This document shows positions 1 to 64,000 of a stretch of DNA of 64,000 nucleotides, piece after piece. Position 1 is the stretch's first letter; each line of letters starts with the position of its first letter. This DNA comes from an uncultured Candidatus Saccharibacteria bacterium (GTDB lineage Bacteria; Patescibacteriota; Saccharimonadia; CAZHVB01). The notes under the pieces were generated by a model. The model was not told where the DNA came from and ran no database searches. It saw only the letters and a list, made by a program, of their open reading frames with translations. The stretch spans positions 169,733 through 233,732 of the forward strand of contig CAZRIY010000001.1 of NCBI GenBank assembly GCA_964600295.1. Direction: 5' to 3'. The translations under genes were made by a program, and so were the position numbers.

Positions 1-236
1 GTAGCGAATAGTGCTACCACCAAACCAATAATGGCATAAAGGATGGTATCTTTAGCCCGCTTAGCGCGCTCTGGGTTACCGGCAGAAGTAATATATTGAA
101 TCCCCGCAATAATGATAAAAATTACCGCCACCGCACCGACTATTAGAAAGATGGTGCTAAAGATGGAGCCCAAGGCGTTGCTATCGGCTTTGACGTCGGG
201 CAGATCCAAGCCGCCGGCCTTAAAGTCTGGGTTCAT
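1..236 (-). CDS. T4SS pilin-like small membrane protein (VirB2/TrbC-like), partial: the C-terminus lies beyond the window start
   Basis: Reverse-strand translation from the ATG at 234..236 gives MNPDFKAGGLDLPDVKADSNALGSIFSTIFLIVGAVAVIFIIIAGIQYITSAGNPERAKRAKDTILYAIIGLVVALFA... It has two hydrophobic helices separated by the ITSAGNPE motif shared with the next two genes. It starts 3 nt after the stop of the upstream paralog. Not in the ORF track because it is truncated by the window edge. Confidence 0.6.
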   Translation of the reverse strand, partial: MNPDFKAGGLDLPDVKADSNALGSIFSTIFLIVGAVAVIFIIIAGIQYITSAGNPERAKRAKDTILYAIIGLVVALFA

Positions 237-239
237 AAC

Positions 240-614
240 CTAAAATAGCCCCGCAATATAGCCCACTATTAGACTGGCTACAATCGCTATAATCAAACCT
301 ATAACGGCGTTGGTAAGAATGCTTTGGGCTTGTTTGGTGCGGTCTGGATTACCGGAGCTGGTGATGTAAGTTATGCCAGCGTAAATTATTAGAATTACCG
401 CCAGTAGCCCGGCCAAAGCCAGAGCCATGCGTGTTACATTTGCCACTACAGTCCAGATCTGAATTAACTCAAAATGTATAATCTGGCAATCAAATTTGTC
501 GCCGACTTTCTCTGCTTGAAAATGGAGACCCTTACCCCAATGCGGAAAACCGAAGAACACATTTTCCGCGCACTCTTTATTGGCATGATCGGCAAACCAG
601 TTCAACCAATTCAT
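240..614 (-). CDS. T4SS pilin-like small membrane protein (VirB2/TrbC-like), paralog 2
   Basis: The C-terminal 62 aa (MALALAGLLAVILIIYAGITYITSSGNPDRTKQAQSILTNAVIGLIIAIVASLIVGYIAGLF) has the same two-helix hairpin plus (I/Y)ITS(A/S)GNP(E/D) motif as the neighbours. The 60-aa N-terminal extension is non-hydrophobic, so the true start may be the internal Met (about 429). It overlaps the upstream paralog by 4 nt. Confidence 0.55.
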   Translation of the reverse strand: MNWLNWFADHANKECAENVFFGFPHWGKGLHFQAEKVGDKFDCQIIHFELIQIWTVVANVTRMALALAGLLAVILIIYAGITYITSSGNPDRTKQAQSILTNAVIGLIIAIVASLIVGYIAGLF

Positions 615-1009
615 AACAACCCGCCGGGGATTAAGAAATTCAGTATGGCCGCCATAAATATGAATAATAGCAGAGCAATTATGGCGTTGGTTAGCATCTT
701 CTTAGCACCAGCAATAGCTTCGGGATTGCCGGCACTTGTGATGTATCTAATGCCACTAATTACAATCATCAGCACAATTACAATTCCAACTCCGGCGGAT
801 AAGAAACGAATGATACCGCCCAACATATCAAAAATGGGATTAACAATGTCTCCGGCGTCCCCCTTGCAACCCACCGGTATGGCAATCTTTACTTTTTTTG
901 CGCCCTTACCGCATTCTTCTGCGAAGACAAGGGAGGGTATAAAAATCAAACCTGATATTAAAATACTAACAGCTGCTGCAAAGATTTTTGGTTTCGTTAG
1001 CTTTAACAT
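611..1009 (-). CDS. T4SS pilin-like protein (VirB2/TrbC-like) with N-terminal signal peptide, paralog 3
   Basis: Signal peptide MLKLTKPKIFAAAVSILISGLIFIPSLVFA. The mature part has two hydrophobic helices flanking RYITSAGNPEAIAGAKK. This architecture is typical of conjugative pilins. Confidence 0.6.
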   Translation of the reverse strand: MLKLTKPKIFAAAVSILISGLIFIPSLVFAEECGKGAKKVKIAIPVGCKGDAGDIVNPIFDMLGGIIRFLSAGVGIVIVLMIVISGIRYITSAGNPEAIAGAKKMLTNAIIALLLFIFMAAILNFLIPGGLL

Positions 1010-1128
1010 TTCTATCTTTCACTCATGCTTACCCAGATTGTACTAGGGGTAAAACGGTATTACAATATAGAGTGTCGCGCCACATAAAATGTTGATTTTG
1101 TATCAAGATTGTGGTATAAAAGGAGATT

Positions 1129-1842
1129 ATGGCAATGGTTAAAGTAGAAGAACAATTCAGACCTTCACATGTTGAACGAGGGGGTAAAGTTCTAGAGCTA
1201 AAGCGCAGCCCTTCTCGCACTAAACGGTTAATAGCCATTGGATCAATTCCAGTTACACTAGCCGGCGGCATCGTTGGCTATCTTGCAACTCGTGGTGAAG
1301 ATGCACCATCCCGCTCCCGTTCTACTGCTGCGGGCAATTCGCAAGAGCGACCAAGCGTGTATCAGCCTGAAGCAGAATTAATAGACCCCATTGGAGATAC
1401 AACAACAGTTGAACCGGTGATAGTGGATCCGGCGCGCGATGCCATCATTCAGGCTGAACAAGCCAAAGATTCCTTGGTTTCAAACTGGCAGAACATCGTT
1501 AATAGTGACACTTACGAAGAGGCTTTCACCTACGCCGAGCATTTTTTTACAGCCCGCGTCATTAATACAGAGCCGGAATATGTCAGCAGTTTCATAGAAG
1601 ATGCCATGGCATTTGGTGGCACCAACCAACACCGTGAATTCAAGTGGGTAGTTATGCCGGAATTGACAGATTTTAACGGCAACCGTAGTCGAACTCTAGG
1701 TATTCAGGAATACGAGCTTAGGGACGTTGTAGAGCTTCAAGGCGATCTCGTCCAATATACGCTCTGGTTAGATAAGGTAAGTGGTGAATTGCTGATAGAT
1801 GGGCTCGAAAATCTGGAGCAGGGCGTTATAGAATCTTCCTAG
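1129..1842 (+). CDS. Bitopic membrane protein, hypothetical; VirB8/TcpC-like topology
   Basis: 237 aa with a single TM helix (LIAIGSIPVTLAGGIVGYLA) after a ~30-aa cytoplasmic tail, then a ~180-aa extracytoplasmic domain. It is the first gene of the plus-strand T4SS operon, divergent from the pilin genes. The VirB8-like assignment is inference from size and topology only. Confidence 0.35.
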   Translation: MAMVKVEEQFRPSHVERGGKVLELKRSPSRTKRLIAIGSIPVTLAGGIVGYLATRGEDAPSRSRSTAAGNSQERPSVYQPEAELIDPIGDTTTVEPVIVDPARDAIIQAEQAKDSLVSNWQNIVNSDTYEEAFTYAEHFFTARVINTEPEYVSSFIEDAMAFGGTNQHREFKWVVMPELTDFNGNRSRTLGIQEYELRDVVELQGDLVQYTLWLDKVSGELLIDGLENLEQGVIESS

Positions 1843-1914
1843 CTTTAAATAAGTCATTGTAGCAATCGCCACATATAGGGGAAATTCCCTAAAAGCTCAT
1901 GCTAAAATAAGCCC

Positions 1915-4566
1915 ATGCGCTCCCTCTTATGGAAAGGCCTGCTTTCGCTTATACTGATTGCGTCATTGTTGCCATCCGGAGTCTGGGCTCAACCGCCGGG
2001 GGTTGCCATCGGAAAATGGATCGACCGTGCCACCATTGAGGTAACTTCAGGCGAATTAGTTGGCGAGAAGTTTTATGACCCCCTTATAGATACGGTATCG
2101 GTTTTCGTTGAGCACCCTTCCTCTGATGCAGATGACTGCACGAGCTTATTCTTTTTTGGCTATCGACGAAACGACTTTGCGGGGGGGGACTGGGAAATCG
2201 CCGAGTCGCCGACATCTAACGAAAGTGATTACAGTACCGGCGCCGCCTACATCGTTATCAACAAACTCAACCAAGCCGGCACGCAGTGTATCTGGCCTGA
2301 AATCACGGCCGACTTAGCCAATGATACTGATAACGCAGAAGCAAAATTAGACGATCTACCTGAAGGTGAGGTTAAACAGCTTATCGGCCTAACTGACCCT
2401 GACAACAGCCGCATATTTTATTACTACGCTAATGAAAAGCATGATGAGTTAATACGAGTCGATGATTTTGACTACTACGTGCAGGTCGATACCAACGCAG
2501 CCGGAAACAAAGTGTTCGAAAAGACTGATGACGCAGACGAATGCTCCGATAGGATCGAGATAACGGGCAGCGGTGGCCCCACTTACGACGATGCGGAGCA
2601 CAGAATAAGAGTACTGGATGCTACATGCAAGGTAGAAAGTTCGGCTGCAATCCGGATAGGAGAAGACGAGGAGCGTTCCAAGAACCCTGTTGTAGGCCCC
2701 CTAACCAAGGATGATCTAGACAGCCGTAAGCAAAAAGGTGGGCCAGCCGGTGCAACGGATGTAGAGTGCGATGCCGGGCCACTGTCCTGGATTGTTTGTA
2801 CAGTTATTGACGCTATTAAAAGTGCGGCCGACTGGTTTTTGAAGGAAGTTATTACACCCTTCCTTAAGGTTAGTCCGCTGCAAGCAGAAAGCGGCAATAC
2901 CGTTTTTGAGAGTTGGAAAGGCATCCGCAACTTGGCCAATATACTGCTGATACCGGTCTTTTTTGTGCTTATTTTTGCCCAAGCCCTGTCCTTAAACATC
3001 GATGCCTATACTATTAAGAAAATGCTGCCAAAGTTGGTGGCGGCAGTCATTCTAATACAATTTTCCTTCTATGCCGTAGCTTTCTTAGTGGATATCTTCA
3101 ACGTACTGGGCAATGGCATTGGAGATTTGCTAACCAGTGCCGTCAAGGGTGAACAGCTAGGCGGCAGTGGGGGTACACAGTTTAAATTTGGGGAAGGTGA
3201 AAGCGTGGCAGCTGGATTAGCTATTACTTTAGGGCTCTTACTTACTGTGCCGTTTGCCATAGCTATTTTTGGATTCTTGCTAATACTAATGCTGGCCTTG
3301 TTGGCGGTGGTAGTCACCCTTATCTTTAGGCAGGTACTAATTGTCTTTCTGGCAATCTTGGCCCCCGTCGCGTTTGTGGCCTGGGTATTACCCAATACCC
3401 AGGGCTTATTTAAGCTTTGGTGGGATAGCCTTCTGAAAGCGCTGGCAATGTACCCATTGATCGTAATGTTGTTTGCGGCCGCCGTCATTGGATCATCTCT
3501 AATTAGCGGCGGGGCCATCAGTGGTCCTAAGACCGGAGCACTCAGGAACAACTTAGAAACCATTGCCGCAATCATACTCCTAATCATTCCCTTCGCTTTA
3601 ATCCCCCTTACTTTTCGGCTCGGCGGTACTGCCATGGCTGGTATAGCTAGTGGCGTCCAAAATTTTCGTGGGCGTCTGCCTGGTGGAGGTGGCGGCGGGC
3701 GGCGTGGCGGAGGGCCAGGCGGACCAGGTGGCCAACCCCGCCCCGGTACTTTTCGAGATCGTATGCAACAATATCGTAGAGCAACAGCGGCTGGCGTAAA
3801 TAGGACTGGACGAATACCTTTAATAGGCGGTGTGGCTAGAGTAATGTCAAGACAGGGTGTAGGCATAGGTAGGGGGGCAAGGACAGGAGCACAAATGGAA
3901 CTACAAAGACAAGTTGGCGAAAACGTTAAAGAAATCGAAAACCTGAGTCATGATCAGCGAAATTTACTAGCTTTTGGATCTCGGGGGGCAGCACTTGCTG
4001 CAATAGATAGGCAGGAAACCGACAGAACTATGGATGCGGCGCAGGCGGCCAGAGCACGACAAAACGTAGATCAAAATTGGGGATCGGTGAGTGCGCTGGC
4101 CAGAAATCCATCTATGCATCTTGCTGCCTTCTCCAAGCTGGCGGAGGACGGGCTGGCTACACATGAACAATTTGCAAGTGTTAGGGATGTCACGCGGGAC
4201 AACCCACAGGTTAGGGGTGCTGTATTAGGAAAAGCGGCTTTCGATATGTACAGTAAGGGCTCTACTAACTTTCTGCGATGGTCTGATGGTGAAGGTGCAG
4301 CTAATGATACAGTGCAAAGCTTCGTTGGCAGGATGGGGGCACAACAGTTTGCTGAGGCGAAGGATCTTGGAGATCCAGTAATACACGGTGTCCTGATTGA
4401 TAGGGCGCGTCAGAACCCAGAGACTGCTAATGCCCTGCGCCATGCCTTAACGCTAACAGCTTCGCCCAATACTCGTGAAGATATAAGATTGATTCTGGAA
4501 TCGGCCGGGCGCTCGACTGAACCCATCGCCACTGCTACTACTCGTGGTACCCCGGACGAAACTTAA
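1915..4566 (+). CDS. VirB6/TrbL-like (ConG-like) polytopic T4SS membrane protein with large N- and C-terminal extramembrane domains
   Basis: 883 aa. Signal peptide, then a ~300-aa extracellular domain, about 7 TM helices (residues ~330-600) and a Gly/Pro-rich linker (GGGGGRRGGGPGGPGGQPRPG, ~3670-3740). A ~270-aa C-terminal domain follows. Size and topology resemble ConG/TcpH-type VirB6 homologs of Gram-positive conjugation systems. Confidence 0.55.
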   Translation: MRSLLWKGLLSLILIASLLPSGVWAQPPGVAIGKWIDRATIEVTSGELVGEKFYDPLIDTVSVFVEHPSSDADDCTSLFFFGYRRNDFAGGDWEIAESPTSNESDYSTGAAYIVINKLNQAGTQCIWPEITADLANDTDNAEAKLDDLPEGEVKQLIGLTDPDNSRIFYYYANEKHDELIRVDDFDYYVQVDTNAAGNKVFEKTDDADECSDRIEITGSGGPTYDDAEHRIRVLDATCKVESSAAIRIGEDEERSKNPVVGPLTKDDLDSRKQKGGPAGATDVECDAGPLSWIVCTVIDAIKSAADWFLKEVITPFLKVSPLQAESGNTVFESWKGIRNLANILLIPVFFVLIFAQALSLNIDAYTIKKMLPKLVAAVILIQFSFYAVAFLVDIFNVLGNGIGDLLTSAVKGEQLGGSGGTQFKFGEGESVAAGLAITLGLLLTVPFAIAIFGFLLILMLALLAVVVTLIFRQVLIVFLAILAPVAFVAWVLPNTQGLFKLWWDSLLKALAMYPLIVMLFAAAVIGSSLISGGAISGPKTGALRNNLETIAAIILLIIPFALIPLTFRLGGTAMAGIASGVQNFRGRLPGGGGGGRRGGGPGGPGGQPRPGTFRDRMQQYRRATAAGVNRTGRIPLIGGVARVMSRQGVGIGRGARTGAQMELQRQVGENVKEIENLSHDQRNLLAFGSRGAALAAIDRQETDRTMDAAQAARARQNVDQNWGSVSALARNPSMHLAAFSKLAEDGLATHEQFASVRDVTRDNPQVRGAVLGKAAFDMYSKGSTNFLRWSDGEGAANDTVQSFVGRMGAQQFAEAKDLGDPVIHGVLIDRARQNPETANALRHALTLTASPNTREDIRLILESAGRSTEPIATATTRGTPDET

Positions 4567-4574
4567 GAAGAAGT

Positions 4575-5417
4575 TTGATGGCTACCTATAAAATTCCCCA
4601 AAACGTCGAAGCCGAAGATAAACTACTTGGCCCTTTTACCTTTAAGCAGTTCATCTTCCTGCTTATGGCGGCTTTTGCGGCGTTGGTAACCTGGTTGCTG
4701 TGGCGGATTAATCCTTGGGTCAGTTCACTGTCTATACCTTTTATACTGCTTTTCGGATTCTTGGGCATCTACCACCGTGAGGACCAACCGGTAGAGGTCT
4801 ACCTAGTAGCAGCGCTAAATTACTTGTTTAAGCCGAGGCGGCGAAAGTGGAGCCAAGAAGGCTTGGTAGAAACTGTCCGCCTGACCGCGCCCAAAGTTAA
4901 GCTAAGGCCCGAACTTAAAAGGCTCAGTTCCGAGCGGGGACAGCTAAAGACCCTGGCTAACATCATGGACACTCGGGGCTGGGCTATTAAGCGGCCGGAA
5001 CTCACCGAACCGCTGGCCAACCAGTATTTTTCGGCTGATGATCGACTGGCTATGCCTGATCTACCTTCATCTGCCACTGAACCGCTGGAGGTGCATGCCT
5101 ATGATGATCCGCTTGACCCACTTCAGTATGGCGACGCCGATAAGTTTTCTGATCTGGCCCAAACCAGCTCCAAGCAGGCCAAAGCCCAGGCCATAGCCAA
5201 AATGGAGGCTGCTATCAATACCAGACAACCCACAGACGCACCAGCGGCAGTGGTCAATAGCACCGACCAAGTAGAGCGGGTAAGATCTGACACTGCCAAA
5301 AACTTAGCTATGAACGATGTTTTACGGGTCAGCGAGATCGCTAAACAGGCCCAAAAAATTCCCAAGGGCGAGCTACCAAAAGGCATAGAGATAGATCTGC
5401 CAAATCCTGGCGAATAG
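4575..5417 (+). CDS. VirB3/PrgI-like T4SS membrane protein with extended C-terminal domain
   Basis: N-terminus PQNVEAEDKLLGPFTFKQFIFLLMAAFAALVTWLLW plus a second TM (LSIPFILLFGFLGIY). This two-TM hairpin is typical of VirB3/PrgI/TcpE proteins that precede VirB4. Confidence 0.45.
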   Translation: MMATYKIPQNVEAEDKLLGPFTFKQFIFLLMAAFAALVTWLLWRINPWVSSLSIPFILLFGFLGIYHREDQPVEVYLVAALNYLFKPRRRKWSQEGLVETVRLTAPKVKLRPELKRLSSERGQLKTLANIMDTRGWAIKRPELTEPLANQYFSADDRLAMPDLPSSATEPLEVHAYDDPLDPLQYGDADKFSDLAQTSSKQAKAQAIAKMEAAINTRQPTDAPAAVVNSTDQVERVRSDTAKNLAMNDVLRVSEIAKQAQKIPKGELPKGIEIDLPNPGE

Positions 5418-5485
5418 AGCAAATCTACCGCTTATTGACATAAGCGGTATCTGTTATACTTGGGGCAGATTTAGAAGGATAATTA

Positions 5486-6403
5486 ATGGCGCTTCAAGAA
5501 AAACAGCCCCAACAGTCTAATCCTGTACCCACTGCGGCCGGTGGACTCCTCCCCGTCCAGCCAACCTCGGTTAATCAAACTAACCCGGCGGTATCCCCGC
5601 CAATTCAGCCCAACCCCGCACCGCAAGCCAGCCCTAGCCTGGCTGAACCAACCAAGCTGCCGAAAGCCAAAAAAACCAAGACCAAAGGGGTTTCGACCCA
5701 AGGCGCCTTGTTGATTTCGGAGATTCGCGACGGCCTGGTGATCATGAAGGATGGCAGCTTGCGAGCGGTAGTAATGTGCCAGTCAATCAATTTTGACCTG
5801 ATGAGTCCGGCCGAACGCGAGGCCGTGGAGTTTACTTACCAAGGTTTTTTGAACGCACTTTATTTCCCGATTCAAATCTTCATCCGCTCCCAGCGGGTGG
5901 ACCTCAACAGCTACATTGACAAGCTGGAAGCAATTCATACCGGTCAAGAGAACATTCTACTATCGCTGTTGATGGAGGATTACATTGCCTATGTACGCTA
6001 CTTAGTGGAGGCTGCTAATGTTATGGACAAGCAGTTTTATGTGGTAGTACCCTACTATCCGCCGCTGACCTTACAGAAAGGGGGAATTTCCACGGGTATC
6101 CACCGGTTTACTTCCTTCTTGCGCCCCAAAACCGGCCCGATTGTGATCAACCAGGCTGATTACGCCCGTTTCAAAGCCGAGCTGACCCAGCGGGTACAGG
6201 CGGTTTTATCGGGATTGAATCAAATGGGTACCCAGGCCGTGCCCCTAAATACTCAGGAACTGATCGAGCTTTACTACACAGTCTATAATCCCCAGACGGC
6301 ACTGAGTCAACGCTTGACCGATGTTGATGATTTGGAAGCACAGATGGTGGAAAAAGGTCAGGGGCAGGCACCGCCGGTTTTGCACGGAGATAGTCAACTA
6401 TGA
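5486..6403 (+). CDS. VirB4/TrbE-family T4SS ATPase, N-terminal segment (ends at the in-frame TGA 6401..6403)
   Basis: After a Pro-rich low-complexity N-terminus comes DGLVIMKDGSLRAVVMCQSINFDLMSPAEREAVEFTYQGFLNALYFPIQIFIRSQRVD, resembling the CagE/TrbE/VirB4 N-terminal domain. It is in the same frame as the next ORF, separated only by TGA. Confidence 0.6.
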   Translation: MALQEKQPQQSNPVPTAAGGLLPVQPTSVNQTNPAVSPPIQPNPAPQASPSLAEPTKLPKAKKTKTKGVSTQGALLISEIRDGLVIMKDGSLRAVVMCQSINFDLMSPAEREAVEFTYQGFLNALYFPIQIFIRSQRVDLNSYIDKLEAIHTGQENILLSLLMEDYIAYVRYLVEAANVMDKQFYVVVPYYPPLTLQKGGISTGIHRFTSFLRPKTGPIVINQADYARFKAELTQRVQAVLSGLNQMGTQAVPLNTQELIELYYTVYNPQTALSQRLTDVDDLEAQMVEKGQGQAPPVLHGDSQL

Positions 6404-6406
6404 GGG

Positions 6407-8422
6407 GTGGGGATGGCCTTACTGGGTAGATTCAAGAAGACCGCTGAAGTCGGGCTGGCCGAGCAACAGCGGCTGCGCGAAGCCGCCCAGGTTGAGCAAG
6501 AGTTTCGCGAAGGCATCACAACCTTGCGCGATTTTATCGCGCCTTCCTCGATTGAATTCAATTCCGATTACTTCCGCTTGGGAAACCGCTACGCTGCCAC
6601 TTTCTATGTCTACGGCTACCCTCGGCAGCTTTATACTGGCTGGTTATCTCCGATTATCAACGTTGATGAAACTATCGACCTGAGCATTTTCATTTACCCG
6701 GTAGAAAGCCGAGTGGTGCTAGAGAATTTGCGCAAAAAAGTTGGCCAGATGGAAGCCAGCATTTCCATCCTCCAAGAAAAAGGCCGGGTACGCGATCCTG
6801 GGCTAGATGCTTCAATTACCGATGCCGAGGAGCTGCGCGATAAACTCCAAGTTGGGGAAGAGCGCTTCTTTCGCTTTGGACTTTACCTAACGTTATATGC
6901 CGATACTCGCGAAGAGCTTCAAGCCGCCCAGCGCAAAATTGAGGGGATCTTTGGTCAAGAACTTGTCTATACCAAGATTGCCACCTTGCAGCTAGAACAA
7001 GGTTTTAACTCGACCGTGCCCCAAGGTATGGACCAGCTAGAAATCCGCCGCAATTTCAGTACGGGGGCGTTATCCACTAGCTTTCCTTTCACTTCGGCCG
7101 ACCTATCCCAAGAGAACGGCATTCTTTATGGCATCAACATGCACAACAATGGCTTGGTGATTTTCGATCGCTTTAGTTTGGAAAACGCCAACATGGTGGT
7201 GTTTGCCAAATCGGGTGCTGGTAAATCTTTTACGGTTAAGCTTGAGGCTTTGCGCTCACTAATGATGGGCACCCAAGTTATCGTCATAGATCCGGAGAAC
7301 GAATATCAGCGACTGTGCGAAGCTGTCGGGGGCAGCTATGTTCGGCTGAGCCTAAACTCCAAAACCTACATCAACCCCTTTGAACTGCCCCATGTACTGG
7401 ACGAGGAAGAAGCTGATAACGCCTTGCGGGCCAACTTAATTACCCTACACGGTTTATTGCGGTTGATGCTGGGGGCCCAGCAAGCCGGCGCCGCCTCCCA
7501 AATTTACGTTGGCCTTACACCCGAGGAAGAAGCTGATCTAGATCTGGCTTTAATCAATACTTACGGCCAAAAGGGCATTACCAATGATGCTTTGACGCAT
7601 GGTGCCACGCCACCGACCATCAAGGATCTTTACGAAACCCTGGTTAGCATGGAGGGCAATGGTCCTTCCCTGGCCCAACGGCTACGCAAGTTTACTACCG
7701 GCACTTTTTCTGGCATTTTTTCCAACCAATCCAGCGTTAGCTTAGACAATAACTTTATTGTTTTTAATATCCGCGATTTGGAAGAAGAACTGCGGCCGGT
7801 GGCTATGTACATTATTCTCAACCACGTTTGGAACCGAGTGAAGAGCGAAATGCGCCGACGTTACCTGATTGTCGATGAAGGCTGGCAGTTGATGCGTTAT
7901 GAGGATTCAGCCAACTTTTTGTTCTCAGTGGCCAAGCGAGCCCGCAAGTACGAACTGGGGTTAACCACAATTTCTCAGGACGTAGAAGATTTTCTGTCCT
8001 CGCGGATGGGACGGGCGATTGTGGCCAATTCCAGCTTGCAGATGTTGCTCAAGCAAGCGCCCTCGGCCGTCGATTTGGTGGCAGACACCTTTAAGTTAAC
8101 CAGCGAGGAAAAAAAGCGGCTATCCCAATTTCCGGTTGGACAGGGTCTATTTTTTGCCGGCTCCAACCATATCCATATGCGGATTGACGCCTCGCCCACT
8201 GAGACCCAGCTGATTACTACTGATCCCAAACAGTTGCGGGTGCTTCAAGCCATGGCCGAAAGTGGCAACACTGCTGCCGCTGCCACCTCATTGACTACTG
8301 AGCCCGTCGACCAAGAATCATCGACCGAGCCATCACGGGTTACCCCACCCGCATCATCGCAAATTGCGTCCCCGGGATCAGCTACTGATAAATTAATGCC
8401 CACCCAAACCCCAGAGGTTTAG
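6407..8422 (+). CDS. VirB4/TrbE-family T4SS ATPase, C-terminal segment containing the ATPase domain
   Basis: Walker A VVFAKSGAGKSFTVK; Walker B RRRYLIVDEGWQLM; motifs YGYPRQLYTGWLSPII and LTTISQDVEDF are typical of VirB4. The track start GTG 6407 is in frame with the upstream ORF. ATG 6413 has a GAGGGGTGGGG Shine-Dalgarno-like run 7 nt upstream. Confidence 0.8.
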   Translation: MGMALLGRFKKTAEVGLAEQQRLREAAQVEQEFREGITTLRDFIAPSSIEFNSDYFRLGNRYAATFYVYGYPRQLYTGWLSPIINVDETIDLSIFIYPVESRVVLENLRKKVGQMEASISILQEKGRVRDPGLDASITDAEELRDKLQVGEERFFRFGLYLTLYADTREELQAAQRKIEGIFGQELVYTKIATLQLEQGFNSTVPQGMDQLEIRRNFSTGALSTSFPFTSADLSQENGILYGINMHNNGLVIFDRFSLENANMVVFAKSGAGKSFTVKLEALRSLMMGTQVIVIDPENEYQRLCEAVGGSYVRLSLNSKTYINPFELPHVLDEEEADNALRANLITLHGLLRLMLGAQQAGAASQIYVGLTPEEEADLDLALINTYGQKGITNDALTHGATPPTIKDLYETLVSMEGNGPSLAQRLRKFTTGTFSGIFSNQSSVSLDNNFIVFNIRDLEEELRPVAMYIILNHVWNRVKSEMRRRYLIVDEGWQLMRYEDSANFLFSVAKRARKYELGLTTISQDVEDFLSSRMGRAIVANSSLQMLLKQAPSAVDLVADTFKLTSEEKKRLSQFPVGQGLFFAGSNHIHMRIDASPTETQLITTDPKQLRVLQAMAESGNTAAAATSLTTEPVDQESSTEPSRVTPPASSQIASPGSATDKLMPTQTPEV

Positions 8423-8437
8423 CCTCCCAGCATCAAA

Positions 8438-11400
8438 ATGGCCAAAGCCACTCCCGAAGAGCAAACCGAAAAAGACCAGTTAGACCGCACTTATAGGGAG
8501 TCGTTGAGCCAAGAAGATGTCGAGAGTGGGGTCAAACAAGCTGAATCTCACGCCAACCAGAGTTTTTATAACAATGGAGGCCAACCAAAAGGCTCCCAGC
8601 CATTTGGTTGGGTTGGCCGCCATCGCAAAAAACTTGTCACTGGTGGGATATTGGGAGTGCTAACTGGTGGTGGCCTGATTGGGCTTTTTTCATTTCTGGC
8701 TCCCTTAAAATTGGATTTCTTGGGCAAGAATATCGAGCAGACTCAACTGGACCGTCTCGAGTACACCGTAAATGGTCGTAGCCAGCGTTTTATGTACCAC
8801 CTGATGATGGCGGAAATAGCCGGCAATAATGGGGGCGATCCTAGTAACAATCGTTACTTCCGCGCTAAGGGCTGGTATCTAAGCGGCAATCCCCTGACTC
8901 AGTGGTATAAGGATATCCGCACCGACAAGTTTTTTAATGTGATGGAGCAGAAATACGGAGTCATCTTCGCTGCCGAAAGTGGAAATGCTCGCGGCCACCT
9001 GCGCGCCATCACCACTATTGATATGCCAGAATCCAAGGTCGATAGCCTCAGGCAATTATTTAAAGATATTGATACACCGAATGGCATAGATGTTGCCAAA
9101 CTGAACGAATTTGAGGGTGCTGTAGTTAATGAATTTGATAATGACCGTGATGCACGCCGAATGATCAGAAGTTTTATCAAGGATGACTCCCATGCCTGGC
9201 AGGTTCTCAAGCGGCGGCATTTGCGGCGATGGGCAGGAGAGCGACTGGGCATCCGTCGTTGGCGTTTCTTCGAGGGCACCCGCGATAAAACCGGTAAATC
9301 AGTTCGCACGACTTGGAGTAAGCTCACCGGTAACACCATGACTGGCAAAATCATCGGCTGTATTTTTTCGTTCGCTCTTTGTCCGGTTGATTCCAATGAC
9401 CTAAACGATAATGACAACAAGGTTGAAAATGGTAACGACCCAAATACCCAGCGATCGGTAGACGATACAGAAACCGATATCGACGACGGACAAGAGCGTG
9501 CCAAAGGACAGCTTGGCAAAGCCGATGAACGCTCGAGGATTCAAAAGTTAATTTCTAGAAAACTGATAATTCTAAGGGGTGTGAATATCCTCGACTGGCT
9601 GAGAACTTTCATAGCTATTGATGATAATATTTCTAGTCGTAAATTGACCAAAATGGTAGCCATTTCTCGAGCCGCAGAATACGCAACGGCCTACATGACT
9701 TTCGTGACGTTAACAGATCATCTCAAGGAAGGCGAAACCGTCACTGGCGAAGAAGTAAATGCAGCTATGCAGATGTTTCAATGTAGCGAATTTAGCGAGG
9801 CATATCAGCATATGATGGCCAAGCAAAATAGTGGTTCTAAAACGGCCAATATCGGTGCAGTGTATGCCCAGCAGAAGCAGCGCACCACCAAAGAATGCCC
9901 CTACTATGAAGAGGTAACTGACGAGCTTAAAGTTAACGGCCATGGTAGCAACGCCGCTAAAATTGAGAAATGGTACAACGATACCATCGGTCCGGTTATT
10001 GGTGAGATCGTGGATGCTGTTCGTTTTCTTGTGGAAAATCCGGTAAGCGCGGCCATCTTAAGCGTACTCGACTCCATATTCAACTTCTTACTACAGGGAT
10101 TGTTGGTAATCGTTAACTTTATATGGGACGAATCTGAGGAAGCTATCAAGAAACTGCTCAACAAGCTGGGCGAGGAAGTTATCTCTGGGCTGGGTGGGGC
10201 ACCACAATGCACCGCCAATGAATCGGGCGGCCGTAAGGTCGGCTGCGCTATTGGCGGCGCAGCAGTTACCCAAGAACAGTATCTGGCCTCCATTGGCGGC
10301 ATGAACCTGACCGATGATCAAGTTAATGAAGTGAAGCAAAAGGTAGCCTTTGCCAAGCAGCAAGATAGAGCCGCTACCAGCTGGTGGCATAGGCTGGCTT
10401 CAACCGAAGATCCCAATTCCCTGCTGGCCAGAACCGCAATGCGCTTGCCCAGCAATACTTCCCAGCTAGCCAGCGAATTTAGCAATCTGGCTAGCAGCTT
10501 CACCCCAACCAGCCGACTAACCGCCTCGGGCCAAGCACTAGCTGCTACAATCAGCGATTCGGCGTTAGCGGTGCCAGACCCGGATGAAAATCTTTTCGGC
10601 GTCGAATATAAAGGCTTTCTCAATAAAACCATCGAGAAGTCGCTACCCTATGACGGTAAAGCTAAAGACAAAGCAGGCGAACAGGCGCTGCTGGACGCCA
10701 TTGCTGATGGCCGCATTAAGGCAGAGCCACCTGCCGGTAATTGTGAAGATGAAATGGCTGCCCACACCGCACAATTGGTAGGTGATGACGACATTAAGAC
10801 CGATGATGATGGGCCAACCATGATGAGTGTATGTAAACTTGATACGGCTATTAGTGAAGCCATGAAATCATTCTTTACCGAGGAAGATGATGGTGGCATT
10901 GGAACTTCAACAAGCATTGATGGCTCTGGAGAGACGGGTGTAAATGGACTCGAGTGCCCAGATAAATTACAGGAAAACCCAACCCATCCGGGCTACTATA
11001 AAATGCCCGAAGCGCCAAGTGGTGAGTACGTTATTTACTCTGTTGATGCCCGTAGATATGGAAGCAAAGAGTTAGTTTGCTCAATTTATACGGTAGCTCT
11101 GGCCTATAAGGATAAATACGGTAATAAATCAACTGTTAACGTCGGTGACCTTAACGGCGGATATCCGCACGCCAGCCACTATAAAGGCATTGCCGTTGAT
11201 ATAGATGCGCACGGCCAAATCTGTGCGGCTGACCATACCCATCCTACGCCAGGTGATGGATCGGGACTTTGCGGACCATATAACGCAGAAGCCACCGTCG
11301 ACCTTGGCAAAATGTGGATAGACACCGGTATTTTGCAGGATATATGGTGGTGCGAGAAACCAGGAGACGGATCAACCGAAGCCATTCGCATATATGGCGA

Positions 11401-11506
11401 ACAAAAGGGAAAACCGGTAAATATTAAGTGCCTGTCGGGCCATGATAACCATTTCCACGTTAATATCCAGGAGAAGTATGCCTTGCCTGGTTCATGGACA
11501 CCTTAG
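8438..11506 (+). CDS. Large membrane-anchored T4SS-associated protein with C-terminal LAS-family (peptidase M15/VanY-like) zinc-peptidase signature
   Basis: 1022 aa with one N-terminal TM (LVTGGILGVLTGGGLIGLFSFLAPL). An acidic low-complexity segment (DSNDLNDNDNKVENGNDPNTQRSVDDTETDIDDGQERAKG) sits at ~9380-9500, and a hydrophobic segment at ~residue 530. The C-terminal YPHASHYKGIAVDIDAHG (~11161..11215) matches the SxHxxGxAxD motif, and GHDNHFHV (~11438..11461) is a His-cluster. Confidence 0.5.
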   Translation: MAKATPEEQTEKDQLDRTYRESLSQEDVESGVKQAESHANQSFYNNGGQPKGSQPFGWVGRHRKKLVTGGILGVLTGGGLIGLFSFLAPLKLDFLGKNIEQTQLDRLEYTVNGRSQRFMYHLMMAEIAGNNGGDPSNNRYFRAKGWYLSGNPLTQWYKDIRTDKFFNVMEQKYGVIFAAESGNARGHLRAITTIDMPESKVDSLRQLFKDIDTPNGIDVAKLNEFEGAVVNEFDNDRDARRMIRSFIKDDSHAWQVLKRRHLRRWAGERLGIRRWRFFEGTRDKTGKSVRTTWSKLTGNTMTGKIIGCIFSFALCPVDSNDLNDNDNKVENGNDPNTQRSVDDTETDIDDGQERAKGQLGKADERSRIQKLISRKLIILRGVNILDWLRTFIAIDDNISSRKLTKMVAISRAAEYATAYMTFVTLTDHLKEGETVTGEEVNAAMQMFQCSEFSEAYQHMMAKQNSGSKTANIGAVYAQQKQRTTKECPYYEEVTDELKVNGHGSNAAKIEKWYNDTIGPVIGEIVDAVRFLVENPVSAAILSVLDSIFNFLLQGLLVIVNFIWDESEEAIKKLLNKLGEEVISGLGGAPQCTANESGGRKVGCAIGGAAVTQEQYLASIGGMNLTDDQVNEVKQKVAFAKQQDRAATSWWHRLASTEDPNSLLARTAMRLPSNTSQLASEFSNLASSFTPTSRLTASGQALAATISDSALAVPDPDENLFGVEYKGFLNKTIEKSLPYDGKAKDKAGEQALLDAIADGRIKAEPPAGNCEDEMAAHTAQLVGDDDIKTDDDGPTMMSVCKLDTAISEAMKSFFTEEDDGGIGTSTSIDGSGETGVNGLECPDKLQENPTHPGYYKMPEAPSGEYVIYSVDARRYGSKELVCSIYTVALAYKDKYGNKSTVNVGDLNGGYPHASHYKGIAVDIDAHGQICAADHTHPTPGDGSGLCGPYNAEATVDLGKMWIDTGILQDIWWCEKPGDGSTEAIRIYGEQKGKPVNIKCLSGHDNHFHVNIQEKYALPGSWTP

Positions 11507-11507
11507 G

Positions 11508-12719
11508 ATGAATTCCAAGACACTCGTGCAGCTAGGTCTCATGACCCTATTGTTGGGCTTACCCATGAAGTTGTTGGCAATCAGTTCCCCGGATCGTCAC
11601 TCGGTTATTTACGACACTGTTTATTACGATCCCACAGACGTTAGCCAAGAATGCAGTGGCGGCACGGACCAGCTATCCGAAGATACCGTTCCCCAACCTT
11701 ACAATGATTTGTTTGAAGAGGCAGCCGCTAAGTTTAAAACCGACGTGGCCTTGTTGGCTGCCATTTTTTGGGTAGAACACCACGGCATAGGGGCAAAATG
11801 GGACCCCAAGAGTTGGCCCGATCATAAGGGGCCTTGGGCTTCGTCGACCGTTGGAGCTTCTGGACCATTTCAATTCATGCCAGATACGTGGGGTTACCCA
11901 CCGGATTATACGCCCGGTTATGCCATTGATGGTGATAAGGATGGCGATAGAGAAATCCAGGACCTTACAGATTCAGCCTATAGTGCCGCAAACTATCTTT
12001 CCGCAAATGGCGGAAAAGTTGGCGCCGAGGTAGGCAACCCTGATCTTGATGTCCCCCAAAAACCTTCATTTAGCAACGCCATTTGGCATTACAATCATGA
12101 TCCTGCCTACGTCAAAACTGTTCTTGAAGCGCGTGAAGGAATTCTAAAGGGCGGAGGCGCGTCCGCGAGCGGTAGTAGCGGAACCTGTGCCACCGGCAAC
12201 TGGATTTGGCCGATCGCTAAGAAGGACTATCTGGGACTTTCAACCTGCTGGAATACATCCCGCATTCTCAATGGCAATAAGTACCACCACGGCGGCCTTG
12301 ATATATCGGCGGGCCGCGGTGTTGATGCTTTAGCGGCTGATGGGGGTACTATTGAAGAAGTGAATCTAGATGCGAGCAATGGCAACGGTATATATGTGGT
12401 GATAAAACATGGAGGTAAGTTCTGGTCGGTTTACAAACATTTGCTCGAAGCTAAGGTTAAGAAAGGGGATCAAGTTAACCAGGGTGATGTAATTGGTGCT
12501 GTTGATAGTACTGGCACCAGTACGGGCGATCACCTTCATTTCAATATCCAAGATCGAGGTGGAGTATCGGGCTCGGTAGAGGACGGAGGCACTCTGAACC
12601 CCTTAGACTACTTGCCCGAGGATGGACGCAACCTTGAAACTGGAAATCCCGACCTTGGTAAATGTATACCGGGCGACAAGGGTCAAACTGGTAATGGCAT
12701 TCAGGTAATTAATACATAG
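11508..12719 (+). CDS. CwlT-like bifunctional cell-wall hydrolase: lytic transglycosylase (SLT) + M23 (LytM) peptidase, secreted
   Basis: Signal peptide MNSKTLVQLGLMTLLLGLPMKLLA; start chosen at ATG 11508, 1 nt after the upstream stop (ORF track 11442 would overlap). SLT motifs AAIFWVEHHG, GASGPFQFMPDTWG and YSAANYLS. M23 motifs HHGGLDISAG and GDHLHFNIQ. Confidence 0.8.
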   Translation: MNSKTLVQLGLMTLLLGLPMKLLAISSPDRHSVIYDTVYYDPTDVSQECSGGTDQLSEDTVPQPYNDLFEEAAAKFKTDVALLAAIFWVEHHGIGAKWDPKSWPDHKGPWASSTVGASGPFQFMPDTWGYPPDYTPGYAIDGDKDGDREIQDLTDSAYSAANYLSANGGKVGAEVGNPDLDVPQKPSFSNAIWHYNHDPAYVKTVLEAREGILKGGGASASGSSGTCATGNWIWPIAKKDYLGLSTCWNTSRILNGNKYHHGGLDISAGRGVDALAADGGTIEEVNLDASNGNGIYVVIKHGGKFWSVYKHLLEAKVKKGDQVNQGDVIGAVDSTGTSTGDHLHFNIQDRGGVSGSVEDGGTLNPLDYLPEDGRNLETGNPDLGKCIPGDKGQTGNGIQVINT

Positions 12720-12727
12720 GAATATAG

Positions 12728-14152
12728 ATGCAAACAAGAACCAAGTTATTTTTACTAGCCATGTCAGCCTTGATACTTCTAATTGTTGGCTGGCAGTTGT
12801 TATCCACGGGTAAGGTCGAGGTCACCACTTCTCCTGGCGTCAGCAGTTCCTTTTCGATTCGGGATGAAACCGGTAAGACTATAGAAACAAAAAAAGGTAA
12901 AAGAATTGCTGAACGTTTGCGGCCTGGTGAGTACTCGGTAACAGCAGAGCACGACAAAGGCGCCACCAAACAATCGTTCACTATCAAGGCTCGCGATACC
13001 CTCAGTTTGGTCCTGAAGCTGGAGGAATTAAAAACGCCGGTTCTAATAACTGATCGGCCAGCAGTGGATATCCAGCTGGGAAGTGGACTGTTGTTTGTTG
13101 ATCCCACACTTGATAGGCTATTTCAACTCAAAGAAGGTAGCACCATACCCCAACCCCTCTTCGACACCGTGGACGCTCAGCGCATCGAATGGCTGGGCCA
13201 AGACAGCGGTTTGATCCAAACCACCGAGCGCAATGGCTACTATTTTGATGGCTCAATGATTCGTGACATTGGGCTGGTATCCGTTGAAGAAGAGGATCAA
13301 GTGATAATTAACGCCGTAAGTGCTGACCCGGGCTCGCGAAGCTTTGTTTACAGCTCTGCCAAAGAACTATTTATTAGCCGCAATCTTGCACCGCGCCAGC
13401 ATCTGCTTACCGTTGATAAGGAAAAACCATCATTGGCGTTAAAGGGTGGTAACTTGGCATTTTTCTACTACCCTGAAGGCTTCCCCGAATACACTACGCC
13501 AGAACCAGCCTTTGTATTTGATCTGACTAGCAGCACCAAGACTGAGATTGTTTCAGATCAATTAATATTTGATATTCATTGGTCGGCCAGCGGGGATAAA
13601 TTGATTTATGACACCCCAGAAAATCTATATATATACGACTATCAAGCCAGGCGCGTAATAAACCGCATTTCAAAAAATCTAAATGTTGCCGTTCCGGTTC
13701 TGTGGCTTAATGACGCGGACTTTTTGTATGGCGACGAGGGTGGAATTTGGCGTTTCGAATTAAATAGTTCGCAGGCTATCAAACTAGCAAATGCCAGTGG
13801 TGCGAATGAGGGGTTTGATATTGCCAGACGATTAGATTCAGACGAAATTTTCTTTAGTAATGGTGATTCCGCGAGTCCGGGTATTTATAAATTACTACTC
13901 GCCGGAGATATCCCTGAAAATACGAGGATCCTAGCTAAAATCCTCCCCTCCAGTACCGTGCAGTTTGAAATTAAGTATTCGGCCCTTGCCGAACCAGCTA
14001 CTGTACTAATCCAGACCTTTGTGGATCGGCGGCCTGGCACTACCCCGGCCGAATATCTGGCCAAGGCCGCAGAATACAAAAAGGCGGCCCTGGATTTTCT
14101 TCAGAGCCACGGCGTAGACACCTCAAAGATTAGAATCCATTATCTGGAATAG
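12728..14152 (+). CDS. Secreted/anchored hypothetical protein, possibly beta-propeller (TolB-like)
   Basis: 474 aa with N-terminal TM/signal (LFLLAMSALILLIVGWQLL). Last gene of the plus-strand T4SS block. No catalytic motif recognised. Confidence 0.4.
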   Translation: MQTRTKLFLLAMSALILLIVGWQLLSTGKVEVTTSPGVSSSFSIRDETGKTIETKKGKRIAERLRPGEYSVTAEHDKGATKQSFTIKARDTLSLVLKLEELKTPVLITDRPAVDIQLGSGLLFVDPTLDRLFQLKEGSTIPQPLFDTVDAQRIEWLGQDSGLIQTTERNGYYFDGSMIRDIGLVSVEEEDQVIINAVSADPGSRSFVYSSAKELFISRNLAPRQHLLTVDKEKPSLALKGGNLAFFYYPEGFPEYTTPEPAFVFDLTSSTKTEIVSDQLIFDIHWSASGDKLIYDTPENLYIYDYQARRVINRISKNLNVAVPVLWLNDADFLYGDEGGIWRFELNSSQAIKLANASGANEGFDIARRLDSDEIFFSNGDSASPGIYKLLLAGDIPENTRILAKILPSSTVQFEIKYSALAEPATVLIQTFVDRRPGTTPAEYLAKAAEYKKAALDFLQSHGVDTSKIRIHYLE

Positions 14153-14276
14153 CGGGGCCCCTAGAGGGTGGTGATTTGGATATGCAGCCGGTTTAGTTCG
14201 AGTCAAAGCGAGGACTGGTTTTGATTAAACCAATTATCACATTTTATGCGATCACGTAAATTCTGATAATTTCTAT

Positions 14277-14555
14277 CTATTCTAGTGTAGTTATCTGAAT
14301 ATGTAGTCTATGTATCGGCCGCGTAGAGGTTTGGACGCATTTGACGATTAGATCTTGCTGGCGCAGCCGCAGCTCGGAAGCTACTGCTGCGCTAGGAGTT
14401 ATAACCTTGAGTACGCCCTCATTGAGACTTTTGGCGCGGCATTGACCCGGGAATTCTTCTTCTAAAATCGATTGAATAATTTTGAGAGCATCGGCTCGTT
14501 CCAAATCGAGCTGTTGGGCCTTACGGGCTAAATAGAGTTTGGCATTCTCTAACAC
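14277..14555 (-). CDS. DUF721-family protein (recF-downstream small protein)
   Basis: 92 aa, located immediately downstream of recF as in the canonical dnaA-dnaN-recF-DUF721-gyrB arrangement. Confidence 0.55.
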   Translation of the reverse strand: MLENAKLYLARKAQQLDLERADALKIIQSILEEEFPGQCRAKSLNEGVLKVITPSAAVASELRLRQQDLIVKCVQTSTRPIHRLHIQITTLE

Positions 14556-14595
14556 CCCCTCAGTATGGTAAACCCCTCAACTCGGTGCAAGCCGG

Positions 14596-15645
14596 CTAGA
14601 GTTTGATCAATTGGTGCGGCTTTGGGAGTTGCTTGGTTAACCCCCGCTGATCGGTAGTGGTAATAATGGTTTGGACTTTATCCAATTTAGCCAACAGGCG
14701 CAGCCGGCGGGTCTGATCCAGCTCGCTGAAGACATCGTCCAGCAGCAACATCGGCTGCTTGTCCGTGTGCCGTTTTAACCATTGCAATTGGGCCAGTTTA
14801 AGGGCCAGCACCAGTGTGCGCACTTCGCCGCGGCTGGCCACCACAGCCGCCGGCTTATGACCTAGCGCCACCGCCACTTCATCGCGGTGGGGACCCAAGC
14901 TGGTAGCGCCAAAACGGATATCTCGTTGCAATTTTTGGTTTAGACCTTTGAGTAGTTGCTCGCTATATTCACCCTCCCCCAGACCGGTCTGGTAGGTAAG
15001 ATGCAGGGCTGGCTTGGCACCGGCCAGCTGCCGGTAAAGGCTGGGCAGGCGGCGGTTAACGTAGGCGATAAACTTAGCACGTAAATCCACTAGCTGGGCG
15101 GCTAGCTCTACCAAGGTGACGTCCCAGGCAAATACCTGGTCTTCAATGGCCGCTCGCTGTTTTTGGCGCAACAAGTGGTTGCGCTGATTGACCACGCGGC
15201 GGTAAGCCAGCAAATTTTGCCAGTACTGGGGGTGGCTCTGGATCAAGGTTTGGTTGAGCCAGCGCCGCCGCTCTTCCGGGGCGCCGTTGATAATTTTTAG
15301 GCTGTCGGGCTCAAACAACACCACCGGCAAGCTGCCTAGATAGGCTTCGGGCTTGATGTTGGTTTGGTTAACTTTTAGCCGTTTGCGACCACCAGTCGGA
15401 TAAACCAGCTCAATTGTGGTTTTGGCGGCGGCGCCCTCTAGTCGGTACCAATCGGCCGTGTGCCGGACCAGGTCGCGGTCCCGCGCCCGCCAGGACTTGG
15501 TAGTGGCCAAAACATAAAGCGATTCCAATAGATTGGTTTTGCCGGCGCCGTTGGCTCCTACCACTAGCGTGACACCAGGCGAAAAGGTAAAGACTTGTTG
15601 GCTATAAGAGCGAAAGTTGGCCAGTTTCAGGCTATCAATCGGCAT
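14596..15645 (-). CDS. recF: DNA replication and repair protein RecF
   Basis: N-terminus MPIDSLKLANFRSYSQQVFTFSPGVTLVVGANGAGKTNLLESL (Walker A) and the C-terminal ABC/SMC signature region. Position downstream of dnaN. Confidence 0.9.
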   Translation of the reverse strand: MPIDSLKLANFRSYSQQVFTFSPGVTLVVGANGAGKTNLLESLYVLATTKSWRARDRDLVRHTADWYRLEGAAAKTTIELVYPTGGRKRLKVNQTNIKPEAYLGSLPVVLFEPDSLKIINGAPEERRRWLNQTLIQSHPQYWQNLLAYRRVVNQRNHLLRQKQRAAIEDQVFAWDVTLVELAAQLVDLRAKFIAYVNRRLPSLYRQLAGAKPALHLTYQTGLGEGEYSEQLLKGLNQKLQRDIRFGATSLGPHRDEVAVALGHKPAAVVASRGEVRTLVLALKLAQLQWLKRHTDKQPMLLLDDVFSELDQTRRLRLLAKLDKVQTIITTTDQRGLTKQLPKPHQLIKL

Positions 15646-15662
15646 AGAACGGTGCGGCGAGC

Positions 15663-16766
15663 CTAGGAGCGCAGGGGCATAATGATGTGGAGATAGCTTT
15701 TGTCTTCGGTGGGACGTATGACTACTGGGTTAACTTTGCCGGATACAGCTAGTTTGATTTGGGGAGAATTAATCACACTGAGGGCGTCTCCCAAATAACG
15801 GTAATTCAGGGCTACTTGGGCGTCATCGCCGTTAATTTCAGCTTTGGTGTCGGAGACATTCTCGCCTACCTGAGAGGCTACCGAGCGCAGCCGTAAACTG
15901 GAGCTTTGGTTATCTACCTCAAGGGTAATGCTGCCGCCGCCGGTTTGGGCAAACAGCCCGGCCACTTTGGTTAGGTTGCCGAGTTCCGCCGTATCGACGG
16001 TGACGACCGTGGGAGAATCTTTGGGAATCAGGCTGCGGTAATCGGGAAACTGGCCGTCGATTAGCCGCGATATTAGCTCGATATTATCCAGTTTAAACAA
16101 GGCTTGGTTTTCTTCCACCACCACTTCCAGGGTTTCGCTGTCATCACCAATCATCCGCAACAGTTCTTGGATGGTGCGAGCCGGAACTATTAGGTTTATC
16201 TGGCCGGTCTGGCCTTTTTGGCGGGGAATGATTTTTTCTGCCAGGCGGTAGCTATCGGTAGCCACTATGACCAGGTTTGAACCCTCAGAGTATAGGTAAA
16301 CACCGCCCAACACCGGACGGGTGTCGTCGGTTGAGGCGGCCAGTACCACCACGCTAGCCGCGGCTTTAAAATCTTGGGCTGGCAAACTAAACAGGGCCGA
16401 TTTTTTGAGACTGGGAATTGAGGGAAATTCAGCGGCTTCAATGCCGTTAAAGGTCGATTGGTAGTGGTTGGTGGTAACTTTGAGGTTGGTTTTATCTAGT
16501 TCCAGGCTGACGGTATCGTCTGGCAGGTTACCAACAAACTCGGCTAGTAGTCTAGCCGGTACCGTGATGGCCCCAGCTTGATCAACTTTAGCCCCAATCC
16601 AATAATTAATACCGAGTTCAAGATTGGTGGTCGATAGTTTTAGACGCTTACCATCAGTAGCCACTAGAACGTGGGCCAATACCGGCAGTGTGGCCTGTGA
16701 TCCCACAATTCTACCTACCGCGCCCAGGGCTTTAGCCAAGTTGTCTTTGGTTGCGCTAACCTTCAT
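15663..16766 (-). CDS. dnaN: DNA polymerase III beta sliding clamp
   Basis: 367 aa; MKVSATKDNLAKALGAVGRIVGSQATLPVLAHVLV is a typical DnaN N-terminus. Located between dnaA and recF. Confidence 0.9.
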   Translation of the reverse strand: MKVSATKDNLAKALGAVGRIVGSQATLPVLAHVLVATDGKRLKLSTTNLELGINYWIGAKVDQAGAITVPARLLAEFVGNLPDDTVSLELDKTNLKVTTNHYQSTFNGIEAAEFPSIPSLKKSALFSLPAQDFKAAASVVVLAASTDDTRPVLGGVYLYSEGSNLVIVATDSYRLAEKIIPRQKGQTGQINLIVPARTIQELLRMIGDDSETLEVVVEENQALFKLDNIELISRLIDGQFPDYRSLIPKDSPTVVTVDTAELGNLTKVAGLFAQTGGGSITLEVDNQSSSLRLRSVASQVGENVSDTKAEINGDDAQVALNYRYLGDALSVINSPQIKLAVSGKVNPVVIRPTEDKSYLHIIMPLRS

Positions 16767-16992
16767 AACTATCTTCCCATATATATTAATTGGTGATAGT
16801 GATTAGTGTGGTGGAAAAAGCCGGCCCGATTGGTTGATTGCAGATCAACAGGAGTGGTTAAAAACCGGGGAAAAACCAAGAAAGACTGTGTAGAAAACCG
16901 GTGGTTTATCCACAACCCAGATTGATTAAATTTTTTTATCACTAGATTCTCCTTTTTTATCCCCAAATAATTCCCCGGCTCGTCCACAGCTT
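16767..16992. other. Candidate oriC segment (dnaA-dnaN intergenic): DnaA boxes plus AT-rich unwinding region
   Basis: Perfect TTATCCACA at 16906..16914. Box-like TTATCCCCA (~16955) and GTGGTGGAAAAA (~16811). AT-rich stretches at ~16785-16800 and ~16920-16960. Confidence 0.55.
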
Positions 16993-18339
16993 CTAAACAT
17001 ACAACTTCTCCTTCAACTCGTAAACCGAACGCCGTAAGTAATGGTTATTTAACAGCGAACGCTCAACTTTTTTGACCGAATGGATAGCCGTGGTGTGATC
17101 GGACCGCCCGACCTGGCGAGCAATCTGGGGGAAGCTCAATTCGAGCTCGGTTCGCATTAGATACATCGCCACCTGCCGCGGCTCGGCGATTTGCTTGTGG
17201 CGCTTAGGGCTTATCAATTCTTCTACCGTTAGATTAAAAAACCGCGCGGTTTTTTCCAATACGATCTGGGGGTTGATGCGCCGCCCCTTAATGGCCGGGG
17301 GACTAATCATTTGTTCCACTAGCTCTAAAGACGGCACCAAACCACGCATCTCGCAATGGGCAAACAGCTTAATTAGGGCACCTTCGAGCTCGCGGATATT
17401 GGACTGAATATGGGTAGCCAGATATTCGACGACATCGGCTGGCACGGTGCGGCGGGCTTGGGCAATCTTGGCCTGCAGAATAACCATGCGGGTTTCGTAA
17501 TCGGGCGGCTGGATATCGGCCGTCATACCGCCGTCAAAACGGGAGCGCAAACGTTCCTCTAGCGTCGGGATGGCCCCGGGGGGCTTATCACTAGAGATAA
17601 TAATTTGTTTGTTGGCCTCGTGCAGTGAATTAAAGATATGGAAAAATTCTTCTTGGGCCTTCTCCTTGCCGGCAATAAACTGCATATCATCAACAATTAA
17701 GACATCGGCTGTACGGTAGCGGCTGGAGAAGGTTTTTTTGGCCAAAATTGCAGCCACAAATTCCTTAAAAAACCGCTCGCAGGTGGCGTATTCCACCTTA
17801 GCGTGGGGGTTGGTGGCCAATACCGCGCCGCCCACCGCCTGGATTAAGTGGGTTTTACCCAGTCCTACGCCGCCGTAAATAAATAAGGGATTATATTTGT
17901 TACCCGGGGCTTGGGCTACCGCTCGGGCCGCGGCATAGGCCAAATCATTGCTGGACCCTACCACAAAAGTCTCAAAACTATAGCGGGGGTTTAAACCTGA
18001 GGAATTGGGTCGAAACATACCTTGGGCGGGCGGGGGAACAGACAGCGGCTGGGGTGGGTTGGCACCCTCGATCGGCTGCACGCGGTACTCAAGGGTTTGG
18101 ACCTTAATGCCGTTGCGACGCAAAGTTTTGATAAGCAGCGGGTGGAACTTGGCTTCAAATTGGCGTTTGACAAAAATGCTGGGCACACCAATGATTACCC
18201 GGCCACCAACGCTCTCTAGCAGCGCGGTATGCTTAAACCAAGTAGTAAAGTTGGCCGAAGATACCGACACCTCGATTTCGCCCAATACTGATTGCCATAA
18301 CACACTGGTTGTCACTGTCTCACTTTGTCCCTTTTCCAT
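16993..18339 (-). CDS. dnaA: Chromosomal replication initiator DnaA
   Basis: Walker A GGVGLGKTHLIQAVG; sensor DVLIVDDMQFIAGKEKAQEEFFHIFNSL; C-terminal DnaA-box binding domain. The track ORF extends to 18402; the likely start is the internal Met (MEKGQSETVTTSVLWQSVLGEI...) at 18339. Confidence 0.9.
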   Translation of the reverse strand: MEKGQSETVTTSVLWQSVLGEIEVSVSSANFTTWFKHTALLESVGGRVIIGVPSIFVKRQFEAKFHPLLIKTLRRNGIKVQTLEYRVQPIEGANPPQPLSVPPPAQGMFRPNSSGLNPRYSFETFVVGSSNDLAYAAARAVAQAPGNKYNPLFIYGGVGLGKTHLIQAVGGAVLATNPHAKVEYATCERFFKEFVAAILAKKTFSSRYRTADVLIVDDMQFIAGKEKAQEEFFHIFNSLHEANKQIIISSDKPPGAIPTLEERLRSRFDGGMTADIQPPDYETRMVILQAKIAQARRTVPADVVEYLATHIQSNIRELEGALIKLFAHCEMRGLVPSLELVEQMISPPAIKGRRINPQIVLEKTARFFNLTVEELISPKRHKQIAEPRQVAMYLMRTELELSFPQIARQVGRSDHTTAIHSVKKVERSLLNNHYLRRSVYELKEKLYV

Positions 18340-18402
18340 TACTATACTAGCCGCTGGGACAGCTTTCCACAACCCGGCTGCCGAAAGCCCCAACAAGCGC
18401 AA

Positions 18403-18578
18403 ATATTATCCACACCACACCCCATACTCTGTAAAACTGTGGAAAAACCCCATGCCTTAGTGGAAAAACCACTTGACGCCGCCCGTCAAAAAGCCGTCTA
18501 ATGATTGAGCTAAAAAATTAGTCAATCTTGGACTTACGACTGTAATTTAGTGCCAACTTCTTATATGGTAGATACAAT
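18403..18578. promoter_or_regulatory. dnaA upstream region / second DnaA-box cluster and rpmH promoter region
   Basis: Perfect TTATCCACA at 18406..18414. Two TGTGGAAAA / AGTGGAAAA box-like sites (~18437-18462). Palindrome TTGACG-CCGCC-CGTCAA at 18473..18489. Confidence 0.5.
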
Positions 18579-18716
18579 ATGCCCAAACGAACTTTCCAAC
18601 CCAAAACCCGCCATAAGAAGCGCGTCCACGGCTTTTTTAAACGCATGAGCACGCGGGCCGGTCGCAACCTACTGGCACGTCGCCGCAACAAAGGCCGCCA
18701 GCGTCTGTCTCACTAA
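18579..18716 (+). CDS. rpmH: 50S ribosomal protein L34
   Basis: Translation [45 protein letters not shown] (45 aa), a canonical L34. Below the ORF-track length cutoff. Confidence 0.9.
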
Positions 18717-18806
18717 ATCGGTAGTTAGTAGCTAGTATCTAGTAGCTGGGGTTGGGCTTTATTACTGGCTACCGTCCGCCAGCTACTGACTGCTAAACTA
18801 AAACAT

Positions 18807-19148
18807 ATGCTGAGTCGCCGTTATCGTTTGCGCAACCGCCACGATTTTAACCGAGTCTATCGGGCCGGTAAAAGCGTCCGCAGTTCGTTGATGACGCTCA
18901 GATGCTTGGCCAATGGTTCGGCCACCAGCCGGGCCGCGGTGGTGGTTAGTACTAAGGTGGCCAAGCGGGCCACGGTACGCAACCGGCTGCGCCGTCGAAT
19001 CCACGCCCAGCTGACACAGCTATGGCCCCAGCTTGCCCCCGGCTACGACCTGATAATTAGCTTTAACCAAGATGCCAGCTCGCTGCCACCAATCGAGTTG
19101 ACCGCCCAATTAGTCGCTGGTTTGAAGCGGCTGGGCATTCTCAAGTGA
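18807..19148 (+). CDS. rnpA: Ribonuclease P protein component
   Basis: 113 aa basic protein (RRYRLRNRHDFNRVYRAGKSVRSSLMTL...) directly downstream of rpmH. Confidence 0.85.
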   Translation: MLSRRYRLRNRHDFNRVYRAGKSVRSSLMTLRCLANGSATSRAAVVVSTKVAKRATVRNRLRRRIHAQLTQLWPQLAPGYDLIISFNQDASSLPPIELTAQLVAGLKRLGILK

Positions 19149-19305
19149 TATAGTTGCTCGCTTTGCTCGCAAGCCGGTATAATTGTGGGATTGTAATTAA
19201 GGCCTCACCACTCGACGCGCTCCGCTTGCTCGCGGCAAGCCACAAGAAGAGTGACTCCGAGCGAAGTCGAGAAGCCAACTGTGCGTTGGGGCCAGAGGAA
19301 CCGCG

Positions 19306-20073
19306 ATGTTAAGAACGATTTTGGTTAACCCCTTATTTAATATCCTGCTGCTAATCTATGCCCTAATTCCAGGGCACGATTTTGGTTTGGCGGTGATTAT
19401 CCTGACCATCTTGATCCGACTGCTGCTGTGGCCGCTAGTCAAACGCCAATTGCACCACCAAAAAGCCATGAAAGAGCTGCAACCGGAAATTGCCAAGATT
19501 AAGGCCAAAACCAAGGGCGACCGCCAAAAGGAAAGCCAAATGATGGTGGAATTGTTCAAGGAAAAGGAAATTAACCCCTTTGGCTCACTGGGCTTGGCGC
19601 TGCTGCAGTTCCCAATTTTAATCGCTCTGTTTTTTGTACTGCGCCAAATTACCGATCCGGGTAGCTTCGGCCCCATCCTCTATAGCTGGGTAGAAGAACT
19701 CAAAGTCGTGGCCGATATTGTTGCCCAACCCAACAGTTTTGACCCGACCTTTTTGGGTTTGGTGCACATGGCCAAACCCAATATCGTACTGGCGCTATTG
19801 GCCGGCTTGGCCCAGTACGCCCAGGCTCGCCAGCTGATGCCGAAAAACACCACCAAAACTGGACCGCTCGCCAACTTGGGTTTTAACATGACGCTAATTT
19901 TTCCGATTCTAACCGTGGCCATCGCCGCCCAATTACCCTCGGCCCTAGCCCTCTACTGGGCTGCCAGCTCGGCCGTGGCGGTTATCCAGCAGCAGCTGGT
20001 GCTGTCCGATGAAGTTGGTTTCATGCGCAAGTTAACCCCCGCTAGGTTTAAGAACGATGATGCCGGCCAATGA
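19306..20073 (+). CDS. yidC: Membrane protein insertase YidC/Oxa1 family (short Gram-positive-type)
   Basis: 255 aa, 5 TM; the LLWPLVKRQLHHQKAMKELQPEIAKIKAKTKGDRQK helix-hairpin region is typical of YidC. Follows rnpA. Confidence 0.85.
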   Translation: MLRTILVNPLFNILLLIYALIPGHDFGLAVIILTILIRLLLWPLVKRQLHHQKAMKELQPEIAKIKAKTKGDRQKESQMMVELFKEKEINPFGSLGLALLQFPILIALFFVLRQITDPGSFGPILYSWVEELKVVADIVAQPNSFDPTFLGLVHMAKPNIVLALLAGLAQYAQARQLMPKNTTKTGPLANLGFNMTLIFPILTVAIAAQLPSALALYWAASSAVAVIQQQLVLSDEVGFMRKLTPARFKNDDAGQ

Positions 20074-20518
20074 ATTTGCCCGCCGTTATCTAGAAGACCT
20101 GCTGAGTTTTTTTGGTCTCAATACCAGCGTAGAAGACCAGTTGGTCGATAGCACTGTCGAGCTGATGGTGCCTTCTAGCCGCCTCAACGGTTTCCTGATA
20201 GGCCAACGGGGACAGAATTTACAGTCGATGCAACACTTAACCAATATGGCCGTGCGGCGCGGCGGCTATGAGGATGTAACGGTAGTGATTGACGTGGCCG
20301 GCTACAAAAAGCAGCGCTACGAGCGGCTGGCCAGACAGGCGCAGGGTATAGCCGAGGAGGTGCTGGCTAGCGGTCAGGATCGCGAGCTGGAACCAATGAA
20401 TCCGGCCGAACGGCGGGTGGTCCACCAAGCCATCGGTGAAATCGAGGGCCTATCCAGCGACAGCAGCGGCGAGGGCCGCGATCGCCACATTGTTATCAAG
20501 AAAACTGATAGCTCTTAA
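20057..20518 (+). CDS. jag: Jag/KhpB R3H-domain RNA-binding protein
   Basis: 153 aa; the C-terminal R3H region (ERRVVHQAIGEIEGLSS) follows a KH-like domain. Overlaps the yidC end, as in the conserved yidC-jag arrangement. Confidence 0.75.
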   Translation: MMPANEFARRYLEDLLSFFGLNTSVEDQLVDSTVELMVPSSRLNGFLIGQRGQNLQSMQHLTNMAVRRGGYEDVTVVIDVAGYKKQRYERLARQAQGIAEEVLASGQDRELEPMNPAERRVVHQAIGEIEGLSSDSSGEGRDRHIVIKKTDSS

Positions 20519-20764
20519 TATTCTTTTCTAACTACTTTTGTAACCAACCCCTTTTCGCTACCCTTGGCAGCAAAGGTAGCGCCAAACTGTCGGCTAAAGC
20601 TCACAAACGCTATGTGTACCCGTCCTAGAATCGGCTAGCCTGCGGAACTCGCTTTCTGGCTCGGCCTAAAGGCTGGTCCTCGGCTCAAGACGCCAATATC
20701 AGTCCTCGTCCACATAGGTCTGTTCGATAGCCGATTCTTAATTCAACTCGGTTTTCTTTATGTT

Positions 20765-21859
20765 CTAGTTGTCTAGGGCGTCGCGGTAGACTTCTAGCGT
20801 CTGAGTAGCCATCTTGGCCCAGGAGAAGTGTTTTAGACGCTGCTGACCAGCCTGAATCAGGCTTTGGCGCAAAGACCGGTCCTCCAGCAATTGCGTGATG
20901 CGGGCGGCCATACCGTCCGGATTGAGGGGATCAAAATAGAGCGCGGCCCCTTCACAAACTTCCGAATAAGCGCCATTGTTGGCGGCCAGTACCGGGGCGC
21001 GGTGGCACATGGCTTCTAGAGCCTGCAGACCGAAGCCCTCGGATATTGAGGGCAAGACCACGGCGGCGGAGTGTTCGTAGGCCCAGGCCAGCTGAGAATC
21101 GCTGATATAGCCCAACCATACTACCCGATCGCTCAAATTCAGCTGGCTAACCCGCTGTTTCAACTCTTCCTCGGCCGGTCCCATATTTCCGGCCAGCGCC
21201 AGCTGAATAGTTGGATGATCGGCGGCTACGGTGCCGAAAGCGTCGAGTAAGCGCGGCAGATTTTTATGGGGATAGGCGTTGCCGACGTAGAGCAAGAATT
21301 GGTGATTGGCCAAGGGTTCAACTGGCCGCGGATGATCACTAATTGGCCCCGCCGCCTCGTTAATCACCATGGTCTTGGCCGCGGCTCCCGGAAAACGCTG
21401 GTTCAGCACGTCTCGGGTATGTTCCAACGGTACGATTATCCGGTCGGTACTGGCCACTACGCGTTTGGCCACAAATTTGAGACCCCACAGTTTGTAGCGT
21501 TTGTACCAAGCGGCCAGCTCGGTGGGATCTAGCATCTGCAAATCATGGATGGTGGTAACCGTACGTCCTTTATAAAATGCCGGGCGGTTGATGGCAGTAA
21601 AATGGACCAAATCCGGCTTGAGGCTGGCGATAAACCGCGCCAAACCGAACTGCTCCTTGATGGGGTGATAGGGTGGCGCATCAAAGTTTAACACCTCAAA
21701 GTTGGGAGAGCTGGGGCGCCACTTGGCCCGCTGCTTGGACGACATTATTACCAGGTATTGGTTTTGTTGGTCCTGCTTTTGCAACTCATCCAGCAAGTTA
21801 ACGGTATAGCGGCCCACACCTGTCCAGTGGATCATGCGCCCGTCGATCACGATTCTCAC
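20765..21859 (-). CDS. Glycosyltransferase family 1 (GT4-type)
   Basis: C-terminal EGFGLQALEAMCHRAPVLAANNGAYSEV is the GT-B EX7E region. 4-nt overlap with the upstream GT2 gene. Confidence 0.8.
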   Translation of the reverse strand: MRIVIDGRMIHWTGVGRYTVNLLDELQKQDQQNQYLVIMSSKQRAKWRPSSPNFEVLNFDAPPYHPIKEQFGLARFIASLKPDLVHFTAINRPAFYKGRTVTTIHDLQMLDPTELAAWYKRYKLWGLKFVAKRVVASTDRIIVPLEHTRDVLNQRFPGAAAKTMVINEAAGPISDHPRPVEPLANHQFLLYVGNAYPHKNLPRLLDAFGTVAADHPTIQLALAGNMGPAEEELKQRVSQLNLSDRVVWLGYISDSQLAWAYEHSAAVVLPSISEGFGLQALEAMCHRAPVLAANNGAYSEVCEGAALYFDPLNPDGMAARITQLLEDRSLRQSLIQAGQQRLKHFSWAKMATQTLEVYRDALDN

Positions 21860-22860
21860 TTGGTACCTCGCAGTCGTTTGGCCAGCCTCAGCAGGCTGGT
21901 TTGGGTGGGCGGGATACCGTGGTAGAGCCGGGCGTCCAACTGAGCGATCGATATCCGCCGGTGCCGCTGGATCCGCCAGCGCTTGGCTAGAATGGAGGGA
22001 AGATTAATTAGCACCTTGGCGTAAGCCGAAAATAGCGATTTAAATAGTCGCCGTTTGAGGTTATACAGCTCTAGCGTATTGGCGGTAATCATAAAGCGGG
22101 GTAGGTATTTCCAAAAGAGTGGCGCCGGCATGTTTTTGAGGTAAAGATAGTAAAAGTTTTTAAGGGTATGGTAGCGGGTGAATTGCCCCAGTTTAGAGCT
22201 AGTAGCACCGATTTGATGATAGGCCACTGCCCCTGGTTCATAGACTATCTGCCAGCCGGCCAGCTGGGCGCGAAAACTGAGGTCGACATCTTCATAGTAG
22301 GCAAAAAAGGCCTCATCAAATAAACCAATATCGCGGAATAGGCCGGCTCGGTAGAGGCTAGCGCCGCCGGTAGCGGCAAACACAAATTCAACTTGGTTAT
22401 ATTGCCCAGTGTTGGTTTGATTGCGGCCGCGAGGGAAGGGCAGCCCCCAAGTTGAATACTGGTCCCCCGTACTATCAATCTTTGGCGCGGTCTTTGATTG
22501 CTGCAGGAGTTTACCTGTAACAATGCCGATTTTGGGGCCAAGCTGCATACGCTTGACCAATTTTTCCAGCCAATACTTATCGGCTGTGGCGTCGTTATTA
22601 AAAAGAGCAATGTAATCGGCTTTTTGTTCAAGAGCGTGTTCGATACCGCGGTTAACCCCTCCGGCAAAGCCATAGTTCTTGTCGAGTTGAATAAGTTCAA
22701 CGCTAGGGAAGTTTTTCTTGATGTAAGCTGCTGAACCATCGGTGGAACCGTTTTCGACCACTACGATATCAGCCGGCAGCGATTGCTTCTTTAATGAGCG
22801 CAAACACTGGCCAATAACCGCCTTACCATTCCAATTTGGGACTACTACTGTTACTTTCAT
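21856..22860 (-). CDS. Glycosyltransferase family 2
   Basis: N-terminus MKVTVVVPNWNGKAVIGQCLRSLKKQSLPADIVVVENGSTDGS is the GT-A DXD-type fold. Confidence 0.8.
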   Translation of the reverse strand: MKVTVVVPNWNGKAVIGQCLRSLKKQSLPADIVVVENGSTDGSAAYIKKNFPSVELIQLDKNYGFAGGVNRGIEHALEQKADYIALFNNDATADKYWLEKLVKRMQLGPKIGIVTGKLLQQSKTAPKIDSTGDQYSTWGLPFPRGRNQTNTGQYNQVEFVFAATGGASLYRAGLFRDIGLFDEAFFAYYEDVDLSFRAQLAGWQIVYEPGAVAYHQIGATSSKLGQFTRYHTLKNFYYLYLKNMPAPLFWKYLPRFMITANTLELYNLKRRLFKSLFSAYAKVLINLPSILAKRWRIQRHRRISIAQLDARLYHGIPPTQTSLLRLAKRLRGTK

Positions 22861-22897
22861 CGCGTTGGTACTAACAGTAGTTTATACTGATACCGAT

Positions 22898-23707
22898 ATG
22901 ACCGAAAGCAACCTGCTGGGCCACGTTTTTAGCAAGCAAAAACGTTCGTTGCTGCGGCAGCTGGTAATTACCGATTTTAAGTTGCGCTACCAGGGTTCGA
23001 TGCTGGGCTACCTTTGGTCGATAGTTCGGCCACTGGCCCTGTTTACCGTACTGTACTTCGTCTTTTCACATATCTTCCGTTTTGGTGACTCAATACCTGC
23101 GTACCCTGCCTATTTATTGCTTGGGATCGTAGTGTGGACCTTCTTTGTAGAGGCAACCAATATGGGCATGCAATCGATCGTTGGCAGGGGAGACTTAATC
23201 CGAAAGGTAACAATACCAAAGTGGACAATTGTACTATCCACGTCTTTTACGGCCTTTATTAATTTTGGGATTAATTTAATAGTTGCCATGATATTTGCCA
23301 TTCCCCTGGGCACGCAACTGATCGAAGGGATTTGGATATTACCCCTCTTAATTATCGAGCTGTTTGTTCTAGCAGTTGGCGTATCCTTCTTGCTGGCGGC
23401 CCTCTATGTGCGTTTTCGTGATATGGCCTTCATTTGGGAACTAATCTTACAAGTAGCCTTTTATGCTACGCCTATAATTTATCCTTTAAGCTTGGTCCCT
23501 GAACGCTTCCAAAAAATTATGCTATTCAATCCAGTGGCACAGATCATCCAGGATGCCCGCTATGTACTGGTGACACCCAAGACTACCACTGCCCCCCAGG
23601 TACTAGGGGCGTACAGCTTTGTTCCTATAGTTATTGTTTTGTCACTGGCGATACTGGCGGCTCTCTATTTTAGGAAAGCCTCGCGTGATTTTGCGGAGAA
23701 TGTTTAA
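22898..23707 (+). CDS. ABC-2 type polysaccharide exporter permease (Wzm/TagG-like)
   Basis: 6-TM ABC-2 permease. Start assigned to the internal Met (MTESNLLGHVFSKQKRSLLRQLVITDFKLRYQGSMLGYLW), because the track start 22742 would overlap the divergent GT2 gene. Confidence 0.75.
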   Translation: MTESNLLGHVFSKQKRSLLRQLVITDFKLRYQGSMLGYLWSIVRPLALFTVLYFVFSHIFRFGDSIPAYPAYLLLGIVVWTFFVEATNMGMQSIVGRGDLIRKVTIPKWTIVLSTSFTAFINFGINLIVAMIFAIPLGTQLIEGIWILPLLIIELFVLAVGVSFLLAALYVRFRDMAFIWELILQVAFYATPIIYPLSLVPERFQKIMLFNPVAQIIQDARYVLVTPKTTTAPQVLGAYSFVPIVIVLSLAILAALYFRKASRDFAENV

Positions 23708-24936
23708 TGGAAAGCGCAGTGGAGGTCAAAAATTTAAGTAAAATCTTTCGCTTACCGCACGATCGTTCTAATACCTTGAAGCAAACACTGATTAATTTTG
23801 GACGAAATCATTCATACGAAGAACTAAGAGCGCTGGATAAAATTAGCTTTAAAATCAAAAAAGGAGAGTTCTTTGGGGTAGTCGGCCGCAATGGTAGCGG
23901 CAAAAGTACGCTGCTCAAAATTCTGGCTGGAATTTATACCCCCACCTCAGGCGAAATAAAGGTTAACGGGGAGTTAACACCTTTTATTGAACTCGGTATC
24001 GGGTTTAATCCCGAGCTCACTGGTCGCGAAAACGTTTTTCTGAACGGAGCTATCCTTGGGCTCACCGAAAAGGAAGTGGCCAACAAATACGATGAAATAG
24101 TTGCCTTTGCTGAGCTACAAAGATTTATGGATCAAAAACTCAAAAATTACTCTTCGGGTATGCAAGTAAGATTGGCATTTTCGATAGCCATCCAGGCTCA
24201 TAACGAAATCCTGCTGATAGATGAAGTTTTGGCGGTGGGGGATGTAGCCTTCCAGCAGAAATGCTTCGAATTCTTCAGACAATTAAAAAAACGAAAAGAC
24301 AAAACAGTCATTTTGGTTACCCACGATATGGAAACTATCCGCCGATTCTGCTCCAACGCCATCTTAATAGACGACGGTACGATAATACGTGGTGGTTCGC
24401 CGCAGAATATTGCCGAGATGTATGAAAACATTAATCTGCGTTCAGCCGAAGAAAGACTGGAGCAGGAGAACCAAGGTATCCAAAAAAAGAAGCGCCAGGG
24501 TAATCAAAAAGCTGTAATTGAGAAGACTGAAACCTACAATGTGAAATCCGGAAAAGTTCAATTTACCTTCAATGCTAGTGAGTCAATCGGTGTGCGCATT
24601 AACTTCAAATGCATGGAGGATATTTCGGCTCCTGCTGTCGGCTTCATCTTCCAGGATCGCGACGATATAACTGTCTTTGCTGCCAATAATCAAATACTAG
24701 GTGTTACTACAAAGCCGCTGCAAAGTGATCAGACGCTTATCATGGAGGCCACGATAGGAAATGTGTTTACGGATGGGGAGTACACCATTACCTGCGCGAT
24801 AGAGAGCGATGATTTATCTATCATCTACGACAGAATTGAATATATTCACAAGTTTATTATCGGCGGACATAAACTTTCCCATGCCACCACCCATCCACCA
24901 CAGCAAATGACAATTAAATATCTAACCAAAACTTAA
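23707..24936 (+). CDS. ABC transporter ATP-binding protein (Wzt/TagH-like) with C-terminal extra domain
   Basis: Walker A GRNGSGKSTLLKILAG; signature LSGGMQ-like YSSGMQVRLAF; Walker B ILLIDEVLAVGD. A ~150-aa C-terminal domain follows, as in Wzt O-polysaccharide-binding domains. Confidence 0.8.
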   Translation: MESAVEVKNLSKIFRLPHDRSNTLKQTLINFGRNHSYEELRALDKISFKIKKGEFFGVVGRNGSGKSTLLKILAGIYTPTSGEIKVNGELTPFIELGIGFNPELTGRENVFLNGAILGLTEKEVANKYDEIVAFAELQRFMDQKLKNYSSGMQVRLAFSIAIQAHNEILLIDEVLAVGDVAFQQKCFEFFRQLKKRKDKTVILVTHDMETIRRFCSNAILIDDGTIIRGGSPQNIAEMYENINLRSAEERLEQENQGIQKKKRQGNQKAVIEKTETYNVKSGKVQFTFNASESIGVRINFKCMEDISAPAVGFIFQDRDDITVFAANNQILGVTTKPLQSDQTLIMEATIGNVFTDGEYTITCAIESDDLSIIYDRIEYIHKFIIGGHKLSHATTHPPQQMTIKYLTKT

Positions 24937-24946
24937 TTCTAAGAGC

Positions 24947-26953
24947 ATGGAAAATTACCCCGAGCATAGCCACAATAAAGAGCTAGAAAAAATTATTCAA
25001 AAACTCAAGAACCAACAGGAATATATTGAGTGGCTGGAGAATGAACTTGCCCATATCCAAGCCTCCAAGGGCTGGAAGTTGATAAAAGTTATTAGAGCTA
25101 TTGTTTATCCACTCAGGGTAAGGTTAGTAGGTGCAGCTTTCTATATTCTCAAACGCATACCCGTAATAGGCAAAAAAATAAAACAGCTGGATGCAAGTCT
25201 GCTTTGGAAGGAAAACCATGAGAAAAGGCGGAAGGATTATCAAAAATGGTTTGCTAAAAATTTCCCTGATGCCGCAAGTCTAAAATCGCAGGAGGCGGCC
25301 AGCCAAAAATTTACAAACAGCCCGCTGATTAGCATTATTCTGCCGACATACAACACCCCGACACAATTTTTACGCCGGTGTATTGAATCGGTGTTGAACC
25401 AGACCTATCGGAATTGGCAGTTATGCGTTGCGGATGATGCCTCCACCGATTCCGGCGTAAGAGAGATAATCAAAGAATATGCGGCAAAAGATCCTCGTAT
25501 AAAGTACATTTTCCGCGGTCGCAACGGCCATATCTGCCGGGCTTCAAATTCGTCACTTAAGATAGCCGACGGTGAATACGTGGCGCTCTTGGATCATGAT
25601 GATCTACTTTGGCCAAACGCCCTATATGAGAACGTCAAGGTTCTTAATCAACATCCTCGGGCAGATTTTATATACAGCGATGAAGACAAACTAGAAGAAG
25701 ATGGGACAACCCATTCCGATCCTTTCTTTAAACCAGACTGGAGCCCGGACTACTTAAGAGCGGTCAACTACATTACTCACTTCGCCCTCATTAGGAAAAA
25801 ATTGGTAGATCAGACGGGTGGCTTTCGCCCCGGTTATGAGGGTACCCAAGACTGGGATCTCTTCTTGCGCATCAGCAACGTTACCGATTCGATTTTTCAC
25901 ATACCCAAGGTTCTTTATAGTTGGCGAAAATCTCCGCACTCAACTGCCAGCCAGGCAAGCGCGAAAGATTATGCTTATATCAATCAGAAAAAAGCCCTTG
26001 CAGACGACGCCAAAAGCCGCGGATACAAGGTAGCCATTGCCTGGACGGTACCTTATTTAACCTGGCGCCTGAAGTACGAATTAAAGGGTAAGCCACTAGT
26101 TTCAATCATAATACCCACCAAAGATCAGTATCGATATATTAAAAAATGTCTGAACTCCATCCTTAGAAAAAGCAGCTACCCAAATTATGAGTTAATAATT
26201 GTGGATACCGGCTCGAAAGATCCCAAAGTCCAGAAGCTCTACGAAGCTGTCAAAAAACAGCATCCTAAAACGCGGGTATCGCACTGGGATAAACCATTTA
26301 ATTTCGCGGCCGTCTGTAATTACGGCGCCGAACAGGCCAAGGGATCTTACCTACTGTTTTTAAATAATGATACTGAAGTGATTACGCCCAATTGGATCGA
26401 AGGAATGCTAGAGCATGCTCAACGTCCTGAAGTTGCAGCCGTTGGCTGCAAGTTGCTTTATGGGGATGGGAAGATTCAGCATGCAGGTGTAGTTTTGGGA
26501 ATTGGCGCCTTTAAAACTACTCCAGGTGTAGCAGGGCACCTTTTTCAAGGATACATCGACAGCCCGCCCAGCGATCCTTATCAGAATATTTACACCAAAG
26601 GCGTCAGAAACTTATCGGCAGTTACGGCTGCTTGTCTGATGGTAGCCAAAGACAGATTCGATAAGGTCAAAGGCTTTGACCCAAAGTTCAGAATAGCTTT
26701 TAACGATGTCGACCTTTGCCTAAAACTAAGGAGCCAGGGTTGGTGTAACATCTATACCCCACATGTTGAACTTTATCACTACGAATCGGTATCGGTAGGT
26801 AAGCCAGGATCAGACGAACGAGACATGAAGGAGCTCATAAAAGAAGCCCGAATAATGGGGGAGAGATGGAACTGGAAATTTCTGAGTAATGATCCCTACT
26901 ATAACCCAAATTTCAGGAGAGATACGGCCGATGCTAGGCTGAAGTTGAAATAG
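24947..26953 (+). CDS. Bifunctional glycosyltransferase with two tandem GT2 domains
   Basis: Two GT-A signatures, PLISIILPTYNTPTQFLRRCIESVLNQTY...DDASTD and PLVSIIIPTKDQYRYIKKCLNSIL..., after an N-terminal coiled-coil. Confidence 0.75.
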   Translation: MENYPEHSHNKELEKIIQKLKNQQEYIEWLENELAHIQASKGWKLIKVIRAIVYPLRVRLVGAAFYILKRIPVIGKKIKQLDASLLWKENHEKRRKDYQKWFAKNFPDAASLKSQEAASQKFTNSPLISIILPTYNTPTQFLRRCIESVLNQTYRNWQLCVADDASTDSGVREIIKEYAAKDPRIKYIFRGRNGHICRASNSSLKIADGEYVALLDHDDLLWPNALYENVKVLNQHPRADFIYSDEDKLEEDGTTHSDPFFKPDWSPDYLRAVNYITHFALIRKKLVDQTGGFRPGYEGTQDWDLFLRISNVTDSIFHIPKVLYSWRKSPHSTASQASAKDYAYINQKKALADDAKSRGYKVAIAWTVPYLTWRLKYELKGKPLVSIIIPTKDQYRYIKKCLNSILRKSSYPNYELIIVDTGSKDPKVQKLYEAVKKQHPKTRVSHWDKPFNFAAVCNYGAEQAKGSYLLFLNNDTEVITPNWIEGMLEHAQRPEVAAVGCKLLYGDGKIQHAGVVLGIGAFKTTPGVAGHLFQGYIDSPPSDPYQNIYTKGVRNLSAVTAACLMVAKDRFDKVKGFDPKFRIAFNDVDLCLKLRSQGWCNIYTPHVELYHYESVSVGKPGSDERDMKELIKEARIMGERWNWKFLSNDPYYNPNFRRDTADARLKLK

Positions 26954-26955
26954 GT

Positions 26956-28647
26956 TTAGAACTGGGGATGGTTGGTGGCCACGTTGCTCAGCCAGGCTTG
27001 CTGTCCGGCTGCCCAGGTATGGATTTCGATCTTACCGCTCCCGGTATTGCGGTATTTCACAAAAACTAATTCGTCAACCGCCCCGCCATAAATGTTACCA
27101 GACGTAATAAAGGAATCTTCATCTGGGTTAACTTCTGGATGGTTGGTAGCCACATTGCTCAACCAACCCTGCGCACTCCCGGCCCAGGTGTGAATCTCAA
27201 TCCGGCCGCTCCCGGTATTGCGGTATTTGACGAAGATTAATTCATCCGCCGAGCTTCCATACAGGTTAGCCGCAATAATGCGGCCATCGGCCGGATCAAT
27301 CTCCGGCAGGTTGGTGGCCGTATTGGCTGTCCAGCGTTGTCGGTCTTGGCTCCATTCATGGACTTCAATCCGGCCGCTGCCGGTGTTGCGGTATTTGACG
27401 AAGACTAGTTCGTCGTGGCCATCACCATTTGCATCCATGGCGACCACGTCACTATCTGCCGGATCGGTCACTGGATGGTTGGTGGCGATATTGGTAAGCC
27501 AATGTTGCAAAGAGGCGTCCCAGGTATGGATTTCCAGCCGTCCGCTGCCGCTGACGCGGGACGAGATTAGCATCATCTCGGATTTGCCGTCGCCATAGGT
27601 ATTACCGCTAATTATTTCTCCATCAGGCGGATTGACGGCCCCTAAATTACTGGCGATATTGGTAAGCCAACCCTGAAGGCTGGAATTCCATGTGTGCATC
27701 TCCACGCACTTGGAGCCAGTCTGATTAAGCACGGTTAGTGTGAATATAGCGTTCGCTCCTGCCGAATATTCGTTAGTGACCACTCTGGGTCCCGGGCCAG
27801 CTCCAGTTATGTTATTACCGTTCCAACACGCGTAACTAAATGGGTCGCCGAACCAATCACTATAATCGCGCCAAAAATTCCGATTACCGTATGAGCTACA
27901 ACTGTCACCAGTACTATACAGGTTAGTAAGAGCGGCTTGATTGGGTCGGTAGGGGGTATATGAGTATAGGGCCGCTGTAGCCCGGTTTTCGATAAAGACC
28001 TCGGATGTGCCGCAACCACTGTTCGGGTGCCACTTAATTGTATTTGTGCCCGGGCGGTGAGGAATAGTCCAGTTAGGATTCAAGTCCCAAAAATTGCGAA
28101 AATGGCGTGCGCCCTCGTGCATCTGTAATGTAAAACCACTGTAATTGGGGTCGCATGGTCCTCCATCAGGACAAGCAAAACCCATAGCGGAGTTATACTG
28201 AACCTGCCATGGCCAATCGTCAGTTACCAGGCCCTGCTCTTTTTGTAAGGTCACGATAAGGACCTTGGGATTGATGCTAAATTCCTGAGCTTTGTCCCAT
28301 ATAATCTGAGCAGCACTTTTACTGTTCTGTGAATAATCCTTTAAACAAATGTAGGGCGGAGGATTGCCGCGTCGACTACCGTAAGTTGACCTAGGAACAG
28401 TATCCCCATGTGCTGGATCGTAGATCATTTGTTCACCGTTGGTATCGCAAGTTGGGCGCTTATTATTCAAGAAAGTCTGAATATCTGATACTCCCATCGT
28501 TGTCTTATCATTAAAGATGGAATCATCAATAATACGGCCTGGTTTGAAAGATGCCGCATCAGCTGCCCCAACCCTAGGTGGGCCGCCAAAGAGTACGGGC
28601 GAGACAACTAAGATCAGGATAAGGCTAAAGAAGTGGATTTTTTTCAT
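26956..28647 (-). CDS. Secreted protein: N-terminal domain (possibly lysozyme-like) + C-terminal tandem ~47-aa FG-GAP-like repeats
   Basis: Signal peptide MKKIHFFSLILILVVSPVLFGG. The N-terminal domain contains INPKVLIVTLQKEQGL. The C-terminal third has at least 5 repeats of ...FVKYRNTGSGRIE(I/V)H(T/E)W......W(L/T)(S/T)N(I/V)ATNHP.V(N/D)P.D... with DANGDGHDEL Ca-loop-like motifs (26956..~27750). Confidence 0.6.
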   Translation of the reverse strand: MKKIHFFSLILILVVSPVLFGGPPRVGAADAASFKPGRIIDDSIFNDKTTMGVSDIQTFLNNKRPTCDTNGEQMIYDPAHGDTVPRSTYGSRRGNPPPYICLKDYSQNSKSAAQIIWDKAQEFSINPKVLIVTLQKEQGLVTDDWPWQVQYNSAMGFACPDGGPCDPNYSGFTLQMHEGARHFRNFWDLNPNWTIPHRPGTNTIKWHPNSGCGTSEVFIENRATAALYSYTPYRPNQAALTNLYSTGDSCSSYGNRNFWRDYSDWFGDPFSYACWNGNNITGAGPGPRVVTNEYSAGANAIFTLTVLNQTGSKCVEMHTWNSSLQGWLTNIASNLGAVNPPDGEIISGNTYGDGKSEMMLISSRVSGSGRLEIHTWDASLQHWLTNIATNHPVTDPADSDVVAMDANGDGHDELVFVKYRNTGSGRIEVHEWSQDRQRWTANTATNLPEIDPADGRIIAANLYGSSADELIFVKYRNTGSGRIEIHTWAGSAQGWLSNVATNHPEVNPDEDSFITSGNIYGGAVDELVFVKYRNTGSGKIEIHTWAAGQQAWLSNVATNHPQF

Positions 28648-28649
28648 GG

Positions 28650-29174
28650 TTATTGAATATCGATTGCTTTAGAAGTTGAAGTACCCTGTTTGTTATCTCC
28701 AGTAAAGTTGACCTGTACTTCCCACTCTCCCCTAACTGGGAATCGACTTTTTGCAATAGATATTTGACAAGCATAGTAATTGGTAACTCGATTAAGCGAG
28801 GCGTTCTCTTGAACTGACGCTTGACCCATTCGTGAAAATACCGCAGTACAGGTGCCGCTTGTAGCTCCATCTACTGTGGCTGTAACAATTATAGGATCAT
28901 CACTTCCCGACGCATATGTAACAGTAACAGTGACCGAACCCTGGGAGGGAGAATTATTAGATGTGCCTCCATTTGAAGCCGGCGTGCCATCCGGTTTGGG
29001 CTTGTCCACTTCCCTTGGTTGATTATCAGGGCTTTGTTGACCATTTTTATTCTGTTGATTGTCTGCGGGATTGGCATTGTCACCTCTACTTATTTGCCAA
29101 TACGCAAAAACGCCACCACCGATTAAGAGCGTCGCAACCACTGCTATTAAGATTTTTTTTCGGGGAATACCCAT
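28650..29174 (-). CDS. Hypothetical membrane-anchored low-complexity protein
   Basis: N-terminal TM (ILIAVVATLLIGGGVFAYW), then a Q/N/S/T-rich low-complexity region and a small C-terminal domain. Confidence 0.4.
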   Translation of the reverse strand: MGIPRKKILIAVVATLLIGGGVFAYWQISRGDNANPADNQQNKNGQQSPDNQPREVDKPKPDGTPASNGGTSNNSPSQGSVTVTVTYASGSDDPIIVTATVDGATSGTCTAVFSRMGQASVQENASLNRVTNYYACQISIAKSRFPVRGEWEVQVNFTGDNKQGTSTSKAIDIQ

Positions 29175-29236
29175 ATGTTTATTTTAGCAAGCCGTAAAAG
29201 CTAATAACTAAATACTGACATAAAAGGTAGCAAAAG

Positions 29237-31252
29237 TCAAAATAGCTTATAAATAAAAATATCCCTAGTGGGGTAATTTATTGTCTTGAGAAGCTGGGCG
29301 CAATTATCCTGGCCCTGAGTTCTAGCAACAGTTATTAAAAACCGAACATTATGATTTTTTAGAAAGTCGCTACACGGCTCTGTATTTACCTGGATATAGT
29401 CCTTATCTATTAATTTCAAGCTCGTAGGGGCTATAACGGCGGGGTTGCGATCAATCGTAAATATAATATGAGCATAGCGATTATATATGTTTTCATTTGA
29501 GTCCAAGCTTTTCCAGAGATCTAGCTGCGGATAGATATAAACTCCTGAGAGAGAAGGAGCGCCATTCGCAAGAGCCATATTCTCCAACAACAGGTCATCA
29601 CTAGCAATCCACCGGCCAGGATTGCTGAGAGATAACGCTCGAATCTCCCTCGAGAGAGATGAATCAGTAACTACCTCGAGCCCCCGATATAAAGGGTTAA
29701 CCCTACCGCTTGATAGTATTGAAAAAAGTAAGAATACAGCCATCGCCAAGGTAAATCTGCGGTTCAGAAGTAAATAAATAACTACAGGCACGGGAATAGA
29801 TAGGGCCAAAAACGTCGGCAGGCCAATAAAACCAGGAGATCTATTCATGGTAACAAGTCCTATGTATACCAGGAACGCGAAAACTACCAATGCATATACA
29901 GCGGTGATTTTGTGAAATTGCCGCGGAAGTTTATTTAACTTTAATAAATTACGAATAACTAGAACGGTGTGGATTATTCCCAGCAAGCCAACACCAATAA
30001 TAAGCCGACCGGGAGGTACTTTACCCATTAGGAATAAATTGAATAGCCAGTTTAGCCAGGGAGTGCACATCATTACTACTAACAGCAAGAAAGAACTAGT
30101 GGTAACTAAGAGTAACCAATCAATTTGTTTCCGTTTTCTGTAACCATTTATTAGTAGAAACATGGCAGGAAGAATAAAAAACGGAGTAAGTAATATAAAG
30201 TTCGATGATTCACTTTGATTTATAGGCTTAAAGGTGCCTTCACTAGGGAGATGGTACTGCGCAGCCCTTGGGTGTCGCTGAAATTGAACTGATAGATGGC
30301 TGGAAAATAAATGAGGCACATCAAACCCGCCACTCTCTGTATTACGAGTTCCAGGATATGCAGTGTTTTGAAGGGCATGGACAGCATCGAGTCGGGTCCA
30401 CAAGAAGCTAGCTGTGATTACTCCGGCGGTAACTACTGCCGTGGTAATAATCCCTAGATTTTGCCAAATTTGTTTTGTTGGCATATTTTTAATCTTTTTT
30501 ATAAAATATCCAAGGCCAAAAACCGCCATTGCCAGCGCACATGGAATCTGGAATGGCGGGTAAAGTATAAGAGCAAAACAGCTAACCACATAGGCTAGGA
30601 GAAAACCCCAAAACCACTTCCATCGAGTTCTCTTTTCTTCCAACAATTTTATTAAAATTGCCCCGGCAAAAAAACTATAATAAATTGAACCTACGGTTCC
30701 GTACACATACCACCACTGAATAAATGGGCTGAAGAAGAAAGCAACTGATAACAAAGCTGCCAACAGTTTTTTTGCCGGCAACAAAGCCAGCGTGAAAAGG
30801 TAGCAGCTAGTAATCAGCAAAAATCCCATCACCCACCATCTAAAGGCGAAAGCATTGTCAAGCGGCATTGCAAAAAAGGCCAGGTTGTGTGGTTTAAAAA
30901 TAATTGACCAATCTTTATAAGGTACATCTAGCAACAACGACACGTCTTGTCCGGCGCCAATATTCTGATTTATACGCTCGAAGTTACTATTTTTCTGGGC
31001 AATTGTCATTTGGGAGTTAACTTGCCACTCATCCGATCGAATCAACCGTGGCTCGCCCAGTAGCAGGTTCGGATCTTTTGCGGACTCCCCGTAAAAGTAG
31101 CTGTTATATGCACCAATCGAACTGCCGTGGATCTGAAACATTGTGAACAAGATTACTGGTATTGCCATAATCGCAGGAAACAGCCAAATACTATTCAGAA
31201 AACGGTTCATGATATTGGCGCCTTGAAGTTTTTGCTGAGAGAAAAGTGTCAT
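29237..31252 (-). CDS. Large polytopic membrane protein, possibly GT-C fold / YfhO-like glycan-modifying enzyme
   Basis: 671 aa with more than 12 predicted TM helices and periplasmic loops. Embedded in a glycan biosynthesis island. Family assignment is inference. Confidence 0.4.
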   Translation of the reverse strand: MTLFSQQKLQGANIMNRFLNSIWLFPAIMAIPVILFTMFQIHGSSIGAYNSYFYGESAKDPNLLLGEPRLIRSDEWQVNSQMTIAQKNSNFERINQNIGAGQDVSLLLDVPYKDWSIIFKPHNLAFFAMPLDNAFAFRWWVMGFLLITSCYLFTLALLPAKKLLAALLSVAFFFSPFIQWWYVYGTVGSIYYSFFAGAILIKLLEEKRTRWKWFWGFLLAYVVSCFALILYPPFQIPCALAMAVFGLGYFIKKIKNMPTKQIWQNLGIITTAVVTAGVITASFLWTRLDAVHALQNTAYPGTRNTESGGFDVPHLFSSHLSVQFQRHPRAAQYHLPSEGTFKPINQSESSNFILLTPFFILPAMFLLINGYRKRKQIDWLLLVTTSSFLLLVVMMCTPWLNWLFNLFLMGKVPPGRLIIGVGLLGIIHTVLVIRNLLKLNKLPRQFHKITAVYALVVFAFLVYIGLVTMNRSPGFIGLPTFLALSIPVPVVIYLLLNRRFTLAMAVFLLFSILSSGRVNPLYRGLEVVTDSSLSREIRALSLSNPGRWIASDDLLLENMALANGAPSLSGVYIYPQLDLWKSLDSNENIYNRYAHIIFTIDRNPAVIAPTSLKLIDKDYIQVNTEPCSDFLKNHNVRFLITVARTQGQDNCAQLLKTINYPTRDIFIYKLF

Positions 31253-31312
31253 TTAACAGATCTTAACATTAACCTATATAACAGGGTTCAGGAAAGCGTT
31301 AAAGAGGCAGAG

Positions 31313-31669
31313 CTATTTATTTAGATTAAGGAAAATCAACCCAATTAGGATTAAAGCTATTCCTACAACCTTAGTAAACGTAAAAACTTCGTTCAGGATG
31401 TAGAAAGATGCCAAAAAAACTAAAATATATACAAAAGCTGCCAATAGCGGGATGATATAACCAAGCTCATATTTGGAAATTAAATAAACGTATAATGCAA
31501 AGCTTAACCCATATAAGATTATGCCAACCACTGAGTACGGTGTTAAATTAAACTGAAGTTTGCTACCCCCCAAATATTTGAGCGGTGGGCCGGCCTTTGT
31601 TCCATACTTCAAGGCCACTAACGCTGCGGAAGTGGTTAGAATATACAAAGTAATAATAAGCTTTGACAT
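31313..31669 (-). CDS. Small 4-TM membrane protein (EamA/GtrA-like, possible lipid-linked sugar flippase subunit)
   Basis: 118 aa with four hydrophobic helices, adjacent to glycosyltransferases. Confidence 0.3.
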   Translation of the reverse strand: MSKLIITLYILTTSAALVALKYGTKAGPPLKYLGGSKLQFNLTPYSVVGIILYGLSFALYVYLISKYELGYIIPLLAAFVYILVFLASFYILNEVFTFTKVVGIALILIGLIFLNLNK

Positions 31670-31690
31670 CTTATGTATTGTATATCCAAC

Positions 31691-32920
31691 TTAGCTGAAA
31701 ATAAAACTATAGAGCTTATTTAGGATAAGGTTTCTTTCAAAATGTTTGAAGTGATAGGCTCTGCCTCGAGCGCCCATCTTTCGCCTCTCTATGCGCGACA
31801 ATTCGTAAACTTTCCTAATATTAGCAGCTAGGGTTTGGACATCTTCGGTCGGACCGGCAAATCCGCACTGGATAGTCTTATTCACGAGATCCCGTGCTTC
31901 GCCATCTATAGCCAGAACCATTGGTTTTCCAGCTGCAAAATATGACGTTACCTTTGACGGTATTGTGGCTTCCAGCAGTTCACTTTTTACCAAACAGCCG
32001 ATTAATAGATCTGCTACCCCCATGTACTTAGGCATATCCGTAATCGGTTTTTGGCCCTCGAAATAGAAGCTATCGATAAGGCCGGCCTGTTTTACCTCTT
32101 CTTCTAGCCATTTACGCGACATACCATCACCAACAATTATCCAATTGATGTTATTGATCCCAGTTGAATGTAGCCGCTTGGCCGCATCAATAATTGTATT
32201 GAATGACTGAGCTGGGCTGATGTTTCCAGTGAAGACAATGTTAAAACCTGGTTTGAACTTGGCCACTAGTTTCTCATCATGTATGTCCTTTTCATAGATT
32301 TTTTCGGGGGCCTGAGGTAAGACGATAATTTTGTCGCTGGGTTTCTTGGTAATACCCTGCAATTTTATTTTCATTTGTCCGGATAATGTTACTAGCTTAT
32401 CGGTGTTCCGATAATGCCAGTGAGACACTACGGCGGCTATTTTTCTTAACGCTTTATTTTTTACTTTAATTACCGAATATAGATTTTCAGGCCAAAGATC
32501 AAGTACATACATGGTGGTTTCAATTTTCTTAATTTTTCCAACAAGTATGCCGGCAATAGCCATCATCACTGGAGAAAGTTGATAGATAAAAATCTCATCG
32601 TATCTTTTTGTTAACAATCTTGGCACATGGAATAAGCTTGCAAGAGGGAAGGAGATATAATTCAAAAAAATTCGGATGTTTGAGTTATTACCTCGCGGGA
32701 ACTCGAAGACCCGGCGGATGTTTATGCCATTGTACCTTTGCTTTCGGTTGCGGAAATATCCATATCCATGGAAGATTCTACCCGTAGGATAGTTGGGAAT
32801 TCCGCATAAAACATCGATCGCGACATTTCGTTCAACTAAATAATCACAAATATCGTTTATTCGAAATGACTCCGGCCAGAAGTGCTGCCCGATTATTAGA
32901 ATTTTCTTTTTTGGTTGCAT
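31691..32920 (-). CDS. Glycosyltransferase family 1, WbuB-like (L-FucNAc transferase type)
   Basis: N-terminus KILIIGQHFWPESFRINDICDYLVERN is typical of WbuB/WbjE. Genetically linked to fnlABC. Confidence 0.7.
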   Translation of the reverse strand: MQPKKKILIIGQHFWPESFRINDICDYLVERNVAIDVLCGIPNYPTGRIFHGYGYFRNRKQRYNGINIRRVFEFPRGNNSNIRIFLNYISFPLASLFHVPRLLTKRYDEIFIYQLSPVMMAIAGILVGKIKKIETTMYVLDLWPENLYSVIKVKNKALRKIAAVVSHWHYRNTDKLVTLSGQMKIKLQGITKKPSDKIIVLPQAPEKIYEKDIHDEKLVAKFKPGFNIVFTGNISPAQSFNTIIDAAKRLHSTGINNINWIIVGDGMSRKWLEEEVKQAGLIDSFYFEGQKPITDMPKYMGVADLLIGCLVKSELLEATIPSKVTSYFAAGKPMVLAIDGEARDLVNKTIQCGFAGPTEDVQTLAANIRKVYELSRIERRKMGARGRAYHFKHFERNLILNKLYSFIFS

Positions 32921-32946
32921 TTTTATAGACTGTCTTTTACAAAGTA

Positions 32947-33837
32947 CTACTTTAGGCTATATGGCCTATTTGCTAGTAGAAAATTATTATTATCTCGATT
33001 CAACAGCGTCTCTACGCCCGAAATTCTCGAAATCAACTTCTTCCGCTCATCAATAGAGTAACAGTATTTGAAAATGTTGAGCATTTCGCGCGCTACATAT
33101 TCAGGGCTTTTGCCAGCACGTCTAATGTAGTCAGCGGAAAATTCAGTCAACAGCATAATATCTGTATTGCTAAAAGTTCTTTTTGCGCCATCAAGCGCGT
33201 GTCCCTCGTAACCCTCGATATCCATTTTAACGAAGCCCACTTTTAACCTATGGGTAGATACAAAGCTGTCTACTGTATCGACTTTCACAGAAATTGAATT
33301 CGATGGACGCGCACCAATGTAGTGGGTAGCGAGATCATCTTTAACAAGAGATATTTCTACCTCTCCCTGTTTGTCGCCAATAGCGCAGTTTACAATATGT
33401 ACATTGGACGTGTTATTAAGTTCTAAATTGTGTTTTAACAGTCTCAAGTTTTCAGGTACTGGTTCAAATGCATATACGGCACCCGTGTCACCAATTTTCT
33501 CGCTGGCGATAATGGAATATATCCCAATGTTTGCTCCAATATCCAGTACTGTCATACCGGGCTGGAGTATTTTCTCGTATAGTTCAAGCTCAAACTCCTC
33601 AAAGTATTGGTTAATAAGTGCAGGCACTATTGAGATATCTTTTGTACGCACGAGTAACTTTTTCCCCCTGAACAATATTTCTTGCTCACCCTCAACTCTT
33701 CCTAGGTAGAAAATCTTTCTGTAAATCCAAGTCGTTATGGGTAAACGGTAAACCCAAGTATTGAGGAAATACTTCCTCGATATCTTAATAACATACATCG
33801 ATACGAGTTCAATGAAATTCGATTTCTTAATCTTCAT
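32947..33837 (-). CDS. FkbM-family SAM-dependent methyltransferase
   Basis: VLDIGANIGIYSI SAM-binding motif; 296 aa; FkbM-type. Confidence 0.7.
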   Translation of the reverse strand: MKIKKSNFIELVSMYVIKISRKYFLNTWVYRLPITTWIYRKIFYLGRVEGEQEILFRGKKLLVRTKDISIVPALINQYFEEFELELYEKILQPGMTVLDIGANIGIYSIIASEKIGDTGAVYAFEPVPENLRLLKHNLELNNTSNVHIVNCAIGDKQGEVEISLVKDDLATHYIGARPSNSISVKVDTVDSFVSTHRLKVGFVKMDIEGYEGHALDGAKRTFSNTDIMLLTEFSADYIRRAGKSPEYVAREMLNIFKYCYSIDERKKLISRISGVETLLNRDNNNFLLANRPYSLK

Positions 33838-33848
33838 CCTCCCAATGT

Positions 33849-34973
33849 TTATTTATCCCAGACGACTTTGTTAACAATTTTAGTGTAGCTTTGGATTATC
33901 TTTATAACCTTAGTAGATACGTTTGTATCACGATAGTTGGGGGGGAGATTGAACGTTTCTTGGTTCTGTCTTAGATCTCGAGATAACTCAATAGCTTGTT
34001 CTATGTCGATTTCTTCGATGCCGCCCAAGATGATCGACCCCGCGTCAAGGGTTTCCGGCCTTTCGGTTGAGGTCCTGATCAAAATCCCATCAAAACCCAG
34101 AATAACGCTCTCCTCGGATAATGTCCCGCTGTCAGATAAAACACAGAGGGCGTTAAGTTGGAGGTGGTTATAATCAAAGAACCCAAATGGCTTTAGAATC
34201 TGGACCAGTTTATGCAATTTAAATCCACTTTTTTTGATCCTGTCGAGACTGCGAGGATGGGCGGAATAAATTATGGGCAATTGATGTCTTTCGGCGATAT
34301 CATTTATGGCGCTCATCAAGGAATTAAAATTAGTCTCGTCATCAATATTCTCTTCCCTATGGGCAGAAACAAGAATGTACTTATCTTTTTTTAGCTTCAA
34401 CTTCTCTAGAATATTGCTTTCCTTAATTTTTTCTATATGGGCATGTAGAACTTCGGGTAGCGGAGAACCCGTGACAAATATATGTTCTTTTCGTAACCCC
34501 TCCGCAAGCAAATATCTGCGCGAATGTTCAGTGTAGGGAAGATTAATATCAGAGATGTGATCAACGATCTTTCTATTTATTTCCTCGGGGACGTTTTGGT
34601 CGAAACAGCGATTCCCGGCTTCCATATGAAAAATTGGAATCTTCAAACGTTTAGCCGGTATCGCCGATAACGCACTGTTTGTGTCGCCCAGTATCAAGAG
34701 AGCATCTGGCTTTTCGCGAAGCAACACTTTATAGCTGCCGGCAATAATGTTGCCTATAGTCTCTCCGAGGTTCTTGCCTACGCTTTTTAGATAGTGATCA
34801 GGTTCTCTCAGTTTGAGGTCTTCAAAGAAAACCTGGTTTAAGGTATAGTCCCAGTTTTGCCCAGTATGTACCAAAATATGGTCAAAGTACTGATCGCACC
34901 GCTTAATAGTTTCTGACAGCCTGATGATTTCGGGCCTGGTACCAACTATGGTCATTAACTTCAGCTTCTTCAC
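33849..34973 (-). CDS. fnlC: UDP-N-acetylglucosamine 2-epimerase (non-hydrolysing), FnlC/CapG/WbjD-type
   Basis: N-terminus MKKLKLMTIVGTRPEIIRLSETIKRC and overall length 374 aa. Positioned after fnlA-fnlB. Confidence 0.8.
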   Translation of the reverse strand: MKKLKLMTIVGTRPEIIRLSETIKRCDQYFDHILVHTGQNWDYTLNQVFFEDLKLREPDHYLKSVGKNLGETIGNIIAGSYKVLLREKPDALLILGDTNSALSAIPAKRLKIPIFHMEAGNRCFDQNVPEEINRKIVDHISDINLPYTEHSRRYLLAEGLRKEHIFVTGSPLPEVLHAHIEKIKESNILEKLKLKKDKYILVSAHREENIDDETNFNSLMSAINDIAERHQLPIIYSAHPRSLDRIKKSGFKLHKLVQILKPFGFFDYNHLQLNALCVLSDSGTLSEESVILGFDGILIRTSTERPETLDAGSIILGGIEEIDIEQAIELSRDLRQNQETFNLPPNYRDTNVSTKVIKIIQSYTKIVNKVVWDK

Positions 34974-36086
34974 TTAAACCTCTAAAGAATATGTGTCAGG
35001 GCTGGCAGGGTTAAATACTTCATCAGCCCAGAATAATGTTATTAGTTCACTTTTTCCGGTATTAGTAATTGAGTGAGTATAGCCAGGAGGGATATCAATT
35101 ACCTTAAGCTTCTCACCGCCCACCCTATAGGTAACAGTTTTTGGTGAGCTTATACGCCTAAGTTTAATTAGGGCCTTCCCCTCGACTACCAAGAATTTTT
35201 CGACCTTGGTATGATGCCAATGATTACCCCTGGTTACGCCGGGATTCGTTCTGGATACGAAAATCTGGCCGAATTGTTTTGATTTAATAAACTCAGCCAA
35301 CCATCCCCGGTTGTCTTTTTTCATTTCCAAATTATGGTCCAATTTCTTCTCGGGCAAATACGAGGCGTAGGTGGCGTATAATGCTCGATCAAAATAGCTT
35401 TCAAAATTTGGTATCAAAAGGGTTTGGCGGCTTCTTTGAAAAGAATAAATTTTATCGGTAAGCTCCCGAAGTGTGATAGGGAAGTCTCGCGGGATCTGAT
35501 AAAAACCTTGTTTCAAGGTTTGTTTTTCACCGCGCATGGACTTGATAAATTCACCTACGACATCATCTATGTAAACAAGCTGCAGTTCCGAATCAGGGTC
35601 GTTAATCTTTATATCCAGGTTATTGGCAATGTTGTAACAAAAAGTTGCTACAACCGAATTGTAGTTGGGTTTGCACCACTTACCGAAGACATTAGGTAGT
35701 CTATAAATGTAAGCGCTTGTCTTGGCCGATCCCGCCCAACTGTGTACAGCATCCTCTGCTGCCTTTTTACTTTTCCCGTATGAATTATCAAGCTCTGCCT
35801 GGGTTGATGAGGCTAGCAGGACAGGTGTTTTAAGACCTTCCTCTCTCATTATGTCTAAGAGCGTTTGGGTTAACTCAAAGTTACCTTTCTCAAATTCGGA
35901 CTCATTTTTTGGCCGGTTGACTCCAGCTAAGTGGAAAATAAAATCTGCTTTATTTATGAACTTCTTTAAGTCTGTAACTGAATGGTTTCTATCAAAACGA
36001 AGGGTTTCAATATCTTCATATTTTTCTAAGGTTGCACGCAGATTCTTACCAATAAAACCTGACGAACCGGTTACTAATACCTTTAT
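34974..36086 (-). CDS. fnlB: FnlB/CapF/WbjC-type bifunctional reductase/epimerase, apparent non-canonical (ATA) start
   Basis: The track ORF (34974..35849, starting MREEGLK) lacks the Rossmann motif. The upstream in-frame sequence IKVLVTGSSGFIGKNLRATLEKYEDIETLRFDRNHSVTDLKKFINKADFIFHLAGVNRPKNESEFEKGNFELTQTLLDIM is intact back to a TAA stop. No ATG/GTG/TTG exists there; ATA at 36084..36086 overlaps the fnlA stop (ATATAA). Confidence 0.65.
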   Translation of the reverse strand: MKVLVTGSSGFIGKNLRATLEKYEDIETLRFDRNHSVTDLKKFINKADFIFHLAGVNRPKNESEFEKGNFELTQTLLDIMREEGLKTPVLLASSTQAELDNSYGKSKKAAEDAVHSWAGSAKTSAYIYRLPNVFGKWCKPNYNSVVATFCYNIANNLDIKINDPDSELQLVYIDDVVGEFIKSMRGEKQTLKQGFYQIPRDFPITLRELTDKIYSFQRSRQTLLIPNFESYFDRALYATYASYLPEKKLDHNLEMKKDNRGWLAEFIKSKQFGQIFVSRTNPGVTRGNHWHHTKVEKFLVVEGKALIKLRRISSPKTVTYRVGGEKLKVIDIPPGYTHSITNTGKSELITLFWADEVFNPASPDTYSLEV

Positions 36087-37111
36087 ATCAGTTCTCCCTC
36101 TATACCCTTAAGCTCGTCTCGGATGTAGTCAGTTGTGAGTAGCTTATTCATAACTTCATCTACATTGAGTCTTGTGGTGTTGTCAGATGTATATTCAGTT
36201 GCTTCCTCTACTATATGGCTACCCTTAATGAAGAATTGAGCATAGTTTAGATCCCTGGTGTCTGCCGGAACCCGGAAATAGCCTTTGAGGTTCTTGCTGT
36301 TGCCCCGCTCCTCTTTAGTAAGTAGAGTTTCATGCAGCTTCTCACCATGCCGGGTACCGATAATTTTTATATCAGTCTTAGACTTGAACAGCTTTTTAAT
36401 AGCCCGGGCCAGGTCTCCAATCGTACTGGCTGGAGACTTTTGGACGAATAAATCGCCCTGCTTGGCATTGCTAAAGGCAAACAGAACCAAATCAACAGAA
36501 TCATCTAGGTTCATCAAAAACCTAGTCATATCTGCATCGGTGATGGTAATGGGCCCTCCGGTTTTCACTTGCTCCACAAATAATGGGATAACCGAGCCAC
36601 GAGAAGCCATAACATTGCCGTAGCGAGTCACACAGATGATAGTCTTGGTAGGATCAACATTTCGTGATTTTGCCTCGGCCACTCGCTCCATCATGGCTTT
36701 TGATATGCCCATGGCGTTAATGGGATAGGCGGCCTTATCAGTAGAGAGACAAATAACTTTCTTTACGTTTTCCTTAATGGCGGCTTCAAGAACATTGTCT
36801 GTCCCGATGATGTTGGTGCGGACCGCCTCCATAGGGAAGAATTCACACGAAGGAACTTGCTTTAGAGCGGCGGCGTGAAAGACATAGTCAACTCCAGCCA
36901 TGGCTTCTCTCACGCCCTCAAAATTTCGCACATCTCCAAGATAGAACTTTACCTTGTCACTCTTTAAGCTTTTTCGCATGTCGTCTTGTTTTTTTTCGTC
37001 TCGCGAGAAAATGCGGATCTCCTTGACGTCAGTATTCAAAAAACGTTTTAGAACCGCGTTTCCGAATGATCCTGTGCCGCCTGTGATCATCAGGGTCTTA
37101 CTCTTAAACAT
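36083..37111 (-). CDS. fnlA: UDP-GlcNAc 4,6-dehydratase/5-epimerase FnlA/CapE/WbjB-type
   Basis: N-terminus MFKSKTLMITGGTGSFGNAVLKRF, 342 aa, polysaccharide-biosynthesis SDR. Confidence 0.85.
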   Translation of the reverse strand: MFKSKTLMITGGTGSFGNAVLKRFLNTDVKEIRIFSRDEKKQDDMRKSLKSDKVKFYLGDVRNFEGVREAMAGVDYVFHAAALKQVPSCEFFPMEAVRTNIIGTDNVLEAAIKENVKKVICLSTDKAAYPINAMGISKAMMERVAEAKSRNVDPTKTIICVTRYGNVMASRGSVIPLFVEQVKTGGPITITDADMTRFLMNLDDSVDLVLFAFSNAKQGDLFVQKSPASTIGDLARAIKKLFKSKTDIKIIGTRHGEKLHETLLTKEERGNSKNLKGYFRVPADTRDLNYAQFFIKGSHIVEEATEYTSDNTTRLNVDEVMNKLLTTDYIRDELKGIEGELI

Positions 37112-37172
37112 GAAACTCTTTCCACTTATTATTCAAAGTGAATATTAACAGATTTGTCCTATTATATCTTAA

Positions 37173-37541
37173 TCATTTTTTAGACTCTTCTTTGGACAAC
37201 CGAATCGATAGTTCTTGATGGAGATCTTGAACCCGTCGTTCGAGGGCATCGTTTCTAACATATGCTTCATGGGCAATAAAAAACGTGAAAGTGATTCCAG
37301 TAATCTGGATGACGTCAAACAGACTTAGCGGTTCGGTTTGAGTCAACTGGTGGGAAAACAAAAAAGCGTAGATAGGTTCCGCAAAGACAATGCCTCCCAA
37401 TATGCTTGACCAAAATATAATCCTGAAGATAAATCTACGTCGGCTAGTTTGACCAAGCTTGTAAGCGGTAATTGCGCTGACAATGCCAGCTGCGATCAAT
37501 GGAGTGTTAAGGATTATTAATATTAGATATCTACTCACCAA
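37173..37541 (-). CDS. DUF2304-family small membrane protein
   Basis: 122 aa, 3-4 TM plus a C-terminal coiled-coil. Typical partner located immediately downstream of DPM-synthase-like GT2 genes. Confidence 0.5.
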   Translation of the reverse strand: MVSRYLILIILNTPLIAAGIVSAITAYKLGQTSRRRFIFRIIFWSSILGGIVFAEPIYAFLFSHQLTQTEPLSLFDVIQITGITFTFFIAHEAYVRNDALERRVQDLHQELSIRLSKEESKK

Positions 37542-38229
37542 AAATCTCCATCACCCGCCTCTTAAACAGAGATTTTATTATATTGAATGCGTTCCAGTTA
37601 TTTTGTCCCTTCGACTTTGAATAGTCAGTATAGATAGCCTTAATTGGGTATTCTTTAACGCTCAAGCGCAGTTGCTTGGCTCGCCACAGCATTTCAGAAC
37701 CAAAATCGAACCCGCTAGCTTTCCATCTGAGTTGCTCCAGGGCCTTTTGGGAAAAAATCCTTAAGCCTGTTTGAGAATCAGTAACCCTAATACCGAACAA
37801 AAGGCCGGTAATCAAGCTCAAGCTCTTATTGCCAAATACCTTCGCTCTTGACATGCCACGTTTATCAATCAGTCTGCTGCCGATCAGGAGATCGCCATCC
37901 CCACTATTAATTAATTTTATGCCCTTAATAACATCATTCGCGTCATGTTGACCGTCGGCATCAAGTGTGGCTGCCAGGTCAAAGTTATTTCGCTGGGCAT
38001 AGTTTAGACCAGTAGCCGTGGCGCTACCGGTGCCGGTATTTAAGATGTGACGGATGACATAAGCCCCAGCTTGTCTAGCCACTTGGGCGGTAGTGTCATT
38101 TGAGCCGTCATCGACAACGATTATTTGATATTTGTGGGTTGTCTCAGAAAAGGCTGACTTAAGGCCAGCGATTACAGTTTTGATGACTGTCGCTTCATTA
38201 TAAGCCGGCATAACCACAGCGACTCTCAA
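37531..38229 (-). CDS. GT2 polyprenol-phosphate glycosyltransferase (DPM1/GtrB-like)
   Basis: MRVAVVMPAYNEATVIKTVIAGL...VVDDGSNDTT GT-A motif; 232 aa. Confidence 0.8.
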   Translation of the reverse strand: MRVAVVMPAYNEATVIKTVIAGLKSAFSETTHKYQIIVVDDGSNDTTAQVARQAGAYVIRHILNTGTGSATATGLNYAQRNNFDLAATLDADGQHDANDVIKGIKLINSGDGDLLIGSRLIDKRGMSRAKVFGNKSLSLITGLLFGIRVTDSQTGLRIFSQKALEQLRWKASGFDFGSEMLWRAKQLRLSVKEYPIKAIYTDYSKSKGQNNWNAFNIIKSLFKRRVMEIFGE

Positions 38230-38302
38230 TATGGACTCCTAAATCTCCCAAGAATGAATTATTCAAACTATATTACATTAGAGAAAAGATGCCTACATGT
38301 CT

Positions 38303-40690
38303 CTAGGGATCAACTGCCGGATGGTTGGTTGCAATATTGCTAGTCCAGCTCTGCTGCCCGGACGCCCAAGTGTGGACTTCGATCCGTCCACTGCCGTTAT
38401 TGCGATATTTGATGAAGATCAGCCCATCCCGGCCATCGCCGTTGGTATCCCCAGAGATGACATCGGTATCAACCGGATTAACTTCACCATGGTTAGTAGC
38501 GATGTTGGTGATCCAGCTTTGGTAACCGGGAGCCCAAGTATGCACTTCTACCAGGCCACTGCCGTTACTACGGTATTTAACAAACACCAACTCATCCTTG
38601 CCATCACCATAGAGATTGCCCCCCACCACGCCAGCGTTATCTGGGCTTACCTCCCCATGGTTGGTGGCAATATTAGATATCCAGCTCTGCTGTCCAGCCG
38701 CCCATGTATGGATCTCGATCCGTCCACTGCCAGTGTTGCGGTATTTAACAAAGATTAGCTCGTCGGCCCCATCACCGTTAGTATCGGCGGCTATCACACG
38801 CCCATCTGCCGGATCAATCGCCGGATGGTTGCTGGCAATATTGCTTACCCAGTGCTGGTAAGTCGTATCCCAAGTATGCACCTCGATCCGTCCACTACCA
38901 GTGTTGCGGTATTTGACGAAGATTAGCTCTGACTTTGAGTCACCATAAATATTGCCGCTGATTATCTCTCCATCTGCCGGATCAATCGCCGGATGGTTGC
39001 TGGCAATATTGGTCAACCAGCTCTGGTAGCCCGGGTTCCATGTATGAATTTCGATACAAGCTGTGCCGGTGTTGTTAAGGACGCTGAGGGATAGTCGATC
39101 GGGGGAATCAATTGAATAACGATTGGACAGAACTTTGGGACCACTAGGAGTGCTGGGTATATTACCATTTGGAGATATATTATTGGGGCACGTAAAGGCG
39201 CTTAAGTTGGTTAATTTAAGGGTATTAAGTCGGCCATAACCATGCTGATTTGTATAGTTCGCGCCAGACATCTGCGATACTTTGTCGGTTGCTCCATTTA
39301 GAGCCGTGGTTATCTGCGAAACTGATAGGTTACTACGCACCGAAAACAATAGGCTTACCGAACCAGAAACTACCGGAGTAGCCAAGGAGGTACCCGAAGC
39401 CGAAGCATAGGCAGTAGTGGGAGACCCGCTGCTCCAAGAAGTAGTAACGATTCCGGAACCCGGCGCCATAATATCCAAATTGGCTCCGTAGCTAGAAAAG
39501 CTGGAACGGTCATCACCTTGATTACTAGCTCCCACCGCAATCACTGGCGGATAGTTGGCCGGATCCAACATCTGACCAACACTATCACAACCGTTAAAAA
39601 AATACGTTTGGGGATCGCCGCAATTGCCGGCTGCTGCTACTACCACCACACCGGCTGCAATGGCCGCATCAATCCGCTGGCGCAGGAAGTTATCAACATC
39701 GGTTGAACCCAAGCTCATACTAATCACCTTGGCACCGCGGCTTACGGCGTAATCCACAGCCTCGGCCACGCCATCAGTTGTACCGCCGCCGCTATCGGCC
39801 AAGGCTTGGAGGGGTAAGATTTTGGCTTGCCAGTCAACCCCGGCCACGCCCACGCCGTTGTTGCCGGCTGCTGCTGCGGCTCCCGAGGTGAGGGTGCCAT
39901 GGTTAACCCCGTCGCCATTTGGGTTATTATCGCAATCACCATCGGCTACCGCCGGGCTGTTGTTATCGCAAATAAAATCCCAGCCCCGCCAGTCGTCCAC
40001 TTTACCGTTGCCATCATCATCCAAATTATTACAAGATTTGTCTGGCGGTAACCCCGTAGTGACACAATTTGGCGCTGGCCCCAGGGCCACAGTGGCTCCC
40101 ACTTCGCCGCTGTTGTTAGCCCATCTGTCAGCCAGATCTTCATGATTTAAAGAAAAGCCGGTATCAATTACCGCGATCGTAACGGAACTAGAACCGGTGG
40201 TAATATCCCAGACTGATGGGGCCGAGATTTTGGGCAGATGCCACTGCTGGGAATAGCGGCTGTCATTTGGAGTTGTGGTTATGAAGTAGGAAAGATTGGG
40301 GGAGGCCTGGCTGCCTTCGGGCAGTTGCAATTGCCCGGCTGGTTTATTGACTACAAAAGCCCCGGCTGCAGTGGGGGCTAAATCACTCTGAGCCACGTCA
40401 TTTGCAGTTAGGAATTGCTGTTTGGAATCCTCATTGCTGAACTGGACAATAGTACTACCGCCAGCTGCCTGGGGTTTATCCAGTTCCGGGGTGAAGCTGC
40501 GGGTATCCTGGGTCGGAAGAGCGGCATCGGATTCTGGTTCGGCCGGTCGGGAAATCTCAACTGAACCGGGCTGCGTTGGAATGGGGATATTCTTTTGAGA
40601 CAGGAACCACAAGAACAATCCAGCACCAATAGTTAGCACTGCGCCGCTTAAATAGAATATTTTTCTGGATTTAGACATAGTCCTACCCAA
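38303..40690 (-). CDS. Secreted subtilisin-like serine protease (S8) fused to C-terminal ~47-aa FG-GAP-like repeat propeller
   Basis: N-terminal TM/signal (IFYLSGAVLTIGAGLFLWFL). S8 triad motifs VIDTGFSLNHEDL (Asp), HGTLTSGAAAAAGNNGVGVAGV (His) and GTSLATPVVSGSVSLL (Ser). The C-terminal ~280 aa (38303..~39150) are repeats ...IFVKYRNTGSGRIEVHTW...W(I/V)SNIA(S/T)NH... paralogous to those in 26956..28647. Confidence 0.8.
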   Translation of the reverse strand: MGRTMSKSRKIFYLSGAVLTIGAGLFLWFLSQKNIPIPTQPGSVEISRPAEPESDAALPTQDTRSFTPELDKPQAAGGSTIVQFSNEDSKQQFLTANDVAQSDLAPTAAGAFVVNKPAGQLQLPEGSQASPNLSYFITTTPNDSRYSQQWHLPKISAPSVWDITTGSSSVTIAVIDTGFSLNHEDLADRWANNSGEVGATVALGPAPNCVTTGLPPDKSCNNLDDDGNGKVDDWRGWDFICDNNSPAVADGDCDNNPNGDGVNHGTLTSGAAAAAGNNGVGVAGVDWQAKILPLQALADSGGGTTDGVAEAVDYAVSRGAKVISMSLGSTDVDNFLRQRIDAAIAAGVVVVAAAGNCGDPQTYFFNGCDSVGQMLDPANYPPVIAVGASNQGDDRSSFSSYGANLDIMAPGSGIVTTSWSSGSPTTAYASASGTSLATPVVSGSVSLLFSVRSNLSVSQITTALNGATDKVSQMSGANYTNQHGYGRLNTLKLTNLSAFTCPNNISPNGNIPSTPSGPKVLSNRYSIDSPDRLSLSVLNNTGTACIEIHTWNPGYQSWLTNIASNHPAIDPADGEIISGNIYGDSKSELIFVKYRNTGSGRIEVHTWDTTYQHWVSNIASNHPAIDPADGRVIAADTNGDGADELIFVKYRNTGSGRIEIHTWAAGQQSWISNIATNHGEVSPDNAGVVGGNLYGDGKDELVFVKYRSNGSGLVEVHTWAPGYQSWITNIATNHGEVNPVDTDVISGDTNGDGRDGLIFIKYRNNGSGRIEVHTWASGQQSWTSNIATNHPAVDP

Positions 40691-40822
40691 GCCTTATTTC
40701 ACCATATTTACAGAGAATGGACAATGTTGGGGTGGTATATAAACTTCAGAAATCAAAAACCAATAATCCTTAAAGTTTTCAACGGACCCAGCCGGGTATG
40801 GTAAGTCCCACCTCTCAGAAGT

Positions 40823-42208
40823 TTGAAGCCATTTGAGCTCGCTGCTGTTCGCTCAAGCCGTTATAATCCGACTAAGGTGTCGAGGTTCAACAGGTCTGTT
40901 TCTATAGCGTGGCAAAGTACAGTTTGGTTGGCGCTACTGGCGCTGTTACCGTTTCATGCCTTGCTGACCACATGGGCGGGTAGTCTGTTTGGTTACCGGG
41001 AAATCTGGCAAGCCTGGAAGGAAATTCTGGTATTGGGGTTGCTGGCCGGTGTGGGTTTCAAACTGATTACAGACCGGCAGCTGCGTCGATTCCTTTGGGG
41101 CTATTGGTCCAATCGTCTGATTTTGGTCTATGGCTTGCTGCATCTGCTGATGGCCATTATCATGTCCAGCGATCTCGATGCTACATTACTGGGTTTACGC
41201 AACAATCTAATTTTTCTGGCCATCTTTATAATCGGCCAGACTATAGCTTTCCGGTCGCCCAGCGGGCGCTTTAAAACCCTGTTGCCGAAGATTATTCTGG
41301 TAACCGCCGCCATCGTAGCTATCTTTGGTCTGCTGCAAGCCTACTTGCTGCCATACGACTTCCTGGCCAAGTTCGGCTACGGCGAGGGCACCATTCCGCC
41401 CTATCTACTTCTACAAGATAGCGAAATTGTGCGGGTTATTTCTACTCTAGACAGTCCCAATACTCTGGGTAGCTGGTTAATTTTGCCATGGGCTTTGAGC
41501 CTAACATTACTGTTGAAAAAACGCATCGATTCATCCTGGTGGCTGTTGCCCCCAACGCTTTTTCTGGCGCTTTACCACAGCCATTCCCGCAGCGCCTGGA
41601 TTGGCGTTGCTTTGGCTACAGTCTTCATTGGCTGGCGGATCTTACCGAAACATCGCCTCCGCCAAGCCACTATCGTCCTGTTTAGCGGCTTGTTAATAGT
41701 CGCAGCCGCTCTGATTTACCTAGTACCTAAAGTGCCGGTTTTGCAGAGCGTTTTTTTACATGCGCCGCTCGAAAAGGCGTCAGACGAAAGCTCCAATGCT
41801 GACCATCTGGAGGAAATTATCAAAGGGATTCCGGAGTTGGTGCACAACCCGCTTGGTAAAGGGCCAGGCGCGGCGGGGCCGGCGTCACTGGAGTCTAACA
41901 ATCCGGACATTACCGAAAACTACTTTTTGCAGGTTGGTTTGGAGGTAGGCTTTATTGGCTTGGGGCTATTTCTAGCCATCAACTACTTAATTGCCCGCGA
42001 TCTATGGCGGGCATCCCGGCAAAGCCTGTTGGCGGTTGCTCTCTTAGCCAGCTTTATCGGGCTCTCGTTCATGAATTTGCTGCTGCACACTTGGGCCAAT
42101 GGTCCAACAGCCATCACCTGGTGGGGATTGGCCGGTCTGATGTTGGGTATCTGGCGGCTTAAGCCTCGGCCAGAACCGACATCAGGTACCGGCCGTAGCC
42201 GCTTTTGA
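40823..42208 (+). CDS. O-antigen ligase/polymerase-like (WaaL/Wzy_C family) polytopic membrane protein
   Basis: About 11 TM helices with the loop motif [19 protein letters not shown], characteristic of the Wzy_C/O-antigen ligase domain. Its 3-prime end overlaps convergent rmlA by ~50 nt. Confidence 0.65.
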
Positions 42209-43025
42209 GCAAGGGCTTGGCCAGTTTGGAAAGCTGGCCTTTAGTAATAAAGCCTTCCCGGTAAGCTACCTCTTCGATGCAGCCAATCTTTAAACCTTGT
42301 CGGTGTTCGATAACATGGATAAAATGAGCCGCATCCATTAACGATTCAAAGGTGCCGGTATCCAGCCAGGCCGTACCTCGGTCCAACAAACTGACTCTTA
42401 ACTTACCTTTTCGCAAATAGATATCTAGCACCGAGGTGATTTCTAACTCCCCGCGGGGGCTGGGCTTTACTTCCTTAGCAATTTTAACCACCTCGTTATC
42501 ACAGAAATACAAGCCAGCATTAGCGTAATTAGATTTAGGTTTGGCTGGTTTTTCTTCTATGGAAAGTACCTTCATATCTTTATCAAACTCATAGACACCA
42601 TAACGCTGCGGGTCTGTAACTTGGGCAGCAAAACCAACCGCCCCATTAACATTAATGTACTTCTTTAATCTTTGACCCATCTGCGTGCCATAGAAGATGT
42701 TATCGCCGAGGATCATGGCTACTTTATCGTCCCCAATGAAGTCTTCACCGACGATAAAGGCGTCGGCCAGACCCCGAGGCTTAACTTGAACCTTATATGA
42801 AAAGCGGCAGCCATAAGTGGAACCGTCTCCCAGCAGTTTAGCGAAGTGGGGAGTATCTTCTGGGGTAGAAATAATTAAGATTTCGCGAATGCCCGCCAGC
42901 ATCAAGGTCGACAGCGGATAATAAACCATTGGTTTATCGTAAACCGGCATCAGCTGTTTACTGATTGCATTGGTTATTGGATAAAGCCTAGTGCCGGAAC
43001 CGCCGGCCAGAATAATTCCCTTCAT
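42159..43025 (-). CDS. rmlA: Glucose-1-phosphate thymidylyltransferase
   Basis: [33 protein letters not shown] canonical RmlA N-terminus. Confidence 0.9.
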
Positions 43026-43609
43026 ATTCGTTCGCTTTCAAATTCGCGCAACTTCGGCAAGGCTCGATCCTTTTCCGACAACAAGGCATGATCGATAGAG
43101 ATTGGCCAGTCGATATTCAGGTCTGGATCAAAGGCGTGGATTGCCGGGTAAACCATATTTGGCCGCCAGTGCTCGGTGACTAGATAACTATAAACAGAAT
43201 AGTCGCTAAGGGTCTGGTAGGAATTTCCACAGCCTTTAGGTATGAATACGGCTTTACCGGGGGATAATTGAAATTGTTCAAGCTGGCCGAAATTAGGCCC
43301 GGGCCTTAGATCAACATAAGCTACGTAGATTTGGCCTACCACCGGGGCTATATATTTATCCCACGGCTCGGCATGAATACCTCGGGTAACTCCAGGCCAA
43401 ATATTTTCGGCTACATTCCATTGCACCGGGCCAAGTTCCGGTAGACCCAGCTCGGCCATCTTCTCTGCCTGCCAGGCCTCGCGAAAGGTTCCGCGTTGAT
43501 CACGGTTTACTACCAGATCGACCTTGAACAGGCTGGGGATCGACAGCTCCTCGACCACTAGCTCTTGGTTGGGATTAAGAATGTCAGTTGCGGGATTGGA
43601 TTGTTCCAT
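43022..43609 (-). CDS. rmlC: dTDP-4-dehydrorhamnose 3,5-epimerase
   Basis: 195 aa cupin-type RmlC lying between rmlB and rmlA. Confidence 0.8.
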
Positions 43610-43614
43610 AAGGC

Positions 43615-44613
43615 TTATTTAAGGGCGTAGATACTCTCCGCCTCTTTTATCAGAGGCTCCCACCAGGCTTGGTTGTTCAAATACCATTGTACGGTATCTT
43701 CGAATTGCTGCCAGACATCGGTAGTCGGTTGCCAGCCCAGCTGTTTAATCTTGGTAGTATCAACGCCATAGCGAAAGTCGTGGTGAGCGCGAGGATCAGG
43801 CTGGTATTCAACTTTGGCGCCAAATTCTTCTAGGCGTTTAGCCAGCCACTCGGCTAAGTTACGGTTGGTGATCTCGGGCTGGTTGTTGGCGCCAATATTA
43901 AAAGTCTCGCCGGCGTGGGCTTTTTTTAGCACCAGCTCGATCCCTCGAGCGGTATCGGGCGCATACAGCCAATCGCGCACTTGGTTACCCTTACCCCATA
44001 CCGGAATAGTTTTGCCGCCCATAATGCGGGTAATCGAGCGTGGTAACATCTTTTCCGGATACTGATAGGGTCCAAAGTTGTTGGTGGGGCGAATAATATT
44101 GAGTGGCAGTTTATCTGCAAAACTTTTAGCCACGTCGTCGGCTCGGGATTTTGACTTGGCATAGGCACTAGTAGCTTGGTGGTCGGCTGGCTCTTTTTCA
44201 GTTTCTTTAAAAAAGTGACCATCCGCGGCGTCCCCATAAACTTCATCGGTTGAAATGTGTATAAACCGCCTTAATTTGCTATTGACCTGAGCCAGTTCCA
44301 GTAGATTGCTGGTGCCTTGGACGTTGCTGCGTTCAAAAACCTCGGAGTCGGTTTCAGAACGGGTAACATGGCTTTCAGCCGCAAAGTGGACGATGTAATC
44401 GGCTTTACTAATCGCACCCTGGCAAGCCGCGGCATCGTTAATATCGGTATTAATAAATTTGATGCGATCTTTAACTGATTCTAGGTTGGCCGGGTTGCCC
44501 GCGTAGGTTAGCTTATCGATAACAATGATTTGATCATGGGGATGGCGCTCAGCCCAATGGTGGACAAAATTGGCGCCAATAAAGCCGGCGCCTCCGGTTA
44601 CTACAATTTTCAC
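43615..44613 (-). CDS. rmlB: dTDP-glucose 4,6-dehydratase
   Basis: MKIVVTGGAGFIGANFVHHW Rossmann motif; YAKSKSRADD has the YxxxK catalytic motif. Confidence 0.9.
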   Translation of the reverse strand: MKIVVTGGAGFIGANFVHHWAERHPHDQIIVIDKLTYAGNPANLESVKDRIKFINTDINDAAACQGAISKADYIVHFAAESHVTRSETDSEVFERSNVQGTSNLLELAQVNSKLRRFIHISTDEVYGDAADGHFFKETEKEPADHQATSAYAKSKSRADDVAKSFADKLPLNIIRPTNNFGPYQYPEKMLPRSITRIMGGKTIPVWGKGNQVRDWLYAPDTARGIELVLKKAHAGETFNIGANNQPEITNRNLAEWLAKRLEEFGAKVEYQPDPRAHHDFRYGVDTTKIKQLGWQPTTDVWQQFEDTVQWYLNNQAWWEPLIKEAESIYALK

Positions 44614-44756
44614 TCCGTTATTCTACCACGTAGCTAGAGTTGTATTTTCGGGTTTTCTGCTTGCCTGTCCTCCGGAAGGCGGGCCGGCAGGCAGGTGTTC
44701 TTTCTCAGTTCCAGACCATTGACTGTTCGCCTTTTGTACGCTATCATTGCGGCAGA

Positions 44757-45374
44757 ATGAAACAAAGCCTCACCAAAAAGCAAAAATTCCTGCTCGATTT
44801 TATTCGTAAATTTACCGCCGATAATGGCTATCCCCCCAGTTTCCGCGAGATTATGGAGGGCTTGAATTATAGTTCTGTAGCCACAGTTGCTCAACACGTT
44901 GATAACCTAGTAGCCAAGGGTTATTTGCACAAGCGCGATAATGAAGCTCGCTCAATTCAATTAGTGGAGGCCGATGTGGAAATGAGTGGCGGCAGTGATT
45001 TACCGGTGCTGGGGCTGATTGCCGCCGGCGAACCCATCACGGTTATGGATGAAACCAAAGAAACCCTGATGGTACCGCCCTTTATGATCAAGAGTGATAA
45101 TTCTTATGTACTGCGGGTAAAAGGCAACAGCATGATAGACGACGGTATTCTAGATAAAGATTACATTGTGGTACGCGAGAACAAAGCTCCCAAAAACGGT
45201 GAAGTGGTGGTGGCTATGCTCAATGGCTACTCGGCCACTCTCAAGCGCTTCTATAAAGAAGGCAGTAAAATTCGGCTGCAGCCCGCTAATTCAAGCATGA
45301 AGCCGATAATTTTAGACGAAAACGATTTTTTGGAAATCCAAGGTATCGTTACCGGAGTTATCCGCAGCTTCTAA
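44757..45374 (+). CDS. lexA: LexA repressor (S24 peptidase)
   Basis: N-terminal wHTH (YPPSFREIMEGLNYSSVATVAQHVDNLVAKGYL), cleavage site and catalytic VKGNSMIDDGI (Ser) and K (SATLKRF). Start at the internal ATG 44757; the track ORF 44640 has a spurious N-terminal extension. Confidence 0.85.
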   Translation: MKQSLTKKQKFLLDFIRKFTADNGYPPSFREIMEGLNYSSVATVAQHVDNLVAKGYLHKRDNEARSIQLVEADVEMSGGSDLPVLGLIAAGEPITVMDETKETLMVPPFMIKSDNSYVLRVKGNSMIDDGILDKDYIVVRENKAPKNGEVVVAMLNGYSATLKRFYKEGSKIRLQPANSSMKPIILDENDFLEIQGIVTGVIRSF

Positions 45375-45457
45375 AAAGAGTCATTGATATGATTTATCTG
45401 TATACCATGCAGGCTAACTGGTGCTGATTTAAAGCGCCAGTTATACTTTTAAGACAT

Positions 45458-45532
45458 TCCGGAGTAGCTCAATGGTAGAGCACCGCCCTGTTAAGGCGAT
45501 GGTTGCCGGTTCGAGTCCGGCCTCCGGAGCCA
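45458..45532 (+). tRNA. tRNA-Asn (anticodon GTT)
   Basis: 75-nt cloverleaf: acceptor TCCGGAG/CTCCGGA, D-arm GCTCAATGGTAGAGC, anticodon loop CTGTTAA, T-arm GCCGGTTCGAGTCCGGC and encoded CCA. Confidence 0.85.
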
Positions 45533-45534
45533 TG

Positions 45535-45567
45535 AAAAAACGCTAGTCACATCGACTGGCGTTTTTT
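45535..45567 (+). terminator. Rho-independent (bidirectional-type) terminator hairpin after tRNA-Asn
   Basis: AAAAAACGCTAGTC-ACATC-GACTGGCGTTTTTT: a GC-rich stem flanked by an A-tract and a T-tract. Confidence 0.6.
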
Positions 45568-45652
45568 CATTAATTCGCAGTCTGCGAAACGAACCGAGCC
45601 CATAGGGCCGGTTCAGATAACAGCGGCTATATACTGAGCACAGCGAGGTAAT

Positions 45653-45671
45653 AGTCCGGCCTCCGGAGCCA
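45653..45671 (+). repeat. 19-nt direct repeat of the tRNA-Asn 3-prime end (att-like remnant)
   Basis: AGTCCGGCCTCCGGAGCCA at 45653..45671 is identical to tRNA positions 45514..45532. Confidence 0.7.
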
Positions 45672-45713
45672 AGCATGGCATGAGCTGCTGTGTTTATTTG
45701 ATACACTAAAACT

Positions 45714-45923
45714 ATGCAAAAGATAGCTACACGATTATTTATCTATTCGTCAATTGTTTTTGGTGTCCTAGGGCTTTTTATGGTTCTGACTGGGATCGAT
45801 CCGGATGAAAATAGCTCCGGCCTTGAGCTAGTCATAACGAAACTCTTTATGGCCACCATTTTTATCATCCTGCCTTCATTCGCATTAAGTGTTGCTAGTA
45901 AGTACTTAAACGGTAAATCTTAG
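45714..45923 (+). CDS. Small 2-TM membrane protein (cassette gene A)
   Basis: 69 aa MQKIATRLFIYSSIVFGVLGLF...ILPSFALSVASKYLNGKS. A paralog lies at 47133..47321. Confidence 0.5.
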   Translation: MQKIATRLFIYSSIVFGVLGLFMVLTGIDPDENSSGLELVITKLFMATIFIILPSFALSVASKYLNGKS

Positions 45924-45951
45924 TTCCAACTTCCTCCACTACGGGGAGCCA
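45924..45951 (+). repeat. Recurrent post-stop ~30-nt motif, copy A (TTCCAACTTCCTCCACTACGGGGAGCCA)
   Basis: Begins 1 nt after the TAG of gene A. Confidence 0.6.
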
Positions 45952-45990
45952 TAAAACTGGGTACGAGCAATTGAGGTATGATTCTTTTAG

Positions 45991-46155
45991 ATGAATAAAA
46001 GTAGAATAATATACTTCGTTCTCGCAATATTATTCGGAGTATTTATGTTTGTATATGGTGAAATTGATGATAGTCCCGGTGGGCAACTGCTCGGACTTCT
46101 CGCAGTCATTATCGGCATAATTGGCGTGATAAAGGGCACGAAGAATTCTGGCTAA
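45991..46155 (+). CDS. Small 2-TM membrane protein (54 aa), unannotated in ORF track
   Basis: ATG 45991 ... TAA 46153..46155 encodes MNKSRIIYFVLAILFGVFMFVYGEIDDSPGGQLLGLLAVIIGIIGVIKGTKNSG. It is followed immediately by the recurrent 30-nt motif. Confidence 0.35.
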   Translation: MNKSRIIYFVLAILFGVFMFVYGEIDDSPGGQLLGLLAVIIGIIGVIKGTKNSG

Positions 46156-46158
46156 ACA

Positions 46159-46188
46159 GGTTCTAACTTCCTCCACCACGGGGTGCTA
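46159..46188 (+). repeat. Recurrent post-stop motif, copy B (GGTTCTAACTTCCTCCACCACGGGGTGCTA), followed by the 12-nt palindrome GTGCTATAGCAC
   Basis: Begins 4 nt after the TAA of the 54-aa ORF. Confidence 0.6.
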
Positions 46189-46261
46189 TAGCACAAGTGC
46201 GGTTAAGAGCTTGATAAGGCATTCTTTGTTATGATTAATCTATGTAAATAAGGAGGATCGC

Positions 46262-46654
46262 ATGGCAGAAATAGAAGAAAACGTGAAGGAGACCGAAGTT
46301 TCCCAGCAGGGGGACACGCAAGTAGTGCGGCAACGCACCTCTACTGATTCAAGCCAAGATTCCCGTTTAACTCTTGCTAATGCTGTTTGGTTCCTACTCG
46401 GTGTGCTGGAGGTTTTGCTGGTCTTCCGGCTTTTTCTCAAGCTTTTCGGAGCCAATCCAGATAGTGGTTTTGTAAGCTTTGTTTACACAGTAACTAGCGG
46501 TTTTACAGCCCCTTTTAGGGGTATATTCAGTACGCCGACCACCCAGGGTGACATCACTACTTCGGTGTTCGAAACGGGTACCCTGCTGGCTATGATAGTT
46601 TACGCATTAATCGGCTGGGGACTAGTGAAACTAGTCAACCTAAATAAAAGATAA
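46262..46654 (+). CDS. YggT-like small membrane protein (cassette gene B)
   Basis: 130 aa; the FTAPFRGIFSTPTTQGDITTSVFETGTLLAMIVYAL segment resembles the YGGT-family core. Acidic N-terminal tail. GGAGG RBS upstream. A paralog lies at 47996..48388. Confidence 0.45.
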   Translation: MAEIEENVKETEVSQQGDTQVVRQRTSTDSSQDSRLTLANAVWFLLGVLEVLLVFRLFLKLFGANPDSGFVSFVYTVTSGFTAPFRGIFSTPTTQGDITTSVFETGTLLAMIVYALIGWGLVKLVNLNKR

Positions 46655-46686
46655 CCCCGTTCCTGAAAGTTCAATAGTACTAACGA

Positions 46687-46716
46687 AGTTCTAACTTCCT
46701 CCACTATGGGGAGCCA
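46687..46716 (+). repeat. Recurrent post-stop motif, copy C (AGTTCTAACTTCCTCCACTATGGGGAGCCA)
   Basis: Begins 33 nt after the stop of gene B. Confidence 0.6.
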
Positions 46717-46796
46717 AACTTCTGATGTTTTTAAACGCTAACAGTACAGCTTTACCAAAAATTTTCATTTGCAGGTAGGATAGCTAAAATAAACTT

Positions 46797-47108
46797 ATGG
46801 CCAAAAAAGAAATCGCTACTAGTGTGGTGCATAGAGTGCCAGCGGATTTGAGAAAGGTTTTGACATCTGCCCCCGAGGTGCGAGCAGCATGGGAGGATAT
46901 TACGCCACTCGCACGCAATGAGTGGATCTGCTGGGTCGTTTCCGTCAAGAAACCAGCGACGAGAAGTGACCATATCAAGAGGGTACGCACAGAACTTCTA
47001 GACGGAAAGCGCCGACCTTGTTGTTGGGCCGGCTGCATTCATCGCACGGACAAATCGATAAGCCCGTCGGTGCAGTGGGCGCTCAATAGACAACCTAAGT
47101 CCAAGTAG
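46797..47108 (+). CDS. YdeI/OmpD-associated (OmdA-like) family small protein
   Basis: 103 aa; ARNEWICWVVSVKKPATRSDHIKRVRTELLDGKRRPC resembles the OmdA domain. Inserted between the two copies of the duplicated cassette. Confidence 0.4.
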   Translation: MAKKEIATSVVHRVPADLRKVLTSAPEVRAAWEDITPLARNEWICWVVSVKKPATRSDHIKRVRTELLDGKRRPCCWAGCIHRTDKSISPSVQWALNRQPKSK

Positions 47109-47132
47109 CAACAAGCTTGTTATAATAAGCTC

Positions 47133-47321
47133 GTGCAAAAAATAGCTACACAAATATTTATCTACGCCTCAATTGCATTTGGAGTTTTGGGAGTTTTAGT
47201 TGCTCTGACGCAGCCTGATGAAAATGAAATACTTGCAAAACTTCTGTTTGCAACGGTTTTTATTATACTGTCCTCATTCGCATTAAGTGTTGCTAGTAAA
47301 TACTTAAACGGTAAATCATAG
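47133..47321 (+). CDS. Small 2-TM membrane protein (cassette gene A-prime, paralog of 45714..45923)
   Basis: 62 aa MQKIATQIFIYASIAFGVLGVLVALTQPDENEILAKLLFATVFIILSSFALSVASKYLNGKS. The C-terminal 20 aa are identical to gene A. Confidence 0.5.
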   Translation: MQKIATQIFIYASIAFGVLGVLVALTQPDENEILAKLLFATVFIILSSFALSVASKYLNGKS

Positions 47322-47327
47322 CATTAA

Positions 47328-47813
47328 ATGTCTATAAGCAAGGGGTCTAATAACATGAAAACTATCACGCCGAATCTATGGTTCGACGGCAAGGCAAAAG
47401 AGGCCGTGGATTTTTACATATCTGTGTTTCCAGACAGTAAAATAATCTCCACAATCAATTATCCAAACAGTGCCGAGGAAGGTTTGGCTGATTTCCAAAA
47501 GGACCTCGCTGGCAAAGTGCTCACGATAGACTTCGAGCTAAGCGGCAACCGTTTCGTGGCCATTAACGCTGGACCCGAGTTTAAATTTAACGAATCTGTG
47601 TCTTTTTCGATTCCTTGTGAAGATCAGGAAGAGATTGATTACTACTGGGAAAAACTTTCTAAAGTCCCGGAATCTGAACAATGTGGTTGGTGTAAAGACC
47701 AGTATGGCCTTAGCTGGCAAGTTGTACCGAAGCACATGGAAGAATTAATGAAGCGCCCGAATGCTTTTGCTAATTTGATGCAGATGCACAAAATTGTTAT
47801 TGAGGATTTTTAA
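47328..47813 (+). CDS. PhnB-like VOC/glyoxalase-fold protein (3-demethylubiquinone-9 3-methyltransferase domain family)
   Basis: ITPNLWFDGKAKEAVDFYISVF ... CGWCKDQYGLSWQVVP are hallmark motifs of the PhnB-like family. The likely start is the internal Met at 47355 (MKTITPNLWF). Confidence 0.65.
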   Translation: MSISKGSNNMKTITPNLWFDGKAKEAVDFYISVFPDSKIISTINYPNSAEEGLADFQKDLAGKVLTIDFELSGNRFVAINAGPEFKFNESVSFSIPCEDQEEIDYYWEKLSKVPESEQCGWCKDQYGLSWQVVPKHMEELMKRPNAFANLMQMHKIVIEDF

Positions 47814-47862
47814 GTTCGTTCACTATCAAGCGTTATCAAATCGCAGAGTAACCCATTAATGC

Positions 47863-47880
47863 GGTTCTAACCTGTCTACC
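47863..47880 (+). repeat. Recurrent motif, degenerate copy D (GGTTCTAACCTGTCTACC), followed by (GGCT)4
   Basis: Lies downstream of the PhnB-like gene stop. Confidence 0.4.
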
Positions 47881-47995
47881 GGCTGGCTGGCTGGCTTCCA
47901 TCACTAGGAGAGCCAAAATATTTACGCTTATTTTGCTGATATAATTAACCGTGAGCTTAGATCTAGTAAAATATCTCTAGAACAAGGAGGATCCC

Positions 47996-48388
47996 GTGGC
48001 AGAAATAGAAGAAAATGTAAAAGAAACCGAAGTTTCCCAGCAGGGCGACATGCAAGTAGTTCGAGAACGCACTTCCACTGATTCAAGCCAAGATACACGA
48101 TTGACTTTGGCTAATGCTGTTTGGTTTTTAGTTGGCTTGATGGAGTTTCTGTTGGCCTTTCGGCTTCTACTTAAGCTTCTTGGGGCCAATCCGTCCAGCG
48201 GTTTTGTAAGCTTTGTATATACAGTAACTAGCGGTTTCACCGCCCCTTTTAGAGGTATATTCAGTACGCCGACCACCCAGGGCGACATTACTACTTCGGT
48301 ATTCGAAACAGGCACCTTACTAGCTATGGTAGTCTACGCATTAGTCGGCTGGGGTGTAGTAAAACTCGTTAATCTCAATAAGAAATAA
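47996..48388 (+). CDS. YggT-like small membrane protein (cassette gene B-prime, paralog of 46262..46654)
   Basis: 130 aa, GTG start; about 85% identical to gene B (MAEIEENVKETEVSQQGD...). Confidence 0.45.
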   Translation: MAEIEENVKETEVSQQGDMQVVRERTSTDSSQDTRLTLANAVWFLVGLMEFLLAFRLLLKLLGANPSSGFVSFVYTVTSGFTAPFRGIFSTPTTQGDITTSVFETGTLLAMVVYALVGWGVVKLVNLNKK

Positions 48389-48419
48389 TTGCGTTACTAA
48401 AAATTCAACAGGGCTAACG

Positions 48420-48449
48420 GAGTTCTAACTTCCTTCACCATGCGGATCC
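48420..48449 (+). repeat. Recurrent post-stop motif, copy E (AGTTCTAACTTCCTTCACCATGCGGATCCA)
   Basis: Begins 32 nt after the stop of gene B-prime. Confidence 0.55.
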
Positions 48450-48460
48450 ATAACCCACGC

Positions 48461-49075
48461 TTATTCAGACAATTTTAGTGACGAGAAGAAAATCGTAAAA
48501 TCATCGTAATAGCGCTGATTATCAGAAGCCAAGCTTTGGCAGTAGGCAATCACCTGGTTAACGTTGCCCAGCGCTATTATTTCAACTCTTTTAATTTTTG
48601 AACCCCCTTCTGTATACAAGATTTCTAGTAGTATTCCTTGGGCTTCACCAAATTTTACGGGATTTAGGGCGGTTGACTCGTTGGCGACTACGGCATCTGG
48701 ATGAACCTTTCTCACCTCGTCCATAATTCCATTGCGTAACTCCTCACCCGTCGCAGATCCTCTCCCTGCCAACTTAGTCTGAGACACAATACATTGTGCG
48801 TTTGGGTCATCATTTGGCCTAAAACCATAAGTAAACCCCGGGTTCATGGCCGCCAGCTCTTCTCTGGGAATCGTCTCGAATTTCTTGCTCATGTTAAAAG
48901 AAAGGCCGGTTGAACTATCGGAAATTGTATTGTAATTAGTAGTTTGAGTTTCAGACTTATTTTCTGGAGCCTTATTAAAAGCACTAAACCAAACAGCTAG
49001 TGCAATAAGCACTAGCAAAAGAGCCAGGTATAAAAGCTTTCTTTTGGTCAAAATACTTCTGAGTACCTTTCGCAT
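48461..49075 (-). CDS. Hypothetical membrane-anchored/secreted protein
   Basis: 204 aa with N-terminal TM (LLYLALLLVLIALAVWFSAF); no recognised domain. Confidence 0.35.
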   Translation of the reverse strand: MRKVLRSILTKRKLLYLALLLVLIALAVWFSAFNKAPENKSETQTTNYNTISDSSTGLSFNMSKKFETIPREELAAMNPGFTYGFRPNDDPNAQCIVSQTKLAGRGSATGEELRNGIMDEVRKVHPDAVVANESTALNPVKFGEAQGILLEILYTEGGSKIKRVEIIALGNVNQVIAYCQSLASDNQRYYDDFTIFFSSLKLSE

Positions 49076-49173
49076 AGAAGGCTATTATAAAACTACGTTT
49101 CTGATTAAACAAAACAGCTCCCCGGAGTGGGGAGCTGTCTGCTCGCTTTGTTTTAGTTTGTTTATGTTTGTGT

Positions 49174-50235
49174 CTACGGTTCGTTCGAGACGGCCACCCA
49201 GGCGGTAGCAATACAGGTGTAAGCTGTACTGTCAGCCGCGCCATCTGTTCTCAAGTATAGAGAGCCTGAGATACAACTACCTGTTGGGGCGCCTGCGCCC
49301 GAGCCGATAGTCGCGCCTGATGACAAACGGATGTCAGCTACGCCATACTCAACTGCCGAGTTAATGTAGTCAGCAGTTTCCGCATGAAACAGATCTAGTC
49401 CGTAATCGAACTTACTTGCTGCAGTCGAGTTAAAGTATTGTACCCCGTAAGCTGCAGTTGGCGTGAGGGTACCGGTGTCACCGCCAAGTACTGCCATAAT
49501 GGCTGCGTCAGCAACATCAGTTCCAGCTTCACCCACTAATCCCGCTTTAGCACCCGTCAAAGCATCGCTGGTGGTGACTTCGTACTTACCAATTACACCG
49601 GCGTGGATATCGGAACCTGTGTTGGTAAGAGTATCACCCATGAAGTTACCCATCATACCAGCGTGGTAGGTGCTAGTTCCACCTGCCGCCCCCTCATACG
49701 TTAGATCACCCCAGACTGACTGGAATGAGCCCGTCGCTCCGGTAGCACGAGTTACAGCTGCGCTTACTCCTGTTGTGGAAGCTATTGTAAGTGCATCTGG
49801 CACCGATGCGTCCGTTAAGGCCGCACAGGTTAGGTTACCGTTGGCTGCAATAGTTGTGGCAAAGGTATTGGCAGCACAATCGGTCGGGTCTGCAGCCAGC
49901 GCTGTAGCCGTACTGGCGTTTCCGGTTAAAGGCCCAACCAAAGCACCCGCGGTAAGAGTTCCCACAACAAGCATGTCCTTCTCAACAATGGTAAGGACCG
50001 GTGCGTTTAGATATAGATAGTTGTCGGTCGCTATATGCAACTCACTGTTCTCATAAATCCTGCTGGCCCCTTGGACAAAATCAATTAGGTTAGTTGTCGC
50101 CGGTGGTCCACCAACAAATTGCCAAAGGTGATCAGTAAAAGTCGATGCCGCAAATGCCGGCGTAGCCGTTAATAGTAAAGTAACCAGCAAAGCTACGGCC
50201 CTTTTCGCTAGGGTCTTTATACCCTTAATTTTCAT
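49174..50235 (-). CDS. Secreted Thr/Ala/Gly-rich surface protein, fibre/adhesin-like
   Basis: Signal peptide MKIKGIKTLAKRAVALLVTLLLTATPAFA. Repetitive T/A/G-rich body and a C-terminal knob-like segment (GSCISGSLYLRTDGAADSTAYTCIATAWVAVSNEP). Confidence 0.45.
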   Translation of the reverse strand: MKIKGIKTLAKRAVALLVTLLLTATPAFAASTFTDHLWQFVGGPPATTNLIDFVQGASRIYENSELHIATDNYLYLNAPVLTIVEKDMLVVGTLTAGALVGPLTGNASTATALAADPTDCAANTFATTIAANGNLTCAALTDASVPDALTIASTTGVSAAVTRATGATGSFQSVWGDLTYEGAAGGTSTYHAGMMGNFMGDTLTNTGSDIHAGVIGKYEVTTSDALTGAKAGLVGEAGTDVADAAIMAVLGGDTGTLTPTAAYGVQYFNSTAASKFDYGLDLFHAETADYINSAVEYGVADIRLSSGATIGSGAGAPTGSCISGSLYLRTDGAADSTAYTCIATAWVAVSNEP

Positions 50236-50390
50236 AGCACTCCTTAAATTATAGTTAAATATACGTTAATTCTCATGCTTTGTGGATTAATTGTCAATTA
50301 AATATAACCGAAAACCTTAATAGCATACCCCTCTTTCTTACTCAAATCCTGACAATTTTTACTTTCTGCGTATATGGGTTAAAATCGACC

Positions 50391-50969
50391 ATGATGACAT
50401 ACCCCAAACCCAAGCTAAAAGTGATAGCTCCAATTGTTGTAGTTCTAGTCGCGGTAACGATAGGTTACTTTGCATTCGGGCCATCTTCGAAAGAAGATCA
50501 AGCCAAACAGGGAGAAATAAATCCCGAGCTAGTAAAGGCAGAAGAGATTGAAGCAGGTGATTTTAAGTACACAAAACCGGATGGTTGGGGCGTACTGTCT
50601 AAAGAATTTTTAGATTCGGAAAGCGCAGTCAACGGTATTGCTACCGTGCCGTTGCCCACTTCTCGATTTACTGTAGGAATAGAATTGTCTGTGCCACCTA
50701 GCGAGGCAGAATTAAAAGACTCTACGCAAGAGACACTTAAAAAACTTCAAAATTTTGAATTAATCAACTCCGGTGACACTACAGTAGACGGAAAGTCTAG
50801 CCACAGATTTACCTACAGGTTCGGTGACAAAGTTAAAACCAAGCAAGAATTAACAGTCCTTATATATAAGGACAAAGTCTTTCTTTTGAAATTTGTCAGT
50901 CCCGATTCAGACTTTGATAAAAAGAAAACAGATTTCGATAAGATTATCTCTAGTTTCAAATTTAAATAA
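50391..50969 (+). CDS. Hypothetical secreted/anchored protein
   Basis: Track ORF is 50280..50969; the likely start is the internal MMTYPKPKLKVIAPIVVVLVAVTIGYFAF (a TM/signal anchor). Confidence 0.35.
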   Translation: MMTYPKPKLKVIAPIVVVLVAVTIGYFAFGPSSKEDQAKQGEINPELVKAEEIEAGDFKYTKPDGWGVLSKEFLDSESAVNGIATVPLPTSRFTVGIELSVPPSEAELKDSTQETLKKLQNFELINSGDTTVDGKSSHRFTYRFGDKVKTKQELTVLIYKDKVFLLKFVSPDSDFDKKKTDFDKIISSFKFK

Positions 50970-51097
50970 TTCAAATTCTTCTCATTCAGCCAAATTTCTG
51001 ACAAGTGTACTCAAATGATGGATTTAGGGTATTGTCGCTAAGCAAATCCCAAAAGTAGCCAAACTACACCATACTTTATGGTTATGGTAAAATTAGT

Positions 51098-51529
51098 ATG
51101 TTAAACCCAGGTAAAATAAACAGCATGAAGCTTAAACAAAAATCCACATCTCTTAAGCGAAATCTTACCGTTCTAACCGTATTTCTGATTTTGCTACTGA
51201 GCACTGTGGGGCAAACGGTCTCATGGAATCGTCTGATGGACCCCCGAGGGCAAGCCGATGAGCAAAATCAGCCAAATCAGGAGAATGATCCTGAGCAGTC
51301 GGCCGAAAACTACAGGGATGAAACTCAAACTCAATCCAACACTCCGGCTGACTCTGTGGAGGCATCTATTGGCTCAAGCAGCCGTTCACCAGCTCGTGGT
51401 CCAACTAGCCCCAAACCAACTTCAGATTTGCCATCGAATTCAAACCAACCTACTACACCTCAAAATCCACAGCCGGAACCAGAACCCACCCATATAATCG
51501 GTTGTTTGGCCGGAATTTTTTGTATATAA
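51098..51529 (+). CDS. Secreted low-complexity (Pro/Gln/Ser-rich) protein
   Basis: N-terminal TM (LTVLTVFLILLLSTVG) followed by a polar low-complexity region. Confidence 0.3.
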   Translation: MLNPGKINSMKLKQKSTSLKRNLTVLTVFLILLLSTVGQTVSWNRLMDPRGQADEQNQPNQENDPEQSAENYRDETQTQSNTPADSVEASIGSSSRSPARGPTSPKPTSDLPSNSNQPTTPQNPQPEPEPTHIIGCLAGIFCI

Positions 51530-51607
51530 GCAATTTGCCTACTCAAAAAGTTGAGCGGCTGATTAACCGGTTCTAGCTTAGAAATAAATCGAGCTTAGTC
51601 GGTATGT

Positions 51608-51898
51608 TTAAGCTGCGCGGTCGCCGGAAGACGGACCGAAGTCGCGCTTTTCCTGGGGGCGGGCTTCACTGACTCGCAGGTTGCGTCCGCCAACGTCCTT
51701 GTTGTTGAGCTGTTTGATGGCCTCATCGGCCTCAGCATCGTTCGACATCTCTACGAATGCAAATCCCTTGGATTTGCCCGAAAAGCGGTCGGTAATGACG
51801 TTAACCGAAGCCACTTCTCCGAACTCGGAGAAAGACTTCTTTAAATCCTCTTCAGTTGTTTCGTAGGAGAGGTTACCTACATAGATCCTTTTTGCCAT
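51608..51898 (-). CDS. RNA-binding protein (RRM domain)
   Basis: RNP-2 IYVGNL and RNP-1 KGFAFVEM; 96 aa with a Gly/Arg-rich tail. Confidence 0.85.
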   Translation of the reverse strand: MAKRIYVGNLSYETTEEDLKKSFSEFGEVASVNVITDRFSGKSKGFAFVEMSNDAEADEAIKQLNNKDVGGRNLRVSEARPQEKRDFGPSSGDRAA

Positions 51899-52021
51899 CC
51901 GTTAACAATAAGACAAAATGGGTATTTTGGCAACAGGGAAGAAGCCCTAGGGTAGAATTGCTTACAATCTGCTCATAAAACTAAATTCCCCTCCCGTGCC
52001 TTTCAACGGTATAATTTTGTT

Positions 52022-52366
52022 ATGAAACAGAATTTTAGAGCTGTGCTTGAGTTTGTCAGGAGCAAGGGAGTGGTCGGCTTGGCCGTAGCCGTCATTTTGG
52101 GGGCAGCGCTGACGGCTCTGGTTAAAGCCATCGTCGATGGATTGCTTGACCCGCTGATTGGCCTGGTTCTGCCCAATACCGATAACTTGGAGCGGGCATC
52201 GTTCCAGATTGCCGATTCAGAATTTAAATGGGGGCAAGTAGCTAGCGCCCTGATCGATTTCGTGGCCATTGCAGCCGTGCTGTACTATTTGCTGCGCTGG
52301 CTGAGACTGGACAAGCTGGACAAAGGCCAATCCGGGGATGCCAAGGATCTGGTGGAGAAACTCTAA
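52022..52366 (+). CDS. mscL: Large-conductance mechanosensitive channel MscL
   Basis: FVRSKGVVGLAVAVILGAALTALVKAIVDGLLDPLIG is the canonical MscL TM1. The ATG lies ~10 nt after a TATAAT hexamer, so the mRNA may be leaderless. Confidence 0.8.
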   Translation: MKQNFRAVLEFVRSKGVVGLAVAVILGAALTALVKAIVDGLLDPLIGLVLPNTDNLERASFQIADSEFKWGQVASALIDFVAIAAVLYYLLRWLRLDKLDKGQSGDAKDLVEKL

Positions 52367-52411
52367 GCAGTTGAGTATGATTAAGACTGACATTAAACGG
52401 GGGAGTAGCTG

Positions 52412-52609
52412 ATGTGTTTGACCTGCGGTTGCGATCAGCCCTACGACGATATGGGGCATACCGACAATGTAACTTATGACGATATCAAAAAGGCGGTAGA
52501 AACCCCAGATGGCAAGGGCTTGACCACCGAAGAGGCTATTAAGAATCTGAACGAAACTTGGCGCAAAGTTAAGGACGAGGATAAAAATTACAAAGCCAGC
52601 AACAAATAA
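52412..52609 (+). CDS. Small Cys-containing hypothetical protein (65 aa)
   Basis: MCLTCGCDQPYDDMGHTDNVTYDDIKK... with CxxCxC at the extreme N-terminus. GGGGGAG RBS 6 nt upstream. Confidence 0.35.
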   Translation: MCLTCGCDQPYDDMGHTDNVTYDDIKKAVETPDGKGLTTEEAIKNLNETWRKVKDEDKNYKASNK

Positions 52610-52676
52610 TAGCTTCAAAAAGACTAGGTATTACGGCTTTTTAGCTGTCTGCAGTCTGCTATATACCCTGGTTAGC

Positions 52677-53498
52677 TTGCTTAGTCCGATAACCGACAAC
52701 CGTTTTAATCTGTCGCTGGTGCAAATTCGGCTACTTCAGTTGACAATTATTTTACCGGTAATTGCCATTTGGGGGTTGGCCTGGTTTGGTGCTACCCGCT
52801 TTAAGGATTATTCGCAGACTATCAAAAACAGTGATGATGGGCACGCCTTGGGACAAGTCTCTAACGGGCTGCTAGTGATAGCCACCGGTTTAATTATCAG
52901 CGGCCTGTTTGCCAGTTTTAGGGGCTGGGCGATCCAAAATGATCTAATAGCCCAATTTACGATTACCAACAGCTATCTGGTACTAATCTTTCCCTTGATT
53001 GGTTTTGGCTTGATGTTCGCGGGTTCTCGCCAACTGCTGAAAATTACCGAAGCCCGGCGCATGGAGCCGAAGAAAATACTGATAGCCCTGGTGTTGGTAA
53101 CGGCGGCAATTTATATTTATGCGCGCGGCATTCTGAGCGGGCATGGGTCTAACAACCTATATCTTAATCAAAATCTGATCTGGCTAACCATTGTTGTTCC
53201 CTACGCTCTAACCTGGCTACTGGGGACCAGCACGATACTTAACATCGCCACTTATCAGCAATCGGTCAAAGGCATAATTTACCGCCAGGCCTTGCGGCGG
53301 CTGAGCTTGGGTCTTTACGTGGTGGTGGGTTTTTCAATTGGGCTGCAGCTACTGACCCTGCTGGTTTCGTCTTTGCAAACGGCGGGCTTGAGCACCTTGT
53401 TAATCATCATTCAAATCCTGATCCTGTTTTATGGCTTGGGTTACCTATTGATTGCGGTCGGCGCCAAGAATCTGGCTAAGATTGAGGCCGTCCATTGA
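52677..53498 (+). CDS. Polytopic membrane protein, hypothetical
   Basis: 273 aa, about 8 TM helices. Confidence 0.4.
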   Translation: MLSPITDNRFNLSLVQIRLLQLTIILPVIAIWGLAWFGATRFKDYSQTIKNSDDGHALGQVSNGLLVIATGLIISGLFASFRGWAIQNDLIAQFTITNSYLVLIFPLIGFGLMFAGSRQLLKITEARRMEPKKILIALVLVTAAIYIYARGILSGHGSNNLYLNQNLIWLTIVVPYALTWLLGTSTILNIATYQQSVKGIIYRQALRRLSLGLYVVVGFSIGLQLLTLLVSSLQTAGLSTLLIIIQILILFYGLGYLLIAVGAKNLAKIEAVH

Positions 53499-53734
53499 TT
53501 ACCGGCGATCTACTCGGCCAAGTGACATCTGTTGTAGAACAGTACCTGGGCCCGGCGGCCGACCGTTTTGTTAAGCGCCAGATCCTATTCCATTTGGCTA
53601 AAAATCCCGAGGATATTGAAAAGTACGACCTACCCGAGCTTACAGAATGGATAAAAATATCGATGAGTTTTGTAACCGAAGACAAAACCGCCATCAATAA
53701 CTGTGAGGCCGAAATACTCAAGCTGGTTAGATAA
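53495..53734 (+). CDS. Small hypothetical protein, translationally coupled (ATGA overlap) to the upstream membrane protein
   Basis: 79 aa, soluble. Confidence 0.3.
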   Translation: MITGDLLGQVTSVVEQYLGPAADRFVKRQILFHLAKNPEDIEKYDLPELTEWIKISMSFVTEDKTAINNCEAEILKLVR

Positions 53735-53763
53735 TTTTAAAGTAGAATGGATTTAGTTGACGG

Positions 53764-54360
53764 CTAAAACCAGAGGTGGTGCCAGCGAGCCCGCCAACCT
53801 GATTGGTCCTGACCGGCGCAGGCCGCCGGGTCATCTTGGCTGTTAAAAGTGGCGGCCGAATCTGCAACCGACTGATATTCGGTTTCAGCTTGCGGTGCTG
53901 CTCCATAACTTACCAGCAGTTTATCGCGGCTTTGAATCACCCGGCTGGCCACGTCTTCCTGTCTGACTTCGTTGAGTATAAAAGTTAGTTCGCCGCCCCG
54001 ACCGTCAACATAGATAGTATTAGTATTCTTTAAGGCTAAGCCGCTAACTGACCAGCCCAAGTTTTCAAAAAATTGACCCCAAGTTACGCCCTGATCCTCA
54101 ACGTGAGCCACATCATTGACCGAATCGTGCATATGAGCGCGATGCAGTGGGTTGGCACTGGCGTTAGCGTCACAGCTCAAGACTTCCTGGTAATAACCCG
54201 GGGAGCTAAATTGTTCGCGTGCTCCATTGATGTAGACAGCGAAATTGGCGTGATAGTGAACCGATTCATCCCGGTAACCAAACCAGCGGACAGCGGCAAA
54301 CAGCAACAGGCCCAGCAGTAATCCTAAGACCAAATAGGCGACCGGCTTAAGTTTTGGCAT
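53764..54360 (-). CDS. Secreted His-rich hypothetical protein (possible metal-binding)
   Basis: Signal anchor VAYLVLGLLLGLLLFAAV; VHYHANF...HRAHMHDSVNDVAHVED His clusters. Confidence 0.3.
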   Translation of the reverse strand: MPKLKPVAYLVLGLLLGLLLFAAVRWFGYRDESVHYHANFAVYINGAREQFSSPGYYQEVLSCDANASANPLHRAHMHDSVNDVAHVEDQGVTWGQFFENLGWSVSGLALKNTNTIYVDGRGGELTFILNEVRQEDVASRVIQSRDKLLVSYGAAPQAETEYQSVADSAATFNSQDDPAACAGQDQSGWRARWHHLWF

Positions 54361-54636
54361 GGGTTTAGTATACCTAAACTTTTAGCCCCAGCTTATTAAT
54401 TGACAGCTACCCAGCCAATCAGTCATAGTAGGACTAATTGGAAGTTGCCCCGGTGGCGACTAGCCAAAACAAAAACTTAAAAATAAGGAGACGCTCAAAG
54501 ATGGCTATCAAATTGGTCTATCAACCACGGGTGCATCAAATCAAAGTCATCCTTCGACAACCGGCCTAAGGTCTGCTCAGGATGACCCTGAGCAAAGTCG
54601 AATGGGTCAAAGTTAGCCAACCGGCCTAGTTTTTTG

Positions 54637-55248
54637 CTAAGTCCTGGCCAGCAGTATCACCACCAGGATGCCAAAAGCGTTCAATAGGAAGGCTAAAGCT
54701 AGGAACTGCCAGGTTTTGATTTTGGAAATCCCCATTAGGGTAATGCCCAGTTCATCGGGAAACGGTGAGGCTATAACTAGCGCTCCGATTACCGGAGTAA
54801 GCCAGGCAAAATATGGCGTTCTGAAGATATTGAATTTTCGCCAGGAGGCGAGTTTTTGGCCCAATGGCCGCAGCTCTTCGAACACGCGATCTTTGAGGTA
54901 GCGGAAGACGATATAATCACCCAGGACAGCGCCAGCCCCCGCCAAAACGGCAATCTCGTACGGATTCAAAACTTCGGCTAGATGATACAAAATTACACCC
55001 GCTGGCGCCACCGTAAAAGTGGAGACAAATAGGAGACCGGCTATCAAGGCGCCCAGGTAGCCCAACCCGCCAACCGACTTTATCAAATCATCAATAGCGG
55101 GCAGACCAAGTAGGTAAATAAATACCCCTAAACTTAGTAGCAGCAAGGCGATATTTTTGTAATGCCAATAGCGCCAGCGGATCTCAAGCTTTAGTCGCTT
55201 CATTTCCAGTTTATGTAATTCCGCTTGGGATAGTTTTAACCGGCGCAT
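54637..55248 (-). CDS. Membrane protein, hypothetical (4-5 TM)
   Basis: 203 aa hydrophobic protein. Confidence 0.35.
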   Translation of the reverse strand: MRRLKLSQAELHKLEMKRLKLEIRWRYWHYKNIALLLLSLGVFIYLLGLPAIDDLIKSVGGLGYLGALIAGLLFVSTFTVAPAGVILYHLAEVLNPYEIAVLAGAGAVLGDYIVFRYLKDRVFEELRPLGQKLASWRKFNIFRTPYFAWLTPVIGALVIASPFPDELGITLMGISKIKTWQFLALAFLLNAFGILVVILLART

Positions 55249-55497
55249 TGCTGTCTATCTTAGAACGATGAAGCCACCGCCAGCAATGATAAAGCTTGGT
55301 ACTCGAAGGCAAGGGGCCGGAGTTGCGGTAAGCGCTTAAGCCGCGGTACGCTAGCGGTATATACCAGGGTTGTCCGGCTTTCGATATTGCTGGTTATTTT
55401 TCCTGTCAAACCCCTGATATAGTAGTATCAGATTGGATCAGATATTGCCTATGCTCAAATCTCACAATAGAAAAATAAATCGAAAGCCGTTTGCGTA

Positions 55498-57183
55498 ATG
55501 GAAGCCGGTATCTTTGCAGAGATTAGTTTAATCCTGGCAATCGCCACTGTAATTGCCGCCCTTACCCAGCTACTCAAGCAGCCTATAATTATCGGCCACA
55601 TTCTGACCGGTATCCTGGTGGGTCCGGCTGTGCTCAACCTGGTTAAATCAACCGAAACGGTGGAGCTATTTTCCCATATCGGGGTAGCTTTGCTGCTGTT
55701 TATTATTGGTCTGGGGCTAAATCCGCGGGTAATTAAAGAAGTGGGTAAGGTAGCTCTCTTAACCGGTCTGGGTCAGATCGTGGTTACCAGCATCATCGGC
55801 TTTGGGTTGGCCAGATTGCTGGGCTTTAGCAGCGTGGTGGCGCTGTATATTGCCGTGGGGCTGACTTTTTCTAGTACCATCATAATTCTGAAGATTTTAT
55901 CTGATAAAAAGGAACAGCATCGGTTGTACGGCAAAATTACCACCGGTTTCTTGCTGGTCCAAGACATTATTGCCATTACCATCCTGATGGCGGTATCTAG
56001 CCTGGCCCAAGAACAAACCAGCACGCTGACCGTTGCCCTAACCCTGGCCAAGGGGATGGCTGCTCTAGGGATTCTGGTCTTTATCTCGGTTTATATCTTG
56101 CCCCGTCTGGCCAATTTCATCTCTCGTTCCCAAGAATTTTTGTTCCTGTTCAGCTTGGGCTGGGGACTGGGTATTGCCTCACTGGCGGCTATTCTAGGGT
56201 TCTCATTTGAAATTGGGGCGCTAGCGGCCGGCGTAGCTTTAGCCTCCACCCCCTACAGCTACGAAATTAGCTCGCGAATGCGGCCGTTGCGCGATTTCTT
56301 CGTCATTCTCTTTTTCATTATTCTGGGCACCAGCGTCAGCCTAACTAGTTCGGCTGGGATATTACTGCCAGTAGTTCTGTTCTCGGCCTACGTGTTGCTG
56401 GGTAATCCGCTACTCATGATGGCTTTGATGGGGAGCTTGGGCTATACCAAAAAAACCAGTTTCAAGGCCGGTTTGACCGTGGCTCAAATTAGCGAATTTT
56501 CGCTAATCCTGATCCTACTGGGTAATCGGCTGGGGCATTTGCCCGATGGAGTGGTGGCCATCATGACCTTGGTGGGGATTATCACTATTGCCGGCTCAAC
56601 TTATATGATGCTCTACGATGACCAGCTTTACCGGAAGCTGGCACCTTGGCTGGGGGTGTTTGAACGCGGCAAGCTCAAACGTGTGGGAGCCGATGATAAG
56701 CCCCACGACATTGTGCTTTTCGGCTACAAAGCCGGCGGACATGGCTTTATCAAAGCTTTCAAAAGGTTGGGGCGTAGCTACCTGGTGGTTGATTACGACC
56801 CAGAAACCATTGATCATCTGAAGGCCCAGGACATAGATTGCCAATATGGTGATGCCAACGATCCAGAGTTTTTGGAAGAATTAAATTTGGGGAGAGTTCG
56901 GTTGGTAATCATCAACCTGACCGATTTTGCTACCAACGCTTTGATCGTCGATGAAACCCGCGCCCGGAGCCGCCGCGCCATTGTGATTGCCATGACCAAA
57001 ACCGACGATAAAATCGAGGAAGCTCTGGAGCTGTACGACCGCGGGGCCAGCTACGTGATGATGCCGCGTTATCTCAGCAGTCTCAAAGTCGGCAATCTGT
57101 TGAAACGCTATGAATTCAACGCCAGCGGTTTTGAGCGAGCCGCCGGCCGCCACCAAAAAGTTTTACATTCAGTACGAGATTAG
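55498..57183 (+). CDS. Cation:proton antiporter (CPA2, Kef-type) with C-terminal RCK/TrkA-N domain
   Basis: N-terminal Na+/H+ exchanger membrane domain (13 TM) plus a C-terminal Rossmann-like domain (IVLFGYKAGGHGFIKAF). Confidence 0.8.
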   Translation: MEAGIFAEISLILAIATVIAALTQLLKQPIIIGHILTGILVGPAVLNLVKSTETVELFSHIGVALLLFIIGLGLNPRVIKEVGKVALLTGLGQIVVTSIIGFGLARLLGFSSVVALYIAVGLTFSSTIIILKILSDKKEQHRLYGKITTGFLLVQDIIAITILMAVSSLAQEQTSTLTVALTLAKGMAALGILVFISVYILPRLANFISRSQEFLFLFSLGWGLGIASLAAILGFSFEIGALAAGVALASTPYSYEISSRMRPLRDFFVILFFIILGTSVSLTSSAGILLPVVLFSAYVLLGNPLLMMALMGSLGYTKKTSFKAGLTVAQISEFSLILILLGNRLGHLPDGVVAIMTLVGIITIAGSTYMMLYDDQLYRKLAPWLGVFERGKLKRVGADDKPHDIVLFGYKAGGHGFIKAFKRLGRSYLVVDYDPETIDHLKAQDIDCQYGDANDPEFLEELNLGRVRLVIINLTDFATNALIVDETRARSRRAIVIAMTKTDDKIEEALELYDRGASYVMMPRYLSSLKVGNLLKRYEFNASGFERAAGRHQKVLHSVRD

Positions 57184-57830
57184 CCGCCGGCTTGGGCCAG
57201 TGCGGCTTCTATCTTGGCTTTGAGCTCTTCGTAAGAACGGGGATTGGGCTCAAGTTTTTGTCCGTCGAGTATAAAGGTGGGAGTACCAGTAGCCCCAGCC
57301 GCTTTGCCAAGTTCAATATCTCCATTAATGCGGTCGGTAGTTGACCCTTCGCTATAGGCAGTATTGAACTGTTCAAGATTTAAACCGAGCTCGCCCGCGT
57401 AGTCCCGAAACAGCTGCTGAGCTGAAGTGCTGGATGCCCATTTGTCTTGACGTTCATAGAGCAAGTCGTGCATTTCAAAAAATTTACCTTGAGTTCCGGC
57501 AGCTTCGGCCGCTCGCGACCCGGCAAAGGCGTTGGGGTGGATGGCGGCGATAGGGAAATGCCGGAAAACCAGTCGCACCCGATCGCCATACTCGTCCAGC
57601 AGCTGCTTTACCAAAGGAAAAGCAGCTTTGCAAGCTGGACATTGGAAGTCCCCGTACTCGACTAGCGTTACTTTGGCCTGGGGATTTCCGCGTATATGCT
57701 CATCAGGACGGATTTCCTGGTGATTGGCTGTGTTGGTACTAGGCTCACCCCCGCTGTTATTAAACAGGGCAAAGGCGCCGATGAGCGTGCCAACTGTCAA
57801 AATCAGTATTAACCAAAAGCCTTTTTTCAT
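57180..57830 (-). CDS. DsbA-family thiol:disulfide oxidoreductase (thioredoxin fold)
   Basis: N-terminal anchor, CPAC active site (GDFQCPACKAAFP), conserved cis-Pro region. Confidence 0.75.
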   Translation of the reverse strand: MKKGFWLILILTVGTLIGAFALFNNSGGEPSTNTANHQEIRPDEHIRGNPQAKVTLVEYGDFQCPACKAAFPLVKQLLDEYGDRVRLVFRHFPIAAIHPNAFAGSRAAEAAGTQGKFFEMHDLLYERQDKWASSTSAQQLFRDYAGELGLNLEQFNTAYSEGSTTDRINGDIELGKAAGATGTPTFILDGQKLEPNPRSYEELKAKIEAALAQAGG

Positions 57831-57904
57831 AATCTACTCTGGTATGTTAGCAAAAAGCCCGAGTTATCACCAATCGCCAATAGTAGGCTAAAATAGCGGA
57901 AGAC

Positions 57905-59215
57905 ATGCGAGTTTTGAGCGCAGAGCTAACCAAACACAAAGGTAAGACAATAGAGCTATCGGGCTGGCTGCACAAAAAACGCCAGCTGGGGGCCATTACC
58001 TTTATTTTGCTGCGCGATCGCAGCGGCCTGGCCCAGCTTAAATTGGAAGATAAACCTGAAGTAGCCAAACTTAGGGGTTTGCAAATTGGTACGGTGTTAA
58101 GCGTGCGTGGCAAAGTGACGGTGGAAGCCCGCGCTCCTGGCGGTTTAGAAATTCAGCAGCCGACTCTTGAGGTAATTGTGCCAGTAACCGAAACCCCGCC
58201 GATTGAATTTGACAAACCGATTGATCACAAGCCCGACAATCTCGACACCTTGTTTGAGAACCGGGTTTATAACCTGCGCAACCCGGCTGAGCAAAAGATC
58301 TTCAAATTGCGTGCTAGTTTGATTGGCTATATCCGCGGCTTCCTAAACCAGCATGATTTCGTAGAGATCCAGACACCGAAGCTGTTGGCTGGGGCCACCG
58401 AGGGCGGAGCCGAAGTTTTTAAACTTGATTATTTCGGCCAAGAAGCTACGCTGGCCCAATCACCCCAGTTGTACAAGCAAATGCTGGTTGGTGCCTACGA
58501 GCGAGTTTATGAAATTGGTCCAGCCTTCAGAGCTGAGCCATCGATGACCACCCGCCATATGAGTGAATCGACCATGCTCGACATTGAGATGGGCTTTATC
58601 GAGGATCACGAAGACGTTTTGCAAATGACGGAACAGCTGGTCTATGAAGTACTGAGCCGGACTTACAAAGAGCATGCCGCCGATCTCAAAGCCCTGGGGG
58701 CTCCGTCGCTAACCATCAGCCAACAGTTTCCCCGGTTCAGCGTGGCCGAAGTTCACAAACTCTATAGCCATGACAGTGGTCAAGATACTAGCCGCGAAAA
58801 AGACTTGCTGCCGGCAGAGGAACGTTGGATTTGCCAATATGCACTTAGCAAGCACGGCTCAGAAGCGGTTTTTGTCAAAGATTTCCCGGTGGAAGCCATG
58901 AAGTTTTACCACATGATCAACCCGGACAACGCCAAAACTGTGCTGTGGGCGGATCTGCTGTTTCGCGGTATCGAGATTGCCACAGTGCCCCAGCGCGAAC
59001 ATCGCCACGAACAATTGGTTAAGCAGATTAAAGCCGCCGGACTTGATCCGGCCCACCCCGCCTACAAGTATTTTTTGCAAGCTTTCAAAGCTGGCCTGCC
59101 GCCCCATGGCGGTTTTGGTTTTGGCATTGACCGCTTGGTACAAACCGTAATTGGGCTGAATAACGTCAAAGAAGCCACGCTATTCCCGCGCGATATTAAT
59201 CGGCTGGCTCCTTAG
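57905..59215 (+). CDS. Class IIb aminoacyl-tRNA synthetase, archaeal/eukaryal-type AspRS (or AsnRS)
   Basis: 436 aa; N-terminal OB anticodon-binding domain; motif 2 FRAEPSMTTRHMSE; motif 3 GLPPHGGFGFGIDRLV. Confidence 0.75.
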   Translation: MRVLSAELTKHKGKTIELSGWLHKKRQLGAITFILLRDRSGLAQLKLEDKPEVAKLRGLQIGTVLSVRGKVTVEARAPGGLEIQQPTLEVIVPVTETPPIEFDKPIDHKPDNLDTLFENRVYNLRNPAEQKIFKLRASLIGYIRGFLNQHDFVEIQTPKLLAGATEGGAEVFKLDYFGQEATLAQSPQLYKQMLVGAYERVYEIGPAFRAEPSMTTRHMSESTMLDIEMGFIEDHEDVLQMTEQLVYEVLSRTYKEHAADLKALGAPSLTISQQFPRFSVAEVHKLYSHDSGQDTSREKDLLPAEERWICQYALSKHGSEAVFVKDFPVEAMKFYHMINPDNAKTVLWADLLFRGIEIATVPQREHRHEQLVKQIKAAGLDPAHPAYKYFLQAFKAGLPPHGGFGFGIDRLVQTVIGLNNVKEATLFPRDINRLAP

Positions 59216-59538
59216 GCTTTAGGTTTGGGCGAGCGGCTCTTGGGACCAGCGGGTCTGGCCGGCCGATAAGTCTTCTTGACTACGAAGTAATAAACTAGTG
59301 CTCCAATCAGCCACATACCAAAGAAAAAAGACACCAGCAGAATCAAGATCCAAACTGGCTTATCCGCGATATTATTCTTTACGGCGTGAATCAACATCAT
59401 CAGCCAAAACCCCAAGCTAATCAGCATTACCAAGCCAAGCATGATTAACAGAATCATAGCGGCCACGCTCACGCCCAACCAGGCATGCTCGGGTATATCA
59501 TCAGTGCGATAATGGGCCAAAGCCAGTTGGGGCACCAA
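59212..59538 (-). CDS. Small membrane protein, hypothetical
   Basis: 108 aa, 2-3 TM, basic C-terminal tail. Confidence 0.3.
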   Translation of the reverse strand: MVPQLALAHYRTDDIPEHAWLGVSVAAMILLIMLGLVMLISLGFWLMMLIHAVKNNIADKPVWILILLVSFFFGMWLIGALVYYFVVKKTYRPARPAGPKSRSPKPKA

Positions 59539-59602
59539 AGTCGTTATTAAACCCGGAAAGCTTCAGATAAATTTTTGCAAACTATATTTATGATAACAAA
59601 AA

Positions 59603-60241
59603 CTAAGAGCGGTACCAGAGCTTAGACTTGATCCAGCCGATCAATCTTTGGCGCTCCCGAGGGTGGCGGAATAAATGAATCAGCGAAGGTGAGATTGATA
59701 GCAAAATGATTAGGCCAATAATCGGTACCAAATAACGGTCGATGTTTGGTATGCGTTGGCCAAGATAGTAGCCGAGCAGGGGCAGGCTCAGGCTCCAAAC
59801 CAACCCGCCAACCAGATTAAAGATTACGAAACGGCGATAGGGCATTTTGCCGACCCCGGCCAGTACCGGCGCAAAAGTTCTAACTATCGGGGTAAAACGA
59901 GCTAGAATTAGGGTTTTGCCACCATACTTGTCGTAAAAGTGTTCAGAGCGTTTTAGATGCTCGAGGTTAAATATACGGGCATCTTTGCGCTTGAAAACTC
60001 GGTGGCCAAAGCGGCGTCCCAGCGAGTAGCCCACGTTATCCCCGAGCACCGCCGCGATAAATACCAGTACCACTACAGCAGTTATGTCTAGCAATTGCTG
60101 GCTGGCCAAAAACCCGGCGGTAAACAGCAAACTATCCCCAGGTAGGAAGAAGCCCACCAATAGGCCCGATTCCACAAAAACGATTATGAACAGGCCGACG
60201 TAGCCCGTGGCCTGCAGAATCGAAACTGGGTCCAAGTGCAT
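59603..60241 (-). CDS. DedA-family membrane protein
   Basis: GYVGLFIIVFVESGLLVGFFLPGDSLLFTAGFLA is the DedA/SNARE-associated signature. Confidence 0.75.
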   Translation of the reverse strand: MHLDPVSILQATGYVGLFIIVFVESGLLVGFFLPGDSLLFTAGFLASQQLLDITAVVVLVFIAAVLGDNVGYSLGRRFGHRVFKRKDARIFNLEHLKRSEHFYDKYGGKTLILARFTPIVRTFAPVLAGVGKMPYRRFVIFNLVGGLVWSLSLPLLGYYLGQRIPNIDRYLVPIIGLIILLSISPSLIHLFRHPRERQRLIGWIKSKLWYRS

Positions 60242-60297
60242 AATCCTAATACTACTACAAGGCCACCCCAGCCCACCGGCTGATATATTATGGGTAT

Positions 60298-60723
60298 ATG
60301 GCCAAATCTAGAAGTGTCCGCCGGGAGGGCGCCCGACCAAAAGAGCGGGCGGCCCAACGGATGGAGCAGGCAGTTGAAGCAATGACATTGGCCGGCAAGA
60401 TGCAGGCCGGTAGCTTTGTAGAATTCATTCGGGAACGCGGCGTAGTTGGCTTGGCGGTCGGTGTCATCTTGGGTTCTTCGGTAACCGCTGCCGCCCATTC
60501 CTTTGTGGATAATGTGATTGATCCGGTTTTGGCGCTCCTGATCGGTTCAGAAAACCGGCTTGATCAAGCCACCATTCATCTGTCCACGGCCGAGATTCGG
60601 ATTGGACATTTCATCAGCGCCTTGATTGATGTGCTGCTGCTAATCTTGTTGTTATATATCGTCTTTAGGCTATTGCGCCTGGATAAGCTGGATAAAAAGC
60701 AGCCACGAGTTCGCGACGACTAG
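60298..60723 (+). CDS. MscL-family mechanosensitive channel, second paralog
   Basis: FIRERGVVGLAVGVILGSSVTAAAHSFVDNVIDPVLALLIG is MscL TM1. The real start is probably an internal Met (60361/60382/60400) rather than the track start. Confidence 0.65.
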   Translation: MAKSRSVRREGARPKERAAQRMEQAVEAMTLAGKMQAGSFVEFIRERGVVGLAVGVILGSSVTAAAHSFVDNVIDPVLALLIGSENRLDQATIHLSTAEIRIGHFISALIDVLLLILLLYIVFRLLRLDKLDKKQPRVRDD

Positions 60724-60729
60724 ACTAGG

Positions 60730-63234
60730 TTAGTTGGCTCTACGCAACCACCATTTGTGAAGATCGCCGACCGCCATGGTAATCAGCGCGGCCGGAATCA
60801 GGATCAGCAATTGAGCGGGACTGACGGCCACAGTGCCGATGTAGTTTTGCAACGGCCCATAGACGGCCAGGCCAACCAGAACGGCTCCAATTGCTACGCC
60901 GTACCATAAGTGGTGGCGCGGCCGAATAAACCCCCACCAGCTATATTCATACTCACTGCGGCTGTTAAAACCAGTAGCCCACTGCACGGTACACAGACTC
61001 AAAAAAGCCATGGTGCGCCCTAGTTCTAAATTCTGGTTCGAAAAGTAAACAAAAACTGCCACTGAGCAGGCGGCCATAACTATAACTGTCAAAATTAAGC
61101 GGCTTAGCAAATGGTTGCTCAGCAGCGATTCGCGGGGTGAGCGGGGAGGGGACCGCATTTGCTTGGCCTCGGCCGCCTCCATACCCAAGGGAATAATCAT
61201 GGTGGTATCGGTCACCAGGTTTAGCCAGAGGATTTGGGCGGCCGTCATGACTAGCGGCAAACCCAGCACCAAGCCTCCAACCACGCTCAAGGCCTCGGCC
61301 AGATTGGTAGACAATTGGTAATAGATAATCTTACGTACATTGGCGTAGATGCGCCGTCCCTCGCGAATAGCTTCGACAATGGTTTGATAATTATCATCCA
61401 GCAGTACAATATCGGCTGCCTCCTTGGCCACGTCAGTTCCAGAACCCATGGCGATACCAACATCGGCCTTAGCTAGCGCCGGGGCATCGTTAACGCCATC
61501 TCCCGTCATGGCCGCAATTTCGGTTTGCTTCAAAGCTTGCAGCAGCCGAAATTTGTGCTCGGGCAAGACCCGGGCGAAAACTCGGGTTTTAGCTAGAAGC
61601 CGACGCAAACCTGAGCCATCCGCCTTAACCAGTGCTTGGCCTTCAACCACCGCTTCCTGATCGCTAGCAATACCAACGGCTTGGCCAATGGTCCGGGCGG
61701 TATTCAAGTGATCGCCGGTTAACATATAAACTTTGATGCCAGCCGCCCGAGTCTGCTCAACCGCCGATCTAGCTTCCTGGCGTAGCTGGTCGGCAAAGCC
61801 AATCAACCCCTCAAAATCCATATCCGCCAACTTCAAGCTGTCTAAATCTGCTGGAGGATGGCTCAAACGCAGTTTGGCAACGGCAATTACCCGCATATTA
61901 CCCGACGTCATCTGAGCTAGCTTGGTATTAAGTTTGTCCAATTGATCGGCCGATAAATCACAATCATCAATGATAGCTTCGGGTGCACCCTTAACATAAA
62001 CCCTAAATTCTTGATCCTTGCGCCAGGCGACGATGGTTAAACGGCGCTGGTTATCAAAACCCGATGACGCAATTTCGGTCCAATTGCCCGGAGCCGCTCG
62101 ACCTTCACTATATTGGGTGATTAATTTTTCGATTGGGTGAATTAGATCGGGATGAGCATGACTGACACTCAGCCAAAGGTCGGTATTGTCATCGGTTGAG
62201 AGGCTGCCGTCCAGATCCCAAAATTCGGCAATGGCCATCCGATTTTGGGTTAGGGTGCCGGTTTTATCGGTGGCAATAGCTGTTACCATGCCCAAAGTTT
62301 CAACCGCCGGCAGGTTGCGTACGAAGGCTTGTTTTCTGGCCATTCGCCGCACACCCAACAATAAAATAATCGTCAAAGTTACGGGCAACCCCTCCGGTAT
62401 GATCGATACCATCAGGGCAACTCCAAATCGCAGCAACTCCAGCGGGTCTTGTCCTTGCAGCCAGCCCAGACCCACGGCCAAAATTGACAGCCCCAAGCTG
62501 CCCAAAATCAGCCGTAGCGTCAAAGATTTGATCTTAGCGATAATCGGTGCTGGCTCAGATGGCTTGGCTGCCAGCTCGGCTATGCGACCAAATTCGGTGG
62601 TATCACCAATAGCAGTTACCAAGACTTCGGCCTGGCCAAATTCAACCAACGTGCCGGTAAAAACCATATTGGTTTGCTGGTAAATAAGGGGCTGTCCGTT
62701 CAAGCGTGCGCTATTTTTGGCTACCACGTTAGATTCGCCCGTTAGCGCTGACTCATTAATTCTCAAATCATAGGCTTCGAGCAGCCGCCCATCGGCCGGT
62801 ATCTTTTCGCCCTCCGATAGCAGCATAATATCGCCCGGTACCAAGCCGACACTGTCAATCTCTGATACCTTGCCCTCGCGCCGAACCCTGACAACCTTGG
62901 CGCTGTAACGGCGCAGGCTGGCCAAAACCCGCGCCGCCGATGCTCGCTGGAACCATTCAATTATGGCGTTGACCAAGATGACTAGCCCGATTACTGCCGC
63001 ATCGTTACGATGACCGATTGCCCAGCTAACCATCCCGCCTAGACCAAGTACAACCACAAATGCGCTGGTAAAAGGTTCCAGCACCAACCGCCACCATGGC
63101 GTTTTCAAGCGGTCGCGAATTAAATTTTCGCCATAACGAATTTGACGATTTCCAACTTCGGCAGAGGCTAATCCCTGACGGTTAGTTTTTAAAAGAGCCA
63201 TCGACTCTTCGACCGACAGACGGCAGAATTCCAT
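60730..63234 (-). CDS. P-type cation-transporting ATPase (type II, Ca2+/Mg2+-like)
   Basis: DKTGTLT phosphorylation motif; TGDGVNDAPAL hinge motif; N-terminal cation-ATPase domain; 8-10 TM. Confidence 0.85.
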   Translation of the reverse strand: MEFCRLSVEESMALLKTNRQGLASAEVGNRQIRYGENLIRDRLKTPWWRLVLEPFTSAFVVVLGLGGMVSWAIGHRNDAAVIGLVILVNAIIEWFQRASAARVLASLRRYSAKVVRVRREGKVSEIDSVGLVPGDIMLLSEGEKIPADGRLLEAYDLRINESALTGESNVVAKNSARLNGQPLIYQQTNMVFTGTLVEFGQAEVLVTAIGDTTEFGRIAELAAKPSEPAPIIAKIKSLTLRLILGSLGLSILAVGLGWLQGQDPLELLRFGVALMVSIIPEGLPVTLTIILLLGVRRMARKQAFVRNLPAVETLGMVTAIATDKTGTLTQNRMAIAEFWDLDGSLSTDDNTDLWLSVSHAHPDLIHPIEKLITQYSEGRAAPGNWTEIASSGFDNQRRLTIVAWRKDQEFRVYVKGAPEAIIDDCDLSADQLDKLNTKLAQMTSGNMRVIAVAKLRLSHPPADLDSLKLADMDFEGLIGFADQLRQEARSAVEQTRAAGIKVYMLTGDHLNTARTIGQAVGIASDQEAVVEGQALVKADGSGLRRLLAKTRVFARVLPEHKFRLLQALKQTEIAAMTGDGVNDAPALAKADVGIAMGSGTDVAKEAADIVLLDDNYQTIVEAIREGRRIYANVRKIIYYQLSTNLAEALSVVGGLVLGLPLVMTAAQILWLNLVTDTTMIIPLGMEAAEAKQMRSPPRSPRESLLSNHLLSRLILTVIVMAACSVAVFVYFSNQNLELGRTMAFLSLCTVQWATGFNSRSEYEYSWWGFIRPRHHLWYGVAIGAVLVGLAVYGPLQNYIGTVAVSPAQLLILIPAALITMAVGDLHKWWLRRAN

Positions 63235-63277
63235 GGTTTAAACTATACCGTTTTCAACCTAAGTTATACTACCTGAT

Positions 63278-63823
63278 ATGAAGCCGCGTTATCTGTTTAG
63301 CTTGGGAGTGGTGGCTGCCATTTTGGCAATCGTTGGTTTGCGTTCTAACGCCAGTCGCTCTATCGAACTCAAGGATGGTATTTTGCAAAAGGATCAGTCC
63401 GGCCTAGAAGTTAGCGCAGATTTAGACAGCTTGCGCCAGTTTGTTTTCTCGCATATGAATAGCTCGGTGCGCTTTGAGCTGAGTGGAGCTTATGACCGAG
63501 CCGTAGCGGCTGCTCGCGCGGGGTCGCAAAGCCATGTTAGCGGCGAGATCTATGCCCAAGCCCAAGCCGCTTGCGGCCCAGAAGTCGGTACCAACTCAGT
63601 GGCTCAGGTAGCCTGTGTGCAAGCCTATCTGGACAGCCATCTCAATCAGCCCAACACCACTCCGGTGAATCTGCCGCCTGCGGCCGAATACAACTTTGCC
63701 TACGCTGCCCCCACCTGGAGCCCGGATCTGGCGGGACTAGGAATTTTAACCGCGACAATACTAATACTGGGTGCTTTCACCAGCTATATCTGGCAATTAT
63801 TCAAAGCCCGGCCGCAAACTTAA
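63278..63823 (+). CDS. Hypothetical secreted/membrane-anchored protein
   Basis: N-terminal signal anchor and C-terminal TM; no recognised domain. Confidence 0.35.
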   Translation: MKPRYLFSLGVVAAILAIVGLRSNASRSIELKDGILQKDQSGLEVSADLDSLRQFVFSHMNSSVRFELSGAYDRAVAAARAGSQSHVSGEIYAQAQAACGPEVGTNSVAQVACVQAYLDSHLNQPNTTPVNLPPAAEYNFAYAAPTWSPDLAGLGILTATILILGAFTSYIWQLFKARPQT

Positions 63824-64000
63824 GGGACAACTTAGGGTTGGACTTGATTGCCCTTGATAGCTTGAACTACCTTGCCGTCTTCTTTGAGATTTTCCCAAAA
63901 CAGAATTTGATCGCGATCGATAAACATTTCGTTCTCGGGCCCATGTAGTTCGTTACCCAACCGGACTAAGGACAGATTATTTTGTTGACTTTGATCGGCA

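Follow-up and report, generated by a model that had tools for sequence, protein, structure and literature searches.

Does a type IV secretion system (T4SS) gene cluster that abuts the replication origin, with no mobilisation genes in view, belong to a mobile element or to the chromosome proper, and what does it do there? Saccharibacteria, in which the question arises here, are ultra-small bacteria that live on other bacteria. Positions 1 to 14152 of the window, by which we mean the whole 64-kb stretch of DNA analyzed, hold a monoderm-type T4SS gene cluster of Saccharimonadales (Saccharibacteria/TM7) that adjoins dciA-recF-dnaN-dnaA. Judged from gene content, order, and sequence relationships, the locus is very probably a Patescibacteria-clade T4SS related to MPF_FATA, vertically inherited as part of the core genome and nonmobile.

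Gene content of the cluster

The genes are collected in Table 1. VirB4 is the only ATPase of the locus; both Walker motifs, A (AKSGAGKS) and B (LIVDE), are intact, it also matches P-loop_TraG (E 2.5e-25), and its best homologues all come from Saccharimonadales (65 to 82% identity). The GAGG Shine-Dalgarno sequence of virB4 overlaps the stop codon of trsD. Among relatives, trsD lies immediately 5′ of virB4 in 80 of 81 virB4-bearing loci and is a separate open reading frame in all 79 of 79, mostly with an overlap of 1 to 4 nt.

Table 1. Genes of the T4SS cluster and its origin-side border (positions in the window)
Gene or product	Position	Strand	Match or feature
VirB2-like T4SS pilin, third of six	1..236	−	N-terminal 78 codons inside window, rest past window start
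VirB2-like T4SS pilin, second of six, 124 aa	240..614	−	PF18895 T4SS_pilin, E 1.8e-11
VirB2-like T4SS pilin, first of six, 132 aa	611..1009	−	PF18895, E 4.5e-9; signal peptide
Bitopic ORFan, 237 aa	1129..1842	+	One transmembrane segment, ~residues 33-52
Extended VirB6/TrbL-like polytopic membrane protein, 883 aa	1915..4566	+	TrbL/VirB6, E 0.005 (sub-threshold)
PrgI/VirB3-like membrane protein, 280 aa	4575..5417	+	PF12666 PrgI, E 6.5e-13, 49.5 bits (cutoff 27)
TrsD/TraD-like protein, 305 aa (detached VirB4 N-terminal domain)	5486..6403	+	NF041427 TrsD, E 3e-6
VirB4 ATPase, 669 aa	6413..8422	+	NF045971 (CD1110 family), E 3.2e-112, 376 bits (cutoff 325); start ATG 6413, alternative GTG 6407
Bitopic protein, 1022 aa	8438..11506	+	~800-830-aa scaffold; predicted C-terminal LAS-type (Hedgehog/DD-peptidase-like) module, residues 831-1022
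Exported peptidoglycan hydrolase (predicted)	11508..12719	+	SLT_2 PF13406, E 3e-9; Peptidase_M23 PF01551, E 2.4e-22
Exported or membrane-anchored protein, 474 aa, last gene of block	12728..14152	+	N-terminal hydrophobic segment
dciA (DciA/DUF721)	14277-14555	−	Pfam
recF	14596-15645	−	Pfam
dnaN	15663-16766	−	Pfam
dnaA	16993-18402	−	Pfam
rpmH	18579-18716	+	Followed by rnpA, yidC, jag, same strand

All genes named in the initial annotation are present where it placed them. Its VirB3/PrgI-like protein and VirB4 ATPase score above the family cutoffs, both domains of its SLT+M23 hydrolase were matched, and its secreted 474-aa protein has the expected hydrophobic N terminus, while the TrsD-like gene had been left out of its list. 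In the polytopic protein, which it had called VirB6-like, an exported N-domain precedes the transmembrane core (~330-600), which is followed by a linker rich in Gly and Arg and then by a C-terminal domain; the conserved core columns correspond to residues 285-560. Its own TrbL match is sub-threshold, but 15 of its 36 orthologues match TrbL (best E 3.2e-6), which strengthens the VirB6/TrbL assignment. The 237-aa protein, tentatively called VirB8-like at the outset, found no match in family profile searches and no relative but itself among 5.8e9 and 1.84e9 proteins, and its predicted structure has a pLDDT of 31. In 45 relatives the corresponding position is taken by bitopic proteins that are hypervariable.

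The pilins, described as three divergent tandem genes, are indeed three on the minus strand of the window, but the full array comprises six, the other three lying beyond the window start on contig L001 (100% identical). Pairwise identity among the six is 29 to 58%. The truncated pilin is identical to an 89-aa pilin with a PF18895 match on L001, and the second also matches NF045849, a pilin-like conjugal transfer protein (E 5.6e-7).

Downstream of virB4, the 1022-aa protein ends in a region with the H-x6-D and H-x-H motifs of LAS peptidases and gives a weak match to Peptidase_M74 (E 0.008), consistent with the LAS peptidase proposed for it. By iterated profile search its family lies directly 3′ of virB4 in about 70 loci, with differing C-terminal modules. 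The SLT_2+M23 protein, with its lytic transglycosylase and endopeptidase domains, is the analogue of VirB1/TrsG/CwlT; its gene most likely starts at 11508, where a signal-peptide-like start is found, rather than at 11442. No match to the 474-aa protein was obtained in family, PDB, or database searches; 11 loci have weak homologues at the corresponding position.

Chromosomal setting and inheritance

The adjacency to DUF721-recF-dnaN-dnaA noted initially agrees with the Pfam matches. Three perfect DnaA boxes occur in the window, two of which, at 16906 and 18406, flank dnaA. On the other side, the pilin array, hsp20, and a ComFC-like phosphoribosyltransferase (PRTase) gene are kept in this genome and six relatives. 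When the synteny comparison suggested at the outset was run on relatives, the block hsp20-pilins-virB6-prgI-trsD-virB4...recF-dnaN-dnaA proved to be conserved across Saccharimonadales together with both housekeeping borders. The order virB6-prgI-trsD-virB4 is kept in essentially all 80 loci, and dnaN/dnaA lie 5.4 to 8.8 kb 3′ of virB4 (7.2 kb in the window) in 46 of the 52 informative loci, i.e., those with at least 9.5 kb downstream of virB4. Over the same loci, median identity to relatives is 70% for VirB4, 51% for DnaA, 44% for DnaN, and 37% for RecF.

The GC and GC3 contents of prgI, trsD, and virB4 are like those of housekeeping genes, with no compositional break. GC3 of the accessory genes (0.42-0.49) is slightly below that of core and housekeeping genes (0.54-0.65).

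The absence of a relaxase, coupling protein, and integrase had been noted for the first 14 kb. It extends across the 64 kb, where no open reading frame scanned gave a Pfam match to a relaxase, a VirD4/TcpA-type coupling protein, or an integrase. Genes of this kind just upstream would have marked an ordinary integrative and conjugative element (ICE); the precomputed Pfam labels of the 3.35 kb upstream of the window show none. Nor do direct repeats of at least 12 nt flank the cluster. A VirD4-like gene could lie elsewhere in the genome, outside the 64 kb and 3.35 kb covered, since most patescibacterial T4CP homologues are found far from virB4 (PMC12102498). The lack of mobilisation genes, the conservation of the block across Saccharimonadales, and a VirB4 better conserved than DnaA argue for vertical inheritance rather than an ICE. 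Synteny, composition, and the literature thus support the initial proposal of a chromosomally fixed T4SS beside oriC that serves something other than self-transfer.

Relatives among known systems

The closest counterpart comes from “Candidatus Southlakia epibionticum” ML1, whose T4SS genes are SEML1_0004-0019 (Wang et al. 2023, PMC10633639). Tn-seq showed SEML1_0004-0011 and 0013-0019 to be essential there for growth as an epibiont, and neither a coupling protein nor a relaxase was recognised in that locus. The window cluster matches SEML1_0001-0021 gene for gene, and both adjoin dnaA-dnaN-recF. Common to the two are VirB4, a TrsD-like protein, PrgI, a VirB6-like protein, a small bitopic protein, six divergent VirB2-like pilins, exported proteins, a wall hydrolase (lysozyme-type in S. 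epibionticum), and a large protein, which in S. epibionticum has ~1100 aa and a C-terminal Hedgehog/DD-peptidase (LAS) domain; there, too, Hsp20 and a ComF-like PRTase come next. SEML1_0007, the orthologue of our 1022-aa protein, carries this domain at 951-1105 and is essential (PMC10633639). The 237-aa protein is the positional counterpart of SEML1_0012, an NTF2-like, VirB8/TraM-like protein (supplement of PMC10633639), but is unrelated to it in sequence. The two loci differ in that S. epibionticum has two VirB6-like genes (SEML1_0011 and 0013) instead of one, a hydrolase with two lysozyme-like domains and a cysteine peptidase instead of SLT_2+M23, and no dciA between cluster and recF; in place of the single 474-aa protein it has SEML1_0004 and SEML1_0005, both exported and essential (PMC10633639).

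In a phylum-wide survey (Quinonero-Coronel et al. 2025, PMC12102498), patescibacterial VirB4 is sister to MPF_FATA, with TrsD as its commonest partner and with PrgI-type VirB3 and VirB6. VirB2 pilin arrays of 2 to 11 genes are abundant in Saccharimonadia, M23-containing proteins substitute for VirB1, relaxases are absent from most clusters, and the systems lie near dnaA, dnaN, rnpA, and rpmH (PMC12102498). The window cluster is one more instance of this system, with no material difference.

The pGO1/pSK41/pIP501 systems are plasmid-borne, with a relaxase, a T4CP (TrsK/TraJ), and oriT but without VirB2 pilins, whereas the window locus is chromosomal and free of mobilisation genes, with an array of pilin genes and an upstream VirB6. 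Their gene order trsC-trsD-trsE-trsF-trsG presumably matches that of the window: VirB3-like protein, TrsD, VirB4, a further protein, and wall hydrolase. ICEBs1 and Tn916, to which the cluster had initially been likened and which we take to be members of MPF_FA, share with it a minimal monoderm channel, namely VirB4, VirB3-like, VirB6-like, and (putatively) VirB8-like proteins and a two-domain wall hydrolase. They lack TrsD and pilins, however, differ in gene order, carry NlpC/P60 instead of M23 as the hydrolase peptidase domain, and are mobile, with integrase, relaxase, and coupling protein. They are not the closest analogues, because TrsD belongs specifically to one subclass of MPF_FATA, that of pGO1 (PMC12102498), and VirB6 is encoded upstream, not downstream, of VirB3/VirB4. 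MPF_FA is treated as a separate monoderm class, and its Orf17 profile is listed apart from MPF_FATA (PMC12102498).

Proposed working and alternatives

In the working that we propose, VirB4 would dock on PrgI/VirB3 and the extended VirB6 at the single membrane, TrsD contributing the N-domain of the ATPase in trans. Peptidoglycan would be opened by the SLT+M23 hydrolase together with the LAS-type module that the 1022-aa scaffold protein carries, and the six pilins would polymerise into a tube touching or penetrating the envelope of the host bacterium. As the locus has no relaxase or coupling protein and VirB4 is its sole ATPase, the essential activity may be VirB4-driven pilus assembly and coupling-protein-independent exchange of macromolecules with the host, rather than relaxase-led DNA export. 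For this as for any Saccharibacterium, it is a matter of inference that a pilus forms, what the machine carries, and which way. A review (PMC12857230) also counts in support of this explanation.

It is conceivable, though unlikely, that the system subverts the host bacterium by delivering effectors or other proteins to its interior or surface, possibly after a Sec step as in the Bordetella Ptl system. Exporters make up the majority of nonconjugative T4SSs (PMC12857230), and Wang et al. suggested protein export as a possibility (PMC10633639). The hypervariable exported proteins (237 aa, 474 aa, and pilins) evolve fast, as host-interaction factors would, but fast evolution is just as much expected of surface structures on which hosts or phages exert pressure. 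The locus contains neither a coupling protein nor a recognisable effector, and we know of no effector of any patescibacterial T4SS.

More doubtful is nucleic-acid uptake, in which a VirB4-only T4SS would import host nucleic acid like Helicobacter ComB or archaeal Ced, to the benefit of an epibiont unable to make nucleotides. The lack of T4CP and relaxase beside a sole VirB4 ATPase would suit such an importer, as would the ComFC-like gene, which in this genome and its relatives lies two genes past the pilin array, and the endonuclease/exonuclease/phosphatase module on some orthologues of the 1022-aa protein. A 2026 preprint on one cultivated member of the Minisyncoccota/Patescibacteriota also describes feeding on host RNA, with possible T4SS pili at the interface. 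However, deletion of comEC in S. epibionticum ends competence but not viability (PMC12857230), which argues that ComEC-dependent transformation is not what makes the T4SS essential. Moreover, the ComF-like SEML1_0021 is nonessential (PMC10633639), and the matches of VirB4 to CedB and CedD fall far under the cutoffs and stem from generic P-loop homology.

A decayed or domesticated ICE, its mobilisation module lately lost or its transfer mobilised in trans, would account for the homology to monoderm conjugation machinery and for the lower accessory-gene GC3, but is highly improbable given housekeeping borders conserved even where DnaA is only ~51% identical, the lack of integrase and att-like repeats, a nearest tRNA as distant as position 45458, the stronger conservation of VirB4 than of DnaA, and an ancient acquisition in a monophyletic clade (PMC12102498).

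The preferred reading, a fixed T4SS not used for self-transfer, is thus supported yet already in print (Wang et al. 2023; Quinonero-Coronel et al. 2025). The oriC-adjacent T4SS/pilus cluster is real and biologically important, but since it was described and shown to be essential in a cultivated relative between 2023 and 2025, the copy in the window is an ordinary one. What is possibly new is the architecture of the large protein encoded after VirB4, a conserved scaffold of ~800-830 aa with a swappable C-terminal enzyme module.

A type IV secretion cluster beside the replication origin

[quoted passage not shown] The gene list of the initial annotation was borne out by ORF listing and profile searches: every listed gene is present, and a TrsD/TraD-like gene ahead of virB4 had been overlooked. 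The observation is confirmed with corrections, and its interpretation as a chromosomally fixed T4SS serving a role other than self-transfer is supported. The virB4 stop codon lies 8.6 kb from dnaA, the dnaN/dnaA distance after virB4 is 7.2 kb, and two of the three perfect DnaA boxes in the window flank dnaA.

Genes of the T4SS cluster and of the adjoining origin region (window coordinates)
Feature	Position	Strand	Basis
VirB2-like pilin	611-1009	-	PF18895, E 4.5e-9
VirB2-like pilin	240-614	-	PF18895, E 1.8e-11
VirB2-like pilin, third	begins 236, off window edge	-	translation
Bitopic 237-aa protein	1129-1842	+	no family match
Polytopic 883-aa TrbL/VirB6-like protein	1915-4566	+	TrbL, E 0.005, sub-threshold
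PrgI/VirB3-like protein	4575-5417	+	PrgI, E 6.5e-13
TrsD/TraD-like 305-aa protein	5486-6403	+	NF041427 (TrsD profile), E 3e-6
VirB4 ATPase	6413-8422	+	NF045971 (CD1110-family VirB4 profile), E 3.2e-112, 376 bits vs cutoff 325; Walker A and B intact
Bitopic 1022-aa protein	8438-11506	+	scaffold and C-terminal LAS-like module
SLT_2 + M23 hydrolase	11508-12719, start most likely	+	profile search
474-aa protein	12728-14152	+	hydrophobic N-terminal segment
dciA (DUF721), recF, dnaN, dnaA	directly after cluster	-	Pfam
rpmH, rnpA, yidC, KH/R3H jag-like gene	beyond dnaA	+	Pfam

The pilin array extends past the start of the window. A Logan contig of the same locus (L001), 100% identical to window positions 1-5327, reaches 3350 bp further upstream and adds three pilins, which gives an array of six PF18895 pilins with pairwise identities of 29 to 58%. 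The left border consists of hsp20, a gene with a PRTase domain and a response regulator (L001:6692-8429), 0.1 to 1.8 kb past the end of the array and 1.4 to 3.1 kb upstream of window position 1. Pilins, hsp20 and a double-zinc-ribbon PRTase of ComFC architecture recur as the left border in the six relatives examined.

When all substantial ORFs across the 64 kb were compared with Pfam, and the Pfam labels of the 3.35 kb upstream on L001 were included, no match appeared to a MOB relaxase family, a VirD4/TcpA coupling ATPase or an integrase or recombinase family. The absence of relaxase, coupling protein and integrase, first noted from the sequence of the 14-kb cluster, holds over this whole span, including the 3350 bp ahead of the window, where the initial annotation had proposed to look for mobilisation genes that would refute its reading.

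The closest described locus is that of Candidatus Southlakia epibionticum ML1, which starts at dnaA and has the same gene order as the window. From dnaA (SEML1_0001), it runs through recF and genes for two exported proteins to a hydrolase of the lysozyme type and to SEML1_0007, whose 1113-aa product ends in a Hedgehog/DD-peptidase domain. VirB4 and TrsD-like, PrgI and VirB6-like proteins come next, then the 278-aa SEML1_0012, another VirB6-like protein and the six pilins, and at the end Hsp20 and a PRTase resembling ComF (PMC10633639); the hsp20/ComF-like border is thus also kept there (SEML1_0020 and SEML1_0021). The T4SS proper (SEML1_0006-0019) resembles Gram-positive conjugative systems with the addition of an essential series of pilins, and no coupling or relaxase protein was recognized in it (Wang et al. 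2023, PMC10633639). By Tn-seq, SEML1_0004-0011 and SEML1_0013-0019 are essential, and the 278-aa SEML1_0012, predicted to be NTF2-like (ECOD e4ec6), is non-essential; S. epibionticum is the only organism in which a requirement for epibiotic growth has been shown, by the same method (PMC10633639). In a survey of Patescibacteria, VirB4 proteins formed a monophyletic clade sister to MPF_FATA, a monoderm conjugation class. TrsD was their commonest companion, VirB2 genes stood in arrays of 2 to 11, relaxases were few, T4CP genes were mostly distant from virB4, and the clusters lay close to dnaA, dnaN, rnpA and rpmH (Quinonero-Coronel et al. 2025, PMC12102498). The T4SS is accordingly already known, and the window is another well-preserved example of it.

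Conservation among relatives and the ICE question

Relatives were scanned with one genome per species, which yielded 80 loci, nearly all labelled Saccharibacteria or Saccharimonadales, with VirB4 identities of 65 to 76%. The VirB4 of the window is 65 to 82% identical to that of the best relative loci, and among the best 120 matches of a VirB4 search every named one except one belongs to Saccharimonadales or Saccharibacteria. The order virB6-prgI-trsD-virB4 is essentially universal in the 80 loci. Where at least 9.5 kb of downstream sequence is available, dnaN/dnaA follows virB4 by 5.4 to 8.8 kb in 46 of 52 loci. Five of the six relatives with no dnaN/dnaA within 10 kb of virB4 (L028, L042, L047, L060 and L066) carry a second paralogue of the large post-VirB4 protein, about 6 to 8 kb after virB4; the cluster is expanded in these five, not relocated.

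Compared with the window, the 37 loci that have both genes show a median identity of 70% for VirB4, 47% for TrsD, 41% for PrgI and 30% for VirB6; the corresponding medians for the housekeeping genes are 51% for DnaA, 44% for DnaN and 37% for RecF. Since VirB4 is more conserved than DnaA and the cluster has fixed housekeeping borders, it behaves as part of the core genome and not as an ICE. No direct repeats of at least 12 nt are shared between the two cluster borders, and the GC and GC3 of prgI, trsD and virB4 equal those of housekeeping genes. Base composition, missing repeats and borders of conserved housekeeping genes all speak against an ICE remnant, and domestication of such an element is a very unlikely origin for the cluster. 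The window has a single tRNA gene, tRNA-Asn (45458-45532), 31 kb off, and a megablast comparison of the 14-kb cluster with plasmids gave no match.

VirB4, TrsD, PrgI and the core of VirB6 are the invariant parts of the system. Hypervariability is seen in the pilins, in the bitopic and the exported proteins, and in the enzyme module at the C-terminus of the post-VirB4 protein. This division could guide experiments.

A split ATPase and fast-evolving proteins

Of the 752 positions in the CD1110 model, only 183-744 align with the VirB4 of the window. The N-domain is thus absent from VirB4 and would be supplied by TrsD as a polypeptide of its own. An in-frame TGA (6401-6403) parts trsD from virB4, and a GAGG Shine-Dalgarno motif then precedes the ATG at 6413. 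The two genes are separate ORFs in 79 of 79 relatives, just 3 of which have them in one frame; their stop and start codons usually overlap. These 79 pairs and the GAGG before the ATG rule out readthrough and recoding of the stop at 6401-6403, as well as a pseudogene. Although it looks like a nonsense split, the division of trsD and virB4 is ancestral.

For VirB6, whose own TrbL match is sub-threshold, 36 orthologues from related loci were aligned, 15 of which match TrbL independently (best E 3.2e-6); comparison of the family profile with the PDB returned low-complexity noise only. A 265-aa proline-rich antisense ORF (3069-3866, minus strand), which mirrors the Gly/Arg-rich VirB6 linker (GGGGGRRGGGPGG...), is almost certainly not a gene. 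Between prgI and trsD, a gap of 68 nt contains a palindrome with a perfect 10-bp stem (5426-5449, TACCGCTTAT-TGAC-ATAAGCGGTA); it may serve as terminator, attenuator or protein-binding site. In a scan for promoters and terminators, sites were no commoner than in shuffled sequence.

About 70 loci encode a member of the family of the 1022-aa protein immediately behind virB4 (for example, L014:11917-14946, L018:11217-15416 and L062:7778-11620). The first ~800 to 830 residues are conserved, and the C-terminal modules found among 36 members comprise M23 (12 members), VanY/LAS (6), Exo_endo_phos (endonuclease/exonuclease/phosphatase; 3), and GH43, Amidase_2 and BSP peptidase (1 each). All mapped modules lie beyond about residue 840, and shorter members have none. 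The large post-VirB4 protein is a conserved scaffold with an enzyme module that is exchanged between lineages. We found no published description of such module swapping in a literature search that was not exhaustive, and the swappable C-terminus is possibly the sole detail here that is new.

No relative of the window's own module (residues 831-1022) turned up in the loci compared. The module contains the zinc-ligand motifs HYKGIAVD (H-x6-D) and HFH (H-x-H) of the LAS type and matches Peptidase M74 below threshold (E 0.008), and its AlphaFold2 model (pLDDT 37) is too low in confidence for a fold; the motifs point to an orphan LAS-like domain. Comparison with the orthologue SEML1_0007, which has this fold, indirectly supports the LAS peptidase call. 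The GH43 module of one relative might target arabinan-containing walls. It is tempting to see in the scaffold protein a host-range determinant, with a module aimed at the host envelope instead of the cell's own wall and matched to host envelope chemistry, but we regard this as improbable.

The 237-aa protein is a strict ORFan, its sole match being itself both in a collection of 5.8 billion proteins and in one of 1.84 billion representative proteins. In 45 relatives, the same genomic slot holds bitopic proteins, mostly of 230 to 425 aa, whose sequences divide into numerous clusters unrelated to one another, a pattern that points to extreme divergence at the slot. Profile-profile comparison detected no relation between these slot proteins and the 237-aa protein. 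The bitopic topology would fit a VirB8/TraM/PrgL component. Because the protein has no relative, no alignment was available for structure prediction, and its single-sequence AlphaFold2 model (pLDDT 31) is too low in confidence for a fold. The label "VirB8-like" is plausible by position only, the positional counterpart SEML1_0012 being predicted to be NTF2-like. Neither the proteins of 237, 1022 and 474 aa nor the C-terminal module of the 1022-aa one found anything meaningful in sequence searches of the PDB, a homologue search with the 474-aa protein gave no match, and a PHROGs scan of the unassigned cluster proteins gave nothing useful.

Proposed function and other features of the window

In the working model, VirB4 would power the machine with TrsD as its detached N-domain, PrgI and the extended VirB6 would serve as the membrane platform, the peptidoglycan would be opened by dedicated wall hydrolases, and the six divergent VirB2-like pilins would build a tube to the host. 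Exchange through it may be the import of host macromolecules or the export of proteins. The locus contains neither a coupling protein nor a relaxase, so its essential activity probably consists of assembling pili and of exchange with the host that needs no coupling protein. A 2025 review gives the same general picture as the survey of Patescibacteria and adds that deletion of comEC leaves viability unaffected, which argues that the essential role of the T4SS is not ComEC-dependent transformation (PMC12857230). A 2026 preprint on a cultivated representative of the Minisyncoccota/Patescibacteriota describes possible T4SS pili at the parasite-host interface, and host-RNA feeding. The T4SS is probably at the heart of the life of Saccharibacteria on their hosts.

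Further along the window, past the origin genes, come a region for polysaccharide biosynthesis and export, an S8 protease, transporters, lexA and an Asn-tRNA synthetase (class II D/K/N-type). The lexA gene (LexA DNA-binding domain and S24 peptidase) is just ahead of tRNA-Asn (span 44640-45532). The polysaccharide region (20765-44613) encodes GT1, GT2 and GT4 transferases, a Wzm/Wzt-type ABC exporter, a UDP-GlcNAc 2-epimerase, FnlA/CapD-like and dTDP-rhamnose functions, a Wzy_C ligase-like gene and a DUF7657/DUF7654 protein. At about 28 to 38 kb, GC is 0.39 to 0.43 against about 0.50, and this lower GC suggests a horizontally exchanged glycan cassette. Amid the glycan genes lies a 795-aa S8 subtilase (38303-40690, minus strand), which may be a surface protease.

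Follow-up and report, generated by a model that had tools for sequence, protein, structure and literature searches.

In the pSK41/pGO1 subclass of Gram-positive conjugation systems (MPF_FATA, pGO1 subclass), a small protein, TrsD, is encoded directly 5' of a VirB4 ATPase of approximately 670 amino acids. In pSK41 itself, trsD (227 amino acids) and trsE (672 amino acids) are separated by a 14-nt spacer; a VirB3-like gene stands before the pair and a gene for a cell-wall hydrolase lies downstream. A TrsD-VirB4 pair is also described in Patescibacteria. According to the parts of Quiñonero-Coronel et al. (2025; PMC12102498) drawn on here, TrsD is the most abundant component of the Patescibacteria type IV secretion systems (T4SS), it is remotely homologous to the VirB4 N-terminus, virB4 adjoins 1,664 of 2,272 TrsD homologues, and the T4SS clusters are often near dnaA. 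The same parts cite the TrsD homologue/T4SS as essential in Southlakia epibionticum ML1 (Wang et al. 2023). Full-length VirB4 proteins, such as PrgJ of pCF10, TrwK of R388 and the VirB4 of mycoplasma ICEs, are single chains of 796-898 amino acids.

The locus described here comes from a window of 64,000 nucleotides (by “window” we mean the whole stretch of DNA that was analysed). Its TrsD-TrsE architecture is common to the pGO1/pSK41 subclass: a small TrsD-like protein is encoded directly 5' of a short VirB4 with an equivalent start residue, after a VirB3-like gene and ahead of a cell-wall hydrolase gene. Unlike the plasmid systems, the cluster is chromosomal and adjoins dnaA, the similarity between the upstream proteins is remote, and the Saccharibacteria protein adds a disordered P/Q-rich N-terminus. 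From the Patescibacteria T4SS, as the cited parts of PMC12102498 present them, it differs in nothing material and is one more member: both have VirB2-like pilins, VirB6-like and PrgI/VirB3-like proteins, TrsD, VirB4 and a VirB1-like hydrolase, with TrsD adjoining virB4 and with dnaA, dnaN and rnpA nearby. Unlike the single-chain VirB4 proteins, the window has the N-terminal 200 residues or so as a separate polypeptide.

Gene order and the junction in the window

We consider 5486..6403 and 6413..8422 to be, very probably, separate genes for a TrsD-like protein and a short-form VirB4 ATPase in a chromosomal type IV secretion cluster of Saccharibacteria. The features of the cluster are as follows.

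1915..4566, plus strand: gene for a large membrane protein that weakly resembles VirB6/TrbL (sub-cut-off Pfam TrbL match, E = 0.005); opens the plus-strand run
4575..5417, plus strand: PrgI-family (VirB3-like) gene (Pfam PF12666 PrgI, E = 6.5e-13), directly upstream of the pair in the same operon
5486..6403, plus strand: TrsD-like gene, 305 amino acids, TGA stop (precomputed Pfam PF26593 “TraC-like”)
6401..6403, plus strand: TGA stop of the TrsD-like gene, read directly from the sequence; a stop is at the equivalent place in 80/80 related loci
6402..6412, plus strand: spacer and Shine-Dalgarno-like purine run GAGGGGTGGGG, read from the sequence
6413..8422, plus strand: short-form VirB4-like ATPase gene, 669 amino acids, TAG stop (NCBIfam CD1110-family VirB4 and Pfam matches)
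11442..12719, plus strand: VirB1-like cell-wall hydrolase with SLT and M23 peptidase domains (Peptidase_M23, E = 2.4e-22; SLT_2, E = 3e-9), downstream in the same cluster

Between 14.6 and 20 kb the window carries recF, dnaN, dnaA, rnpA and yidC. The subset of window ORFs that was scanned yielded neither a relaxase nor a coupling protein.

As a preliminary description of this DNA had stated, ORFs 5486..6403 and 6407..8422 share one frame and are split by the TGA at 6401..6403. After this stop come nine nucleotides, the codons GGG GTG GGG (GVG), and then ATG 6413. The purine run that had been noted 7 nt before this ATG is likewise present; it takes in the final GA of the stop, and its GAGG core (6402..6405) ends 7 nt ahead of the ATG. 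GTG 6407 was considered as the ATPase start and was dropped in favor of ATG 6413, whose methionine is invariant across 29 aligned homologues. The starts of the best 120 ATPase homologues align with ATG 6413, and an MGLF/MALF-like N-terminus is found in 40/40 of the first 40 homologues listed for a further query, the window's two ORFs joined in a conceptual fusion.

TGA had been described as a genuine stop elsewhere in the window (rnpA, yidC), and this is borne out. Both rnpA (18807..19148) and yidC (19306..20073) end at TGA and have full-length Pfam matches, as does the dTDP-4-dehydrorhamnose epimerase gene rfbC (43022..43609, minus strand); these three genes rule out genetic code 25 (UGA = Gly). 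TGA ends 10 of the 57 long ORFs.

The junction in related Saccharibacteria

We surveyed the junction in 80 retrieved Saccharibacteria species loci (81 junctions when the window is included). Comparison of orthologous loci for the same stop, the check that had been suggested, gave a clear answer: in 80/80 loci the upstream homologue ends in its own stop at or near the ATPase start, and no orthologue among them has a sense codon at that position. Since the same pair occurs in every related Saccharibacteria genome examined, the stop is an ordinary gene boundary. In 51 of the 80 relatives stop and start overlap by 1 nt (mostly TAATG), so that the frames of the two genes differ. The relative frames of the 80 are distributed 60, 13 and 7, so that the genes are in frame in 7 relatives and in different frames in 73. 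The 27 non-overlapping junctions (26 relatives and the window) are divided 11, 8 and 8 among the three frames. The in-frame arrangement thus occurs at about the chance rate, and the common frame of the window's two genes is a coincidence of the 9-nt spacer. The stop codon varies (TAA, 55; TGA, 15; TAG, 11; n = 81), and a Shine-Dalgarno-like motif lies at -18..-4 in 76/81 junctions. Where relatives usually have the 1-nt overlap, the window has its 9-nt in-frame spacer, a small local variation.

The gene arrangement suggests that the pair belongs to one operon and is translationally coupled. The layout of a coupled pair, that is, an overlap or short spacer with a Shine-Dalgarno motif, appears in the window as the 9-nt spacer with GAGG. 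With the TGA directly ahead of a spacer that has its own Shine-Dalgarno-like sequence, ribosomes would reinitiate or load at ATG 6413 and might thereby produce roughly matched amounts of both polypeptides; because a spacer replaces the typical overlap, independent initiation is equally possible in the window. Without a covalent link, the two polypeptides would then come together at the membrane as a VirB4-like unit, presumably with the PrgI/VirB3-like and VirB6-like proteins, an association to which the gene arrangement again points. The earlier proposal that VirB4 is deliberately split into two polypeptides and has a restart signal was therefore essentially right, in that the genes abut in all 80 species, usually through TAATG and a Shine-Dalgarno-like motif.

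Correspondence of the two proteins to full-length VirB4

The downstream protein scores 376.2 bits (E = 3.2e-112) against the NCBIfam model of VirB4-like proteins of the CD1110 family (NF045971), above its cut-off of 325 bits. The match covers only positions 183-744 of 752, short of full length, and we therefore call the protein a short form. Against TIGR00929 the match begins at profile position 212 of 792, and Pfam gives P-loop_TraG, AAA_10 and DUF87. The intact ORF shares 64-75% identity with its homologues (625-747 amino acids among the best 120). It has Walker A (KSGAGKS, about 7208..7228) and Walker B (LIVDE, about 7865..7879) motifs; across 29 homologues, neither the Walker A lysine nor the Asp-Glu of Walker B varies. 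About 265 residues precede Walker A. Together with the profile starts at 183 and 212, this places the boundary inside the N-terminal region and not, as had been thought, where an N-terminal domain meets the ATPase core. The protein aligns over its full length with TrsE of pSK41 (25% identity, E = 6e-41), its residue 40 opposite TrsE residue 36.

The upstream protein has a P/Q-rich, disordered N-terminus (about amino acids 1-65) and a folded core (about amino acids 75-270), which AlphaFold predicts with a pLDDT of around 90. PF26593 “TraC-like” is precomputed for the exact 305 amino acid protein and for its best 120 homologues (213-375 amino acids); our own Pfam scan, with a copy that lacks PF26593, gave no match. 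In the window and in 80/80 related loci, as in pSK41, a free-standing protein of 200-350 amino acids is encoded directly 5' of a short VirB4 gene, the arrangement of the TrsD family. As modelled, the folded core resembles the N-terminal part of VirB4: the best 13 Foldseek matches in the PDB are all R388 TrwK/VirB4 (E from 4.5e-5 to 9e-3), with low TM-scores (0.34) that are normalised to a query including about 90 disordered residues, the aligned TrwK residues not being given. At the level of sequence, homology to VirB4 N-termini is weak. The NCBIfam TrsD/TraD model (NF041427) gives 27.2 bits (E = 3e-6; curated cut-off, 200). With hhalign, the profile of the upstream family matches the single sequence of pSK41 TrsD marginally (probability 23%, E = 9e-4) and that of pCF10 PrgJ not significantly (probability 0.6%), single-sequence targets being too weak at such a distance. 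A search of PDB sequences with this profile returned only chance matches.

The TrsD-like protein corresponds, as a protein of its own, to roughly the first 200 residues of full-length VirB4, the remainder of which is encoded by the ATPase gene. PrgJ covers positions 1-751 of NF045971, and the short ATPase aligns with it only from PrgJ residue 225; what the ATPase lacks is exactly the first 180-225 positions of its full-length relatives. Residues 226-910 of the conceptual fusion align across the junction to positions 234-893 of the full-length VirB4_plasma model, and a natural fused relative from another lineage (P0357, 898 amino acids, on 4 contigs) aligns with positions 92-893 of the same model in one stretch (residues 3-882). 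The best 120 homologues of the conceptual fusion are 625-747 amino acids long and cover only its downstream 59-68%, and no homologue spans the boundary among the best 120 of either this search or the one with the upstream ORF. The two ORFs had been taken for one VirB4 homolog. Together they are colinear with full-length VirB4 models; they are, however, two separate genes, the upstream one probably of the known TrsD family, which had gone unrecognised.

Alternative readings and significance

The upstream gene might be unrelated to VirB4, an accessory T4SS protein that merely precedes the ATPase, so that nothing is “split”. The missing match in our Pfam copy, the NCBIfam scores far under their cut-offs and the hhalign comparison with PrgJ would agree with this. 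It is nevertheless very unlikely, given that the best Foldseek matches are exclusively TrwK/VirB4, that full-length VirB4 HMMs run colinearly across the junction as across the natural fusion, and that the short ATPase is without precisely the missing N-terminal stretch; the family name “TraC-like” and the remote homology reported in the cited parts of PMC12102498 point the same way. We give almost no credence to a continuous VirB4 recently broken by a nonsense mutation or by a sequencing or assembly error, which would turn the locus into a pseudogene or an artefact. It is true that other systems have full-length VirB4 proteins of 800-900 amino acids (PrgJ; P0357), but the stop recurs at the same boundary in all 80 related species, no homologue among the best 120 of either search spans it, and the downstream ORF is intact with its Walker A lysine and Walker B Asp-Glu invariant. 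The junction DNA is also identical in Logan assembly SRR6868922 (gene calls of 305 and 669 amino acids), a separate assembly possibly made from the same reads. Both origins of a broken gene had been listed earlier as alternatives, and we reject both.

Programmed UGA read-through, the other mechanism favored in the preliminary description, would yield a single 978 amino acid TrsD-VirB4 fusion, whether as the chief product or in small, regulated amounts. The window's ORFs are in frame with just three sense codons after the TGA, and the covalent fusion in P0357 makes a fused product plausibly workable. As a programmed event, however, read-through is exceedingly unlikely, and we discard it. Most relatives (73/80) have the genes in different frames, mainly through the 1-nt overlap, and the in-frame cases are no more frequent than chance; neither the frame nor the stop context is conserved, TAA being the stop in most relatives; and in 4/7 in-frame relatives the spacer holds two or three in-frame stops (TAA TGA TAG in one locus, L032). 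The start methionine of the ATPase is invariant, and conserved genes of the window terminate at TGA. The predicted RNA fold of 6385..6475 is not unusual (z = -0.79) and so lends no support to read-through or to a regulatory structure. Near-cognate decoding of the UGA is a separate matter. With the two genes in frame and only GVG between them, it could conceivably yield a little covalent TrsD-VirB4 fusion, possibly functional, since natural fusions exist, and possibly an intermediate toward gene fusion; we consider this highly improbable, and nothing suggests selection for such a product.

We thus return to two adjoining genes, one TrsD-like and the other for a short VirB4 ATPase. For annotation, ORFs 5486..6403 and 6413..8422 should not be merged or called a pseudogene. 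A TrsD-VirB4 gene pair has already been published for Patescibacteria, as the cited parts of PMC12102498 make clear, and the window is a typical example. The usual 1-nt TAATG overlap that emerges from the 80-species survey is a small detail not found in those parts of that paper, and it fits a need for matched amounts of both halves of a VirB4-like unit. The secretion system holding this pair is reported to be essential for the epibiotic lifestyle.

The junction and its surroundings

The window carries a gene for a TrsD-like protein followed, in the same frame, by a gene for a short-form VirB4-like ATPase. A preliminary description had read them as one VirB4 split by a single in-frame TGA, and the layout of two same-frame ORFs parted by TGA is borne out by the coordinates re-read from the window. 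Between this TGA and ATG 6413 lie the codons GGG GTG GGG, and positions 6402..6412 form the purine run GAGGGGTGGGG. Folding of the RNA around the junction (z = -0.79) indicates no unusual structure.

Genes of the window
240..614, minus, T4SS pilin (VirB2-like, PF18895 T4SS_pilin), first of a tandem pair
611..1009, minus, T4SS pilin (VirB2-like, PF18895 T4SS_pilin), second of the pair
1029..1271, minus, small ORF without family match
1915..4566, plus, VirB6-like gene
4575..5417, plus, PrgI-like (VirB3-like) gene, 280 aa
5486..6403, plus, TrsD-like ORF, 305 aa, stop TGA 6401..6403
6413..8422, plus, VirB4-like ATPase ORF from ATG 6413, 669 aa, frame identical to TrsD-like ORF
8438..11506, large gene within T4SS operon, 1022 aa
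11442 (annotated start), SLT+M23 hydrolase, after the 1022-aa gene in T4SS operon
12728..14152, large gene within T4SS operon, 474 aa
14277..14555, minus, dciA-like
14596..15645, minus, recF
15663..16766, minus, dnaN
16993..18402, minus, dnaA
18807..19148, plus, rnpA
19306..20073, plus, yidC
20057..20518, plus, KH/R3H jag-like gene
22742..24936, Wzm/Wzt-type ABC exporter, polysaccharide block
29237..31252, DUF7657/DUF7654 protein, 671 aa, polysaccharide block
40823..42208, O-antigen ligase-like Wzy_C protein, polysaccharide block
43022..43609, minus, dTDP-rhamnose epimerase, polysaccharide block

TGA is a genuine stop here, as had been claimed: it closes rnpA, yidC and the dTDP-4-dehydrorhamnose epimerase gene, each matched by Pfam over its entire length, and terminates 10 of 57 long ORFs.

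The minus-strand pilin genes and ORF 1029..1271 (240..1271) read away from the main T4SS operon. ORFs 474..1046 and 1129..1842 (plus strand) have no family match, and the former is probably spurious because it overlaps the pilin genes. The 91-position PrgI profile accounts for no more than the first 91 residues of the 280-aa PrgI-family protein, and pCF10 PrgI has 117 aa in all; the window protein therefore has a C-terminal extension of roughly 190 aa. Neither the 1022-aa nor the 474-aa gene has a significant match in Pfam or NCBIfam. Since the 1022-aa ORF runs 65 nt past the annotated hydrolase start at 11442, the true start probably lies further downstream. About 130 bp separate the end of the T4SS cluster from the replication-origin neighbourhood (14277..20518), in which the 400-bp gap between divergent dnaA and rnpA (18403..18806) is a candidate oriC. 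Beyond it lies a block of cell-envelope polysaccharide genes (20765..45374) with GT1, GT2 and GT4 glycosyltransferases.

Affinities of the two proteins

The downstream protein scores 376 bits with the CD1110-family VirB4-like ATPase profile (cut-off 325), covering only positions 183-744 of 752; its matches to TIGR00929 and to the F-type TraC model likewise begin only at profile positions 212 and 293, respectively. Pfam finds P-loop_TraG, AAA_10 and DUF87. Approximately 265 residues precede Walker A, so the boundary falls within the N-terminal region and not, as first proposed, between N-terminal domain and ATPase core. All 29 ATPase homologues that we aligned share the Met at 6413. A low-complexity, S/T/P-rich C-terminal tail (approximately 60 aa; 8240..8419) is missing in many homologues.

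The upstream protein has no match in our local Pfam copy and matches NCBIfam TrsD/TraD weakly (E 3e-6), and all of its 120 best homologues (213-375 aa) carry PF26593 "TraC-like." AlphaFold predicts a confident core (approximately residues 75-270, pLDDT around 90) behind a disordered P/Q-rich N-terminus. In a Foldseek search of the PDB with this model, the best 13 matches are all R388 TrwK/VirB4 chains (E 4.5e-5 to 9e-3), and those ranked after them have E above 0.2. This low-complexity segment (5486..5690), predicted to be disordered, is about 65 aa long; its length varies widely among homologues, whose total length is 125-478 aa, one 898-aa fusion aside.

Do the two proteins together correspond to one VirB4? 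The comparisons support this, the sequence signal being remote. In VirB4_plasma, a model of full-length mycoplasma-ICE VirB4, positions 234-281 match the last 80 residues of the upstream protein, directly ahead of the 286-893 matched by the downstream protein, and the model spans the junction of an in silico fusion of the two ORFs (residues 226-910 to positions 234-893). Full-length pCF10 PrgJ (796 aa) aligns to the short ATPase family only from its residue 225. Alignments (hhalign) of the upstream-family profile with the single sequences of PrgJ or pSK41 TrsD are weak. A search of 1.84 billion representative proteins with that profile gave 3,291 relatives; among the best 150, the sole long protein is P0357 (898 aa; Logan, four contigs), the others being short. 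It comprises a TrsD-like part, a P/A/G-rich linker of roughly 70 aa and a VirB4 ATPase, and residues 3-882 match VirB4_plasma positions 92-893 in a single stretch. P0357 shows that both halves can function as a single chain in some lineage.

The pair is an already known architecture. Plasmid pSK41 has the pair too: its trsD (227 aa) and trsE (672 aa) are parted by a 14-nt spacer and follow a VirB3-like gene. A full-length alignment of the window ATPase with TrsE (25% identity, E 6e-41) places its residue 40 opposite TrsE residue 36, and both systems are therefore split at the same point. According to Quiñonero-Coronel et al. (2025; PMC12102498), who also list the S. epibionticum ML1 homologue of TrsD as essential, TrsD is the most abundant T4SS component of Patescibacteria and 1,664 of 2,272 TrsD homologues are virB4-associated. 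They often place the clusters in the vicinity of dnaA, dnaN and rnpA; the window agrees with their account in both components and origin-proximal location.

Conservation of the two-gene junction

The two genes abut, carry a Shine–Dalgarno (SD)-like motif at their junction and are conserved over the 80 related Saccharibacteria species surveyed. Queried with the 978-aa fusion, the 120 best matches are all 625-747 aa long and cover only the downstream 59-68%; the first 40 all begin MGLF/MALF...KK, and the 29 ATPases aligned above come from this set. From each of 80 different species we retrieved one locus as DNA and located both genes in it. All 80 have an upstream homologue (43-61% identity) with its own stop at or near the ATPase start, so that the split is without exception in the retrieved data. 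In 51 loci stop and start overlap by one base (mostly TAATG, a few TGATG or TAGTG), which necessarily puts the two genes in different frames. In 76 of the 81 junctions (window included) an SD-like motif precedes the ATPase start by 4-18 nt, formed mostly by codons of the conserved C-terminus ...RELQ.

These data decide among the origins first proposed for the TGA. A recent nonsense mutation is excluded by a stop at the same boundary in all 80 loci. Both NCBI and a separate Logan assembly (run SRR6868922) contain the exact 305-aa protein; in the latter, the contig matches the junction DNA exactly and carries called genes of 305 and 669 aa, its reads possibly being those of the NCBI record. This also speaks against the mutation and, with the comparative data, excludes sequencing error. 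UGA read-through is rejected. Over the 80 loci the relative frames divide 60, 13 and 7 with only the 7 in frame, four of these having two or three in-frame spacer stops (e.g., TAA TGA TAG), and the 27 non-overlapping junctions divide 11, 8 and 8, as by chance. The stop codon itself varies (TAA 55, TGA 15, TAG 11 over 81 junctions). The remaining proposal, a deliberate split with restart, was essentially right, but what it describes is a known family architecture and not a recoding event.

We infer that translation of the TrsD-like and ATPase genes is coupled, with reinitiation at TAATG in most species; in the window, the GAGG site and 9-nt spacer would serve this coupling. Coupling would provide matched amounts of the two polypeptides, which would then assemble into a VirB4-like unit.

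Follow-up and report, generated by a model that had tools for sequence, protein, structure and literature searches.

A predicted membrane-anchored protein with a MepA-type LAS peptidase domain encoded directly downstream of virB4 in an origin-proximal Saccharimonadales T4SS cluster

VirB1-like hydrolases such as PrgK of pCF10, TraG of pIP501 and CwlT of ICEBs1 are encoded in T4SS operons and combine an N-terminal anchor with extracytoplasmic peptidoglycan-hydrolase domains in a modular build that is presumed to open the wall locally (PMC12102498). Their core consists of a lytic transglycosylase or muramidase plus a CHAP, NlpC/P60 or LytM domain. Saccharibacteria depend on their T4SS for epibiotic growth, and its role was called 'completely unknown' in a 2024 perspective (PMC11665869). 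In the oriC-proximal T4SS cluster of Southlakia epibionticum ML1, the gene directly downstream of virB4 (SEML1_0008) encodes SEML1_0007, a 'hypothetical' protein of 1113 aa (Wang et al. 2023, Cell; PMC10633639, Tables S1/S2). According to the supplement of that study, ECOD places a Hedgehog/DD-peptidase domain at residues 951-1105 of SEML1_0007, the Tn-seq score of the gene is GD/ES/ES, i.e. it is essential for epibiotic growth, and the gene after it codes for a multi-domain lysozyme/Cys-peptidase (PMC10633639). A DD-peptidase-fold domain in the Saccharibacterial gene after virB4 has thus been reported before (Wang et al. 2023, Table S2), and nothing is published on the N-terminal 950 residues of SEML1_0007.

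Here, we analysed a stretch of 64,000 nucleotides (the window) from a Saccharimonadales (Patescibacteria) bacterium, a monoderm, in which the original prediction had placed a 1022-aa protein with a C-terminal zinc-peptidase signature inside a T4SS cluster. Both the coordinates and the length of the open reading frame proved exact, and the cluster setting was borne out by a VirB4-like ATPase gene directly upstream and an SLT+M23 gene directly downstream. The neighbourhood is composed as follows:

240-1009, minus strand: two VirB2-like pilin genes of a pilin array (240-614 and 611-1009; NCBIfam Mbov_0395 pilin-like, 5.6e-7 and 1.1e-5, both below cutoff)
1915-6403, plus strand: three upstream T4SS genes, VirB6/TrbL-like to TrsD/TraC-like, as in the next three lines
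1915-4566, plus strand: VirB6/TrbL-like (Pfam TrbL, weak)
4575-5417, plus strand: PrgI/VirB3-like (Pfam PrgI, 6.5e-13)
5486-6403, plus strand: TrsD/TraC-like (NCBIfam TrsD, 3e-6; PF26593 TraC-like in the gene call)
6407-8422, plus strand: VirB4-like T4SS ATPase, directly upstream with a 16-nt gap (Pfam P-loop_TraG 2.5e-25, AAA_10, DUF87)
8438-11506, plus strand: the T4SS-cluster membrane protein, ATG start, 1022 aa
11478-12719, plus strand: CwlT/VirB1-like wall hydrolase, SLT + M23 (Pfam Peptidase_M23 2.4e-22, SLT_2 3e-9; start from the L001 gene call)
12728-14152, plus strand: 474-aa protein, last cluster gene before recF (no match in Pfam, NCBIfam or PHROGs)
14596-18402, minus strand: recF (14596-15645), dnaN (15663-16766) and dnaA (16993-18402) (Pfam SMC_N, DNA_pol3_beta x3, Bac_DnaA)

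The homologues of the two pilin genes at a second locus, L002, belong to PF18895 (T4SS_pilin). The SLT+M23 gene overlaps the 3' end of our open reading frame by 29 nt, and recF-dnaN-dnaA mark the chromosomal origin and run towards the T4SS operon from the opposite strand. This arrangement recurs in related genomes: the family gene lies immediately 3' of virB4 in 9 of 9 independent loci, the order PrgI-TrsD-VirB4-[family gene]-hydrolase is constant wherever the upstream flank is present, and the gene following the family gene codes for another wall hydrolase in every locus. The second gene after the family gene, where present (L002-L004, L009), encodes a fast-evolving, unrecognisable protein of ~400-500 aa; a similarly placed gene of that size is third after virB4 in these four loci and second in L007 and L008. 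Further downstream, recF and then dnaN were found in all eight loci reaching far enough, and dnaA in all six that reach it. Among the loci examined, no family member was found outside the virB4-adjacent setting. An origin-proximal site could also simply mirror high expression (PMC12102498), which would suit a housekeeping wall hydrolase lying beside T4SS genes by chance.

SEML1_0007 is the positional counterpart of the window gene, as both lie directly after virB4, code for similarly long proteins (1022 and ~1100 aa) with a C-terminal DD-peptidase-type domain and are followed by a hydrolase gene. Its head is probably of the VanY/M15B type rather than M74, since its best structural neighbours contain M15B and M23. 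The homologue P0167 has the same length (1113 aa); it belongs to a JGI cluster, bears M23 and is not identifiable as SEML1_0007.

The protein itself is organised as follows:

8438-8632, plus strand: residues 1-65, disordered N-terminal tail with RHRKK at its end, predicted to be cytoplasmic (pLDDT 40-51)
8633-8707, plus strand: residues 66-90, single transmembrane (TM) anchor (Kyte-Doolittle 19-residue hydropathy >1.6)
8708-9382, plus strand: residues 91-315, best-conserved section of the family, helical (pLDDT 55-92)
9383-9562, plus strand: residues 316-375, acidic D/N-rich low-complexity linker (11 D and 7 N in 60 aa; pLDDT ~50)
9563-10891, plus strand: residues 376-818, second all-alpha region of the conserved body (predicted structure)
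10040-10126, plus strand: residues ~535-563, hydrophobic helix inside this all-alpha region (hydropathy)
10892-10945, plus strand: residues 819-836, G/S/T-rich flexible linker (pLDDT <50 at 820-836)
10946-11503, plus strand: residues 837-1022, LAS-fold zinc peptidase domain of the M74/MepA type (AF2, Foldseek, profile search)
11168-11200, plus strand: motif 1, H911-A-S-H914-Y-K-G-I-A-V-D921, inside YPHASHYKGIAVDIDAHG (residues 909-926, nt 11162-11215)
11441-11458, plus strand: motif 2, H1002-D-N-H1005-F-H1007, inside GHDNHFHV (residues 1001-1008, nt 11438-11461)

The ATG start is supported by the invariance of M1, P6, E7 and E8 in the closest homologues. The hydropathy level of the TM helix 66-90 is reached in 100% of 72 homologues, and the RHRKK sequence on its N-terminal side indicates an N-in/C-out topology, in agreement with the positive-inside rule. 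Residues 91-315 contain motifs rich in R, W and F (NRYFxAKGW, TQWYxDxRT and ERLGIxxWRFFE), and R263, W275 and the cysteines C308 and C315, spaced as C308-x6-C315, are invariant in an alignment of 73 sequences. Together with the fully conserved TM helix, the invariant cysteine pair fits a predicted extracytoplasmic location of this part. The D/N-rich linker varies in length across the homologue alignments. In the second all-alpha region, D427, G432, G607, G620, S661 and D802 are conserved among the family homologues, and the confidence of the structure model peaks at a pLDDT of 96 over residues 590-680; the pTM of 0.77 applies to the entire 836-residue model. The hydrophobic helix at 535-563 was rejected as a second TM helix, as just 26% of 73 homologues show TM-level hydrophobicity there and such a helix would also put the peptidase on the cytoplasmic side. 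Hence, of the features proposed at the outset for this region, the one TM helix and the acidic DN-rich linker were recovered, and the internal hydrophobic segment is present, albeit not as a conserved membrane helix.

The predicted structure of the C-terminal domain (residues 837-1022, 186 aa) reached a pLDDT of 92.3 and a pTM of 0.90, with a 13-residue Cys/Gly-rich insertion in which the pLDDT drops below 50 at domain residues 102-105. A Foldseek search of the PDB with this model returned MepA (1U10/1TZP) as top match (E=1.4e-5, probability 1.00, TM-score ~0.57-0.58), and the matches at about E<=0.002 were limited to five chains of MepA and five of Hedgehog N-domains. With MepA, i.e. peptidase M74, as the best solved match and Hedgehog N-domains next, we assigned the domain to the LAS fold (MEROPS clan MD), an alpha/beta sandwich common to MepA, VanX, DD-carboxypeptidase and the Hedgehog N-domain; recovery of this fold by structure prediction had been set beforehand as a point on which the original prediction would stand or fall. 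At the sequence level, MepA was also the best PDB match of a profile built from 16 C-domain family sequences (E=0.022), with both motifs aligned, and a four-sequence profile gave only chance FGFR-kinase matches in the PDB (E ~0.06). The Pfam model Peptidase_M74 (PF03411) matched residues 854-922 of the window protein only, with 16.2 bits (E=0.008), and so missed the gathering threshold of 25 bits. The homologue P0002 exceeds this threshold (26.8 versus 25), and a precomputed PF03411 match exists for 9 of 15 C-domain homologues. The VanY/M15B model (PF02557) did not match the window protein even at E<=1. Of the LAS/M15 (VanY-like) assignment made originally, the LAS part therefore stands, and motif and fold belong to the MepA/M74 version of LAS rather than to VanY.

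The motifs lead to the same subfamily. The general LAS pattern, H-x(3-6)-D plus a downstream H-x-H, is found as H914-x6-D921 and H1005-x-H1007, and the His cluster GHDNHFHV, predicted to lie ~90 residues downstream, is placed correctly, the distance from H914 to H1005 being 91 residues. An exact SxHxxGxAxD motif had been reported as well; its HxxGxAxD core is exact, and the position of the serine was off by one residue. The regular expression S.H..G.A.D gave zero matches in the window protein because Ser913 immediately precedes His914 (A-S-H-Y-K-G-I-A-V-D) instead of lying two residues before it. The complete pattern, H-x-S-H-x-x-G-x-x-V-D, is the MepA (M74) version. In the profile alignment, motif 1 aligns with GHASHQTGLDVD of MepA and motif 2 with HRAHMH, and the extended motifs of MepA, GHxSHxxGxxVD and HxxHxH, match the window domain residue for residue. 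Based on the alignment and the 19-residue signal peptide of MepA, we take H911, H914, D921, H1002, H1005 and H1007 to correspond to MepA H110, H113, D120, H206, H209 and H211, respectively. As was to be checked in orthologs, these residues are conserved: H911, S913, H914, G917, D921 and H1007 do not vary among 16 homologues (35-57% identity), and H1002 and H1005 are kept in at least 90% of them. By homology to MepA, H914, D921 and H1007 are the predicted Zn ligands and H1005 is the predicted catalytic His. Despite the common LAS fold, E. coli MepA (penicillin-insensitive murein endopeptidase, MEROPS M74) and the window domain share just 17-18% identity, and MepA is a free periplasmic enzyme, whereas the window domain forms the C-terminal end of a larger membrane protein (1022 aa) of a monoderm.

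Stand-alone M74-like homologues of this domain, ~240 aa long and equipped with signal peptides, are encoded two genes past virB4 in another Patescibacterial T4SS cluster (4 of 4 examined). The ~470-aa and ~189-aa proteins encoded after virB4 in that cluster were considered as a split version of the N-terminal body and discarded, as they gave no HMM match. This M74-like subfamily, so far found only in Patescibacterial T4SS clusters, appears to be undescribed in the literature consulted.

The N-terminal region had been called unrecognisable, possibly a novel scaffold. We found no match to this body in Pfam, none to the whole protein in PHROGs or NCBIfam, and nothing in a whole-protein phmmer search of the PDB sequences. 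The all-helical 836-residue model had no counterpart in the PDB (best Foldseek E=3.2) or among the viral structures of BFVD (best E=0.3, TM <0.1); names such as 'tape measure' and 'minor tail' among the BFVD matches refer merely to long helical proteins and were discounted as evidence. Likewise, tblastn of the protein against plasmid and phage records gave no match, so the family is no component of catalogued conjugative plasmids or phages. As the N-terminal ~800 aa have no detectable relative among known T4SS components (Pfam, NCBIfam, PDB, plasmids), the label of T4SS subunit follows from gene position only. A profile search with the N-terminal body, on the other hand, retrieved 912 cluster representatives at E<=1e-3, of which 181 reach E<=1e-30. 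The body is thus unrecognisable by library matches and yet a widespread conserved family with a novel all-alpha ectodomain, for which the scaffold reading is reasonable; it appears to be undescribed in the literature consulted. It diverges fast: genome pairs in which VirB4 is 70% and DnaN 45-53% identical show 26-34% identity in this protein.

The linker at 819-836 is the point at which homologues switch to unrelated C-terminal modules, and alignment A1 collapses there. Clustering the last 230 residues by single linkage lumped nearly all members together and was uninformative, since the tails of short-tailed members still contain conserved-body sequence; the C-terminal heads were therefore counted by Pfam on 138 family representatives. 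This census yielded VanY (24), M23 (15), GDSL (10), Exo_endo_phos (4) and M74 (3) and, more rarely, GDPD, M14 and CHAP (2 each) and NlpC/P60, C39_2, Amidase_3 and SLT_2 (1 each). In the pair P0003 and P0004, 794 N-terminal residues are 87% identical, and the tails share 27% over ~100 aa and differ in architecture. A LAS-type peptidase of some kind ends 10 of 11 syntenic loci; at L008 the family protein lacks an enzyme head and the adjoining gene carries a VanY (LAS) domain. The family thus shares with polymorphic toxin/effector systems a conserved N-terminal module that bears unrelated, swappable C-terminal enzymes. An exchangeable enzyme head (VanY, M23, M74, GDSL, GDPD and others) on this body appears to be undescribed in the literature consulted, and its swapping on a constant body hints at a role in breaching cell walls where the epibiont meets its host. 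The lipase/esterase, GDPD and Exo_endo_phos heads exceed the needs of simple remodelling of the own wall and fit an effector function as well.

We consider the window protein to be probably an accessory, membrane-anchored subunit of the origin-proximal chromosomal T4SS of a Saccharimonadales epibiont, whose MepA-type head would open the wall locally; its most likely activity would be to make local cuts in peptidoglycan cross-links. The short cytoplasmic tail and the TM helix 66-90 would anchor the protein in the epibiont membrane, and ~730 residues of lineage-specific all-alpha ectodomain would point outward, bearing the zinc peptidase on the flexible linker. By homology to MepA, Zn2+ would be held by H914, D921 and H1007, with H1005 completing the active site and H911 and H1002 nearby, and the domain would act as an endopeptidase on the peptide cross-links of peptidoglycan. 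The next gene supplies SLT and M23 domains for cutting glycan and peptide, respectively, and in concert with these the LAS domain may create a local wall gap, which in turn may allow a T4SS channel or pilus to assemble and reach the host. Separate wall-cutting activities in the cluster had indeed been proposed, and the domain matches amount to three catalytic domains, the M74-like LAS domain here plus SLT and M23 next door. Compared to PrgK, TraG and CwlT, the glycosidase of the window cluster is a neighbouring gene, no SLT or lysozyme-like domain being matched in our open reading frame, and the LAS peptidase sits behind a ~730-750-aa non-catalytic ectodomain that is missing from these proteins.

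Phage tail lysins, 'evolved' VgrG proteins and X-Tfe effectors are structural proteins with exchangeable C-terminal lytic heads. Like the window family, phage tail-associated lysins and tape-measure proteins, the 'evolved' VgrG of T6SS and the X-Tfe of the Xanthomonas T4SS combine a conserved body with a variable C-terminal envelope-degrading enzyme; the likeness is one of possible working only, as no sequence or structure similarity was found. More tentatively than the subunit assignment, the N-terminal body might be a Saccharimonadia-specific extracellular T4SS 'lance' that displays interchangeable envelope-degrading warheads where epibiont and host touch, with a head suited to host wall chemistry that helps set host range and lets the essential Patescibacterial T4SS breach a thick Gram-positive wall. 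Such warheads would span peptidoglycan peptidases of several families, GDSL esterases, phosphodiesterases and EEP-type hydrolases, and the protein would be the cellular counterpart of a phage tail lysin.

Considerably less plausible than the subunit reading is a polymorphic, contact-dependent anti-host effector instead of a machine part, in which the body would serve as delivery or presentation module and the head as a warhead on the envelope of the host (basibiont), acting either tethered or after cleavage of the linker, freeing nutrients or opening the host wall and suited to its chemistry. The wide variety of heads among the 138 representatives and the near-identical bodies with differing tails of P0003 and P0004 speak for it, as do the fast evolution of the body (26-34% versus 70% for VirB4), which is usual for surface or host-facing proteins, and the similarity of the head repertoire to the envelope-targeting effectors that antibacterial T4SS and T6SS deploy. 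A typical toxin would, however, be expected to be less constant than a LAS-type peptidase in 10 of 11 syntenic loci, the conserved TM anchor speaks for retention on the producer cell, the next gene is in every locus another hydrolase and not an evident candidate immunity gene, and no T4SS coupling protein or secretion signal was identified. It is improbable that the LAS domain is catalytically dead and serves only to bind peptidoglycan or a ligand and so to tether the ectodomain to the wall, comparable to the Hedgehog N-domain as signalling ligand: the low Pfam M74 score and the Hedgehog N-domains as second group of structural matches would agree with this, but every metal-ligand and catalytic His/Asp position of MepA is retained and conserved in 16 homologues, and the other family heads are bona fide enzyme domains at strong E-values. 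Slightly less probable still is a housekeeping function without a secretion role, as an autolysin or a wall hydrolase of cell division. In its favour, E. coli uses MepA-type endopeptidases for housekeeping; against it, the post-virB4 position is kept in 9 of 9 loci despite 26-34% protein identity, the stand-alone M74-like relatives likewise lie within T4SS clusters and no family member was found outside this setting among the loci examined.

In the favoured reading as an accessory T4SS subunit, the family would be the fast-evolving, modular, surface-exposed part of an otherwise highly conserved T4SS. Even read conservatively, our results define a large uncharacterised family, comprising 912 or more cluster representatives, whose all-alpha ectodomain is novel, and identify an M74-like peptidase subfamily confined, so far, to Patescibacterial T4SS clusters. 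If the heads act on the host wall, the family would offer a concrete, genetically testable way to study how these ultra-small parasites breach host envelopes and what restricts their host range.

The open reading frame (ORF) retained the coordinates and length originally assigned to it, and its start codon was validated by M1, P6, E7 and E8, which are kept in homologues. Its features are:

8438-11506, + strand: complete ORF, 1022 aa
residues 66-90: single transmembrane (TM) helix, preceded by RHRKK
residues ~316-375: D/N-rich linker
residues ~535-563: hydrophobic helix
residues 909-926: motif string YPHASHYKGIAVDIDAHG
residues 1001-1008: motif string GHDNHFHV

In a 73-sequence alignment, the TM helix was kept in all homologues. 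A second TM segment at residues 535-563 was ruled out, since TM-like hydropathy was found there in only 26% of the homologues in the same alignment. The topology derived from the sequence, N-in/C-out, would place the peptidase outside the membrane.

The C-terminal domain is predicted to be a LAS-fold peptidase of the M74/MepA type. Its match to Pfam Peptidase_M74 (MepA) was sub-threshold (E=0.008, 16.2 bits versus a 25-bit cutoff). Using the last 186 aa as query, and then a small alignment thereof, word-indexed searches recovered 15 homologues, many of which with precomputed PF03411 matches. In the 16-sequence alignment, H911, S913, H914, G917, D921 and H1007 were invariant and H1002 and H1005 were kept in at least 90%, so that conservation of the motif residues held for all six His/Asp positions. 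The signature had been described as an exact match to SxHxxGxAxD; the HxxGxAxD core is indeed exact, but the full motif is off by one residue and the regular expression fails because the Ser adjoins the His directly (A-S-H-Y-K-G-I-A-V-D). AlphaFold2, applied to the domain with the 16-sequence alignment, gave a confident model (pLDDT 92.3, pTM 0.90). The five best matches to this model in a Foldseek search of the PDB were all MepA (1U10, 1TZP; E=1.4e-5 to 3.3e-5, probability 1.00, TMq ~0.58), followed by Hedgehog N-terminal domains, with no further significant PDB match. The LAS fold of the original prediction was thus recovered, but not its label 'VanY-like', as there was no VanY match in Pfam; the prediction was correct in substance and is better specified as M74/MepA-like.

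The best PDB sequence match of the C-domain family profile was likewise MepA (E=0.022), the second being the phage Ply500 L-Ala-D-Glu peptidase. In the profile alignment to MepA, GHxSHxxGxxVD lies opposite GHASHQTGLDVD, and HDNHFH opposite HRAHMH. Counted along this alignment, with the 19-residue signal peptide of MepA added, the zinc ligands H113, D120 and H211 of MepA have H914, D921 and H1007 as their counterparts, and MepA H110, H206 and H209 have H911, H1002 and H1005.

The N-terminal ~850 aa had been called unrecognisable, and this was upheld for the conserved N-terminal ~800 aa, here termed the body. It had no match in Pfam, neither in the ORF nor in 138 family members, none in NCBIfam, PHROGs or PDB sequences, and no tblastn match among plasmid and phage records. 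An AlphaFold2 model of the body from 73 sequences was all-alpha and of moderate confidence (pLDDT 72, pTM 0.77, with blocks >90), and had no significant structural neighbour, the best E being 3.2 in the PDB and 0.3 (TM <0.1) in BFVD. R263, W275, G607 and the pair C308-x6-C315 were invariant across the 73-sequence alignment, and residues 91-315, the R/W/F-rich stretch next to the membrane, were the most strongly conserved part. When a 5-sequence N-terminal alignment served as profile in an exhaustive HMMER search, the number of cluster representatives was 912 at an E-value cutoff of 1e-3, 480 at a cutoff of 1e-10 and 181 at a cutoff of 1e-30. Among the best 150 of the 912 representatives, lengths were 181-1605 aa, mostly 750-1600, and the match nearly always spanned the N-terminal ~700-800 residues. 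Relatives in GTDB genomes carry the title 'Candidatus Saccharimonadales bacterium' or that of 'uncultured bacterium'. The third-best member in the profile search, P0021 (HVE80892.1), is labelled 'Candidatus Dormibacteraeota bacterium' by NCBI and lies on an 8.9-kb contig; mis-binning of Saccharimonadia sequence is the probable explanation, rather than a genuine occurrence outside Patescibacteria.

The five closest full-length homologues have the body in common and diverge abruptly beyond residue ~820. A LAS-type H...D...HxH module nevertheless forms the C-terminus of every close homologue examined; it occurs in at least three sequence types, and in some homologues a beta-lactamase/S11-like or GDSL module comes before it. 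Two family proteins, P0003 and P0004, share 87.4% identity over 794 N-terminal residues, and their tails of 169 and 406 aa, respectively, have unlike architectures with just 27% identity over ~100 residues; the pair is direct evidence of module replacement. Pfam analysis of the enzyme modules beyond the linker (heads) in 138 family representatives revealed VanY (24/138), Peptidase_M23 (15/138), Lipase_GDSL_2 (10/138), Exo_endo_phos (4/138), Peptidase_M74 (3/138), GDPD, Peptidase_M14 and CHAP (2/138 each), and NlpC/P60, Peptidase_C39_2, Amidase_3 and SLT_2 (1/138 each). The real LAS share exceeds this census, since several LAS heads, that of the ORF included, fall below Pfam thresholds; a LAS motif regular expression was positive in 42/153 family members.

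The gene 3' of the family gene encodes a peptidoglycan hydrolase with several domains, in a combination that changes at almost every locus. Compared were the genes at window 11478-12719 and, at other loci, L002 12970-14709, L005 13309-15915, L007 9598-10809, L008 9430-10698, L009 10283-12166, L010 6540-9764 and L013 3843-5633. The sets comprised SLT+M23, Amidase_2 with or without GDSL, CHAP, Phage_lysozyme2 + VanY, Phage_lysozyme2 + beta-lactamase2 + NlpC/P60, and Phage_lysozyme2 + Transglycosylas + Amidase_3. The family protein of L008 (6800-9427, 875 aa) stops right after the body, without an enzyme head, and the adjacent gene bears a VanY (LAS) domain instead; the LAS module apparently shifts between the family gene and its neighbour.

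The gene order in the window is:

VirB2-like pilins
1915-4566: VirB6/TrbL-like protein, 883 aa
PrgI (VirB3-like)
5486-6403: TrsD/TraC-like protein
6407-8422: VirB4
8438-11506: the ORF
11478-12719: SLT+M23 hydrolase, overlapping the ORF by 29 nt
12728-14152: unrecognised protein, 474 aa
beyond the 474-aa gene: recF-dnaN-dnaA, convergent with the T4SS genes (dnaN at 15663-16766)

In 9/9 independent loci (L002-L010), taken from genomes and metagenomes, virB4 was immediately upstream of the homologue, and the flanks were the same as in the window wherever the sequence reaches far enough. The cluster is the chromosomal T4SS near oriC that has been described in Patescibacteria (PMC12102498).

The 474-aa ORF closes the T4SS operon and had no match in Pfam, NCBIfam or PHROGs; several other loci have a ~400-500-aa gene at a similar place, too diverged for phmmer to find a match at E<1e-4. 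A tandem VirB6-like pair is present in L002 (1700-4090, 4178-6382) and L003 (1415-3931, 4001-6205), both genes of which match the single VirB6-like protein of the window; two large genes, SEML1_0011 and SEML1_0013, are also listed there in Southlakia epibionticum (PMC10633639). Residues 88-187 of the TrsD/TraC-like protein gave a weak PHROG match to terminase large subunit (E=2e-4), and the protein had weak NCBIfam matches to VirB4-type ATPases; this agrees with the distant relationship to the N-terminal part of VirB4 that has been reported for it (PMC12102498). Among Rfam families, just a lone tRNA (45458-45529) exceeded its gathering score across the 64 kb.

When six other loci (among L002-L009) were compared with the window, protein identities were 70-71% for VirB4, 49-58% for TrsD, 45-53% for DnaN, 38-47% for RecF, 31-40% for PrgI and 26-34% for the body. 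By this measure, the body is the fastest-evolving large component of the cluster, and VirB4 is more strongly constrained than the replication clamp DnaN, in agreement with the reported essentiality of this T4SS (PMC10633639).

All four stand-alone M74-like homologues with usable context (P0011, P0015, P0018, P0019; ~240-255 aa, each with a signal peptide) are encoded in another Patescibacterial T4SS cluster, ordered PrgI, TraC-like, VirB4, CLIPPER-domain protein, 189-aa protein, M74-like, ~200-aa protein, dnaN, dnaA. The M74-like peptidase is thus a recurrent component of T4SS clusters, which in Saccharimonadales is joined to the large body. In L011 (2997-6397; same layout in L014, L015 and L016), the post-virB4 CLIPPER-domain protein is a ~470-aa TM protein. 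No homologue of the body was found in clusters of this type, the ~470-aa, 189-aa, M74-like and ~200-aa genes all being unrelated to it.

In S. epibionticum ML1, a strain that can be transformed, the T4SS was defined as SEML1_0006-0019 (Wang et al. 2023, PMC10633639). According to its supplementary tables, SEML1_0007 (3342 nt, 'hypothetical protein') lies directly downstream of the VirB4-like ATPase gene SEML1_0008, is assigned an ECOD Hedgehog/DD-peptidase domain (residues 951-1105), has proteins named for M15B and M23 domains as best structural neighbours and received Tn-seq calls of GD/ES/ES; SEML1_0006, a lysozyme/lysozyme/Cys-peptidase protein, is essential too. A LAS-fold peptidase at the post-virB4 position is therefore on record, though just from one table and one sentence, and we found no discussion in the literature consulted of the N-terminal 800-950 aa or of head variability.

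The anatomy, the fold, the ligand conservation, the fixed virB4 linkage and the exchangeability of heads are shown by the present analysis; catalysis, association with the machine and the target wall are inferred. The ORF probably encodes an accessory subunit of the T4SS, anchored in the membrane and bearing at its far end a MepA-type endopeptidase that would cut peptidoglycan cross-links locally. It would act alongside the SLT and M23 domains encoded by the next gene, and the local cutting would let the T4SS or pilus cross the wall. A polymorphic, contact-dependent anti-host effector, the main rival, would suit the wide range of heads (esterases and phosphodiesterases among them), the recent head swap and the fast evolution of the body, but the TM anchor is conserved, no immunity gene is evident and a LAS head is present almost constantly, and we consider this reading unlikely. 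A catalytically dead binding module at the C-terminus is very improbable, as is, if anything more so, a role of the ORF as housekeeping autolysin.

As a LAS peptidase in the Saccharibacterial T4SS cluster, the protein is of a kind already known, though barely described. What we did not find in the literature consulted is the picture at the level of the family, which merits follow-up: its ectodomain is large and novel, its envelope-hydrolase heads are exchangeable, and the M74-like subfamily is restricted to T4SS clusters.
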